This document shows, one piece after another, positions 1 through 64,000 of a DNA stretch of 64,000 nucleotides; the stretch's first letter is position 1, and each line of letters begins with the position of its first letter. The notes below the pieces were generated by a model. The model was not told where the DNA came from and ran no database searches. It worked only from the letters and a program-made list of their open reading frames with translations. Both the position numbers and the translations under genes were made by a program. Origin of the DNA: Phyllobates terribilis (lineage: Eukaryota). Location of the stretch: NCBI RefSeq assembly GCF_046119375.1, contig NW_027362762.1, positions 642,506,001 through 642,570,000 on the forward strand, given 5' to 3'.

Positions 1-1306
1 GGGAGAGACCCGCCCAGAGCAGGACGCCGAGAGCCCCGGCGATGGGGAAGCGGCACCCGGAGGCTCCAGCACACCAGAGGGCTGAGGGACTCGCAGCAGG
101 GAGTGTCGGCCCAGGACCGCTTGACGGCGGGAAAGTGAGAGCCATGCCCCCCCCCCCGATCTCCCCGGGGTCCCCTGAGGTATATCCATCTTCGCACCAG
201 TGCTCCTGCACCAGCGCTCCTCCTGCACTCCCTGTCCTGTGTAGGGACAGGAAAAACACTGAGGAGGTTGGGGTTGGGAGGGCTTTTAACCTCTTGTGCT
301 TCCTGTCCCTACACAGGATATGGGATTACTCCTCCTATGGTGCCGTCATGGGGACGTACTGTAAAACTGCATTTTGTGTTTACTGTGTTATCTTTGTCTA
401 ATATTTAAATTTGTTTTGTGATCTGAAACATTTAAGTGTGACAAACATGGAAATGAATAAGAAATCAGCAAGGGGGCAAACACATTTTCACATCACTGTA
501 TATATCCATCCTTATATGTTTGGTATCGTTGCAATCACACTGACTTGCACAATCAGGTTTACATTGTTACCACAACATGAAGGCCGTAAAAAACAAAATT
601 CAAAAACAATCATCTGTGTATGAACCCCCTTCGCAACATACGACATAACTACAGCATCTACAGCGAGGAGAGCTTGCTCAGATCGCTGCAGCTTAACAAT
701 TTATAAGCTTCTGTCAATCACTGACAACGTGACAATGATTTGTCATGGCAGCCCGAGGCCTCGATGGCTGCCATTTTTGTCTTTATGTGAAGCCCAGCCA
801 AATAAGCATATGTGGTATTGCAGTTGCCGTAAAAGTCCAATCAAAATATAAAACTAATTGACCCGAATGGTGACTATACTTCAGCTTACCATGCAAATAA
901 ACAAGACCTCACACAGCTCCATCAAGGTAAAAATAAAAACTAACTTGCAAATCTCTGAAAATGATCGCGCTAACAATATTTAAACCATTTTCAGGTTTCA
1001 TATTTCCAGCTGATTTTTTTTCCCACACGAACACAGTAAAAGCAAAACACAATAAACAATGTCAGAACTGCATTGTTTTTTTTCACCATGTCACATTACT
1101 TTTAATTTTTTCCTGTTTTTCAATATATTATATGGTAAAATAAATGGTGTCATTCAAAAACTATAAATCCCGCAAAAAAGAAAAAAAAACACCACATACA
1201 ACCCTCCCGTGAGAACAGGAATAAAAATAAAAAGTTATGGATCTTGGAAGAAAGGAAATAAAAAAAACTGTCGAAATAAGAATTGGCCTGGGCAGGAATG
1301 GGTTAA
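1..1306. mobile_element. Right-hand part of a non-autonomous TTAA-terminated DNA transposon (piggyBac/Kolobok-like); left end outside the window
   Basis: Ends in ...GGCAGGAATGGGTTAA (TTAA at 1303-1306). Contains an internal 19-bp perfect inverted repeat (235-253 / 300-318). No coding motif. Superfamily inferred only from the CCC/TTAA-type end. Confidence 0.4.
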
Positions 1307-1667
1307 AAGTGTTCCCTTACATCTGTTGAAAGGGAATATTTTTAACCCACTCCTGTCCAAGCCAACTCCGGCAGACAGTTGACTAGGCCCTGACCTAGCT
1401 GTTGGCTGTGTAATACAGCCAGAACCACAATTAATGGTAAGGGCATAGCTACTGTGCCCACAACATTAGTGTGTTGTAGGAATGGAGGGGTTTACTATAA
1501 CACTACCACCGCAAAAGGAAAAATTAAGAAAATAAAAAAAAAAAATCTTCATAAGCAACAAAGAAAAAAAAGCAATAGTCTATATACTTATCCTATATAT
1601 GCACGGAAAGAAAAGAGTATGACCGAGGTACTGTGTTTTAGATGACAAAAAAAAACAAAAAAAACAG

Positions 1668-4531
1668 TTTGTTAATGAGGAGGTAAGTGCAAATCTGGAT
1701 ATTGGTAATGCGGCTGATGTGATTTATCTGAACTTTTCAAAGACATTTCATACTGTACCACATAACAGCCTTATATTGAAGCTACAGAAGCAAGGACTGG
1801 GGGAAACTATATGTAGATGGGTAAGGAAATGGCTAAATAACAGGAAAGAAAGAATCGTCATAAATGGGACGTTCTCTAAATGGGATATAGTCAGCAGTGG
1901 GGACCACTTGATCTGTACTAGGACCGATTGTTTTTAATCTTTTTATTAATGACCTTGTGGATGGGATTGTGAGTAAAGTGTCATTTTTTGCTGACGATAC
2001 CAAACTATGAAGGATATTAAAATCTGATCTTGACATTACGATATTACAAAATGATCTGGATAAGATGATTGAATGGGCAAACACTTGGCAAATGAGGTTT
2101 AATGTAGATAAATGTAGAGTAATGCACCTAGGACTGTGTAATCCTATTGCTGCATACACATTAAATGGGAATATACTTGGGACTACAGAACAGCAGAAGG
2201 ACTTGGGTATTCTGGCTACAAGTAAGCTGAGGAGCAGTACTTAATGTCAAGCAGCAGGCACAAAAGCAAACAAGATTTTAAGGTGTATAAAAAGAGAAAT
2301 AAAATCCCGTGATTCCAATGTATTGTTACCCCTTTATAAATCACTTGTGAGGCCACATCTGGAATATGGGATCCAGTTTTGGGCTCCACATTTTAAAAAG
2401 GATATTCAGAAATTAGAGTCAGTTCAAAGGCGACAACTAGATTATTACAAGGGATGGAAGGCCTCTCATATGATCAGAGGTTGGAAAAGTTGGGCTTGTT
2501 TAGCTTAGAAAAACGACGCTTCAGAGGGGATCTCATTTACATGTATAAAATGTGTGTGGTCAGTACAAAGGTCTAGCACATGACTTATTCCTTCCAAAGA
2601 CCATACTAAGGACCAGGGGGCACTCATTACAGGTGGAAGAAGGGCGATTCCGGCACTCAAACAGGAAAGGGTTCTTCTCAGTCAGATTGTGGAATGCCCT
2701 ACCACAAGAGGTAGTAATGGCAGATACTATAACAGCGTTCAAAAAGGGCTGGACGATTTCCTCAATACACAACATTGTGGGTTACAGTTAAATTAGACAA
2801 AATGTTGTTACACCTATAGTAGTACATTAGATCCAGGGTTCTAGGACAGATCGCCTTTTCTCGGGGGCAAGAAGGAATTTTTCCCCGTGATGCAAATTGG
2901 CTGAATGTATCCTGGGGTTTTTTGCCTTCTTCTGGATCAACAGATTTAGGTACAGGAATTTTAGTAATACAAAAAAATAAAACCGTATTTTTCGGACTGT
3001 AAGACGCACTTTTTTTCTCCAAAATGTTAGAGGAAAGTGGGGGGTGCGTCTTATAGTCCAAACATATATTCGGCTGTGGGTGGTGGAGGGCTGAGGGGAA
3101 ACGGCAGCGGGGGATGAGCGGGGCACAGGAGGCAGCAGCCACCTGCTGCAGCCTACACTGTGCCCGCTATTAAAGAAAATGAATATTCACTGCTCCCCAC
3201 GCTCATGGGCGTGGGGAGCAGTGAATATTCATTTTCCTTAATTGTCGGCACACTGTGCCTGTAGCTCGGCTCCTGGTAAGTATGGCAACCTTCTTCCCTC
3301 ATCCAGGTATGTATGGCCACCCTCATCCCTCTTCCTAGTATGTATTGCACCCTTCATCCCTGTATATATGGCCCCCCTCATCCTGGTATGCTTGGCACCT
3401 CTTGATCCCCGTCGGTCTGCACAGAAAAAAAAAAAATTATACTCACCTCCTCTCTCCTCCAGCGCTGTGTCCAGCTCTGTGCCGGAATAGTCACTGCTAC
3501 CCACGCCGGGACTGCGTGCATGGGGAGCAGTGACCATTCATTCTCCCTAATAGCGCGCACGCTGTAGCGCGGCTCCTGCTGCACTCGGCTATCAGTGTGC
3601 CCGCTATTAAAAGCCATGAATATTCACCACTCCCATGGGTGTGGTGAATATTGATGGAATTTAATAGCGGGCACGCTGACCGCAGAGTGGCAGCAGGAAC
3701 CGCGCTGCAGCTACAGCGTGCGCGCGCTATTAGGGAGAATGAATGGTCACTGCTCCCCACGCAGTACGGCGTGGGGAGCAGTGACTATTCCGGCACAGCA
3801 TCTCGTTGTGTGAGATAACTGCCATGCGCTGCTCACACAGTGAGAACCCTGAGGAGACAGAGCGGAACACAGCGATGGAGGAGAGGAGGTGAGCATATTT
3901 GTTTATTTTTTTTCTGTGCAGAGTGACGGGGGAACAGGGGATGCCAAGCATACCAGGATGAGGGGGGCCATACATACAGGGATGAGAGGTGCCATACATA
4001 TCAGGAAGAGGAATGAAGGTGCCAAACTTACCAGGATGGGTGTGAGGGGGGGTGGGGCATACATAACAGGATGAAGGATGCCATACATACCAGGAAGAGG
4101 GATGAGGGGGGCCATGCATGCCAGGATGGTGGATTGGGGTGCTATGCATACCAGGATGGGGATGAGGGCCATGTATAACAGGAAGGAGCGGGCCATGTAT
4201 AACAGGATGGGGGATATTAACAGAATTGGGGGACATTACCCCTATAACAGTGTCAGCAGGAGTCCCCATACCCTTTAAGCAAAAAATGTAGTTACGATGC
4301 CCTGTTAAGTTTTTTTTTCTATTTTCCTCCTCTAAAATCTAGGTGCGTCTTATAGTCCGAAAAATACGGTAATTAAAAATTATAAACTGGTTCATTTGTA
4401 ATTATAATAGTGCAGTAATGAAAATACATTTGTAAGGCCCAGTTCGAGTAAGTTAGTGTAGGGAGTACAATTGGGGGAGTAAGGTTGAACTTGATGGACC
4501 TAGGTCTTTATTCAACCTATGTTACTATGTT
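1668..4531 (+). mobile_element. 5'-truncated, decayed CR1-type LINE (RT C-terminal half, 3' UTR, ACTATGT-type tail), interrupted by a MITE at 2983-4369; in CNKSR1 intron 3, antisense
   Basis: ORF pieces VIYLNFSKTFHTVPH, FADDTKL*, LYKSLVRPHLEYGIQFWAPH, RTRGHSLQVEEGRF..LWNALPQEVV are CR1 RT and C-terminal motifs with stops and frameshifts. Tail CAACCTATGTTACTATGT ends at ~4530. Confidence 0.9.
2983..4369. mobile_element. Non-autonomous TIR element (MITE), probably Tc1/mariner (pogo-like) derived
   Basis: Left end CCGTATTTTTCGGACTGTAAGACGCAC and right end GTGCGTCTTATAGTCCGAAAAATACGG followed by TA. Internal inverted arms and a ~30-bp ATACCAGGATGAGGGGGGCC minisatellite in both orientations. Confidence 0.85.
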
Positions 4532-4939
4532 AAATAATATAGAGCTATGTTCAGATAAATGGAGTTTTGGTCTGTATGTGCAACCAATGGAAACTGAAAC
4601 CAATGTACTATTAAAGCACAAGGCAGTAATGAGTTAATAAACTCTCAGAATCCTGTAAGCACTTGATAATGCAGGACAGTCTTACTACATTGCATTTGCT
4701 CTGGTTGTCAAAATCTAGCAGTGCTATAAATTTCTAGAGGAGAGGCCAAGTAAATCTCGGAAAGAATGCAGCTGAATATTACAATCTGGCAGGTCATTTC
4801 AGTGACCTCTTGGATGCAAAACTTGCCGAGCTCGATCAAACAGTCTGGTAAATTAGCTGGTTGTTATAAAGAAAAATAGAATAAAATATTTTCAATTTGT
4901 AGACATAAAAGAAAAAAAAAAAAATTCAACAAAAAGTAA

Positions 4940-6364
4940 CAGACTTCTGACAAAGTTAGGAATATTTGGCTTTTGGGTGCAATTTATGAAAACGGTAAAA
5001 AGGTTACGCTACAGTGATATTTTATCATGTAATTAGATCATTTAAGTAGAGGCATGCAATGGTGATTTCATTTCCTCATCTCAAACTATTTATTGAAACA
5101 AAAGCTAAATACAGTGGTGGGTTATACCCCCCCAAAAAAATGTTAATGTCTCAATAACTTGTGACGTAGCCTTAAGCATCAATTACAGCTTGACAACAAT
5201 ATCTCGTGCTGTTAACAAGTGGTTATTGTCGGCTAAGGCATGACATCCTGCTCTTCTTGAAGGGTGGTCCTCAGGTCATTGAGGTTTTGGGATACAGCGT
5301 TATGACCTTCTGCACGGCGACGCAGCTGATCCCATAGGATTTCTTTGGTATTCAGGTCTGGAGAAAGTGCAGACCACTCCATTTGAGGCACCCTGGAGCA
5401 TTGTCAACCATGACGATGAAATTAGGCCTGTGTTCACGTTCAGTTCAATTACTGGATTAATGTTATAAGGAGTTCAGGCTTGTCAATGTACCATTCACAA
5501 AATGTAGGGCAGTTCTATATGGACTAGACACATCTGCCCACACTAACTCTACCACCACCAAAGGCTCGTCTGGTGACAACAGTGGCTGATGCATAGCGCT
5601 CTTCTTGAGGTCTCCAACATTGCTGGCGCCCATCAATTCTGCTCAGCGTGAAGCAACTTTTGTCAGTGAACGGCACTGCGACCCACTGATCCCTTATCTA
5701 GCATAGATGGTGCCTGTATCTGGTGGTGTGGTCAGGTACCCTTGCAGGTCCATCTAGCACACAGACCACGCTGATGTAAATGGTTTGAATGGCCTGACAT
5801 GACACTTGGGTACCTCATGCGCCTGGAGATGCGTGGCATTCATCATCCGGTTCCTAAGAGCATTGTTCACAATGAAGCGGTCATCAGTGTGGGATGTGAC
5901 CAAAGGGCGTCCACTTCTCTCTCTGTGACTCTTCCAGTCTCTCTATATCGCTGTTGCAACCTGCTGATGACTCTGACACTGTAAACTCAGTGGTCACTTC
6001 CATCTGAGAACATCCTGCTACAAGCCTTACAATGGCGAGGTGTTCATCAATTGTTAGGTGTCATCTTATGATGTCAAAATGTGAACAGCATGGTGGAGGA
6101 CTGTTTAAATGCCAATTCTAATTATACCCAAAGTTTATCAGGCAATTCATTGATCAAACAGATGTTGTGAATTTTGCCATTAAGCTCCTTGTTAGAGAAC
6201 AGCAAGTTGTGTAAAAAGTACTGAAACATTGAACAGCTGGAAATGTAAATTCACAAGTTTACAGACGGTCACAATAAGTTCACCTGAAAAGGTTAGACTG
6301 CATTTTAGGATCGTCCTGAAGTTTCACCCAAAAGCCAAACAACCCTAACTTTTTGTGAGTACTG
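4940..6364 (-). mobile_element. Decayed Tc1-like DNA transposon
   Basis: Imperfect TIRs (left ...CAAAGTTAGGAATATTTGGCTTTTGGGTG; right CACCCAAAAGCCAAACAACCCTAACTTTTTGTGAGTACTG). The interior is a stop- and frameshift-riddled transposase-like sequence on the minus strand. Confidence 0.75.
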
Positions 6365-7483
6365 CATTTCCCGTTACACTTCTAAAACAGTAACATACGG
6401 CAACACCTTTCAGTGTGATATCAAACGGGGTGTCAATCGAGCAAAAAATATGCAGATTTTGATATATGCCAGTTCAGCACTTTTGATTTTTTTTGGATTT
6501 GTTTTCCCGTTTTATGGCACTCCCCCATTCAATCAGAAGTAAATGAATCCTAAAAGGTGGGGCGAGGTCAACCATAGCCTACCAGATATAATAAAAGTTA
6601 TGCCAGAAATTGGTAAAACTATATCGGAAATAGTATAGATTTTAGTTTGTAGAGTAGACAGTTCGAGGTGACAGATCTATTAAAAATAGTGTTCAATTGT
6701 CAATAATATTGTGTGTCTTATTCCATTACCCCTTCTTAAATGCGATAGCACCTCAGATAATAAAAAACACTTTATACTCACCTCCCCCACCAATGCCATG
6801 TCTCCCAGTGCTTGAATGACATTTGTTATGTCACATGAAAGCTGCAGCCCATCAACGGACACCAATGGGCAGCAGCACGCAGACATGAGGAAAGCGAGTG
6901 CTACAGTCCCTTAGCGGCCGCTGACAGGCTGCAGCGGTCATGTGACAATGTCAAGTGAGCACTGGGAGACCATGCAGAGACATCACCGGGTGCTGATAGA
7001 GGTGTGGAGTACATGGTGTTTTATGTTAAACTGCAGAATACAGCAGGGGTTGTCTGAGTTGTGGATAACACCTTTAAGACTAATGTATGTAAAGGCAGCC
7101 TAATAAATCTTGCTCCCTTCCCCAGTACTAAAAGGTCAATTTCAGAAGAAACCAGCATCCCAGTATGAGAAAGTGAGCGTGCTCAGCAGGTTAGGATTTA
7201 ATGGGTATTTCTGCTGCAGAATATGTCAGGCATGTTATTAAGAATTTTATTTCTATAGTGCTAACATATTCCGCAGCGCTTTACAATTATTTTACAAAAT
7301 ATTACTGAATGTGCACGAACCAATCACTGTGTAACGTTATGATACATGGCAAGTAAATATTTCTATGCCACCATACGCTAAGCAGATTTTCCTTTCCATC
7401 ACTTTCTAATAGGTGTAGAGCAGATTCCCAGCAAAGCAGTGCTGCAGCCGTTCATTCCTAGGATTCCTTAGATCCCCAAATAC

Positions 7484-7686
7484 CTGTTAAGCCAGGAGAA
7501 GAGGCCTCGTGCCGCAGATACAATGTCTATGATGCAGGCCAGCTGCTTCTGGGTGGGAGACAGCGCCAGGGACTGGGAAGCTGAAGAGGCCTTCCTGAGG
7601 CTGAGGATGTGCGAGCAAAACGATTGGGAGACGCGATGCAGCTTATCAGTGAGGGTCCTCAGAGTTTCACTGTGTAATTCATAGTG
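7484..7686 (-). CDS. CNKSR1: CNKSR1 (connector enhancer of KSR 1) coding exon 3, CRIC domain
   Basis: Acceptor CTTCTTCTTTTTTAG and donor AG|GTATTT. 203 nt, phase 0 to phase 2. Translates HYELHSETLRTLTDKLHRVSQSFCSHILSLRKASSASQSLALSPTQKQLACIIDIVSAARGLFSWLN(R), matching the CNK-family CRIC pattern ..ENL.TL..KL...D...AA..L..WL.R. In frame with exon 2. Confidence 0.93.
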
Positions 7687-7837
7687 CTAAAAAAGAAGAA
7701 GAGGTCACGTCAGCAATAGCAGAACACAACATTAAAAAGGGAGGTTACAAAAAGAATCAAAAATCAGTTTACATAGGCAACAGCAATAAATAAAACATGC
7801 TGGTGTGTGTATATATATATATATATGCACCAAAGAA

Positions 7838-8195
7838 TTAAAAGGGCTTTCCACAGCCACGGTTTAAAAACAACAAAATAAAACTTAGAATTAAACACCC
7901 TCCCCAGGTCCAGTGCAGAGTATCCTCCACTGCTCTTGGGGTCTGTTACTGTCAACAGCACTGCAGACAATCAGAGCTCAGCGGCGCTGCCAGAGTTGAC
8001 AGTATGACACCCAAAGCTGCTGAACATACTGATTGGCTGCAGAGCTGTCGACGTGTTGTCAGTGCTGCAAACAATAACAGACACTAGGAGTAGCAGAGAT
8101 TCAGCGTCGGACCTGGGGACAAGGAGTAAAGATTTGTTTAAAAGAAAAACTGTGGCTTTGGAAATGGGATTTATGAAAGTGAAAACCCCCTTTAA
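7838..8195. mobile_element. TTAA-flanked MITE (T2/Kolobok-like) in CNKSR1 intron 2
   Basis: TTAAAAGGG... left end and ...CCCCCTTTAA right end, with an imperfect internal palindrome. Confidence 0.5.
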
Positions 8196-9032
8196 ATATC
8201 CTGAACGGTGTTTCAGTCCGTGTGTACAACCAATGTAAACTGACCAATGCAAGTCTATGCGAGCGCAATATGAAAGCACACAAAAGAAAATCCTGCACTA
8301 GTGGGGTCCATTTTATGGAAATCTTAATAGGAAATAAACAACTAACATCAGAACAATGATCACTATATTATCCCATTATTAGGGTGAATCTACGGCCGGC
8401 ACACCTGGGGATATGTCCCAGAGCAGTGCGTTTATCACAGTGTTCTCCAGGCTGATATCAGTATTTATTGACCGGAGTGAGATTTGCGCTGCTGAAGGGT
8501 TAATCTCAGATGTAGATATCAAGAACGGCTTGGTTTTTACTGACAGCAATCAGAGGTCTTCAAGATGACGTGGAATAAAGAACAACCAACATGGTTTCAT
8601 CAAAGGGACTTTACACTTTCGGGAATGTGGACCCCCAAATGCTCTCATATATGTAACGGAGCGTGCTGTCACCCTGCCCACGTGCTGCCGCAGCGGTGGA
8701 TAGTGATTGGCTACAGCGGTGATGTGGGCCGAGCTCAGCATCTACCGGCTGCATCCGCTGGACCCTGGGAAGGGTGAGCACCTGCTCAAAGTGGAAATCC
8801 CCTCTAAATATTTCCATAGGGCAAGGAAAAAAGAATTGCCTGTGAATTTCTGAAGCTCCTGTGCTGTGATCCTGTATAAGGGGTCCTCGACAACTTCAGG
8901 AACGGTGTTTTAGCTGGAGACTAATGAAATATCTAACGGCTGTACATACTAGGCACTATACCCCCTCCATAAAGAACAGCGCCCTCCCCCCACAACACGG
9001 GGTGCTCCACCATCTGGACACCAGGGCCCAGG

Positions 9033-9161
9033 TGAGCGGACCCCTGATCTGCTGAGCGGACCCCTGATCTGCTGAGCGGACCCCTGATCTGCTGAGCGGA
9101 CCCCTGATCTGCTGAGCGGACCCCCGATCTGCTGAGCGGACCCCCGATCTGCTGAGCGGAC
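9033..9161. repeat. 20-bp minisatellite (TGAGCGGACCCCTGATCTGC) x ~6.4 in CNKSR1 intron 2
   Basis: Directly visible tandem copies ending ~35 bp from the exon 2 donor. The last two copies carry CCCCCG instead of CCCCTG. Confidence 0.95.
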
Positions 9162-9197
9162 ATGCCCTTGGACCCTTCAGCATTATTACATCCTTAC

Positions 9198-9355
9198 CAA
9201 GGCGCACAGCTGCTCCACAGCTTCCAGAAAGACCTCCTGGTGTCCAATGCTCCGGACTCCGAGGGCATCCAGGTGCTGAGGGGACAGGTCCAGCAGCTTC
9301 TGCCCAGAGATACTCCAGCCCTGGAAGGGGTAATGCTGGACTGCGGGGTCCAGAC
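9198..9355 (-). CDS. CNKSR1: CNKSR1 coding exon 2, SAM domain
   Basis: Acceptor TATTCTCCGCAG and donor TTG|GTAAGG. 158 nt, phase 1 to phase 0. Translates (G)LDPAVQHYPFQGWSISGQKLLDLSPQHLDALGVRSIGHQEVFLEAVEQLCAL. The YPF..W spacing and exon length fit CNKSR1 better than CNKSR2/3 (recalled, not searched). Confidence 0.95.
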
Positions 9356-9489
9356 CTGCGGAGAATACACATAGTGCAGTGATCAGTCACCTCCCGCCCA
9401 CCAGGGCTTTACCAGCGCTCCAATACAAGCTAGGACGAGGTGCACAGCTCATACAGCCCGGTGTGCAGAGTGCCGCCTCCTGTACTCAC

Positions 9490-9541
9490 CCTCTAAGTAG
9501 CCACTGACGGTGTCCGGAGACCATGAAGAAATGAGTTCCAT
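9490..9541 (-). CDS. CNKSR1: CNKSR1 coding part of exon 1 (start of SAM domain)
   Basis: ATG at 9541 in strong Kozak context (AGT ATG G). Translates MELISSWSPDTVSGYLE(G). Donor G|GTGAGT. 52 nt, phase 1, joining exon 2 in frame. Confidence 0.92.
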
Positions 9542-9720
9542 ACTAACTCCCGCACTTCCTGGCGGACCACCCTGCTGACGTCACGCAGGTGAGGTGAGAG
9601 GCGGCGCCTGTGACCACGCCCCTCCGCACTGACTGGAGCCGGGACTATTCTCTGTACGTGGGGCTAGTACGGTCCTGCTGCATTCCTGCGCCGCGGCAGC
9701 ACGCACGGAGACTGGCAATG
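9542..9720 (-). promoter_or_regulatory. CNKSR1 5' UTR / CpG-rich TATA-less proximal promoter
   Basis: GC/CpG-rich block just upstream of the ATG, with a full CRE palindrome TGACGTCA (9576-9583), an ETS-type ACTTCCT (9554-9560) and a KLF/Sp-type CCACGCCC (~9614-9621). The TSS position is not determinable from sequence. Confidence 0.6.
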
Positions 9721-9878
9721 TCCTGGCTCTGGGGTTCCATTCATTCCCTCTATGTGCTGGGAAGATTGGAATAATAAACTTCTTTTTTATGTACAATGTC
9801 TCATTTTACTTTTGGTTTCCATCCCCCAACCTCACCATTAAAGTAATGCAGAATAAAATCACATAGAACATTAGTAAA

Positions 9879-12800
9879 GGCACAGATATGGGGTCACTGT
9901 ATGGCCAGCACGGTTATGGGGCACTGCGTGGCTGGCACAGTTATGGGGGCACTTCATGGCTGGCACAGTTACAGGGCACTGCATGGCCGGCATGGTTATG
10001 GGTGCACTGTGTGGCTGGCACAGTTATGGGGGCACTGTGTGGCTAGCACGGTTATGGGGCACTGCGTGGCTGGCACAGTTATGGGGGCACTTCATGGCTG
10101 GCACAGTTACAGGGCACTGCATGGCCGGCATGGTTATGGGTGCACTGTGTGGCTGGCACAGTTATGGGGGCACTGTGTGGCTAGCACGGTTATGGGGCAC
10201 TGCGTGGCTGGCACAGTTATGGGGGCACTTCATGGCTGGCACAGTTACAGGGCACTGCATGGCCGGCATGGTTATGGGTGCACTGTGTGGCTGGCACAGT
10301 TATGGGGGCACTGTGTGGCAGGCACAGTTATGGGGGCACTGTGTGACTAGCACGGTTATGGGGGCACTGTGTGGCTGGCACAGTTATGGGGGCACTGTGT
10401 GGCTAGCACGGTTATGGGGGCACTGTGTGGCTGGCCCAGTTATGGGGGCACCGTGTGGCTGGCACAGTTATGGGGGCACTGTGTGGCTAGCACGGTTATG
10501 GGGGCACTGTGTGGCTGGCCCAGTTATGGGGGCACTGTGTGGCTGGCACGGTTATGGGGGCACTATGTGGCTGGCACGGTTATGAGGGCACTGTGTGGCT
10601 GGCCCAGTTATGGGGGCACTGTGTGGCTGGCACGGTTATGGGGGCACTGTGTGGCTGGCCCAGTTATGGGGCCACTGTGTGGCTGGCATGGTTATAAGGG
10701 CACTGCGTGGCTGGCCTGGTTATGGGGACACTGCGTGGCTGGCATGGTTATAGGGGCACTGTGTGGCTGGCACGGTTATGGGGGCACTGTGTGGCTGGCA
10801 CAGTTATGGGGGCACTGTGTGGCAGGCACAGTTATGGGGGCACTGTGTGGCTAGCACGGTTATGGGGCACTGCGTGGCTGGCACAGTTATGGGGGCACTT
10901 CATGACTGGCACAGTTACAGGGCACTGCATGGCCGGCATGGTTATGGGGGCACTGTGTGGCTGGCACAGTTATGGGGGCACTGTGTGGCTAGCACGGTTA
11001 TGGGGCACTGCGTGGCTGGCACAGTTATGGGGGCACTTCATGGCTGGCACAGTTACAGGGCACTGCATGGCCGGCATGGTTATGGGTGCACTGTGTGGCT
11101 GGCACAGTTATGGGGGCACTGTGTGGCAGGCACAGTTATGGGGGCACTGTGTGACTAGCACGGTTATGGGGGCACTGTGTGGCTGGCACAGTTATGGGGG
11201 CACTGTGTGGCTAGCACGGTTATGGGGGCACTGTGTGGCTGGCCCAGTTATGGGGGCACCGTGTGGCTGGCACAGTTATGGGGGCACTGTGTGGCTAGCA
11301 CGGTTATGGGGGCACTGTGTGGCTGGCCCAGTTATGGGGGCACTGTGTGGCTGGCACGGTTATGGGGGCACTATGTGGCTGGCACGGTTATGAGGGCACT
11401 GTGTGGCTGGCACAGTTATGGGGGCACTGTGTGGCTGGCACGGTTATGGGGGCACTGTGTGGCTGGCCCAGTTATGGGGCCACTGTGTGGCTGGCATGGT
11501 TATAAGGGCACTGCGTGGCTGGCCTGGTTATGGGGACACTGCGTGGCTGGCATGGTTATAGGGGCACTGTGTGGCTGGCACGGTTATGGGGGCACTGTGT
11601 GGCTGGCACAGTTATGGGGGCACTGTGTGGCAGGCACAGTTATGGGGGCACTGTGTGGCTAGCACGGTTATGGGGCACTGCGTGGCTGGCACAGTTATGG
11701 GGGCACTTCATGACTGGCACAGTTACAGGGCACTGCATGGCCGGCATGGTTATGGGGGCACTGTGTGGCTGGCCCAGTTATGGGGGCACCGTGTGGCTGG
11801 CACAGTTATGGGGGCACTGTGTGGCTAGCACGGTTATGGGGGCACTGTGTGGCTGGCCCAGTTATGGGGGCACTGTGTGGCTGGCATGGTTGTGGGGGCA
11901 CTATGTGGCTGGCACGGTTATGAGGGCACTGTGTGGCTGGCCCAGTTATGGGGGCACTGTGTGGCTGGCATGGTAATAGGGGCACTGCGTGGCTGGCACG
12001 GTTATGGGGGCACTGTGTGGCTGGCCCAGTTATGGGGCCACTGTGTGGCTGGCATGGTTATAAGGGCACTGCGTGGCTGGCCTAGTTATGGGGACACTGC
12101 GTGGCTGGTATGGTTATAGGGGCACTGTGTGGCTGGCACGGTTATGGGGGCACTGCATGGCTGGGACAGTTATGGGGGCACTGTGTGGCTGGCACGGTTA
12201 TGGGGGCATTTCGTGGCTGGCCCAGTTATGGGGGCACTGTGTGGCTGGCCCAGTTATGGGGGCACTGAGTGGCTGGCCCGGTTATGGGGGCACTGTGTGG
12301 CTGGCCTGGTTATGGGGGCACTGTGTGGCTGGCATGGTTATAAGAGCACTGCGTGGCTGGCATGGTTATAGGAGCACTGTGTGGCTGGCACGGTTATGGG
12401 GGCACTACGTGGCTGGCACCGTTATGGGGGCACTGTGTGGCTGGCACGGTTATGGGGGCACTACGTGGCTGGCACGGTTATGGGGGCACTGTGTGGCTGG
12501 CACGGTTATGGGGGGCACTGCGTGGCTGGCCCGGTTATGGGGGCACTGTGTGGCTGGCACGGTTATGGGGGCACTATGTGGCTGGCACGGTTATGGGGGC
12601 ACTGTGTGGCTGGCACGGTTATGGGGGCACTGTGTGGCTGGCATGGTTATAGGGTCACTGTGTGGCTGTCACGGTTATGGGGGCACTGCGTGGCTGGCAC
12701 AGTTATGGGGCCACTGTGTGGCTGGCATGGTTATAAGGTCACTGCGTGGCTGGCATGGTTATAGGGGCACTGTGTGGCTGGCACAGTTATGGGGGCACTA

Positions 12801-13353
12801 CGTGGCTGGCATGATTATAGGGGCACTGCGTGGCTGGCATGGCTATAGGGGCACTACGTGGCTGGCACGGTTATGGGGCACTGCGTGGCTGGCCCAGTTA
12901 TGGGGGCACTGTGTGGCTGGCATGGTTATAGGGGCACTGTGTGGCTGGCACGGTTATGGGGGCCCTGCGTGGCTGGCACGGTTATGGGGGCACTGCGTGG
13001 CTGGCCCAGTTATGGAGGCACTGTGTGGCTGGCATGGTTATAGGGACACTGCTTGGCTGGCATGGTTGTGGGTTCACTGTGTGGCTGGCATGGTTATAGG
13101 GGCACTGCGTGGCTGGCACAGTTATGGGGGCACTGTGTGGCTGGCACGGTTATGGGGGCACTGTGTGGCTGGCACGGTTGTGGGGGCACTGTGTGGCTGG
13201 CATGGTTATGGGGGCACTGCGTGGCTGGCATGGTTATGGGGGCACTGTGTGGCTGGCATGGTTATGGGGGCACTGCGTGGCTGGCATGGTTATGGGGGCA
13301 CTGTGTGGCTGGCATGGTTATGGGGGCACTGCGTGGCTGGCACGGCTGTGGGC
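9879..13353. repeat. 28-bp minisatellite (GGCACAGTTATGGGGGCACTGTGTGGCT), ~124 units, with 138-bp and 808-bp higher-order repeats
   Basis: Unit read directly. Variant blocks recur at +138 (9952, 10090, 10228) and at +808 (ORFs 10369/11177, 10509/11317, 10707/11515). Confidence 0.97.
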
Positions 13354-13721
13354 ATGGCTTGAGCTCAGGTTTCCCAATTTATTTATTTTTCTAAAGCTTT
13401 TCCAAGAATCCACAGAGAGAACATTTTTTTCTAGAAACATTAGAAAACTATCCTGAAGGGTGAGGACTTCTGGTGCTCGGTGTCTGCCGGCTGCCGCCCA
13501 TAATTCTGCTGAGACATCGGCTGCATTCACTGCCTATGGTGAAAGGACGATAATCACAATCAGAAAAATCTCTACAACTTGTTCCTGCTTCAAAACAAAT
13601 CACATTTTTTGAACAGACAGGAAAATCTGTGCCCCAATTTTACAGACTATTGAGGAATTTCTGGACGGTTGGCAGCACTGACAGCACGGTAATGGCTGTA
13701 CCTTCGTTTTCCGGGCACAAG

Positions 13722-13868
13722 CAGTGGTGTAACTTGAAGCTTGTGGGCCCCAATGCAAAATCTCCATCATGGCCCCTTCCTATCATGGGTCGTGTTATAG
13801 TACAGATCTTCAGATATGGGCCAAAGGGTGTGGTTGCAACCTCTGCACCTATTATTGTTACATCACTG
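13722..13868. mobile_element. 147-bp hAT-type MITE
   Basis: TIRs CAGTGGTGTAAC / GTTACATCACTG. 8-bp TSD GGCACAAG / GGCACAGG (7 of 8 match). Confidence 0.8.
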
Positions 13869-14172
13869 GGCACAGGCCATCGATCCTGATACTAGGATTC
13901 CTATTATATGCGACTTAAAGAGTAACGTCACCCATCTGGGGCTGCCCCTAATGTCCCCCGAAAGGGCTGTTACACGCAGTGTGGGATCCCACACCCCTCA
14001 GCGGTCCCTCTCGTTGTGGAAGGGTGAGAACTCGCTCTTCATTCTAACCCAGCACTGCCACATACTTTACTATGATGTCACTTGGTGGTAACCGCTCTAA
14101 TGATGTTGCCATTCAGTAACAGCTTAGTAAAGTGCACAGTAAGAGAGGCCATGGAGGGTTGCGGGATCCCAT

Positions 14173-14598
14173 TGTGACGCTAGTCACTAATCACGGACAA
14201 GACGTGAGGATGGCTAATCAAACATTTTGTGGTCGGATACCAAGAGAGCACGTTGTAAGCTAAAGGGGAAAGACAAAGGTGAAGTCAGGTCACAGTTTGA
14301 GGTCAGAATACAAGGAAAATGGTAGATCAGAGCAAAGGGGCTAGGCAAACGGATGGTCAGAGCGAGGTCCAAGGTCAGGCAGCAATAGATCAACAAACAG
14401 AGCACTGAAATCCAAGACAAACATGCACCGCCAAGCAAATTCTACAATTGGCAGAGATCTGACTGACAGCTTAGCTAAGTAGCTGGATAATCACTAAGAA
14501 CAGGGCACCTCTGAAGGAAGCTCAGCACATCCCTGCACTAGATTGGACGACTGAGCTGTCACTATGTCCAAGACACACTGAGCGGAGGAATCGTGACA
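14173..14598 (-). mobile_element. Solo LTR (same family as 24152-24699, opposite orientation)
   Basis: TG...CA ends (TGTGACG...CGTGACA) and a perfect 5-bp TSD CCCAT (14168-14172, 14599-14603). Reverse complement visibly aligns with 24152-24699. Confidence 0.85.
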
Positions 14599-17500
14599 CC
14601 CATAATACAGAAGTTGGGCCAGACTTTTGGTAAAAGGTCTGTTTTTTTCAGGAAGACATTAGGGACACTTAGGACCTCTTTTTTAATAGATGATATTTAG
14701 AAAATTCAATAGTCTGAGGCTGTTTACTAATTTGTTAAAGGGAATCTGTCATGTTAGTTGAAAACAGTATCTGATCTGCAAACAAGAATGGACTGGGACT
14801 GAAATTCAGCCCTGGCATTTGAAAGCACACAGGCCTATGCCGGCTGCGTCCCCTTCCCCAGAATGGGGTCTCTATTAGTAATATTACCCTGCCTGTAGGA
14901 AATCAAGATTTACTATTAGCCCTATATTTGCATTAATTACCACATAAGATTTATTATTATTATTATTAATAATAGTAATAATACCACAATAATAATTTTG
15001 CAATATAACAGACAAATATCAACAGGCTATTATCAAATATTACCAGCATATATCGTAGTGATAATGCCACTAGGGCTGATATGACCACCATACAGTGACC
15101 ATAATGGTAATATCAGATCGGGGCATACATATCATTGGAACAACCTGTGCAGCTGCCCATGGGCCCAAAGCAGGTGGAATCATGTATTTTGATGAGCTAT
15201 TTGAAGGCAAGGGGCCCATATATTGTTCTGGCACAGGGGCCCTCTTCTGTATCAGTTCTACACCAGTGCTCTGCAGACCATATATGTGTGTACTGTACAG
15301 GCTGTAATCAGTGGTGAGCTCGCTGGTTGTTGTCATTCATTTTCCCTTTTGTTTTCCTTTTGGCCTGACCACCATGACCATTTTTTCTGTCTATTACTCA
15401 TTCCAGCAAAGTGTAACACACAGACACATTTTTGCTTCCTGCTTTTCTATCATCCTCCTCACATTTCCTCACCATATAGTGCTATAACTAGTGATGAGCG
15501 AGAACCGTCATATTGGTAATCGCTATACTCGTAATGAGTACTTTGTAATAATCGCGTATTCGTTCCGAATAGCGAGTACAATGTAAGTCAATGGGAAATG
15601 CAAGTAATTTTCTGCTGAGCCCTACAAAGGGGTCTGGGGGCCTGAGGAAAAGGCTGAAATGGATGGGAAAGTGATGAAACAGAATGGGAAGAGCCTGGAG
15701 AATGTGCCTGCATGCATTTCTGACTCATATATGGTTTCTGGGAATAAGTTTGTTGCAGTATTACGCCACTTTTACAAACACACAAGAACAACTACCAAAC
15801 CTAACCAAAATTGCATTTAACAGGCCAAAAAGGTTAAGAAACAGTTTTTTTCCTGCATAATCACTGGTATATAAGGCTAAATAAACCAGAGAAACCAAAA
15901 AAATATCCCTTTTAGCGTTTGTTCACACATACTATTATGGCTTTTTTTCACCTTTTACAATTGGGAGGGCCCTGACTTATACATTTTGTAAGTCCCTCTA
16001 TCATACATCATTTTTAGATCGCTATTCCCCAGCACTTTACAAACACAGCTAGAACGTACCAGTAGGTATGTTGACCTTTGACCGAGAAAAATAAAGCTGC
16101 ACTAGTCAACTAGATGACGAGCTCAAATATATCACTTGTGCAAGTCAATGGACTAAGGATATATGCTGCCCCCCCCCCAGGATGGGTTGGAGAAGCTTCT
16201 CCAAATGGCTCAGAGATTTTGATTGTCAATATTCCCCAGATTATATAGCAAGAGAAGACTTCTTGATACTGTACTACTTGGTCCAGTGCAGAATGTGCAT
16301 TGTATTTCCAAAAATTACTCCTGGGGGCTGTGTCATAGGTGCAGGAAGATTCCATGACAAGGGCCTCCCTTGACAAACATTACCTACGATGGAGTACTGT
16401 AGTAGTTGTGGCCCTCAATTCAAGTTTTCAGAGGGCCATCAGTCGGTCATCAACAGTCAGTGTAAATTTCTATTGAATATGTGTCCGATCAGTCACAATG
16501 TGGCACAAGCCAGGCATGTTTTTTTGCCAAATAGGGTGACTGACAGTACATTTCTTTTGAATATGTATCCCCTATCTTAGTCACAATGTGGCATAAGCCA
16601 GGCATGTTTTTTTGCCAAATAGGGTGACTGACAGTACACAATGTGGCACAATCTGTGACAAGGGCCTCCAATGACAAATATTAGTTTGGTAGGACCACTG
16701 TACATTCCAGATTTGTCCACTGCACAATGTGCATAGGGTTTGTAAAAATTAGCCCTATGGGCTGAGTCATGGTTGATGCAGGAAGCCACCATCTCATTGG
16801 TCTCCAATCACAAATAGTAGTTAGGTTGGAGTAGGAATACTGTCCTGGTTTGTCCACTGCACAATGTGCATAGGGTTTGTAAAAATTAGCCCTAAGGGCT
16901 GAGTCATGGTTGACAAAGGAAGGAAACGGGTTTTTATGGGAAGGGGGTTACATTAACAGCAGTAGCATGAATCTGTATTTTTGGTGAATTTAGGTTGGCT
17001 TGCTGTTATCTGGAGGGATTACAAACTGTGGAGATATCCAGTCTTTGTTGAATTTAATCAGAGTAAGTCTGTCTGCATTTTCCGTGGAGAGGTGTGTGCG
17101 CCTATCAGTGATGATTGCCCCAGCGGAACTGAAAACACGCTCAGACACCACACTAGCAGCCGGGCAGGCCAGCACCTCCAATTCATATAAGGAGAGATCG
17201 GGCCAAGTGTTCAGCTTAGACACCCAATTATTAAAGGGAACTGAAGAGTCAGAAAGGACGCACGTATGGTCACTTAAGTACCCCTTGACCATGTTCTGCA
17301 ACTTATCCCTCCTTGGCATTGTTACAGGCATAGATAGCGTTGGTGAGAGCACGGTTCAGATTGTTTAACACGTGCTTGTGTAACACAGGGACGGCACACC
17401 AGGCAAAATAGTGGCGGCTGGGAACACTGTATCGTGGGGCAGCCACAGCCAAGAGATCACGGAAAAACTGTGTTACCACAAGCTTAAACGACAACATCTC

Positions 17501-18286
17501 CACAGCTAGCAATTTGGCAATCTGCAAGTTTATTATTTGTGCCTGTGGGTGCGTGGCTGGGTATTTACTCTTTCTTTCCAAGCTCTCGGGCACAGACAAT
17601 TGGACGCTTTGCTGGGACAAATGAAGTGGATGTGGTTGATGTTTGTTGTGTGTGAGCAACCACAGTTTGTGGGCAGAAGGTATGAGCGCCTGCTTCCTGA
17701 ACAGCAGATTCTGAAGGACATAGCCCAGGCAACATGGCATTGGTTTGACCCGCAGATGCAGATTTGGTACCCTGGTGTTCCGCCCACCTACTGGGGTGCT
17801 TGGCTGCCATTTCGCATACTGGTGGTGCTTAGGTTGCCTCTGCCCTGGCCTCTGCTCAACTTGGTATGGCAGATGCTACAGACTACAATGTTTTTCTCTG
17901 AAGGACTTTCAGAAAAAAATTCCACACAGCAGCTGAACTCACCCCTTGCCCTGACTTGGTGCACAGTGGGGGGTGCTCTTGGGAACAGTTGACCCAGTTC
18001 TCACTCTGGGCAAACTACGACCCCTTGATGCCTGTGTTGGTGCTACATATCCATCTTCCTCTGTGTTGCTGTCATGGCTATGTGTGCCAACAGTCCAGGT
18101 CGGATCATTGGACTCATCATTGACCACCTCGTCTTATATCTCATCCTCCTTCCCAGTTGACATTGTAGGCTGACCTGATGACAACTGTGTGTCATCATCA
18201 TCATCAGCTTCAATCAGTGAATATGAATAGCGGTACCAGAGCGCCAATAACAGGGCAAAAATATAAAAAGGACTGATTTATTAATA

Positions 18287-18330
18287 CACACAACGCGTTT
18301 CGGTGGACACAGCCACCTTCATCAGGTGTG
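18287..18330 (-). ncRNA. Minimal type I hammerhead ribozyme in the PLE pLTR
   Basis: Minus strand reads CACAC-CUGAUGA-A-GGUGG(CUGUGU)CCACC-GAAA-CGCG-UU-GUGUG: stem I 5 bp, intact core, stem II 5 bp, palindromic stem III ACGCGU, triplet GUU. Confidence 0.85.
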
Positions 18331-18934
18331 ACAAGCAGCAAACAATTGATCCTTATATACATTTGACTAGGTATACAATTACTTAAAAGGGGCGGGGCCA
18401 GATGCAGAGTAATACCTCTATATTAACCCCTTGAGTTCATATATGCTCAATAGAGTAAAAAGGATTGTTATAAATTAATACCTAATGAAGCATATAGGGT
18501 TCTTATAAAAAGGATTCGCTGTATAAAAACTTGTGAATCCTATAATCATAATACTTAATAGGATATATTGTTATCTACCACCCTATATTTTATATTATAA
18601 AAAAAAAATAATAATAATTTTTACATACAACATAAAACAATGTATAAATATAAAGTTATAAAATTACAATCAGTTTCTATCATTATAATTAGGGAAAAGT
18701 AGACGAAGAAAGGAAAGAGAAAAAAAAAAAAAAAATTCCCCAAAAAAATTCCCAAAAAAGTTCCAAAATAAAAAAAAAAAAATTTTTTTAAATATTTTTT
18801 TTTTAATTTTTTCTCTTTTCTCCCTCTCCTCCCTCCTCCCTCCCTCTCTCTTTTCCCATCTTCCCTCCTTCTCTCTCTCCTCCCCCATATAAAAGATATA
18901 TATAATAAATTTGCTAAAATATAAAAACAATTAT

Positions 18935-21279
18935 TTAAAAAGTTGTCTTCTCTATATTAAGGTTCAAACCTTCAGGAGACAAGGTTCCCATTTTGAAAAT
19001 CCAATAATTTTCACGTGTAATGAGACGATTTAGTCTATCAGGGTGTGTATCAACTATATGATCAATGATAGTTAGTTTTAGGTTATTAGGATTTTTTTGA
19101 TGTTCTTTTAAGAAATGATTAGAAACACTATGTAGGGGAAAGCCGTTTCTAATGTGTTGGCGATGTTTATTTAATCTTGAGTGCATTTCCTGGATAGTGC
19201 GGCCAATGTATTGCAGGCCGCAGGTGCACTGGAGCAGATAGATCACATATGAGGACTGACATGTAAGTCTAAAGCGAATGGGATAGATCTCTCCAGTGAC
19301 CGCAGAGACGAATGTTTTGGCTCCGTTATCAATGGATTGACAGCATAAGCATTTAGGGACGTTACATTTATAACATCCATTATTGCTAATAGGAGCTGAA
19401 TTTAAATGGTTCGGTCTTCTACCAATAGTTGTATTGCTAGGGGCTATATAGTTTCCTAGATTTTTACTCCTCCGATATATGACATGAGGAAATTCCGGTA
19501 AATGACCAGTTAATATTGGATCATTACTTAAAATGAACCAGTATTTTTTTAATAAACTGGATAACACTTGCGTAGGTTTACCATAAGTAGTAATCAGATT
19601 TAAACTGAAATCGCTGTATGGCTCTTGGCTGGTATTCTTGGATTTGTTGATACACAAGTTCTGTGATAGGGATCTAGTTTTGGAGAAAGCATCCTTTAAT
19701 AATTTCTGGGGGTATCCCTTAGCTCTAAAACGTTTTTGCAAAACCTTAGATTCCAGAAAAAAATCCGAATCATGTGTACAATTTTTTCTGACACGCCAAT
19801 ATTGACCGTATGGAATATTTCTAATCCAGCTGGGTAGATGGCCACTGTCAAATTCAAGATAGCTATTTACATCCACTTCCTTAAAGTGGGTAGATGTGGA
19901 TATTTTACCCGAATTGTCTATATTTATCTGAAGGTCAAGATATTGAATATTACTCTCAGATATGGTAGAGGTAAAGGAAAGACCCCAATCGTTAGAGTTT
20001 AATTCATCAATAAATTTGGCAGCCTCCACAGTATTTCCCCTCCATATGATAAACAGATCATCTATAAAGCTGCGGTACATAACGATGGGTTTATCGGCGC
20101 CGAGGGATTGCGCGATGTGGACAGACTCGAATGCCCCCATATATAGATTTGCATAACTGGGGGCAAACCTCGTCCCCATCGCGCAGCCCCCTCAAAAGAA
20201 AATACATTGTTCTCAAGAATGAAAGTTATACCCCTCAATAAAAAGTTTTTTTGAGGATCTTGTAAGTTAGGGTCCTCATCTAGGAATTTTTTAATTGCCT
20301 GTAAACCCAATACATGTGTGATATTGGAATAAAGAGAGCTTATATCGAGTGTAATAAGAAGACAGCCTGGAAGAGGGGGTAATTCTCTCAACAGTCTAAT
20401 TAAATGTGTGGAATCCTTTAAATGAGAATCTAGGGATAAAACGTACTTCTGTAAAAAAAGATCAATATAGTGGGATAAGTTGGATGTGATAGAATTAATA
20501 CCAGAAATAATAGGACGTCCAGGGGGATTAAATTTATCTTTATGAATTTTGGGTAAAAAATAAAAATAAGGGACTTTGAATTTTTTAATGTCTAAAAAGG
20601 ATTTTTCTTTTTTATTGAGGAAGCCAGCTGTAGAGGCCCCTGCTACAAGTCCTTTGTACTCCAAAAAAATGGTTACAGATGGGTCTGCTTCTAATTTCAT
20701 GTAGTAGTTTGAGTCGTCTAAGATTCTGAGGCCCTCCTTGATGTACCAGCCCCTGTTCATTATCACAGTCCCCCCTCCCTTATCTGCTCTCTTTATAATT
20801 ATTTCTTTATTATCCTGAAGGGTTTTTAATGCACATTTCTCCTGGTAGCTCAAGTTATTCACTTTTTTAGAAATTGGGGGAAATGTCCTAAGGTCCCTTA
20901 AAATTAATTGTTGGAAAGTTTCAAGGTGTGAACCTTTATGATGTAATGGATAAAAATTACTTTTCCCCTTCACATTTACATGAGTGAAAGGGTCCAGTAA
21001 TGGGGGGCCTGGTATATTAGATTCTTGAATGGAGGGGGATACTGTTGAGCATGAACTAATAGGATGTGATTTTCTCTTATCTTCCAATAGAAAATGTCTT
21101 TTTAGTGTCAATTTCCTTATAAATTCATTTAAATCACAGAACAAAGTGAAATTATTAAATGGGACAGCTGGACAGAAAGATAATCCTCGACCTAACAAGG
21201 ATCGTTCAGCTTCAGATAGCACATAGCTAGAAATATTAAAAATACCCCCACAACCGATAGGGGTTTCTATCTGCAGGGA
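18935..21279 (-). pseudogene. PLE reverse transcriptase / GIY-YIG endonuclease ORF, broken by one small deletion-frameshift near 20180
   Basis: Motifs IFNISSYVLS..LLGRGLSFCP, IIIKRADKGG, YFLPKIHK..PPGRPIISG, LITLDISSLYSNI, AMGTRFAPSYANLYMG, YRSFIDDLFIIW, YLDL, CxxCxxxxCxxC, and GIY-YIG VIYLLQCTCGLQYIGRT..R..H..RENYWIFKMGTLSPEGLN. Confidence 0.93.
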
Positions 21280-22821
21280 ATCATCATCAGCTTCAACCTT
21301 TGGAGACAGTAAATGACGTTCCTTCAAGTGGCTTTCTTCTGGCAGTAGTTCCTCAAATACTTGAGCATCAACGCACGCCACCTCCTCTTGTCCCTCTTCA
21401 ATGCTGCACGGTGATAGGCCAGAGCCAACCAAAGGATACGTAGCAAACAGATCCTTGGAGTGGCCAAGCTTGGGGTCATATGTCTCCTGTGACTGATAAT
21501 GGCAGGAGGAAGGAGAACCAGCTGCAGGACTGGATGGGCCAGCCTTCTGTGTATCCACAATAGATTGTTTGGTCGTGGAAGATTTGTTGCTGCTTGACAA
21601 ATGCGTAGAGGCCTTGTCTGCTATGAACGAATGTATCTGCTCTCGCACTTGTGGCTCCCACACACGTTTATGTTCCAGACCGGGAAATTTTTACAGGAAC
21701 ATAGTGGATGCATCAAGCTTCTTCTGACCTGACACAGACTAAGTGCATTCTCGCGCACCACTGAAAACACCACGTCCACGTCCCTTAACAACAGGCTTTT
21801 TTGGCATTTTGGGTTTTGCTGACAGATTTTCAGATGTTTATGGCACAAGCCAAGCTAGCTGTCACAGCCAAAATAGTGGTTAAAATGTCCTGGTGCGTAC
21901 TTTGTAGCAGGCAGTAGGAAATGTTTCGACTACTGCTTTGTGTAGGGCATTCAATGATTTTTTAAGTGGACTAATATGGACAGAAGGCAGGCTGTCACAC
22001 CAAAAACAGTGGGGAAAATGGCCTGGTACGTGCTTTGTAGCAGGCAGTAGGAAATGTTTGGACTACTGCTTTGTGTAGGGCATTCAACGATTTTTTAAAG
22101 AACACAACCTAATACACTCCCTATCTAATACACAGTATCTCCATCCCTGTACTCTGACTTTGTTGTGTGTCTTCAGCTCTGAAAAGAGCTATTTTTTGGT
22201 GGTATTATGGAGCTAGTGAGCAGCTCCTTTAAACACAGAACTAGTATACACTGCAGGTAGCCCTTAAAAGGGCTTTTGTTTGATCAAGAGGCCTAAACAC
22301 TCTCCCTAGCAGCTCAACGATCTCTCCCTATGCTTGTAGAGCGCAGGCTCCGGATGCACAAAATGGTGGCGGCAGGGCTTAAATAGACCCTATGAGGCTC
22401 GGCGGCTAGCCAATCAGTAATGCCACAACCAAGATGTCTGCGGCATTACTGTGATTGGTTAAGAAGCCCAGCATGTTTAGTGGCTGCAAAGGAGGCGTCA
22501 AAAGTGCAGGACGGGACATCCGTATATATTGAGCCGAGTACACAAATACTTGCAAAATAACGAGTAGCCCGAATACCGTACTATCCTTACGAATAGCGAA
22601 TAGTGACGAATACACTCGCTCATCACTAGCTATAACCAGTGCCCTAGAAAGAAATAATGCCCCTTAGTGCTCTGTACAATAATAGTACATGCCAATAAAA
22701 TAGGAGACTTGGTAGTTTTATAACTATTAACCCATCGTCCTCCCTACCCCACCCAGTATATGTAAAATAAACACATAACTGCTTGCAACTTGGGTAACAT
22801 GGCCACAGTAGCCTTTATTAA

Positions 22822-25800
22822 GGGTATGTGTGCACGTATTTGATTGCAGAAATTTCTGCAACGTTTCAGCATCTCTTGGCAGAAAAAACGCTGCGGAAAA
22901 AACACGCGGTTTTGGTGTGTTTTTGCATGCATTTTTTTAAGTATTTTTGTAAAGCAATGAATGCTTTTTGGAGCTAAATAAAGATATTCAAATAGAGAAA
23001 TATGGGGCGTCGCTTTAACCCTTTGATTACTGTCAGACCTGGGGTGAGTATATTGGGTTAATTTAAATGATTAAAGAATGTGTCTGTTTTATTTCAAATG
23101 AAGTGTTTCATTCTCACAGTGTGTGTTTATTTAACTCTTTACTTACAGGTTTAGTAATGAGGGTGTCTGGCTGACACCTCTTCATTACTAAACATAGGCC
23201 TTGTTGTAAGCGACACCTAATCCCATTACCCCTAATCCCATTACCCCTAATCCCATTCAAATATGAAGTGCCATTTCTGAGGCAGCTGAGGGCTGGTATT
23301 TTTATCCTATGAAGGGACCATTAGGCCAACATGTTTACTGGCTATTAATAACAGCTCACAGCTGTTTGGTTAGCCTTTGGGTATGTCCCCACGATCAGAA
23401 ACCAGCAGCACTTTGGACGCAGCGTATTTTCAAACGCTGTGTTCTAATGCCGCATTTTGTTTTGTCAGTACATGCGGATCCACCGCATGTAATGACATTT
23501 CAATTTGTCAAAATCTGCAGCACAGACTTGTGTCTCCACTACAGAGATTGACATGTTGCGGGTGAGTTTACACAGCATCAAAAACAAGCACAGTAGACAT
23601 AGGATTTCTTATAAATGAAATAAAATGAAGAATTTAATAAAAAAAAATGGCGTGGGCTCCTGCGTCATTTTCATAACTAGCAGAGGGAAAGCCAACCACT
23701 GGGGACTGATAATACTAGCCAGGAAAAGGGCCATTAGCCAAAAATATTCCCCGGCTATTAATAACAGCCCACAGCTGTTTGCTTAGCGCTTACTGGCTAG
23801 ATTACTGCTGGACCCCAGAAAAAAATTGACATAGGGTCCCCCTATAAAATCTAACTTTCAAAGGCTAAACGGACAGCTGTGAGCTGACATTAATAGCCAG
23901 GGAAGAGGCCATGAATACTGGCCCCTTCCGAGGCTAATAATATCAGCCCTCAGCGGCCCCAGAAATGGCACATCGATAAGATGCACCAAATCTGGTGCTT
24001 AGCCTCGATCTTCCCACTTGCCCTGATGCGGTGGCAAGTGGGGTAATAGGGTTGGGGTTCATTTCAGCCTTGTATTGGCAGCTGACATGAAGCTCAGGTT
24101 AGTAATGGAGAGGCATCTGAGACAAACCCATTACTAACCCCATAGTAAAGGTGTCACGGTTCCACCCCTCACTGTGTCTGTGACGCAGTTACTGACAGCT
24201 CAGCTGTCAAATCTTGTACAGGGGCATGCTGGAGCTGTCAGTACTGTGATTGACAGCTCGACCATCCAATCTGATACAGGGGTGTGCAATAGCTGTCAGT
24301 GTGGTGATTGACAGCTCGGCTGTCCAATCTGAGACTGGGAGGCACTGGCTATCTTCAGGTGTTCATTATCCCATGTGAATGCCTGGCTACTTAACTGAGC
24401 TGTTTGTCCCAGATCTCTGCCAGACGTACATTCAGCTAGTGTGCGTGGTTCTTTCTCTGTGCCTTGTGTTCTGTTTATTGATCTTCTGTTGCCTGACCTT
24501 GGACCTTGTTCTGACCATCCGTCTGTTTAACTCCTTCTGCTCTGATCTGCTATCCTCCTGGCATTCTGACCAATGGTACATTACCTGACTACCCCTTTGC
24601 CTCTTCCCTCTGTTTTGAACGTACCCTCCTGGCTTTGACTTCGGACTCCTTGATTATCCCGTCTCATGGCCTGGCCATGAAAAGTGACTCAGCGTCACAA
24701 AAGGTTTTGAAATAAACACATGGCCTAAAAAAAATCCTTTATTTGAAATAAAATTTCATATGGATTTAATCGTTTATTTATCGTCGTTTATGTCCGACGT
24801 GGCGACATAATCCACAGTGTCCCATGATGATCTCACTTCTAGAGCAGTCACATCAGCAGTCACTGATATGACTGCTCTACAAGACAGCAAGCTGACACTG
24901 ACACAGGAGTGTAATCACTTCTGTGTCAGTGTATAGCGCTGAGTTGCAGTGAGAGAGATCACACGAGTTCATCAGCTGATGAGCTCCTGTGACCTCATGG
25001 CACCACCACTGCATGGAATTTTCTCACGCAGCGGCGGTACAGTTAGTGAGGTCACCGGAGCTGATGAACTCATGTGACCTCCCTCATGGAAGCTCAGCGC
25101 TATACACTGCGGGAGCGATCACGCTCCTGTCAGTGTATCGCTGGCTGCTGGATAGTGCAGTCACATCTCAAGATGTGACTGTTCTATAAATGATCCGGTC
25201 GCCATGGGGCACTCTGGATTACCTGGATTATGGCGGACAAGTGAAGGATATGGTGGTTTATTTATTTTTTTACAGGTGACATGGGCATCGGGCATTAGGT
25301 GTTAAGGTAAGTATATGGTGTTTTTTTTATTTTTGATCTTTTACAGGTGACATGGGCATCGGGGATTTGGTGTTAGGTTAGTATAATGTGTTTTTTATTT
25401 CAGTTTTTATTTATTTAAACTTTTTTTTTTCTTGACCGCAGGTCACAGGCACCAGCAGAGGAGAAACTACTCCTCCCATCAGCGGCGCTTGCCCTCACTA
25501 TTATCAGCGATAGCAGCTGTAGGCTGATGGGAGGAGTAGTCTGTCATCAGGCAACGCCTGTGACCCGCGGTCAATTCTTTGCGTGTTTTTGCTTCGTTTC
25601 TGACCCATTGACTTCAATTGAGTCAGTCAAATACGCAGCCAAAATCCCCAGCAAAGGTGCAAACATTTTTATACCTGCATATTTGCTGCGGATTTGACTG
25701 ACTCAATTGAAGTGAATGGGTGAAAAACGCAGGAAATCGGCACAAAGAATTGACATGCTGCAGATTTAAACGCACTGGAAATACTCAAAGGAAAATTCTT

Positions 25801-25930
25801 GATCATGAGCACAGCACTTCAGGATTGTCATTGAATTAGCTAGCTTAAGGTTTCCATAGCGTTTTTGGCACAATTCAGTGCGACAAAACGCTGCGAAGAC
25901 ACACCAAAAATGCACCGTGTGCACACAGCC
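22822..25930. mobile_element. Large non-autonomous PIF/Harbinger-type element
   Basis: Imperfect TIRs GGGTATGTGTGCACG / CGTGTGCACACAGCC with 3-bp flanks TAA / TGA. Palindromic interior. Hosts a solo LTR. Confidence 0.6.
24152..24699 (+). mobile_element. Solo LTR
   Basis: TGTCACG...CGTCACA ends and a perfect 5-bp TSD AAAGG (24147-24151, 24700-24704). Confidence 0.88.
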
Positions 25931-26810
25931 TGAATGTTACACACAAACATGGAGCGCCCACAACAATGGTGCCTCAGAATATTATAAACAATGTCAATAT
26001 TAAATTAATATAAACAGCTAATAAGTCTAGTCCAGAGGCAACCCCCCAACCTTATGAATTTCCCTGGCCACTTTATTTTCTTCGTGTGCCATATAATATT
26101 TGTCTTCGAACCTGGGCCACTGTACAAATAGTTGCACAGGCAGCAACCCTACCCAACGACCCCATGAAAATATTCTCTTTTTTGGAGCGATAGCATCTAA
26201 CAGGCAACTTTGGGGTCAATACTTTCATGTCTCCCGTCTCCCTTCTCAACCACCACCTGCTCCTGGCCTTTCTCATATGCCCTATGCAAGGCCACATAGC
26301 CCTTAGAGCTCAGACTTTGGGCCTCCAGAGAAAATATCCCTCCCTTCTTTCCCACCCTTGCCCTTTCTATACTACTCATTAACCTGATTCATCATATAAC
26401 ATTTTATACCCCACTTTACACTCTTCTTCCACCTTGCAATCACCACATCAGACCTCAAAAATGTCTAGATCCCCTCATCAAGTACCTCCAGCTCCAGAAT
26501 CTCCTGATTCTTTTTATAAATTATCATGTTTTTATTTGGAGTAAAATGATTGTACTATATTTTTGAGAGGTTTTTTTGCTGTTTTATTTGGGGGGTGGGG
26601 ATATGGAAAGAACATTTCATACAAATGTGTTCCTTGGTTTAAGTAATATGCATTGCGTACATAGAGTACATATAGTACAACATATAGTAAAAAGTGGATT
26701 TCTATCTCATAACAGAAACATTTTTGAGAAATGAATTTATTCAAAAGGTAAATATAAATGCTTAAATAAAATATTGCTTTAATGGGTTCACAACCCCAAA
26801 AAATTACACA

Positions 26811-28124
26811 TCACAGTGCTACCAGTAACAATATGTAATTAGTAAATAAGTCATAGGCACAAATTCCTGAAGAGCCAGCTCTGTTTTGGCGAGCAGTCTG
26901 GAGAGCTTGACGCACTCCAGCATCCAGATCCACAGGAGTATCATATATCCGAGTGAAGTTGTAGAAAATTACAAATGCTTTTATTGGTGAGTTCACATTT
27001 TGCTCACTCATTTGGATATCACTCTTGAGTATTCATCAATTGGCACACAGTATGCCAAATGTACATTCAATCAACCTAGCGGACCTGGATGGCTGTTAAT
27101 TTAAATTTCGTCTGCTCTCATCCAGGTATGGGCACAGAACATTTGTGGTGAATCCAAAGGCCTCATCTGCTACAATCACAGTGCCAGGTCACTGGACGAG
27201 CCAGGCAGGACCCAATGTTCTGGAAGAGGTAGCTGACTTAGGAGAAGCAACTGACCCATTCTAGAAGAAGTGAAGATTTGGAAATCTCCAGTCCTTCCAT
27301 AGGCCCCAATGTCTACAATTATATACTTGTAGTTTGTGTCAACCAAGACAAAAAGCACTGCAGAAAAGTACTGCTTACAATGGTAGTATCGGGACCCTGA
27401 GTGCTCCAGGGTCAGTGCTGCAGCCTCTCCCAAATGACTTCAAAGGTGGACTTAACAACCAAGTGCATTGAAGAAAATGACTTTCCTGTTGCTAAAAATC
27501 TGTGTGTCAATAAAAAAAACATACATTTCAGCATTTATGAATAATCATAGTTTACAGTAGTGGGGCACAACCTTATCTGGTGTTAAGGCAACATTGTCAT
27601 GTTGTATCACTCACAAGAGCACACATGACTATATATATTGGTCTTACCATTTTAGACATTTCAGGCATGTAAAATTATAATGAATTAGCATTTTATCTAG
27701 GGGATCAACCATGTGGAACGTGCACCTATGAGAAGAATCGTTGTCCAGCTTGAGCTCCACTTATCACTTAGAGAGGGAAGGCCATGAGTAAATGTGTCTC
27801 CAAACATTGTGCACATAAAAGAAAAACAATATAATTTATAGAGCCACAAGTAGAGATGGACATCTGTATAAATCAGATATCTTTTAGGAGCAAAATCAGG
27901 GGTCAAGGGTTACCATTAGCCCTGAATTTTGGGGGAAAACTGAGATGACAGTGTGCCACCCCTATTGGTTTGTTATGGAAAATACAGGCAAGCATATCTG
28001 TGTCCAGATGGTTGTGTGCCTCACAGAATGCCATTTGTCTCCTGGGCTGGAGTCGTCTGGAGACCACTCTGGACAAATGGACACGTTCAGTAGGGGTCAA
28101 GATTAAGCAAGTCAGCAATTTCAA
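26811..28124 (-). pseudogene. PIF/Harbinger (HARBI1-like) DDE transposase remnant
   Basis: Fragments HSGSRYYHCKQYFSAVLFVLVDTNYKYIIVDIGAYGRTGDFQIF, ..DTDMLACI.., and IKAFVIFYNF are Harbinger transposase motifs, with many stops and frameshifts. Confidence 0.85.
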
Positions 28125-28455
28125 ACAGAAACACCAAGAAGTATGTTTGCTATGTAGCCAAAAAATGAAGTTAAGTTAACACATTGGGGGTGTTTATATA
28201 TAATTCAAAGAACCCCTTGAATTAACTAAATTAATGGCAGACTGCCATACAGATAAAAATGGTCCAATTTTTCTGGATGAAAGTTGGAAGATTTTTAATA
28301 CGCTTCAGTGAATTTTGCATAAGTTCATTACATATTGTCATAATCTTTCGCCATTCACAGCATTCTCATTTTATGCACCAACCTTTTACAGGCTACTGTA
28401 TAAGGGCTTATACAGATGTCAGTATTTCGTGTATGAGTTCTCTCCGTGCTCCTTA

Positions 28456-29307
28456 GGCTGTGTGCCCACGATGCGTTTTTTAAGCGTTTCCACAGCGGCA
28501 GAAAAGCTGCAGAAACGCTTAAAAAACGCATGGTACAAGGCCTGCCATGTTCCCCAATGATAATCCGCATGTGCTGTGCACATGCTGCGGAAATTTCCGC
28601 TGCGGATTATCATTGCGGAAAAAAAAGCAGCACTACCAATTATTTTGCGGAAGTGCTGCATTTTCGCCGCCATTGACTTGCATTAGAAATCATGCATTCC
28701 GCTTCACTAGATAAGCACATGCGGAATCCATGCGTTCCAATGTGCGGATGGTACCTGGGTCTAGAGGAGAGGAGACTCTCCTCCGGACCCGGGTACCATA
28801 GAAACTGTAAAAAAAAGAATAAAATAAAAAATAAAGATTATACTTACCTTCTGGTCTCCTTGTCTGTGCTTGCCGGCAGCGCGCTGTGGACTGAAGGACC
28901 TGCGCTGGCGTCATAGTCATGTGACGGGTCACGCAATGCTGATGTCGGCAGGTCCTTCAGTGTACCGCTGCCGGCAGCCTGGACGGAGGGAAACAAGACA
29001 CCGGGGGCCATCAGAGGGTAAGTATATATTTATTTTTTTACTTTTTACTATTCTTTAAGGTCACAGTATATAAATCCATGCCGGTTGCATGGATTTATAT
29101 AGTGTGACCAAGTTGACAAGCACTTTCCAAGTGATGCTAAAATTGCTTGGAAAGCGCTTGTCAACCCGCATGCGGAAATGCAAGTGAAGAACGCTTCACA
29201 TCCGCATGTCCCTGGCAGGAAAACACATGTACAATCCGCATGCGTTTTTTTTCTGCCAGGGAGATGCAGAAACGCTCAGGAAAAAATCACATCGTGGACA
29301 CATAGCC
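28456..29307. mobile_element. Harbinger-type MITE (852 bp) with palindromic interior
   Basis: TIRs GGCTGTGTGCCCACGATG / CATCGTGGACACATAGCC and TSD TTA (28453-28455, 29308-29310). Confidence 0.85.
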
Positions 29308-29984
29308 TTAAGGATAGAATTCGTACCCATTGTAGTCTATGGAGCTGTTCATATGTCTGTATTCTTGTGGACTGAGTGGTCCACACAAAATCTAACTACC
29401 ATGCAAAAATATATTGCGCATTAATGCCAAATACTGCAATAATATCGCCATTAGCTATTATCCAAAAAAGTGCATTGTTCAAATCTATAATATAACCGGG
29501 GATGCGTGTCTCTGTCTGAAGCCTCGATAGACTGCGCATGCGCGACGCGCAGTCTGGCTCCAGACAGAATCACGCATCCAGCCGTTACAGGTAAGAGGAG
29601 TGTATAGCGCCGGAGATCGCAGTATGCGTAACCACTGAACGCATACCGCGATCTCCGGCGCCATACTTACATATTTACTTGAGCGTTTCCGCGGCGCTTC
29701 TCTTCGCCGGAGACCGGGGCAGGAGTGAGGCGTCGGGTCGGCGCATGCGCATAGCGCTATCCGGCGCCATTTTACTGAAGACACATTTGCAGTGTGTCTT
29801 CAGAAAAATGGCGCCGGACAGCGCGGTGCTCCGGCGCCGCACTCTTCCCCCGGCCTCCGGCAGAACAGGACGCAGCAGCGCTGGAGCACAGAGAAGAAAG
29901 TTGAGTATAACTGTTTATTTTTTTGTATGTGTGTACAGCGTGAAAGGGATGAGGGGGCCACACATAGGGATGAGGGGGCCACAT

Positions 29985-30929
29985 TTGGGGAGTTGGGCCA
30001 AAAAATGGCAAATGGGGTTCAATGCCGATAAATGTAAGGTCATGCACATGGGAAAGAAAAACAGCAGTCACCCATACATATTAAATGAGAAACCGTTGGG
30101 GAAATCTGACATGGAGAAGGACCTGGGCGTCTTGGTTAATAGCAAATTAAATTGGAGTGCCCAGTGTCAGGCAGCAGCTGCGAAGGCAAATAGAGTCATG
30201 GCATGCATCAGAAGAGGAATAGGGGCATATGATAAGAACATTGTTCTTCCTCTGTATAAAGCGCTGGTAAGGCCGCACTTAGAATATTGTGCACAGTTCT
30301 GGGCTCCGGTGCTCAGTAAAGACATATTGGAGCTAGAGAGGGTACAAAGGAGGGCGACTAAGGTAATAAAGGGACTGGAGGGACTAGAATACCCAGAGAA
30401 GCTGTCAAAATTAGGCCTATTTACGTTGGAAAAGAGAAGGCTTAGGGGAGACCTCATAAACATGTATAAATACATCAGGGGGCAGTACAGAGATCTCTCC
30501 CATGACCTGTTTATACCAAGGATGGTGACAAAGACGAGGGGGCACACTATGCGTCTGGAGGCAAGGAGGTTCCTGCACCAGCATAGAAGGGGATTCTTTA
30601 CGGTCAGAGCCGTGAGACTCTGGAACTCTGGGAGAGGAAGTGGTGATGTCCAACTCACTTAATGAGTTCAAGAGAAGCCTGGACGCCTTTCTTGAGAACA
30701 ATAAAATTACATCTTATGCTTAGTTAATTAATCCAGGGATTTAATCTGACTGCCAGATTGGTGTCGGGAAGTGAATTTTTCCTCAATGATGTAAATTGGC
30801 CTATACCGCATGGTTTTTTTTTGCCTTCCCCTGGATCAACGCTGCGGAATAGCTGCAGTGCACAAGAAATAGACTGAACTGGATGGACGCTTGTCTTTTT
30901 TCGGCCTTATAAACTATGTAACTATGTAA
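29985..30929 (+). mobile_element. 5'-truncated CR1 LINE (RT C-terminus, 3' UTR, (AACTATGT)n tail)
   Basis: WAKKWQMGFNADKCKVMH..EKDLGVLV..LYKALVRPHLEYCAQFWAP..LERVQRRATK..TRGH..FTVRAVRLWNS. Tail AACTATGTAACTATGTAAC at ~30911-30929. Confidence 0.93.
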
Positions 30930-32440
30930 CATACCAGGATTGGGGGATGAGGGGGCCACGCATACCAGGATTGGGGGGTGAGGGGGCCACACATACCAGG
31001 ATTGGGGGATGAGGGGGCCACGCATACCAGGATTGGGGGATGAGGGGGCCACGCATACCAGGATTGGGGGATGAGGGGGCCACGCATACCAGGATTGGGG
31101 GGTGAGGGGGCCACACATACCAGGATTGTGGGGTGAGGGGACCATGCATATCAGGATTGGGGGGTGAGGGGTACCACACATACCAGGATTGGGGGGTGAG
31201 GGGACCATGCATACCAGGATGAGGGGTACCACACATACCATTATTGGGGGATGAGGGGACCATGCATACCAGGATTGAGGGGTGAGGGGACCATGCATAC
31301 CAGGATTGCTGGGTGAGGGGTACCCTACATACCAGGATTGGTGGATGAGGGGACCATACATACCAGGATTGGGGTGAGGGGACCATGCATACCAGGATTG
31401 GGGGTGAGGGGACCATTCATACCAGGATTGGGGGGTGAGGGGACCATGCATACCAGGATTGGGGGCTGAAGGGACCATGCATACCAGGATTGGGGGGTGA
31501 GGGGTGCCATGCATACCAGAATAGGGATGAGGGGTACCATGCATACCAGGATAAGGATTAGGGGTGCCATGCATACTAGGATGAGGGATTGGGTGCCATG
31601 CATACCAGGTTTCTGGGATGAGGAGTCCATACATACCAGAATTGGGATCAGGGGTTCCATGCATACCAGGATGAGGGGTACCATACATACCAGAATAGGG
31701 ATGAGGGGTTCCATGCATACCAGGATGAGGGGTACCATACATACCAGGATAGGGATGAGGGGTACCATGTATACCAGGATTGGGGATGAGGAGCCCATGC
31801 ATACCAGGATAGGAATGAGGGGTGCCATGCATATCAGGGTTGGGGATGAGGGGTGCCATGCATACCAGGATTGGGGATGAAGGGTGCCATGCATACCAGG
31901 ATTGGGGATGAGGGAGCCATGCATACCAGGATTGGGGATGAGGGGTGCCATGCATTCCAGGATTGGGGATGATGGGTGCCATGCATACCAGGATTGGGGA
32001 TGAGGGATGCCATGCATACCAGGATTGGGGATGAGGGAGCCATGCTTACCAGGATTGGGGATGAGGGGTGCCATGCATACCAGGATTGGGGATGAGGGGT
32101 GCCATGCATACCAGGATTGGGGATGAGGGGTGCCATGCATACCAGGATTGGGGATGAGGGTGCCATGCATGCCAGGATTGGGGATGAGGGGTGCCATGCA
32201 TACCAGGATTGAGGATGAGGGAGCCATGCATGCCAGGATTGGGGATGAGGGGTGCCATGCATACCAGGATTGGAGATGAGGGGTGCCATGCATACCAGGA
32301 TCGGGGTTGAGGGGTGCCATGCATACCAGGATTGGGGGTGAGGAGTGCCATGCATGCCAGGATTGGGGGTGAGGGGTGCCATGCATACTAGGATAGGGAT
32401 GAGGGGTGCCATGCATACCAGGATAGGATGGTGGGGACAG
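30929..32440. repeat. ~31-bp G-rich minisatellite (CATACCAGGATTGGGGATGAGGGGTGCCATG), ~49 units
   Basis: Read directly. Two short copies also precede the CR1 (29945-29985), so the CR1 split the array. Confidence 0.95.
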
Positions 32441-34314
32441 GATGGGGGCAGCACAAATACCAGGAGGGGGGCAGCACATACCAGCATGGGAGACCTTATA
32501 CCAATAAAAATGCTCGCCACCCAGGTGTAGAACGGGTTCAATAGCTAGTATGTTATATAAGGATAGGCATAGCCAATTATAAAGTAAGATGCATGTGCAT
32601 AGGTTCGTATATAGAGATAGGCATAGCCAACAGGAAATGATCAAATAGTAATCAAATCGCCACATGATATAAAAGGTGCAGGAGAAATCAAAAGTCTATG
32701 AGACCATGTATAGATAGCATGTGCAAATTGTGCAAATTAAAAAGAAGGTATATTGTACTCATATACTGACCAGGGTGATTACAGCTGTGGTTACTTACAC
32801 ATTGAGAACGCCATATTATCGGGCGCCACTACCAGTCCATACGTCCGGAAAGCCGCTCCACCCATACTGGATGTACGTCACCGGAGAGCGTAGTCGCAGT
32901 TCAGTGACACACAATCCGGCAATAGGTGTGAGAGCACGCCATACATGTGCAATATACTTTTGTGTGGTAGTTAGAAATCAAATACATTAAATTAACATTG
33001 TTTACTTGAGTGACTAATGGAATTTGGTATACTATAACTTGCACAAACACATTATTTACTTATATTTTTTATAACCATCAATGTGTATACATATGTATAA
33101 TATCATCATGTACTGACCTTCTGATTTGTCATTTCTTGTATTTATTATAGTGCACACTCATCCCCCTCCTCACCTATATTCATTTTGCTCCTTTCCCATT
33201 CCCTATTTTTATCATGACAGTGTAATGTGTGTTTTGTGTTTTTTTAAATGTAATTAATAAAGCATTTATATTTTACAAACATACATATTCTTTGCCTAAA
33301 TTATGGATATAGTGTTTTTGGTTCTTATATTGGTATATCCATAGGCCCTTACAACTTCTTTGAAATTTTGGCATTTCCTTCTCATGTAGGTTTGGGCAAT
33401 TTTTATCTGAGTCTTGGATCAATCTCATTAATGCTAATCTATAGGTCTGTGAAAAAAATCAGATATCACTCGGATGCCATCCTTGTTCGGTCCATTTTTC
33501 ACAGACTGTTTGATAGAACTGATACACTGACCAAACACTGATGAAACTGATGAAAAAGTCCACGTTTCATCTGTATTTTTGGAGTACGAGAAAAATCACT
33601 GACATCTGAATGATCCCTAAATGACAGTGAGAGAGCCTCAACTAAATAAAAAGTTTCATTTAACAATCTGCCTGGCACTAAAGACAATCAGTCTGTTTGT
33701 ACTTCCATAAATCTGGTATTATGGGAACAAAGGTTATATTTTGGGCATTACTATGATGCTGGCACAATGGACATATTATGAATTGGCTAGAAGGAGTTAT
33801 TACATTTAGAATTTCTTCCAATTGTCAGTAGAGATTTACTAAACATTTTAAAGGGAACATGTCAAAAAATGATATTAACCTCTGCCGGTTTATAAGTGTT
33901 TAATCCGCAAGTTAATACCTTTCAAAAGGCTGCCCGGCCTCCCACCAGACTCTGGCTTTCAGTCATAGAGGCGCGGCCGGAGTAGCTTCAGTCACCGCTA
34001 TATGTATACAGTATACAGTGAGCGGCAACGGTAACCACATCCTGGCGCTGACTGTGACCGACTTACAATCACTGTTTTCTCTGCTGCAGATCTAGCAGTG
34101 CTCAGAATGCTGAGTCCTGTATAACCTCTCCCACACCACTGATTAGCAGCTTTTTGTCAATATACAGTGTACTTTCATAAACTTAACAAACAATCCCCTT
34201 TTAAAAGCTGACCCCAGGGTACGGGCCCGGGAGCCGACCACTGCAACATCCCCAAGGCCAGGCAAAGGCCCGGGTACCGAGTCGTCCCCATCCCCCTGGG
34301 CTAGTCATCTTTCC

Positions 34315-34332
34315 TGGCGTCACGAACAGGAT
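34315..34332 (+). promoter_or_regulatory. Primer-binding site complementary to tRNA-Ser(CGA)
   Basis: TGGCGTCACGAACAGGAT, 7 nt after the LTR's CA. It is the reverse complement of the 3' end ATCCTGTTCGTGACG-CCA of a vertebrate tRNA-Ser(CGA) as I recall it. Confidence 0.75.
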
Positions 34333-34694
34333 CGCGTGCCCGCTGCAACGACGGAGTGTTATGCCCGTTGCCACCGGGTACTGTGCGCCTTTAATTAAAA
34401 ACTGTGTATGTTAAACTGTGGTGAAGATTGCCGCCATTGTTGGGCCGCCGAGCGAGAAGAAGGGAGTAACTGCGGGAAACTGAGAGGCGTATCTGCAAAA
34501 GCGCGCGAAGCCCCGGACACGCCCCACGCCTCGACGTCAAAACCAGGAAACGCCAGGTCCTGGAAGGAGCGTCGCTGAACGCTCTGACGTAGGACGCAAG
34601 CGACGCAAGGTCCTGAAGAAGACCGTCACCTGCGGAGCGGCGGTCTACCGAAAGAAAAAGAAGGTAGGCCATGGTTCGCTAGGGGGGCGCCAGA

Positions 34695-35756
34695 ATGTTC
34701 GAGGAACAGCACGACGCCGGAATACCGGTTAACGGCCCTGATGTACAACCCGCGCCCGACGCCGGGCAGGCCAAGGCGGCCGCTCCACCGGCAGCGCCTG
34801 TAACTCCTGTCATCCCCATAACTCTACCGTACATTCCTGGAGCAAAGTGGCTCCCCCAGTACAACGGCAAACCAGATACCCTGTCTGGATTCAAACGGAA
34901 GATATGCGGTATCTTGGACATGTACTCTATGACAGGCAAGTCGAGGGCTGCTGTTGTATTAGGACAACTGACTGGTGCTGGGGAATGGGAAGTGGAAACA
35001 TGGTCGGCCGCAGACCAGGAGTCAGTGTCCGCAATCTTTAAAAAGCTACAGACTGTTTTTGAGGATCATACTGAGGCAGACCTCCGGATGAAGTTCTACA
35101 ACTGTTCCCAACAGCCGGAGGACAATGTTTGGGACTATGCCTGGTGTCTACAAGGGGCCCTGCGGGCTCTGAAACAGGTTAGTCCGACCAGCATCGAAAA
35201 TGAAAACAAAATGCTGAAGGAACAGTTTGTCCGGGGACTGAGGTCTCCAGAGGAGAGCAGGACTGTGCGTTGGTGGTCATTAGATCATCCAGATGCTACC
35301 TTTGACAATCTTAAGGACATGGCTATAAAAGGACTGCAGCCCCTGGAAACAAATGCCATCCAATGTTACCAGGGTGGGGCTACCCCAGTGCCTGTTACAC
35401 TCACCTTTTCCCCAGTGGCTGCTGAAGCCAAGGTTCCAGCAACATCCCCTAGAGAGCTGGACAGTCTGCGCTCTGAAGTGCGCCAGTTGAGCAAAACCCT
35501 GACCACTGTGATGAGTGCTCTGCAGCTGCAGACGGAGCCCGAGGAAGGAGGGAAAATCCTGTTAGCCGATAACCCTGAGGATGTCCTCTGGGTGCGAAGG
35601 AGGAGGAGGACAACACTACCCTCTACGAGGATCAGTGACCAGCGCCGTCCACAGAAGGACCCTACCTGCTACCACTGCCGCAAGACCGGACACACCGCCC
35701 AGAATTGTCCTTTAAACGAGAAAACTCTGGGGCCAAGGGCCGACACCCAGGAGTAA
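34695..35756 (+). CDS. Gypsy Gag (353 aa, PNMA-like capsid region, CCHC zinc knuckle)
   Basis: Open ORF with F...Q...E...DYA..LQ..L and CYHCRKTGHTAQNC. Slippery site T TTA AAC at 35711-35717. Confidence 0.9.
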   Translation: MFEEQHDAGIPVNGPDVQPAPDAGQAKAAAPPAAPVTPVIPITLPYIPGAKWLPQYNGKPDTLSGFKRKICGILDMYSMTGKSRAAVVLGQLTGAGEWEVETWSAADQESVSAIFKKLQTVFEDHTEADLRMKFYNCSQQPEDNVWDYAWCLQGALRALKQVSPTSIENENKMLKEQFVRGLRSPEESRTVRWWSLDHPDATFDNLKDMAIKGLQPLETNAIQCYQGGATPVPVTLTFSPVAAEAKVPATSPRELDSLRSEVRQLSKTLTTVMSALQLQTEPEEGGKILLADNPEDVLWVRRRRRTTLPSTRISDQRRPQKDPTCYHCRKTGHTAQNCPLNEKTLGPRADTQE

Positions 35757-38700
35757 ATTCCCCAGGCCCATCAGACTGGTACAACAGGTTCATCGGAGGA
35801 AGACCTTTCCTGTCCATTGTGCTGGACAGCATCCTGACGCACGCTCTGCTGGACACAGGATCTCAGGTAACTGACGCGCCCCCTGGGCCTGTGCTGTGCA
35901 GGGGAACCCGGAACCGGGCCTGTTGTAGGATGCTGGGGGTTGTAGTCTCCGTGTGGCGGTGACCCGGTCCGTGCCCAGGGTGGTCAAACCAGTGGCAGTC
36001 TATTTGTATTGTAACAAGTGTCCGACTACGCCACCCGTGGATTGCGGTCAGTGGGGACCGCCGCTGCGCTGCAGACCGCTGAGGCTGATGTTGTTTGCGC
36101 AGCTGAGTATGGGATGACTCCCCACGGGAGAAGTATTGCCTCAGGGCAGCTAATGTGGATGATGGTGGTGATGGTGTGAGTGTCCCAGTACTGATGGTTC
36201 TGGTGCGGCGAGGAACCACAGAGACGTGCAGTTGCAGTTTTCAATGCTTTACTCACAGTTCTTTATCAGGTCACTTGTGCGCAGTTAGGACCGCCCGAGT
36301 CATGCTGCGTCCACCAGGTGAGGGACTCGGTCAACTCCCAGGCAATTCCGGAGTGTGGTTCAGAGCTCCCTTCTCTTTCCTTTCTCTGGCCGTCCCCACC
36401 AGTGACCCACCTTTGTCCAGCTTCCTCGGGCCTTCTGTTGGCGAAACCTCTCTCCGGTTTCCCTGACCCTATACGGTATGCCTTTCTGGTGGATGTAGTG
36501 AGGGGTCGCACCAAGATGTGGTAACAACCTCCGGTCTTTGGCTGAGGAATCTGTTGCCTCCACCAATTTGGGTTCCAGTACCCTGTTCTGCCAACCCTTC
36601 ACCCTGTATCTCCTCTGGGCATATGGGGTTCCTTCTGTCCTCGTGTCTCTGGGCCTTTCTCTGTGTTCCTTGCTTCCTTTCTCCTCTGTTCCAGTTCCTT
36701 TCCTACTTTCCTTTCTGTTCCTTCTCCTTTCTCTCTCTCTCAGGCTCCAGCCTCCTGACAAGGCCTGCCTGCGGAGCAGAGCCCATGCAGGGGCTCTGCT
36801 TCCTGTCTTCTCCTCTCACTCTTAGCTTCTTCTCTGCACTGCACTGACTACTGTCTTAAGATGGTGCCCACCTTATATACCTCCTTCTAACACCCGAGCC
36901 CAGGTGACTAGCAACCAATGGGCTCCTGCCTATGCCCAGAGACCCACCCCTATCTGCTCCTACACCACTGGGTTTTCCTTTCCCCGCCCCACTTCAGCCA
37001 GGGACAGAAGCTGTCGTGCCTGCACTTCTGTGGGAGCACCGTTGAGCTGTCCCTCGGAAATGGGGTGTGTGTGGTGCATGCAGCTAAACGAGTCCTGGTC
37101 CACACTCCATCCTTACCCGGGAGTGGAATATCACACCTCTGGTCTGAGGTGCAATACCCCTGTAGCAGCCGAGCCCTCGGGGTGCTACATAACCATAATG
37201 CCTGATGTCCTCTACAAGAGGTTCTGGTCCATGGACGACCTAAGTCCACCAGCTCTAAATCTTTCTGTTTATGCCTCAAATGGACTCCCCCTTAACTTAA
37301 TTGGGGTTAAGAATGTGACAGTAAAGGTGGGGAGAGTGGAGCTAAAGGACCAGGGACTAATTGTAGTAGAGACTAATCCTGATGATACCAATCCGTATAT
37401 GGTGTTAGGCACTAACATTGTTGGTAACTGTTTGGGAGAAGTTGTGTTCTTGCTCCAACAGATAGCTGACACTGCCAGACTAGGACAGAGGAGGGTGCTG
37501 CAGAAGGAGATCCGAGTCCTGATGTACCAACAGCAAGTAAGGTTAACAGATGGTGAAATCGGTAATGTGCGGGTGACGGACCCCATACCCATTGTGATCC
37601 CCCCAATGAGTGAAATGCTTATCTGGTGTAGAGCCGCCATAGGTCTTAGAGGACAGAGCTACCAAGCGGTAGTAGAACCCCTTTGCTCCGAGCACAGATC
37701 CACGCTCTTAACCGCCAGAGGAGTGGTAGATGTATGCAATGGGAGGGTGCCCGTCCGTCTTCTCAACTGGGGGGAATATGAGGTCAGATTGCCACGTTAT
37801 GCCACTGTTGCCAAATTACATGCTGTAAATAACAACTGGATTCACAAGGCGGAGTCATTAACCTCACCAGAAGAAGTGGAGGATGATGACCCTGCAACCC
37901 AGGTGGAGGATTGGTGTCAACAGCTCCATGTTGGGACAGACACCACTCCTGCCCATCAGAAACAGGGTGTACACCGGGTGGTTCAAGAATACGCGCAGGT
38001 GTTCAGTAAACATCCACTTGACTTCGGGAGGATTAAGGGGGTTCAACACCATATCCCCACAGGTGACCATCCACCCATCAAAGAACGTTACAGGCCTATA
38101 CCACCAGCACACTACCAGTAGGCTAAGGAAATGTTGCACGACATGAGAAAGGCGGGGGTAGTAAGGGATAGTTGTAGTCCCTGGGCAGCTCCCCTAGTGC
38201 TAGTTAGGAAAAAGGACGGGAGCATGAGAATGTGTGTAGATTACCGACAAGTAAATCGCATTACACATAAAGATGCATACCCTTTACCACACATAGAGGA
38301 GTCCCTAGCTGCCTTAAAGTCTGCAAATTACTTTTCCACCCTTGACCTCACTAGTGAGTACTGGCAAGTAGCTGTGGCTGAGGAGGATCGGGAGAAGACG
38401 GCCTTCACTATCCCGATGGGACTCTGCGAGTTCAACAGTATGCCGTTTGGACTCTGCAATGCCCCTGAAACGTTCCAGAGATTTATGGAGTGCTGCCTGG
38501 GACACCGCAACTTCGAGACTGTGTTACTATACCTGGATGACGTGATAGTGTACTTCAAAACGTATGAGGACCACTTGAAGCACCTGGCAGAGGTATTTGA
38601 GTCACTGTCCCGGTACAGGATGAAGTTGAAGCCCTCAAAGTGCCACCTGCTTAAGAGAAAGGTACAGTACCTGGGGCACATTGTCAGTCCGGAAGGGGTA

Positions 38701-41137
38701 GCACGAGACCCGGAGAGGGTCACCGCCATCCAGAAGTGGCTGGAGCCGAAGAACCTCAAGGAGGTGTGTCAGTTCTTGGGACTAGTAGGATACTACCGGA
38801 GGTTTGTAAAAGACTACACCAAGAAAGCTGCTCCTCTGCAAGACCTCCTTTTAGGGCAGTCCCCCAAAGGCAGAAATCCCCCATTCCACTGGGGTAAGGA
38901 GCAAGCCGAGTTGTTTCAGGAGATGAAGGAGATCCTGACAGGTGATGAGATCCTAGCCTACCCTGACTACAGCCAACCGTTCCTGCTGTATACTGATGCC
39001 AGCAACGAAGGACTGGGAGCTGTCCTAAGTCAGAAGCAAAATGGCCAAGAGAAAGTGATCGCATATGCAAGCAGGAAGCTCCGCCCGAACGAGAGGAACC
39101 CAGAGAACTATAGCAGCTTCAAGTTGGAGTTCCTGGCCCTGGTCTGGGCCATCACTGAAAGGTTCAAGCACTATCTAGCCTCCAGTAAGTTCACTGCCTT
39201 CACTGATAACAACCCCTTGACCCATCTTGAAAAAGCTAAGCTAGGAGCACTGGAACAACGATGGATGGCTCGGCTGTCAAATTATCAATTCACAATTAAA
39301 TACCGGGCGGGCCGCAAGAACGCCAACGCCGATGCCCTGTCTAGGATGCCTCACCAGTCAGACACAGAAGAAGAAGTGGATGACCTGAAAGAGATTGAGC
39401 TACCTGCCTTTCACCGGAATGTGATGATCCATGAGCAACGAGCCTCCAGGAGGCAGCGTGGAAAGACGTTAAAACCCCTGCCTCACCACAGCTGGAAAGA
39501 GACCCAGGACAGTGACCCAGTTGTCATCCGCATCAAGGAGCTGATAACCCAAGAAGGTTCCTCCCTGGAAAAAGAAGCGTCTCTGCAAGCAAAGCAGCTG
39601 TGGAACGAGAGAAGCCGGCTGTTTATCTACTGTGAGAAGCTGTGCCGGAGGTACGTCAATCCAAAAACCCATGAGATGGTATGGCAGATAGTGGTCCCCA
39701 AGACGGACATCCAAATGGTGTTGGAGGCTTACCACGATCAGGCGGGGCACTTCGGCTGGAAAAAGCTAGAGACCCTGCTGAAGTGTCGATTCTACTGGGT
39801 AGGAATGCGCAGCTCCATTGAGCGATGGTGCCGGGACTGTGGACCCTGTGGACTTAGAAGAAAAGACTACAGCAGCCAGAAGGCACCCCTGCAACCCATC
39901 AAGATAACTCGACCCCTGGAGATCGTGACCCTGGACCATGTCAAGCTGTCCCTCGGCAGGTCAGGGTACTCTTATGCTCTGACCATGGTGGATCACTACT
40001 CACGTTTCCTTGTGGTCGCCCCGTCAAAGACCTGATGGCAGAAACAGCAGCAAAGACGTTCCAAGCGTATTTCTGTAGACCCCATGGTTATCCTGAGCAG
40101 GAGCTGACGGATCAAGGCCCGGCCTTTGAGGCTGAGTTGTTCAAGGAGTTCTGCCATCTATACGGGTGTAAGAAGATAAGAACTACACCGTACCACCCAC
40201 AAACCAATGGTCTCTGTGAGAAGATGAATAACATCATCATCGACCTGCTAAAGACCATACCACTTGAGGAGAGAAACCAATGGCCAGACCTACTACCTGA
40301 CCTAGTAGATCTGTACAATCACATACCAGTAAGTTCCACCAACTGTACTCCAGCATATCTCATGCGGGCAAGGCCAGGAAAGCTGCCCATGGACCTGGAG
40401 CTTGGTGTTGTAGAACCAGAAGCGGATGTGACCACTGAGGACTGGGACACGGCCAGACAGGAGCAGTACAGAAGAGTACAAGCCTGTGTTGAAGACAGTC
40501 TCACTCAGGTGAGGGATAAGCAGGAAGCTCAATACAACAGAGGTGCCCAAGCAGAGCCTTTCACACCTGGTGAAGTAGTACTAAAAAGGAAAAGAAGGAA
40601 CAACAAACTTGATGACCAGTGGGAGAGAGAACCCTACACTGTGTTGAATTCAAGATTTGATAATAAGAAGACCTGCATAATTAGTAAAGACGGAGGAAGG
40701 ACGACTGCAACAGTATCCAGGGATCACCTAAAGTTGTGTCCAGACCTGCTAAAGCCTCAAGAAGAGGTGCCTCTCACTGTACCGGAGGAGCCTAAAGAAG
40801 CAGTAATACACACTGACTTAGGAGATTTCCCGGCAGATTGGCCCCAACTAGGAGGAGCAGTAATCATCCCTGTAATTACCGTCTACCCACAGCAAGAAGA
40901 GCCTGTAAGTGCTGAAGAGGAGCCAGCTCAAGAAGAATCCCCGGATGAAGGATCCCCGGTAGGAGAGGAGCAAGAAGGCCCAGCCAATGATGAACTTGTC
41001 AGTCCTGTAGAGAGGTCAATGCAGCCTTGTAGCCCCTCCACACCTAGTACTGACACATTGGGAGGTAGAGCATCTACTAGTGCCTCACGCATCCTAGTTT
41101 TGCACAGATCAACGCATACCACGCGAGGTCAACCCCC
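35711..41137 (+). pseudogene. Gypsy Pol (protease-RT-RNase H-integrase), disrupted
   Basis: LLDTGSQVT|IM split by a solo LTR. Stop at 38119-38121. RT SPWAAPLVLVRKKDGSMRMCVDYR and YLDD. RH LYTDAS..YSSFKLEFLA. INT H-H-C-C, DHVKL, TDQGPAFE, QTNGLCE. Frameshift at ~40025. Confidence 0.93.
35872..37189 (-). mobile_element. Solo LTR (1318 bp) inserted in the Gypsy protease gene
   Basis: TG...CA ends and 4-bp TSD TAAC (35868-35871, 37190-37193). Removing it restores DTGSQVTIMPDVLYKRFW. TATATAA on the minus strand at ~36875 gives orientation. Confidence 0.9.
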
Positions 41138-42764
41138 TGGACAGAGACAACATTTTTCTAATTTTGGTTTTAGACATTACCACAATGAATTTTAAACAAA
41201 ACAATTCAGATGCAGTTGAAGTTCAGACTTTTAGCTTTCATTTGAGGGTATACACGTTAAAATTGGATGAAGGGTTTAGGAGTTTCAGCTCCTTAACATG
41301 TGCCACCCTGTTTTTAAAGGGACCAAAAGTAATTGGACAAATTAAATAATTGTAAATAAAATGTTCATTTCTAGTACTTGGTTGAAAACCCTTTGTTGGC
41401 AATGACTGCCTGAAGTCTTGAACTCATGGACATCACCAGATGCTGTGTTTCCTCCTTTTTGATGCTCTGCCAGGCCTTCACTGCGGTGGTTTTCAGATGC
41501 TATTTGTTTGTGGGCCTTTCTGTCTGAAGTTTACTCTTTAACAAGTGAAATGCATGCTCAATTGGGTTGAGATCAGGTGACTGACTTGGCCATTCAAGAA
41601 TATTCCACTTCTTTGCTTTAATAAACTCCTGGGTTGCTTTGGCTTTATGTTTTGGGTCATTGTCCATCTGTAGTATGAAACGACGACCAATCAGTTTGGC
41701 TGCATTTGGCTGGATCTGAGCACACAGTATGGCTCTGAATACATCAGAATTCATTTGGCTGCTTCTGTCCTGGGTCATATTATCAATAAACACTAGTGAT
41801 CCATGCCACTGGCAGCCATGCATTCCCAAGCCATCACACTGCCTCCGCCGTGTTTTACAGATGACGTGGTATGCTTTGGATCATGAGCTGTACCACGCCT
41901 TCGCCATACTTTTCTCTTTCCATCATTCTGGTAGAGGTTGATCTTGGTTTCATCTGTCCAAAGAATGTTCTTCCAGAACTGTGCTGGCTTTTTTAGATGT
42001 TTTTTAGCAAAGTCCAGTCTAGCCTTTTTAGTCTTGATGCTTATGAGTGGCTTGCACCGTGCAGTGAACCCTCTGTATTTACTTTCATACAGTCTTCTCT
42101 TTATGGTAGATTTGGATATTGATACGCCTACCTCCTGGAGAGTGTTGTTCACTTGGTTGGCTGTTGTGAAGGGATTTCTCTTCACCATGGAGATTATTCT
42201 GCAATCATCCACCACTGTTGTCTTCCGTGGGCGCCCAGGTCTTTTTGCATTGATGAGTTCACCAGTGATTTCTTTCTTTCTCAGGATGTACCAAACTGTA
42301 GATTTTGCCACTCCTAATATTGTAGCAATTTCTCGGATGGGTTTTTTCTGTTTTTGCAGCTTAAGGATGGCTTGTTTCACCTGCATGGAGAGCTACTTTG
42401 ACCGCATGTTTACTTCACAGTAAAACCTTCCAAATGCAAGCACCACACCTCAAATCAACTCCAGGCCTTTTATCTGGTTAATTGAGAATGACATAACGAA
42501 GGGATTGCCCACACCTGTCCATGAAATAGCCTTAGAGTCAATTGTCTAATTACTTTTGGTCCCTTTAAAAACAGGGTGGCGCATGTTAAGGAGCTGAAAC
42601 TCCTAAACCCTTCATCCAATTTTAATGTGGATACCCTCAAATGAAAGCTGAAAGTCTGAACTTCAACTGCATCTGAATTGTTTTGTTTAAAATTCATTGT
42701 GGTGATGTCTAGAACCAAAATTAGAAAAATGTTGTCTCTGTCCAAATATATATGGACCTAACTG
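41138..42764 (-). mobile_element. Tc1-like transposon (DD34E) with ~200-bp TIRs; outer ~20 bp of the left TIR missing
   Basis: 41138-~41345 is the reverse complement of ~42540-42743. Right end ...GGACCTAACTG followed by TA. Confidence 0.93.
41371..42407 (-). pseudogene. Tc1 transposase with two premature stops and one frameshift
   Basis: MRSK*LSMQVKQAILKL..GRPRKTT..ILWTDETKINL..TVKH-like SVKHGGGSVMAW; [21 protein letters not shown] (34 residues between D and E); ends FSTKY*. Confidence 0.92.
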
Positions 42765-43362
42765 TATACTGTGTAAGATAGCTAAACGCTGACGAGTGTA
42801 GATAGTTACCCCTGGGGTATTATATAGCATTGAATTAAACTGTATTTCTGTGTGTTTTCGTGCATATGTATATTATTTTGTGCTTTGCTTTATTACTGAA
42901 CAGTTCAAGTTATATGGACACTTTGCCTAATGACTTCCTTATTTATCTAAGAACTCCGTGGCTGAGGACTGTGTGCAGCCCAAAAACTATTCATTGTATA
43001 TAATTGCGCTTCCTGGAGTGCCCCTTTAGGTGACCTCAGAAGAAAAACCTGTCTGGAGTGGCTCTACTGGATGTCCAACTCAGGATCTTCATGCCCTGCA
43101 GCCACCCCAGGGCCTACGTTGAGGGTTTGGGACAGGTCCCTCAAACCACCAAGTACTCTACCCTGTGAGATGGACATCCTGTCTGGGAACCTCACCATGA
43201 GAGACTTGAATTCTGAGGACGCTTTGTACCTGTTTATGTTATTATGCAACGTTTAAAAAATGTGCCTCCCATAAAGGGAAGAGTTATTGCATTGTTAATG
43301 TTTACTATTGTTGTTTTAAAATGTACTTCAGCCCGGGAGTTCTGAGCTTTGCTAGGGGGGAA

Positions 43363-44464
43363 TGTGGCGCCCAGCTGCGCTTGGTACCACAGATCCTAGA
43401 AAGGTGTATTGATGGAATCTTCCACAAGAGGCCCCCATAAACATTCACACATCTCCACCTTCCACCTCAGACCAGCAGAGGGAGCCCGTTAGGGATATAA
43501 ATAGGGAAGGTGGAGCTAGGCAGTTTAGTTTAGTCTGGAGTGCACAGAGAGTGAGAAGCACGAGGGTTGCTGTGTAGGCATGCTAGGCCTCCAGTGGTCC
43601 TGAAGCCCAGTCTAGACTCAGGAGTTCAAGTAAGTGAGCCCAAGGTGTGCCAGCGCCATAAGATCGGTGAAGAGTTAGTGTGAGTAGCCTAGTGAGGGCC
43701 CGAGCATGGCCGAAGGCGAGTGGAAAGTGAGTAGCAGTGGGGGCAGAAGAGCTTACCCAGCTCACCCCGAAACATATACCGGACACCGGGTCCGAGCTTA
43801 CAAGGATCTCTACGACCCAGTAAGGCATAACCGGAATCCCTGGAGAACTACAGGTCCCAGGTTCACCAGAGAGCTGATACGTAACAGAGCCAGGAGACAC
43901 ATAGGCCCCGTAAGCTGGGAGCGTGCACTCCAAGAGAAGGCCCTACCGCAACGTCAGCCGGTGCAGGACAGAGATAAAGTTAGGCCTAGCTTCAGGCAGG
44001 TCAGAAACTTACTACGCGGAGGCAAGAAACAGGAGGCCCTACACCCGCTCATTGGGGAGGATCCTGATATGCACCCTTCACCCTACAGTGCTCTGGGACG
44101 TGCCTGAATTTCCATCAGTAAAAGGTACTGAAGTGACTATCGTGTCTGTCCCTGTTCTTGCTCTGACCCGGCTGGGTCTCGCCTGTCCTGCATCCCCTTC
44201 TCCGTACGCTACCCTGAGGCCTTGCTCCACCTGTTGGGAGCTATACCATTGAGCTGCCTTATCACCGGCCTCAGTGGACTGCCACAGTGCTGGTGATTCT
44301 CACCAGAAACCACAGGTGGCATCACGAACTTTCATAAACTTAACAAACAATCCCCTTTTAAAAGCTGACCCCAGGGTACGGGCCCGGGAGCGTTCCACCG
44401 CGACATCCCCAAGGCCAGGCAAAGACCCTGGTACCGAGTCGTCCCCATCCCCCTGGGCTAGTCA
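43363..44464 (+). repeat. 3' LTR of the Gypsy provirus (1102 bp)
   Basis: TGTGGCGCCC...CTAGTCA after the PPT. TATA-like GATATAAATA at ~43495. Confidence 0.9.
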
Positions 44465-45359
44465 TACTATGTATTAGAAATTAGTGAATCAATTGAACGC
44501 AAATCGAATTCATGTTGAATTTTTAAAAATTCACTGAACTTCAAATGCCGCCATATTACACATTGCAGAAGACATTCATCAGCCAGGATCACACGGAGGC
44601 TGCCGCGTGGGCGTCTCCATACCACATCACATGATACATACAGCATAGCCAAGCAATTAATATAGTCCTGTTTGAAAGCAGAAGCAGCGAATGCAGTAGC
44701 CATTTTGTGGTGAATCTGGATAGTGAGAGGACATCACAACTCATAGCTTAGCCATAGAGAGATGAAGAGAAATGCAAATACCTATAGGAAATTGTATAGA
44801 TACATGTTTCCCAACTTTTACAGAAGAGGGACGAACTATGTGACATGCACAAATTTTTAGATAAGCCATTAACCGCAAACCATAGCCACACCCATTTACC
44901 ATTTAGCTATATCCTGGCAGGAGGAGACATAGACCCAAATACAGGACTGTGCCTCTGTGTCTGGGACAGTTGGGACAAATGGATTTATTTTTTGTTCATT
45001 CATTCACATTTGTAGCAGTGATAACCAGGCTCAGGCTGGCCCACCTAGGGATCAGATAAACTCCCAGTAGGTCCCTGATTCTTGGTGAGCTCCATATTGT
45101 GGATACAGATAGTGCAACTGAGACCGAGGTTGAAGGGACCTGCCAGTATCAGCGCTAGTGTCAGCTAAATGTAAATCCTTAGATGCGCATTCAGCTGGCT
45201 CCTGCTTTGCAATACCTCTACACGCTGCCGGCCTATCATAGGCCAGAGTAAGGGAGTGACATCACAGACGGTATAGTAACATACCTGCATTGTTCCGCCT
45301 GCGACCTTCAGAGGAGGAGGAAGAAGTTGCCTGAAGCTTTTTTTTTAAAATATACTTGA

Positions 45360-46570
45360 TGAGGGCCGGAATGGATACAGTATACTATGTGGGGTGTTAG
45401 AACAGCACTGGCGCCCCTGCATGAGTCCCCTTCCTTCTCCCAGCAGGGACACCAGCGTGTTCACTTAACTACCCGCACTCCCATGGCGTCTGTTTCCTCC
45501 CAGGACCTGCGCATGGTACACAGGTCTCCTGGGAGTGTGCTTAGGGTTTGTGCACTCCCTGTCTCTTAAAGGGGCAGTGTGCACACGTCTGAAAACGTCC
45601 CCAGGCAATAGCTGGGAGATACCTAATATTGAAGGCACCCTCCCCTATTGGGAGGTGCCTTAGCAACTTTAGCTTTCAGTGTGCATCCTGCTACCTAGTT
45701 ATAAGGTCCCTATACCTGTGATCCCTGCCCTGGTCCTGTCCGTCCCATCGGCATCTGATCCTGTCCATCCTGTCTGTACTTGATCCTGTCCGTCCTGCTG
45801 TAACCTGCTTCTGAGTCCATCCTGCCGCTACCCAGACCTGAGCCTGATCCACCTTTATCACACCTTTATCGCTATCCTCAGCTGTCCAGTCTGAATCTGC
45901 AGCTGTGGTCCTGCACCGAAGTCCGCCCTGCGTTCCTGAACCTATCCTGTCTGTTCTTGATCCAGAACCTGTTCTATCTACCAGCCGTGCAGTTCTGATC
46001 CGGAACCTGTTCTGTCTAACGAGCCTCGCATCTTCCTGTTAACCAGTTCTGGGCCTGTTCTGCTTCCCTGCCCCTTTGGGGGTCAGCTGTTGCGGCTCCG
46101 GAGTCTGTCCTGGAGTGGCACCTGACTTCCACCTGGGTTCAAGTCTAACCACACCATCAGGGGCTCTGGTGAAGATCCAGGTGGTCGCTTAGTTACTCAC
46201 CTCTAAGCTCTCCCTAGACCGTGGCACAGTGGTTCTACAACCACGTGCGTAATATGGGGGCCAGAATAGGGATAATATACTATTTGGGGACTAGAATGGG
46301 AAGATATATGGGGACAAGAATGGAGACAATATACTATATGAGGGCCAAAATTTATTTCCGGTATTTATTTTACTCACATATATAATGCCATTAATTCCAC
46401 AACGCTTAACAAACATCATCGGAGACCATATACTATATGGAGGCCAGATTGAGGAAATATACTATATGTGGGCCAGAATGGTGACAATATAGTATATGGG
46501 GGCTGGAATGAGGACATTATGCTGCAAGCAGGCCGGAATGGGGACGTTGTACTATTTGGGGGTAAAAATG
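45360..46570. repeat. Degenerate ~30-bp minisatellite (GGGGCCAGAATGGGGACAATATACTATAT-like) split by a solo LTR
   Basis: Units visible at 45360-45394 and 46255-46570. Confidence 0.7.
45395..46254 (+). mobile_element. Solo LTR (860 bp), diverged relative of the 58937 LTR
   Basis: TGTTAG...CGTAATA ends and a perfect 5-bp TSD TGGGG (45390-45394, 46255-46259). Shares the TTAAAGGGG motif and the GGCACC..GGAGGTGCC hairpin with the 58937 LTR. Confidence 0.82.
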
Positions 46571-47426
46571 GAAACAATACAGTGGCACGGAAAACTTTGG
46601 GCACCCTTGGTCAAAATTACTGTTATCGTGCAGTTAAGCAAGTTGAAGATGAAATGGTGTCTAAAAGGGCTAAAGTTAAAGATGACACATTTCCTTTGTA
46701 TTTTAGGAAAAAATATATATTTTCATCTTTTACATTTTAAAAATTATAAAAAGGAAAAATGGGCCAATGCAAAATTTGGGCTCCCTGCATGATTAGTACC
46801 AAGTAGCACCCCCTTTTGAAAGCATCGCAGCTTTTTGTAGCCAGACAAGAGTCTTTCAATTCTTGTTTGAGGGATTTTCATCCATTGTTCCTTGGTAAAT
46901 TCTTCCAGTTCTGTGAGACTCCTGGGTCATCTTGCATGCACTGATATTTTGAGGTCTAGCCACAGATTTTCAATGTTGTTAAGATCAGGGGGACTGTGAT
47001 GGCCATTGTAAAACCTTCAGCTTGTGCCTTTTGAGGTAGTCTATCGTGGATTTTGATCATTATCCATTTGTAGAAGCCATCCTCTTTTCAACGTCAGCTT
47101 TTTTACAGATGGGGTTATGTTTGCATCAAGAATTTGTTGAAATTTCATTGAATCCATTCTTCCCTCTACCCGTGAAATGTTCCTTTTGGTAACGGCTACA
47201 ACACAACCCCAATACATGATTGATCCAACCCCATGCTTAATGGTTGGCGAAATGTTCTTTTCCTGAAATTCTGTGCCCTTTTTTCTACACATATACCTTT
47301 GATCATTATCATTGTGGCCAAAGAGTTCTATTTTAACCTCATCGTTCCACAGGACTTGCTTCCAAAATGCATCAGGCTTGTTTAGATGTTCTTTTGCATA
47401 GTTCTGACGCTGAATTTTATGGTGAG

Positions 47427-49471
47427 TGTAATGCACACGTCCGGACTGACTGGTGTGTGCGTGTTTAGTAGTTCCACTGGGCCATGAATCGGAGAGTGCC
47501 TGGAGGGGCGTAACTAAGTATCTGCCCGATCCAACCAAGGTCGCACGACGGCATACGACACCAGTGCACCAAGGAGGAACCGAGCAGAGGGACCAGGGTC
47601 TACTCCAGGTCAAACTCCGGACACGGCTGTTGGCCCACACCGGGGAATACAGGAACTGGAAGGTAAGGCTGGAACACAGACTGGGGGTATAGGCAGACAC
47701 GGCTGGTATGCAGACGGGTGGACACTGGTAAGCACGACTGGTATGCAGGCAGAGAGGTGCTGGCAGGTACGGCCGGAATGCAGGCAGGTGGATGCTGGTA
47801 AGCACGACTGGTATGCAGGCAGGGAGGTACTGGCAGGCACAACAGGCTGGAGCACAGAGTGGATAGGACCCAGTACAGACTGGGACTTCCAGAACAAAAC
47901 CGCAGATGCGGTGGACAAACACAGCAGGGTGAGACCTCCCGGAGCGGTGGGCAAGAGCAGAGCAAGATTGCCGGAGCAGCGAGCAAAGGGTCAGAGCAGA
48001 GCGAGGCTGCCGGAGCAGCGAGCAAAGGGTCAGAGCAGAGCGAGACTGCCGGAGCAGCGAGCAAAGGGTCAGAGCAGAGCGAGACAGTCGGAGCAGCGAG
48101 CAAAGGGTCAGAGCAGAGCGAGACTGCTGGAGCAGCGAGCAAAGGGTTAGAGCAGAGCGAGGCTGCCGGAGCAGCGAGCAATGGGTCAGAGCAGAGCGAG
48201 ACTGCCGGAGCAGCGAGCAAAGGGTCAGAGCGGAGTGAGACTGCCGGAGCAGTGAACAAAGGGTCAGGGCAGAGCGAGACTGCCGGAGCAGTGAGCAAAG
48301 GGTCAGAGCAGAGCGAGACTGCCGGAGCAGTGAGCAAAGAGTCAGGGCAGAGAGCGAGACTGCCGGAGCAGTGAGCAAGGCGGAGCAGAGCGGAAACCGC
48401 AGGAGCGGTGAGCAAGGCGGAGTAGAGCGGAAACCGCAGGAGCGGTGAGCAAGGAGGAGGCGGAGTAGAGCGGAAACCGCAGGAGCGGTGAGCAAGGCGG
48501 AGTAGAGCGGAAACCGCAGGAGCGGTGAGCAAGGCGGAGCAGAGCGGAAACCGCAGGAGCGGTGAGCAAGGCGGAGCAGAACGGAAACCGCAGGAGAGGT
48601 GAGTAAGGCAGAGCAGAGCGGAAACCGCAGAAGCGGTGAGCAAGGCGGAGCAGAGGGGACAGGGCTCTGTTCACACGGAACAGACAGGAAGGGAAAGGCA
48701 GAACCAGATATACACTAGATACTTGCAATGAAGTAGCGAGTGGACACTAAACTCACAAACGAAAGTACAGCGACTACGAGTAGGAGTTAGGAGTAGGTTC
48801 AGACTCTGCAGAAAAAGGGAAGGGACGGACATATAAACAAAACAGGTAAAAGGTAGGAGAGTGTTCAGACCGGAACTGAGTGTTCGGACAGAAACCGACA
48901 CTGCAGCGAGAGACAGGAGCGAGTCTGGGTATGCGGCCCCCAGAGAGGTGGGACGAACAGGCAAGGAGCGTGTTCAGACTGGCCTAGAAATACAGCCTAA
49001 GGAAGGCGGACAGACAGGCAAACAAACACAGAAACAGATCTAGGTATGCAGCCCCTAGAAGGCAGGATGAACAGGCTAAGAGTGTTCAGACAGGTAGCTG
49101 GCTAGAGTGAACAGACAGGACACAGTTCAGACACGGGAACTGATACCGTAAGGCAGGGAAAAGGGAAGGACCTGGCACGTCAGCGACCAAAGGCCAACTG
49201 ACAGAACAAGATGCTCAGGCAAGGATTCCAGGAAAGAGCTGGGTTAAATACCAGGTGACAGACAACAATAGACTGAGGACGCACAAGGGGTGTGCCCGCA
49301 GCAGCTACAAGAAGCAGGAAGTGATCGGGTGCCGCCCTTAAGCAGAAGAAACAGAGGCAAGCAGACAGCATGGAGGAAAGCCAGAGTGATAGTCTGGACT
49401 GGAAATAAAGTGCGCGCTCTTGCACAGTGGGAGATGGACCACTATGCAAGGACGCCGCCAGGTATGTTACA
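47427..49471 (-). mobile_element. Solo LTR (2045 bp) expanded by internal tandem repeats
   Basis: TGTAATG...TGTTACA ends and a perfect 5-bp TSD GTGAG (47422-47426, 49472-49476). TATTTAA on the minus strand at ~49245. Confidence 0.88.
47955..48655. repeat. Two adjacent GC-rich tandem arrays inside the solo LTR: 39-bp x ~10 and 37-bp x ~8
   Basis: Units GAGCAGAGCGAGACTGCCGGAGCAGCGAGCAAAGGGTCA and GAGCGGTGAGCAAGGCGGAGCAGAGCGGAAACCGCAG. Confidence 0.92.
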
Positions 49472-49961
49472 GTGAGGACGTGATGTACAATACAAAGTTA
49501 TATTGTGAGAAAAACGAGAACCACCGAATGATAGGTCCAATAGGGCAAAGGATACATATAAGACTTTTATTATTGTAACGGCAACACGTGGCACTACATG
49601 CAAAAGGAAAAACCGCATAGCAGTGACCAAACACAAACAGAAATCATATAATGGAAGTTACATAGTGTACTGCATTAACACATATAAATAGTAGTACAAC
49701 AGGTATGCATATCAGACAAATGTTAAAACTCCATTTGACATATGGTGAATACCACCTAGGAGACCAGGAACAGAGACAGACATCAAGCCATCTTATAAAT
49801 ATAAAGATACCATGTACATCATCATTGTGACCATATCCATATCCATATCAAGTGTATCTAGACGGTCAATATTAAATAAATAGGTGACAGCATATAGTCA
49901 GTAAAAGGGAAAATAGTATACCTGTGTCTACAGCAGCTTATGTGGATGGCACATGCGGCAA

Positions 49962-50004
49962 ACCCCGACGCGCGTTTCGGACAGCAAGTCCTTCGTCAGG
50001 GGGT
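49962..50004 (-). ncRNA. Type I hammerhead ribozyme (left arm)
   Basis: ACCCC-CUGACGA-A-GGAC(UUGCU)GUCC-GAAA-CGCGC-GUC-GGGGU. Intact core and GUC cleavage triplet. Confidence 0.9.
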
Positions 50005-51700
50005 ACCGTCCAACTGAACCACCACGTATATAAAGGTAAGTGTGACCAATGGAATCCGGGGCATACATAATTAATGTGACCTCAGGGCGCAATCGCGTGG
50101 AAACACGTGCACCCAGTTGTTATGCTGATGAATGTAGTAAGAGGCGTCCGTAGTGTGCGCATGCGCAGCCCGGAGGAACCGGAAGCCGCGAGCGCCGCGT
50201 CATGCATCAGCTGACGTCGGGTCAAAAGACCCGAGTCACCTGACACATAGAGACGCACGCATCACAGCTCCCCGGAACACGGACTGAGCATGCGCGCCAC
50301 GCCAACCAGGTCCCCATAGTAACCGGATACACACAGTAACCGGCACGCTTCACATAGAGATTATCGTATTGTATACTCAGCGAATTCAGAATGGAGGGGG
50401 AACATGAGACCATTTACATCGCAGTCATGGGGTATAGAGAATCCATAAAGAAAAAGGAAGGATAATAAGAATACACGATAGAAATTAAACAAAAGGTAAG
50501 TAAAACAGCACGAAAGAAGGAAATGTGAGGATGAAGAATGTGAGGGGCATGTGCCTAAATATATTACGGTGCAAACCAATGCACATAGGTGAACATGGAG
50601 AACATATCAGTGAAAATAATGTCCCTGTATGTACATACAGATGGACGTGAGATTAGAAAATATAATTCAATGGATAAAGATATGAATGTGACTGTGAAAA
50701 GAAAATGAAAATAAATTGAATAAATAAGAAAAAGAGAATAAAAAAGAAAAGAGGAAGAAAAGAAAGTGAAACACTCATGGGGCAAAAGTGATAGTGCAAA
50801 GTAGGTGAAAGTGAAACCAAAACAGGTGAATATATGCTGAAGCTAAATAGTGACGATGTGAAAGAAAAGAAAATAGAGAGGGGGGGAGGGGGGGGAGGGG
50901 GGGGGAAAGGGGGAAGAGGGGGAATGTGAAGCAAAAAGAAAAAGGAATAGGAGTGAAGATGGACAAGGAAAGAGTGAGGGGGGAGAGAAACCAAAAGAAA
51001 AGAGAAGAAGAACAAACACGAAAAATGCCTGATCTAATCCTGCTGCGAAGTGCCATGCTATTGCAGGATAAAAAACATCTACAGAGCCGTCAATACCATC
51101 TATCATCATATACAGATGGTATGGATAATCAATGATATACACATCAGTATTAGATGTGTCAGTAGACAAGGAACCACACACCACAGGCGAATAATACGTG
51201 ATACATACAACATGAAAAAACAAGATACATCATAGGAATAAATATACAGTAGTATCAATATATAAATATAGTACATAAATATGTATAATATAATAAATAA
51301 ATACATATCAAATGTACAGATCATAAAAATTGGAAAGTGTTATACATCTATACACACTGGTGGTATGTCATATTTTGCAAGAAATAATACATGTACCGGA
51401 CGACATAGATGAGTGAATGTGATGTAATTCCGGGGAGCTGTGATGCGTGCGTCTCTATGTGTCAGGTGACTCGGGTCTTTTGACCCGACGTCAGCTGATG
51501 CATGACGTGGCGCTCGCGGCTTCCGGTTCCTCCGGGCTGCGCATGCGCACACTACGAACGCCTCTTACTACATTCATCAGCATAACAACTGGGTGCACGT
51601 GTTTCCACGCGATTGCGCCCTGAGGTCACATTAATTATGTATGCCCCGGATTCCATTGGTCACACTTACCTTTATATACGTGGTGGTTCAGTTGGACGGT

Positions 51701-51743
51701 ACCCCCTGACGAAGGACTTGCTGTCCGAAACGCGCGTCGGGGT
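51701..51743 (+). ncRNA. Type I hammerhead ribozyme (right arm); predicted cleavage after C51738
   Basis: Identical inverted copy of 49962-50004. Confidence 0.9.
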
Positions 51744-52507
51744 TTGCCGCATGTGCCATCCACATAAGCTGCTGTAGACACAGGTATACTATTTTCCCTT
51801 TTACTGACTATATGCTGTCACCTATTTATTTAATATTGACCGTCTAGATACACTTGATATGGATATGGATATGGTCACAATGATGATGTACATGGTATCT
51901 TTATATTTATAAGATGGCTTGATGTCTGTCTCTGTTCCTGGTCTCCTAGGTGGTATTCACCATATGTCAAATGGAGTTTTAACATTTGTCTGATATGCAT
52001 ACCTGTTGTACTACTATTTATATGTGTTAATGCAGTACACTATGTAACTTCCATTATATGATTTCTGTTTGTGTTTGGTCACTGCTATGCGGTTTTTCCT
52101 TTTGCATGTAGTGCCACGTGTTGCCGTTACAATAATAAAAGTCTTATATGTATCCTTTGCCCTATTGGACCTATCATTCGGTGGTTCTCGTTTTTCTTAT
52201 GTTTGTTACCGAATGGTCTGCCATTTCCTATTGGTCCATACATTAAAGCACTCGATATAGGTTAGACCAGGCCAACCTACAGATGATAGTATGGTCTGTG
52301 TCCCGTGCTTCTTAGTTCAGTGTTTTTTGTCTTCAAAGTTATATTGTGGTACCGTGTTAGGCAGAAAAATCGATGTAAATACTTTTATGCCAAAAATGAC
52401 TGAAGTATTCTCGGAGTGATACCTTTATTGGCTAACCAGAAAAAAATATATATATGGTGAGGACGTAGGAGAGATTTTCTTCTGATGACTCTTCAATAAA
52501 GGCTATA

Positions 52508-54116
52508 CAGTCGTGTTCATCGTTCTTGGCACCCATGAAGTGTAAGTACATATTGTGGAATATCTCCTGAAAAAAATTAATCAAGTGAAACAGTTTTTTT
52601 GTATAGAGCACTCGTGTTAAATGCAAAAGAGCAAATGATAAACAATAATTTAAAACAGAAAACATTGGGAGGGAAAAATAGAAAAACCTAACGCTTGCTG
52701 TGACACTGGTATTGGCACCCTTTACATTAATTTAGTATAGAAACACATTTTGACTTGCCTGTTTTAAATCACAAAAGATATTCACCTGTGATTAATTGTC
52801 GTGCCCATGTGACATGAATTAGCCAATGAATGATAACTTCAGTGTTTTAAAAAGCCACATGGAAGGCCATGTTCCTTTGTCACAATGGTGAATACAAAGA
52901 AGCTGTTTGAGCACATCAGAACTGCTGTTATTAGCAAACACAAGACTTCCAAGGATATAAGGCCATCTCCAAAGACGTTGGTATCCCAGTTTCAACAGTG
53001 CGCAATATTATTAAGAAGTTTGCCAAGCATGGAACCGTCAAGGACCTATCTGGTCGTGGGGGAAAGAGGAAAATTGACAAAAGATGTATTCGAAGTTTGG
53101 TGTGAATGGTGGAAAAAACACCACATCAAACATCCAAAGATCTGAAGGCCAACCTGTAACAGTCTTGGGTCATGTTTTCAACAAGTACCATACACCACAC
53201 ACTAAACCAAGCAGAGCTTTATGGGCGGAGGCCAAGGCAGAAACCATTTCTGAAGAAAAGACATAAAAAGGAAAAACTGATCTTTTCTAAAGAGTACCTT
53301 TACAAACCACAATCCTTCTGGGAAAATGTTCTGTGGACAGATGAAACGAAAATAGAGCTTTTTTCAAATGCAAAGCAGCAATTTGTTTACAGACAGCGCA
53401 ATGAAGCTTATAAGGAAAAAAACACCTTACGAACAGTTAAGCATGATAGAGGATCCATAATGCTGTGGGGTCGCTTTGCTGCATCTGGTACTGGAGGCCT
53501 TGACTGTGCCACAAGAATCATGAAATTGAGAATTATGAAGAGATTTTAGAGCGAAATGTCCTACCCAGTGTAAGAAAATTTGGTTTGAGTCGAAGATCAT
53601 GGGTCCTTCAGCAAGACAATGACCCACATCCAAAAGTACACAGGAATGGTTGAAAAAAAATGGACTGTTTTAAAATGGCCAGCAATGAGTCCTGACCTCA
53701 ATCCCATTGAAAATCTTTGGGGTGAGCTGAAATGTGCCTTTTTGGAAAAAGATCCCTGCAAACATTCAAGAGCTTGAAAAAACTGCAAAGTAAGAGTGGG
53801 AGAAAATTCCAGCTGAGAAGTGCAAGTAGCTGATAAATGGCTACAAGAAATGTTTGGAGGCTGTCAGCAATGCCAAAGGGTGTACAACCAAATATTAATT
53901 AGGGATGGCTTTATTACTGCACATGCTGTTTATTCTGTTTTTTTCTTTGAAATTGCAACATGGAAGTTGAAAAACAATGTTTTATTGTTGTATTCCTTTG
54001 GACCACTAATTAAAAAATCCTGAGCATATAACTTTGGTACATTTCCATTTATTTCTGAAGATATGGTACAGTTTATGAAAAAAATGAAGGGGTGCCAATA
54101 ATGATGAGCAGCAGTG
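52508..54116 (+). mobile_element. Decayed full-length Tc1-like transposon nested in the older Tc1
   Basis: TA TSD (52506-52507, 54117-54118). TIRs CAGTCGTGTTCATCGTTCTTGGCACCC / GGGTGCCAATAATGATGAGCAGCAGTG. Transposase fragments [58 protein letters not shown]. Confidence 0.9.
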
Positions 54117-54437
54117 TATTTGTACAGGTGTCTCTGAACAGTAGAACAATTTATCACAACTCCAGAGTCTGCTAAATCTTTCTGGAGGTCTTTAGTAGTC
54201 AAGCGGGGGGGGGTTCTGTTTTGCCTCTCTAGCAATCCAATGAGCAGCTCTCACTGACATTTAGCGCGGTCTTCCAGACCTTATCTTGACCTCCACTGTT
54301 CCTGTTAATTGCCATTTCTTAATTACATTTCGAACTGAGGAAAGGGCAACTTGAAAACGCTTTGCTATCTTCTTATAGCCTTCTCCTACTTTGTGGGCCT
54401 CCACCATTTTTATTTTCAGAGTGCTAGGCAGCTGCTC

Positions 54438-55700
54438 AACACACTTTTTCACTTTTTCTTCGCTTCATCTCAACACTTCTTACCTCTATATCTTTTCCAT
54501 TTCATATTGTTTTATAGGAAACACTTCTTATTCTACAGATATTTCCCCACTCTTTCACCCCAAAGTGGTGGCTTTTTATTCTTTACCACTGGTTGAAAAA
54601 CTAGAACCCTCACAAAACCCTATTTCAACACAATCATTTGCCTTTTTTCCTATTTATATATCTCATCTGCCCCATTTTTAACTTCTATTTATTTTATTTC
54701 TCACATCACAAACCAGGAAAACCTTCCATGAGTCAGTTATCTCCTTTCTGTATTGAATTCCAGTATTGGTTACTTATTCTACATGGCAATCTAAAGAGCT
54801 TATTGGCTAAGAAAATCAGTCATTTTTTCACTTCACTTTTTCTTCACGATCAACTCCCTTATTGTTCATTCATCTCTTATCTTTACTTAATATACAAGTA
54901 CACTCTTCATTCATGTTTCCTATATTTTTGCTCACACTAAATATATTTCACACTCATACTTCGTTGGACTAGAACCTCTTTTATCTGCATCACTGTAGTC
55001 TATATTCATTTACCCACCTATCCAACCTTCTTTGTATTGTATAAGCCCTCTATTTATCTCTTTAATTTCGTTTTCTTTCATGTCCTTTTCCCAATCTTTA
55101 TCCTACCCTCTCTCTTATCCCCATCTGAGCATTCTGTGGCACCTCCTACTAATTGACACACTCTTGTTTTCCTTTACCACCCTATTCAACTTTGATCCCT
55201 ACACACCCCATACACCAATTTTTCATTTATTTTTACTCCCTGCTTTGATCAATCACTCAATCATATGTTTTTCTCATACATTTTTTCTTTTTTTTTCTAT
55301 AAATTCACAATCATATTTCTCGCTACTGCTCCTATTCATTTCGTATTTCCTATATCTCTTTTTAAGTTTTGTATGGACCCCAAAATCGGCGGTCCAATGG
55401 CTCTTGGCGCCAATTTCAGACTTTAAATGGTTCTATGTGCTATTAAATCCTATTTGTCATTTTTTTAGTGACTTGAAAAAGACACCGGTACGGCATTGAA
55501 ATGCATTGTCCAACTAAAATAACCTTCATCTAATCATCTCGGAACAAGAGACATTCTTCCCTCTGCGCAGCCTATTTAAAAAGTGCTTTTATTCTTTTTG
55601 CTGAGATTTTACCTGGGGCTTGCCCCAACCAGCAGCAGGTGGAATTTTTAAACCAGGAGCTATCACATCATCCCCTATATGAGCAACACCATTTTTTATA
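54438..55700 (+). mobile_element. Pyrimidine-rich probable PLE 3' end / pLTR remnant with a degenerate hammerhead-like motif
   Basis: Truncates the Tc1 N-terminus at ~54437. T/C-rich tract followed by GAC-TTGAAAA-AG...GAAA-TGCA-TT-GTC at 55470-55510. Right boundary uncertain. Confidence 0.4.
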
Positions 55701-55862
55701 ATTTTTCTCCCTCCTTAAATGTGTGTGCTTTTTCCCCACAGCATTACTACAATTTATAGATTCCAAAATGCTATAGGGGCCCATACACCTGACCATGCTG
55801 GTGGGGACTTATAAGACTTTAGTTATGCCATTGCTATACAATACAACAGATCTCCTTTGTCT

Positions 55863-58800
55863 AATGCAACTGGTGATCACTGTATTACCTGTACACTGTA
55901 TACAGAGCTCCTGGGTATAATGTTACTGATGATCCCTGTATTACCTGTACACTGTATACAGAGCTCCTGTGTATAATGTCACTGGTGATCACTGTATTAC
56001 CTGTACACTGTATACAGAGCTCCTGTGTATAATGTCACTGGTGATCACTGTATTACCTGTACACTGTACACAGAGCTCCTGTGTATAATGTCACTGGTGA
56101 TCACTGTATTACCTGTACACTGTATACAGAGCTCCTGTGTATAATGTTACTAATGATCCCTGTATTACCTGTACACTGTGCTTCTGTGTGTAATGTCACT
56201 GGTGAGCATTATATTACCTGTACACTGACACTATATACAGAGCTCCTGTGTATAATGTCACTGATGATCCTTGTACTACCTGTACACTGTATACAGAGCT
56301 CCTGTGTATAATGTTACTGATGATCCCTGTATTACCTGTACACTGTATACAGAGCTCCTGTGTGTAATGTCACTGGTGATCCCTGTATTACCTGTACACT
56401 GTATACAGAGCTGCTGTGTATAATGTTACTGGTGATCACTGTATTACCTGTACACTGTATACAGAGCTCCTGTGTATAATGTCACTGGTGATCACTGTAT
56501 TACCTGTACACTGTACACAGAGCTCCTGTGTATAATGTCACTGGTGATCACTGTATTACCTGTACACTGTATACAGAGCTCCTGTGTATAATGTCACTGG
56601 TGATCACTGTATTACCTGTAAACTGACACTATATACAGAGCTCCTGTGTATAATGTCACTGATGATCCCTGTATTAGCTGTACACTGTATACAGAGCTCC
56701 TGTGTATAATGTTACTGATGATCCCTGTATTACCTGTACAATGTATACAGAGCTCCTGTGTATAATGTTACTGATGATCCCTGTATTACCTGTACATTGT
56801 ATACAGAGCTCCTGTGTGTAATGGCACTGGTGATCCCTGTATTACCTGTACACTGTATACAGAGCTCCTGTGTATAATGTCACTGATGATCCATGTATTA
56901 CCTGTACACTGTATACAGAGCTCCTGTGTATAATGTTACTGATGATCCCTGTATTACCTGTACACCGTACACAGAGCTCCTGTGTATAATGTTACTGATG
57001 ATCCCTGTATTACCTGTACTCTGTATACAGAGCTCCTGTGTATAATGTTACTGATGGTCCCTGTATTACCTGTACACTGTATACAGAGCTCCTGTGTATA
57101 ATGTCACTGATGATCCCTGTATTACCTGTACACTATATACAGAGCTCCTGTGTGTAATGTTACTGGTGATCCCTGTATTACCTGTACACTGAATCTACAT
57201 ACATAGCTCCTCTGTATAATGTCACTGGTGATCACTGTATTACCTGTACACTGTATACAGAGCTCCTGTGTATAATGTTACTGATGATCCCTGTATTAAC
57301 TGTACACTATATACAGAGCTCCTGTGTGTAATGTTACTGATGATCCCTGTATTACCTGTACACTGTACACAGAGCTCCTGTGTATAATGTTACTGATGAT
57401 CCCTGTATTACCTGTACACTGTATACAGACCTCCTGTGTGTAATGTCACTGATGATCCCTGTATTACCTGTACACTGTATACAGAGCTCCTGTGTATAAT
57501 GTTACTGATGATCCCTGTATTACCTGTACACTGTATACAGAGCTCCTGTGTATAATGTCACTGGTGATCACTGTATTACCTGTACACTGTATACAGAGCT
57601 CCTGTGTATAATGTCACTGATGATCACTGTATTACCTGTACATTGTACACAGAGCTCCTGTGTATAATGTCACTGGTGATCACTGTATTACCTGTACACT
57701 GTATACAGAGCTCCTGTGTATAATGTTACTAATGATCCCAGTATTACCTGTAAACTGTGCTCCTGTGTGTAATGTCACTGGTGAGCATTATATTACCTGT
57801 ACACTGACACTATATACAGAGCTCCTGTGTATAATGTCACTGATGATCCCTGTACACTGTATACAGAGCTCCTGTGTATAATGTTACTGATGATCCCTGT
57901 ATTACCCGTACACTGTATACAGAGCTCCTGTGTGTAATGTCACTGGTGATCCCTGAATTACCTGTACACTGTATACAGAGCTCCTGTGTATAATGTCAAT
58001 GGTGATCACTGTATTACCTGTACACTGTATACAGAGCTCCTGTGTATAATGTCACTGGTGATCACTGTATTACCTGTACACTGTACACAGAGCTCCTGTG
58101 TATAATGTCACTGGTGATCACTGTATTACCTGTACACTGTATACAGAGCTCCTGTGTATAATGTCACTGATGATCACTGTATTACCTGTACACTGACACT
58201 ATATACAGAGCTCCTGTGTATAATGTCACTGATGATCCCTGTATTACCTGTACACTGTATGCAGAGCTCCTGTGTATAATGTTACTGATGATCCCTGTAT
58301 TACCAGTACACTGTATACAGAGCTCCTGTGTATAATGTTACTGATGATCCCTGTATTACCTGTACACTGTACACAGAGCTCCTGTGTATAATGTTGCTGA
58401 TGATCCCTGTATTACCTGTACACTGTATACAGAGCTCCTGTGTATAATTTTACTGATGATCCCTGTATTACCTGTACACTGTATACAGAGCTCCTGTGTG
58501 TAATGTCACTGGTTATCCCTGTATTACCTGTACACTGTATACAGAGCTCCTGTGTATAATGTCACTGATGATCCCTGTATTACCTGTACACTGTATACAG
58601 AGCTCCTGTGTATAATGTTACTGATGATCCCTGTATTACCTGTACACTTTATACAGAGCTCCTGTGTACAATGTTACTGATGATCCCTGTATTACCTGTA
58701 CAATGTATACAGAGCTCCTGTGTGTAATGTTACTGATGATCCCTCTATTACCTGTACACTATATACAGAGCTCCTGTGTGTAATGTTACTGGTGATCCCT

Positions 58801-58936
58801 GTATTACCTGTACACTGAATCTATATACATAGCTCCTCTGTATAATGTCACTGGTGATCACTGTATTACCTGTACACTGTATACAGAGCTCCTGTGTATA
58901 ATGTTACTGATGATCCCTGTATTACCTGTACACTAT
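55863..58936. repeat. 56-bp satellite/minisatellite (TGTATAATGTCACTGGTGATCACTGTATTACCTGTACACTGTATACAGAGCTCCTG), ~54 units, with a ~1.6-kb higher-order duplication
   Basis: GAGCTC recurs every 56 nt (55961, 56017...). Rare variant units recur at +1579 (ORFs 56081/57660) and ~+1630. Interrupted on the right by the LTR element. Confidence 0.97.
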
Positions 58937-60026
58937 TGTAGCGCTGGCGTCCCTGCCCTCTGCTAGGCAGGGACGCTGCTCCCCTCACCGCTCTGCTCCG
59001 TGCCCGGCGTCCTCTCCCCGCTCTGCTGTCAGCGCGCGCTCCTTCCCGGCGTCCTCCTCCCGCTCTGCTCTCAGCGCGCGCTCCTTCCCGGCCCCTGTGC
59101 TTAGGGCGCGCGCGCGCGCGCTCCCCTCCTCTTAAAGGGGCCGCGCGCGCCGTCCTAAGGAGTCCCCGGCCAATGGCCGGAGGACTTCATCATATATAAG
59201 GCACCTCCTCCAAAATGGAGGTGCCCGAGCAATGTTGTTTGCACCTGTGTCTCACCTGTGCTTCAGCCCTCAGGTCCCGTTGCCAGTTTCCTGTCAGTTA
59301 CCTGCCAGTTTCCTGCCAGTTACCTGCCTGATTCCTGCCTGAATACTTGTTACCTGTCTGCCAGTCTGGGGTCCGACGGTCTGCCTTACTACTCCTGTCA
59401 GTCTGTCTAAAGGACCAGCCTGCCCGCTCACCTGGGAGCGCACATCAGCTACCTGCCTACTTTCCTGAGGTCCGACGGTCTGCCTTACAACTCCGGTCAG
59501 TCTGTCTATGGACCAGCTTGCCCGCTCACCTGGGAGCGCTTCTCCGTTACCTGCCTGCTTGCCAGCCCGGAGGCTCCGCTGTCACGTGCTGTGACCATCA
59601 GCTACTTCAGACTCTTGTCCGCTCACCTGGGAGCGCTTCTCCGTTACCTGCCTGCTTGCCAGCCCGGAGGCTCCGTTGTCACGTGCTGTGACCATCAGCT
59701 ACTTCAGAGACTCTTGCCCGCTCACCTGGCAGCGCTTCTCCGTTACCTGCCTGCTTGCCAGCCCGGAGGTTCCGCCGTCACGTGCCGTGACCACCTGTTA
59801 TTCCAGAGACTCTCGCTTGCTCACCTGGGAGCACACATCTACCATCTGCCTGCTAGCCTACCCGGAGGCTCTGCCATCACAGGTCGTACCTACCCTTTAC
59901 CCAGAGACTGCCCTGATCACTTGCCGTATCTCCCTGTCCGTTCATCCAGAGACTGCCACCCGCTCCCTTACAAGGGCTGCCCCCTTGTATAGTAGCTCAG
60001 AGGTTCCGCCTCCCAGACCCGTTACA
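58937..60026 (+). repeat. 5' LTR (1090 bp)
   Basis: TGTAGCG...CGTTACA ends. TATATAA at 59193-59199. About five ~98-bp tandem units at 59427-59900. Confidence 0.9.
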
Positions 60027-60028
60027 GT

Positions 60029-60038
60029 TTGCTCGGGC
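60029..60038 (+). promoter_or_regulatory. Self-priming PBS
   Basis: TTGCTCGGGC is the exact reverse complement of GCCCGAGCAA (59223-59232), which starts 30 nt after the TATA box. No TGG tRNA-type PBS is present. Confidence 0.8.
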
Positions 60039-60039
60039 C

Positions 60040-60990
60040 ATGGAACCCGGTGGTACCCAAGCTCCCTCGCTCTCGGACCTCTGTCTTGAACTGTCCCGTC
60101 AGAGGTCCCAACAGGAGGCCATCCTGGGTCACCTGCGGAATGTTAATACTCGCCTGAACACTCTGTCTGCTCCACCAACAACCTCCGCCAGTGCCATATC
60201 TTGCAATCCGGCAGCTCCGCTGCCCACTAATACCATGGTATCCTACCCCGGACCCCGGCTTTCTGCACCTCCTCGCTTCGGAGGCGACTCCGTCCAGGCT
60301 CGGGGCTTCTTAAATCAGTGCACCCTGCATTTTGAACTTTTGTCCTACCAGTTTAACTCCGACCGGGCCAAAATTGCCTTCATCATGTCCCATCTCACCG
60401 GGGAGGCCCTGGCCTGGCTAAATCCTCTATGGGAGAGAGGAGACCCCCTGGTGTCCAACTTGCCTGCTTTTCTCACGGCTTTCCGGAAAGTCTTCGACGA
60501 ACCCGGACGGAAGACCTCATCTGCATCATCGTTGCTACGCCTCCGTCAGGGGAGTCTCACCGTGGGCCAATATGCCATACGGTTCCGTACCCTTGCCTCG
60601 GAGCTGACCTGGGATAACGACGCTCTGGTTTCCGTCTTCTGGGAGGGTCTGTCCGGCCGTATTAAAGATGAACTTGCCGGTCGGGACACTCCTACCACTC
60701 TCGATGACTTAATAACTCTTGCCACCCGGATTGACCTACGGTTCCAGGAGCGTGCCAGAGAGGTCACCCGTGAGAGGAGGTTACCACGTCTAGCTCCTAC
60801 TTTTCAGAAACCCGTCACTCCTTCTGTCTCTAACCAGGTACACCCTCCTGAGCCTATGCAGGTCGACCAGACCAAGATGGTCAAGACCCGTCAGGACTTA
60901 CGCCGTGCCGAGGGGACCTGCTTCTACTGTGGCAGTAAGGAGCACCAGATCCGTGCCTGCCCGGAAAGGTCGGGAAACGCCTGTGTCTAG
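60040..60990 (+). CDS. Gag (316 aa; PEG10/RTL-like capsid, CCHC knuckle)
   Basis: PPRFGGD...RGFLNQC..F...AKIAFIMSHLTGEALAW..LRQGSLTVGQYA..F..LA..W..ALVSVFWEGL, and CFYCGSKEHQIRAC. Confidence 0.95.
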   Translation: MEPGGTQAPSLSDLCLELSRQRSQQEAILGHLRNVNTRLNTLSAPPTTSASAISCNPAAPLPTNTMVSYPGPRLSAPPRFGGDSVQARGFLNQCTLHFELLSYQFNSDRAKIAFIMSHLTGEALAWLNPLWERGDPLVSNLPAFLTAFRKVFDEPGRKTSSASSLLRLRQGSLTVGQYAIRFRTLASELTWDNDALVSVFWEGLSGRIKDELAGRDTPTTLDDLITLATRIDLRFQERAREVTRERRLPRLAPTFQKPVTPSVSNQVHPPEPMQVDQTKMVKTRQDLRRAEGTCFYCGSKEHQIRACPERSGNACV

Positions 60991-63900
60991 GTTCGCTCAG
61001 AGAGGTCCACCTAGACAAGAATAAATCCTCTCCATCCCTGCTGTTGTCAGTTTCAATCGTCTACGGGGAGAACCGTTATTTCGAACTAGCCCAACTGGAC
61101 TCTGGAGCAGCCGGGAATCTTATTTCACAGTCCCTGGCAGAGAAATACCGCATCCCCACCAAACCACTGGCTGTACCCTTGTCTGTGGCTGCCGTGGATG
61201 GGGGGCTCTTACCACGCCCCATCCAACTCATCACCGAATCCATTACTCTGCAGGTGGGAATGCTGCATTCTGAGAGTATCTCCTTTCATGTTCTGCCTGG
61301 ACTCTCTCACGCCCTCTTGCTAGGTCTGCCTTGGCTCCAGAGACATGCACCCGTGCTTGACTGGCAAACCGGAGAAGTCCTTCGCTGGGGACAAGACTGT
61401 CATAAGACCTGCCTGGTTCCCGTCCATCCCGTCCGTCCCTGTCCTACCCCAGCTAGTCTACCTGGACTTCCAATTCCTTATTGGTCTTATGCTGATGTCT
61501 TTAATAAAAAGGAGGCAGAGACATTACCCCCTCATAGACCATACGACTGTCCCATCGACCTGTTACCCGGTACTACTCCTCCCCGTGGGCGTATTTATCC
61601 TTTATCCGCTGCTGAGACCCGGTCGATGTCCGAATATATTGAGGAGAATCTGGCCAGGGGATTCATCCGGAAATCTACCTCCCCGGCGGGAGCAGGCTTC
61701 TTTTTCGTTAAAAAGAAGGACGGCTCTCTCCGTCCCTGTATAGACTATAGAGGCCTAAACCAGATCACGGTGAAGAATAAGTACCCCCTTCCGCTCATTC
61801 CAGAATTATTTGATCGTCTGAGGGGGGCTAGAATCTTCACCAAACTAGACCTCCGTGGGGCGTACAACCTGGTTCGTATCCGTCAAGGGGATGAATGGAA
61901 GACGGCATTCAACACCCGGGACGGCCACTATGAATACCTGGTAATGCCCTTTGGTCTCTGTAACGCTCCTGCCGTTTTTCAAGAGTTGGTCAATGACATC
62001 TTCCGGGACCTTCTCTACTTCTGCGTAGTGGTGTACCTGGACGACATCTTGGTCTTCTCTCCGGATCTCCAGACTCACCGGAGGGACGTTCGTCAGGTCC
62101 TGCTCAGGCTCAGGCAGAATCACCTCTTCGCTAAATACGAGAAGTGCCTCTTTGAGCAGACCTCGCTTCCGTTTTTGGGCTACATTATTTCTCAGACCGG
62201 CCTACGAATGGATCCAGAGAAACTGTCTGCCATCGAGAAATGGCCTCGACCGGAGGGGCTGAAGGCCATTCAGCGGTTCCTGGGCTTCGCCAACTACTAC
62301 CGCCTCTTCATACCACACTTCTCTTCCCGGACTGCCCCAATTTCCGCGCTCACCCGTAAGGGTACTAATCCCAAAGAGTGGCCGCCCGAAGCAGAAGAAG
62401 CCTTTCTTTCCTTAAAACAGGCCTTCTCTTCCGCCCCGGTGCTGCATCGCCCGGACGGCAACAAGCAGTTCTTCCTGGAAGTGGACGCCTCCTCCTCTGG
62501 AGCTGGAGCGGTACTTACTCAAAAATCTTCTTCCGGGAGGATGGTAACTTGCGGCTTCTTCTCTAAACTCTTCTCCTCCTCAGAGCGCAATTATTCCATA
62601 GGAGATCGAGAGTTATTGGCCATCAAACTGGCATTGGAGGAGTGGCGTTACCTGCTTGAGGGGGCTCTTCACCCGGTAATAATTTACACTGACCACAAGA
62701 ACTTGGCTTATCTCCAGCATGCCCAGAGACTTAACCCGCGCCAAGCCCGGTGGTCCTTGTTTTTTGCTCGTTTTGATTTTGTCCTTCATTTTCGCCCGGC
62801 TGACAAAAACGTCAAGGCGGACGCCTTGTCTCGATCCTTTCTGGTATCTGATCTCGAGGAAGATCCGAAACACATCATCGATCCCGCCAGAGTAATGCAG
62901 GTGGCTCCCGTGAGTCTAAATCGTCTTCCTCCCGGAAAGACGTTCGTATCAGTACCTGATCGGGAGAAGATCCTTCACTGGGGTCACTCGTCCAAACTGG
63001 CTGGCCACGCTGGTCAGAAGAAGACCCTCCAGCTTATTTCCCGGCACTACTGGTGGCCTACCCTGCACAAGGATGTAATAGACTTTGTTTCTGCCTGTGT
63101 GTCCTGCGCCCGCAACAAGGTTCCGAGACATCTGCCAGCCGGTCGCCTCCTTCCGCTCCCAGTACCTGCTGCCCCCTGGCAGCATATTGCAATGGACTTC
63201 ATAACCGACCTCCCACTCTCTGCCGGTTGTACGGTCATTTGGGTGGTCGCTGACCGCTTCTCCAAGATGGCTCATTTCGTTCCCCTGCCAGGCCTCCCGT
63301 CTGCACCCGAGCTAGCTAGAGACTTTATTCGTCACATCTTCCGTTTTCATGGCCTGCCCCTCCACATCGTGTCGGATCGTGGGGTACAGTTCACCTCACG
63401 CTTCTGGAGAGCCACTTGTAAACTACTAGACGTCTCCCTGGACTTCTCTTCCGCTTACCACCCACAGTCCAATGGTCAAGTGGAGCGGATCAATCAGAAC
63501 CTGACCAGTTACCTCCGGCACTTCGTTAATGCCCACCATTCTGACTGGGTGGATCTCCTACCATGGGCCGAGTTCTCTTACAATAATCACGAGAGCGAAT
63601 CCTCCTCCAAATCCCCGTTTTTTGTAGTCTTTGGTCAGCATCCTCGGATTCCTTTTCCTGTCTCCACCTCGGTGGACAACCCGGCTGCGGAATCTCTCGT
63701 TAGCAAATTTTCCTCCATTTGGGAGAGTACCCGATCCGCACTCCTTCAGTCTTCCGAGCGTATGAAAAGACACGCTGACAAAAAACGTCTGGACCCTCCT
63801 CAATTCCGTCCTGGGGATAAAGTCTGGCTCTCGTCCAAATATGTCCGGCTCAAGATCCCTTCCTATAAGTTAGGGCCTCGGTTCATCGGCCCACTGGAGG

Positions 63901-64000
63901 TCATCAGTCAGATCAACCCGGTGGCCTATAAATTGAAACTCCCGGCCAACTTACGGATCCCTAACTCCTTCCATGTATCTCTCCTCAAACCTGTGGTACT
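60972..64000 (+). CDS. Pol (PR-RT-RNase H-integrase) reached by -1 frameshift at G GGA AAC; open to the window edge
   Basis: One frame carries LDSGAAGNLIS, SPAGAGFFFVKKKDGSLRPCIDYRGLN, YLDD, EVDAS, MDFITDL, SDRGVQF, NGQVER and PNSFHVSLLKP. Frame was checked at each motif. Absence from the ORF track is consistent with no stop before 64000. Confidence 0.92.

Follow-up and report, generated by a model that had tools for sequence, protein, structure and literature searches.

The window analysed here, a stretch of 64,000 nt from the Phyllobates terribilis assembly GCF_046119375.1 (contig NW_027362762.1, positions 642,506,001 to 642,570,000, forward strand), contains two long inverted arms, each with a hammerhead ribozyme motif. 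The question raised by this locus is whether such paired arms form a unit that moves as a whole, as the original prediction of a non-autonomous, retrozyme-like element implied, or whether they are the product of a single insertion event. The arms are 770 nt each, 768/770 identical without an indel and 1,150 nt apart; the two substitutions first noticed between them are the only ones (51508/50197 and 51557/50148). The insertion and its surroundings are arranged as follows.

49472-49481 and 52457-52466: 10-bp direct repeat GTGAGGACGT flanking the host fragment.
49482-49507, minus strand: host sequence, 3' end of an older high-copy repeat, other copies of which have a minimal hammerhead; in paralogues it runs on directly into the sequence from 52349.
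49493-49507, plus strand: left target-site duplication CAAAGTTATATTGTG, exact 15-bp repeat.
49508-50277, minus strand: left arm, comprising 273 nt upstream of the predicted start and the pLTR, ending at site A (49508), as in sister copies.
50278-51427, minus strand: 'spacer', 3' UTR of a coding family, contiguous with the left arm and 5'-truncated at the central junction; 98% identical to G000:C13 and 93% to C85.
51428-52197, plus strand: right arm, comprising by sequence comparison 273 nt upstream of the predicted start and the pLTR up to site A.
52198-52333, plus strand: 136-nt tail, absent from the left arm; by comparison with the family, its end is site B.
52334-52348, plus strand: right target-site duplication CAAAGTTATATTGTG, exact 15-bp direct repeat; paralogues carry the empty site.
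52349-52456, minus strand: rest of the 134-bp host fragment, by comparison with paralogues.

The insertion proper spans 49508-52333 (2,826 bp). The bounds initially proposed, 49482-52452, included the older 134-bp host fragment and overlooked the 136-nt tail of the right arm, and the direct repeat was given as 14 bp instead of 15 bp; the first base or two of the latter are ambiguous with the element end. As the target is present only once in 9/9 host-repeat paralogues read, some with a substitution, the repeat represents a true target duplication; with a strict target pattern, in which few substitutions were allowed, 24 of 39 paralogues pass. The central junction (51427/51428) is blunt, without microhomology. 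With one private substitution per arm (0.13% per arm) and an amphibian substitution rate of about 1-2e-9 per site per year, the insertion would be roughly a million years old or less. The skewed composition of the spacer (67% purine on the plus strand) and the lack of coding capacity were both correctly recognized at the outset: the spacer holds stop-to-stop frames of 104-128 aa, two of which (125 and 127 aa) were scanned without a Pfam match, and the protein of the family described below matches the insertion over residues 1-23 only, in the tail. The window copy is without an ORF and cannot move by itself.

The host repeat, for which 40 of 1,300 candidates were scored, is a very abundant short element (L092-L100, L331-L360) with the minimal hammerhead CTGAAGA...GAAAGCTT, and is also found in head-to-head pairs. 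Its fragment in the window starts about 1 nt after its own predicted cut, which the 39 other copies do not, and three other copies are broken at a TA run by an apparent DNA-transposon end. Further repeats lie elsewhere in the window. Another PLE of this type, not related to the first, lies at 18150-21690 (minus strand); its two frames share 30-31% identity with the family protein and are divided near 20190, and a hammerhead follows downstream at 18325. At 34683-41195 (plus strand) there is a Ty3/Gypsy LTR retrotransposon, whose matches to gag, RT, RNase H and integrase are distributed across several frames, and at 59917-60990 (plus strand) a Ty3-type gag frame. A Tc1-type transposon at 41138-42744 is bounded by inverted ends 203 bp long at 96.6%, and a fragment of its transposase lies at 41793-42392 (minus strand); another Tc1 transposase fragment is located just right of the insertion (53160-53549, plus strand). 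Long minisatellites with 28-, 31- and 56-bp units are found at 9879-13352, 30930-32424 and 55846-58934, respectively.

To place the insertion, the 10.6-Gb genome was searched with one arm and with the spacer, and both queries gave the same loci, of which 52 were counted after removal of six that duplicate another locus including its flanks. Longer loci contain a 5,529-nt unit, tandem in places, with a 1,056-aa open frame; ORF sequence is present in 14/52 loci. On this unit, the minus-strand arm plus spacer cover positions ~3681-5526 (3' UTR and pLTR), the spacer, which falls beyond the ORF end at 3234, taking up ~3681-4776, and the plus-strand arm covers 4777-5529, followed by the tail. The 1,056-aa frames in L047, L048 and L049 match RVT_1 with E-values of 5e-7 to 5e-6 and have DKG and YIDD motifs. 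Protein P0001 shows a CX2CxxC linker (CRPCGKCVAC) and a VIY...YVG motif of the GIY-YIG type; the Pfam match to GIY-YIG, with an E-value of 0.0043 below the cut-off, was obtained for one of two copies and went undetected in the other. Atlas neighbours at 0.97-0.98 carry RVT_1, HTH_animal and GIY-YIG, the latter in 23-77% of members where listed, and searches of PDB and phage records with the family protein gave no match. Judged by these motifs and matches, the parent is an endonuclease-positive (EN+) Penelope-like element (PLE) with a single ORF encoding a PLE-type reverse transcriptase and a weak but consistent C-terminal GIY-YIG domain. We call it Neptune-type on account of the CX2CxxC linker and because, among clades with such a linker, it is Neptune that has been reported from vertebrates; a zinc-finger-like CX2-5CxxC linker before the endonuclease is described for Neptune, and for Nematis as well, in the text of PMC8557442. 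Arrays of three or four 5.5-kb units, located at G000:C1:859.86 Mb, C1:1059.46 Mb and C2:57.87 Mb, the last with a hammerhead in each pLTR, are candidate source loci for read-through RNA.

Around the predicted RNA start, the following features are found on the right arm, with the mirrored hammerhead on the left.

49961-50005, minus strand: type I hammerhead of the left arm, mirroring that of the right; predicted cut after 49967 (Rfam RF00163, 23.7 bits).
51655-51678, plus strand: ATTGG (51655-51659) and TATATA (51673-51678), a likely Pol II promoter.
51700-51744, plus strand: type I hammerhead of the right arm, aligned over the whole Rfam model; predicted cut after C51738, stem III palindrome ACGCGCGT.
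51701, plus strand: putative transcription start A51701, at offset -5 from core residue C51706, placed from the 5' ends of genomic copies.

The CUGACGA...GAAA...GUC core claimed for each arm is present, as are the promoter-like boxes, and both hammerheads are of the type I found in pLTRs, stem III being palindromic, as stated for PLEs at the outset. The match to Hammerhead_1 covers the whole model and stays below the gathering score (23.7 bits versus 34), with an E-value of 0.27 on the whole window and 0.0021 on 501 nt; further Rfam matches in the window are sub-threshold hairpins. Helices I and II have 4 bp each, helix III is palindromic, and two core variants account for 42 of the 55 cores read. 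For the monomer, an alternative hairpin (-18.7 kcal/mol) is preferred over the active fold (-9.5 kcal/mol), so that activity would need a dimer formed via the ACGCGCGT palindrome, or help from a protein.

The 5' ends of genomic copies were located relative to C51706. In a first set, 30 arms begin at -10 to +10, none at +11 to +30, five at +31 to +34 and 21 at +35 to +440. The start cluster is sharpest at -5 (A51701) in both sets studied, 28 nt after the start of the TATA box, which is the usual Pol II spacing, and likely marks the RNA start. The second cluster brackets the predicted cut, the first base after which is +33. It was spotted post hoc and contains 5/26 downstream ends (uniform-null P ~4e-6, 4e-4 after correction), with some ambiguity: L159 and L222 overlap the duplication by 1-2 nt, C12 may start anywhere from +31 to +33, and L221 starts at +34. 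A prospective set was therefore drawn from sister subfamilies with a pattern starting at +33, giving 102 matches, of which 79 were examined and collapsed to 61 by upstream flank. Here, four copies start exactly at +33 and one within +11 to +32 (at +16; P ~5e-5 for 4/5), about 22 lie at the start cluster, and the rest extend upstream. These ends suggest that the hammerhead self-cleaves in vivo.

For this step only, stalling of the reverse transcriptase or a junction bias at the hairpin G-run could instead have produced the pile-up at +33, an explanation that we consider unlikely but deserving of weight. In its best fold, the monomer forms a GC-rich hairpin of 8 bp, with these Gs in the 3' strand, and the RNA-seq data described in the text of PMC11167929 for the anole element had no reads at the cut. 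Stalling at the base of the hairpin would, however, be expected to give ends at +37 or later rather than after all four Gs had been copied, only 2/26 ends fall within +37 to +56, and the four prospective ends are exact, each preceded by a non-family base. The host repeat, taken as a second test, has a near-cut start in 1/40 copies only, namely the window fragment. A contig from run X9, putatively an RNA run, starts at 51739, right behind the predicted cut, and was dismissed as support for cleavage: it carries the alleles of L159 at 12/12 sites, and L159 itself starts there, so the contig is not independent of that locus, and contigs cannot reveal RNA ends. Both arms of the window copy extend past the cut and the promoter, which implies uncut read-through RNA as their template.

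The other ends of the arms lie at two sites, in a region with a predicted intron and a predicted hairpin.

51784-52333, plus strand: 5' part of a predicted 5' UTR intron (570 nt in full copies) containing sites A and B; donor AG/GTA in 67/68 contexts.
52173-52217, plus strand: predicted hairpin of 12 bp, the loop of which contains site A (52197); weak regional z-score of -1.88, same fold in the six loci tested.

Site A corresponds to 52197 and 49508 in the window, and site B lies ~136 nt further 3'. Both outer ends could be resolved in 34 of 37 two-armed insertions, and all 34 have one A and one B end. The same holds for 11/11 insertions of sister subfamilies, in which some flanking repeats are inflated by satellites, giving 45/45 overall. 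Altogether, the combination of an inverted 5'-truncated copy, a tail at one end and a target duplication is found in the window and 44 other insertions. In 33 of the 34, the flanking direct repeats measure 13-17 bp, one of these including a mismatch; the remaining insertion has a repeat of at least 9 bp. Eleven of the 34 were first found with a tail-containing query, which biases toward B at one end and not toward A at the other. Not included are the six flank-sharing duplicate loci, the second C5e copy, the two-armed loci C3, L221 and C2d (each with an unresolved end) and C2e +399, which is split by a later insertion. Single-armed copies number 15, with seven ending at A and eight at B. The tail measures ~130-140 nt across the family, one copy having an internal deletion, and the stem of the site-A hairpin shows no covariation across the six loci tested. 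Separately, C85, C35, C56 and C60, as well as C373 with C5:427-428 Mb and several unplaced contigs, are single insertions into satellite DNA multiplied together with their flanks; these are amplification or assembly duplicates.

Branch point, pyrimidine tract and acceptor (CAG/G, ~28 nt past site B) of the predicted intron are kept across subfamilies. If the intron is real, only unspliced RNA can serve as template, since A and B lie inside it. In agreement with this model, no join of exons 1 and 2 was seen at the ORF start in any of 30 loci, most of which keep the intron, the three without it being truncated or having unrelated upstream sequence. One copy, L379:1500, starts within ~4 nt of the predicted splice acceptor, a single case.

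By hand count, the A arm exceeds the tail-bearing arm by >10 nt in the 5' direction in 17/34 insertions, including the window copy; the tail-bearing arm reaches further in 11, the arms are about equal in five, and one case is complex. In the 17, each arm has sequence absent from the other, which cannot result from one folded-back cDNA but can from two primings, one on each of the nicked strands. In two insertions, L162 and L080 (G000:C5:91.24 Mb), the B arm consists of the tail alone, stopping at or before site A, and these look as if the B-primed cDNA had met the A-primed cDNA on the same RNA. Paired arms are 98.6-100% alike in 33/33 comparisons, with subfamilies differing by up to ~15%; yet the mate arm is strictly the closest relative in only 16 (12 ties, five not), so that an origin of both arms from one RNA molecule does not follow.

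On this basis, we consider it very probable that the insertion consists of two 5'-truncated copies of a coding Neptune-type PLE, placed head to head within a 15-bp target duplication, likely by both nicked target strands priming reverse transcription at two fixed sites of the RNA. Comparison of the loci establishes, at the level of sequence, the family identity, both outer ends, the duplication and the locus-private junction. In the proposed course of events, the GIY-YIG endonuclease would nick both target strands ~13-15 nt apart; of the resulting 3' ends, one would prime at site A and the second 136 nt further 3', at site B, on unspliced RNA; the A-primed cDNA would have run for 1,920 nt and the B-primed one for 906 nt, on read-through RNA with an uncut hammerhead; and the two cDNA ends would have been joined bluntly. 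The 770-bp arm would be the stretch that both cDNAs cover. In the parent, a hammerhead located at the transcript start likely removes the first 37 nt in some molecules, probably acting as a dimer or with protein help.

An alternative discussed in the text of PMC3846280 is that the inversion arises from a single priming, after which the product folds back or primes itself, antisense RNA being a possible template, and the endonuclease cuts the second end. This proposal rests on palindromes at junctions, and near-equal arms with small overlaps do occur in a few copies of the frog family (C5b, C2f, C1b, L212, L216). The blunt junction of the window copy speaks against it, however, as do the 5' ends, which fit sense-strand landmarks (TATA+28 and the cut), and the longer A arm in the window and 16 other insertions, where neither arm copies the other; we judge it improbable.

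That the locus belongs to a non-autonomous, retrozyme-like family moving as a 2.8-kb hairpin unit appears more doubtful still. The window copy is indeed young, has no coding capacity and lies within a target duplication, the original description as a young PLE derivative holds to that extent, and a link of non-LTR retrozymes to PLEs has been proposed in the text of 10.64898/2026.07.22.740005. Its relatives, however, are coding PLEs together with 5'-truncated or inverted copies, an outcome named at the outset as refuting the idea, arm and spacer lengths vary freely, and the 770/1,150 junction recurs in 0/51 other loci, making it a one-off rather than the mark of a mobile family of the same structure. 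The repeated structures that were found (C85/C35/C56/C60, the C373/C5 pairs and the C5e pair) share flanks, and are thus segmental or assembly duplicates. Tandem short hammerhead units were not found, and all 69 matches of a whole-genome pattern search fall in already known loci. As the two pLTR promoters face outward, transcripts from them would lack the complementary arm, and the predicted dsRNA hairpin would need read-through from the host; in such RNA, synthesis of the antisense arm comes first, and the hammerhead would likely be masked by it. The same requirement would hold for every inverted copy of the family.

Least credible of all is an assembly artefact: inverted PLE structures are known to trouble assemblies (PMC8557442), and among the contigs listed from four runs, which show the family in other samples, none bridges the central junction or has the T alleles of the window at 51508 and 51977, but each arm has its private substitution, the duplication agrees with the empty site, the ends obey the A/B rule, and one contig of run X7 equals 52305-52383 without difference across the right junction, albeit with 29-30 letters on the left side against a threshold of 31. 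A DIRS-type element is ruled out by the target duplication and by the parent frame, which encodes RT plus GIY-YIG, and a retrozyme tandem by the arms being head to head, with no head-to-tail array of short units at the locus.

The head-to-head layout itself is already published. Insertion units of EN+ PLEs (Penelope/Poseidon, Neptune, Nematis, Naiad) are described as having a 5'-truncated copy in inverted orientation and, at one of the ends, a tail of 30-40 bp (PMC8557442 fig. 2; Pen2a_Av in PMC3846280). The frog family shares with the units in these two accounts the inverted 5'-truncated copy at the 5' end, flanking inverted repeats, the one-end tail, target duplication, a pLTR hammerhead with TATA box, and partial tandems. 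It differs in its tail of ~136 nt, against the typical 30-40 nt (Arkhipova 2006 may describe longer ones), in the exceptionless pairing of one A with one B end (45/45), where the text of these papers has 'often' or 'optionally', and in the window copy being entirely without ORF.

The closest biochemical parallel is PAc, the Poseidon element of Anolis carolinensis, which according to the text of PMC11167929 nicks and extends both strands in vitro from two start sites bounding the tail, without strand preference; cleavage by the hammerhead was unnecessary for insertion. Both systems have two internal start sites that bound the tail, an uncut RNA template and a start site in a stem-loop. PAc belongs to a different clade, however; its hammerhead overlaps the ORF start and its sites lie 111-118 nt into the ORF, whereas the frog family has its hammerhead where the RNA is predicted to start, and its sites fall within a predicted intron. 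Furthermore, frog genomic copies begin at the cut, at which the anole RNA-seq described there had no reads ending.

With metazoan PLE and retrozyme type I hammerheads, as presented in the text of PMC4209133, the frog motif has in common the CUGAnGA/GAAA/GUC core, a short palindromic helix III suited to dimer cleavage and the position in the pLTR; unlike those, it is canonical rather than minimal, and highly conserved within the family. Like the animal non-LTR retrozymes in the text of 10.64898/2026.07.22.740005, the window copy is non-coding and pLTR-related with a type I hammerhead, but it arose once, as a head-to-head truncation from a coding element, as opposed to head-to-tail tandems of short units.

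Taken together, these observations lead us to favour, by a modest degree, a joint reading in which every two-armed insertion would comprise an A end on one target strand and a B end ~136 nt off on the other. Both sites would be located inside an intron of the 5' UTR, and intron retention in PLE copies would thereby be explained; cleavage by the hammerhead would take place in vivo and strip off the first 37 nt with the cap; and RNA so cut, ORF-bearing molecules among it (the cut-site copies C12 and L397 extend into the ORF), would still serve as template. Counting against a strict A/B rule is the anole assay (text of PMC11167929), where both start sites were used alike on both strands. Neither genomic PLE copies starting at the hammerhead cut nor an obligatory A/B pairing were found reported in the main texts covered; fig. 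S2 of PMC11167929 and the supplements of 10.64898/2026.07.22.740005 may bear on both points. Within the same texts, no paper was found that links twin priming with Penelope-like elements, and that of PMC8782182 is without PLE data.

The locus itself is ordinary, and its element joins a known kind of PLE insertion. The family, in contrast, bears modestly on two open points of PLE biology, the cutting of the hammerhead in cells and the origin of inverted ends with a one-sided tail. On the former, for which in vivo evidence in pLTRs is stated as absent in the text of PMC4209133, independent insertions start at the predicted cut in the discovery set as well as in a test set chosen beforehand, which suggests that the pLTR hammerhead does cut in cells. 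On the latter, the exceptionless A/B rule, the long and easily scored tail and the young open frames of 1,056 aa would make a direct in vitro test possible.
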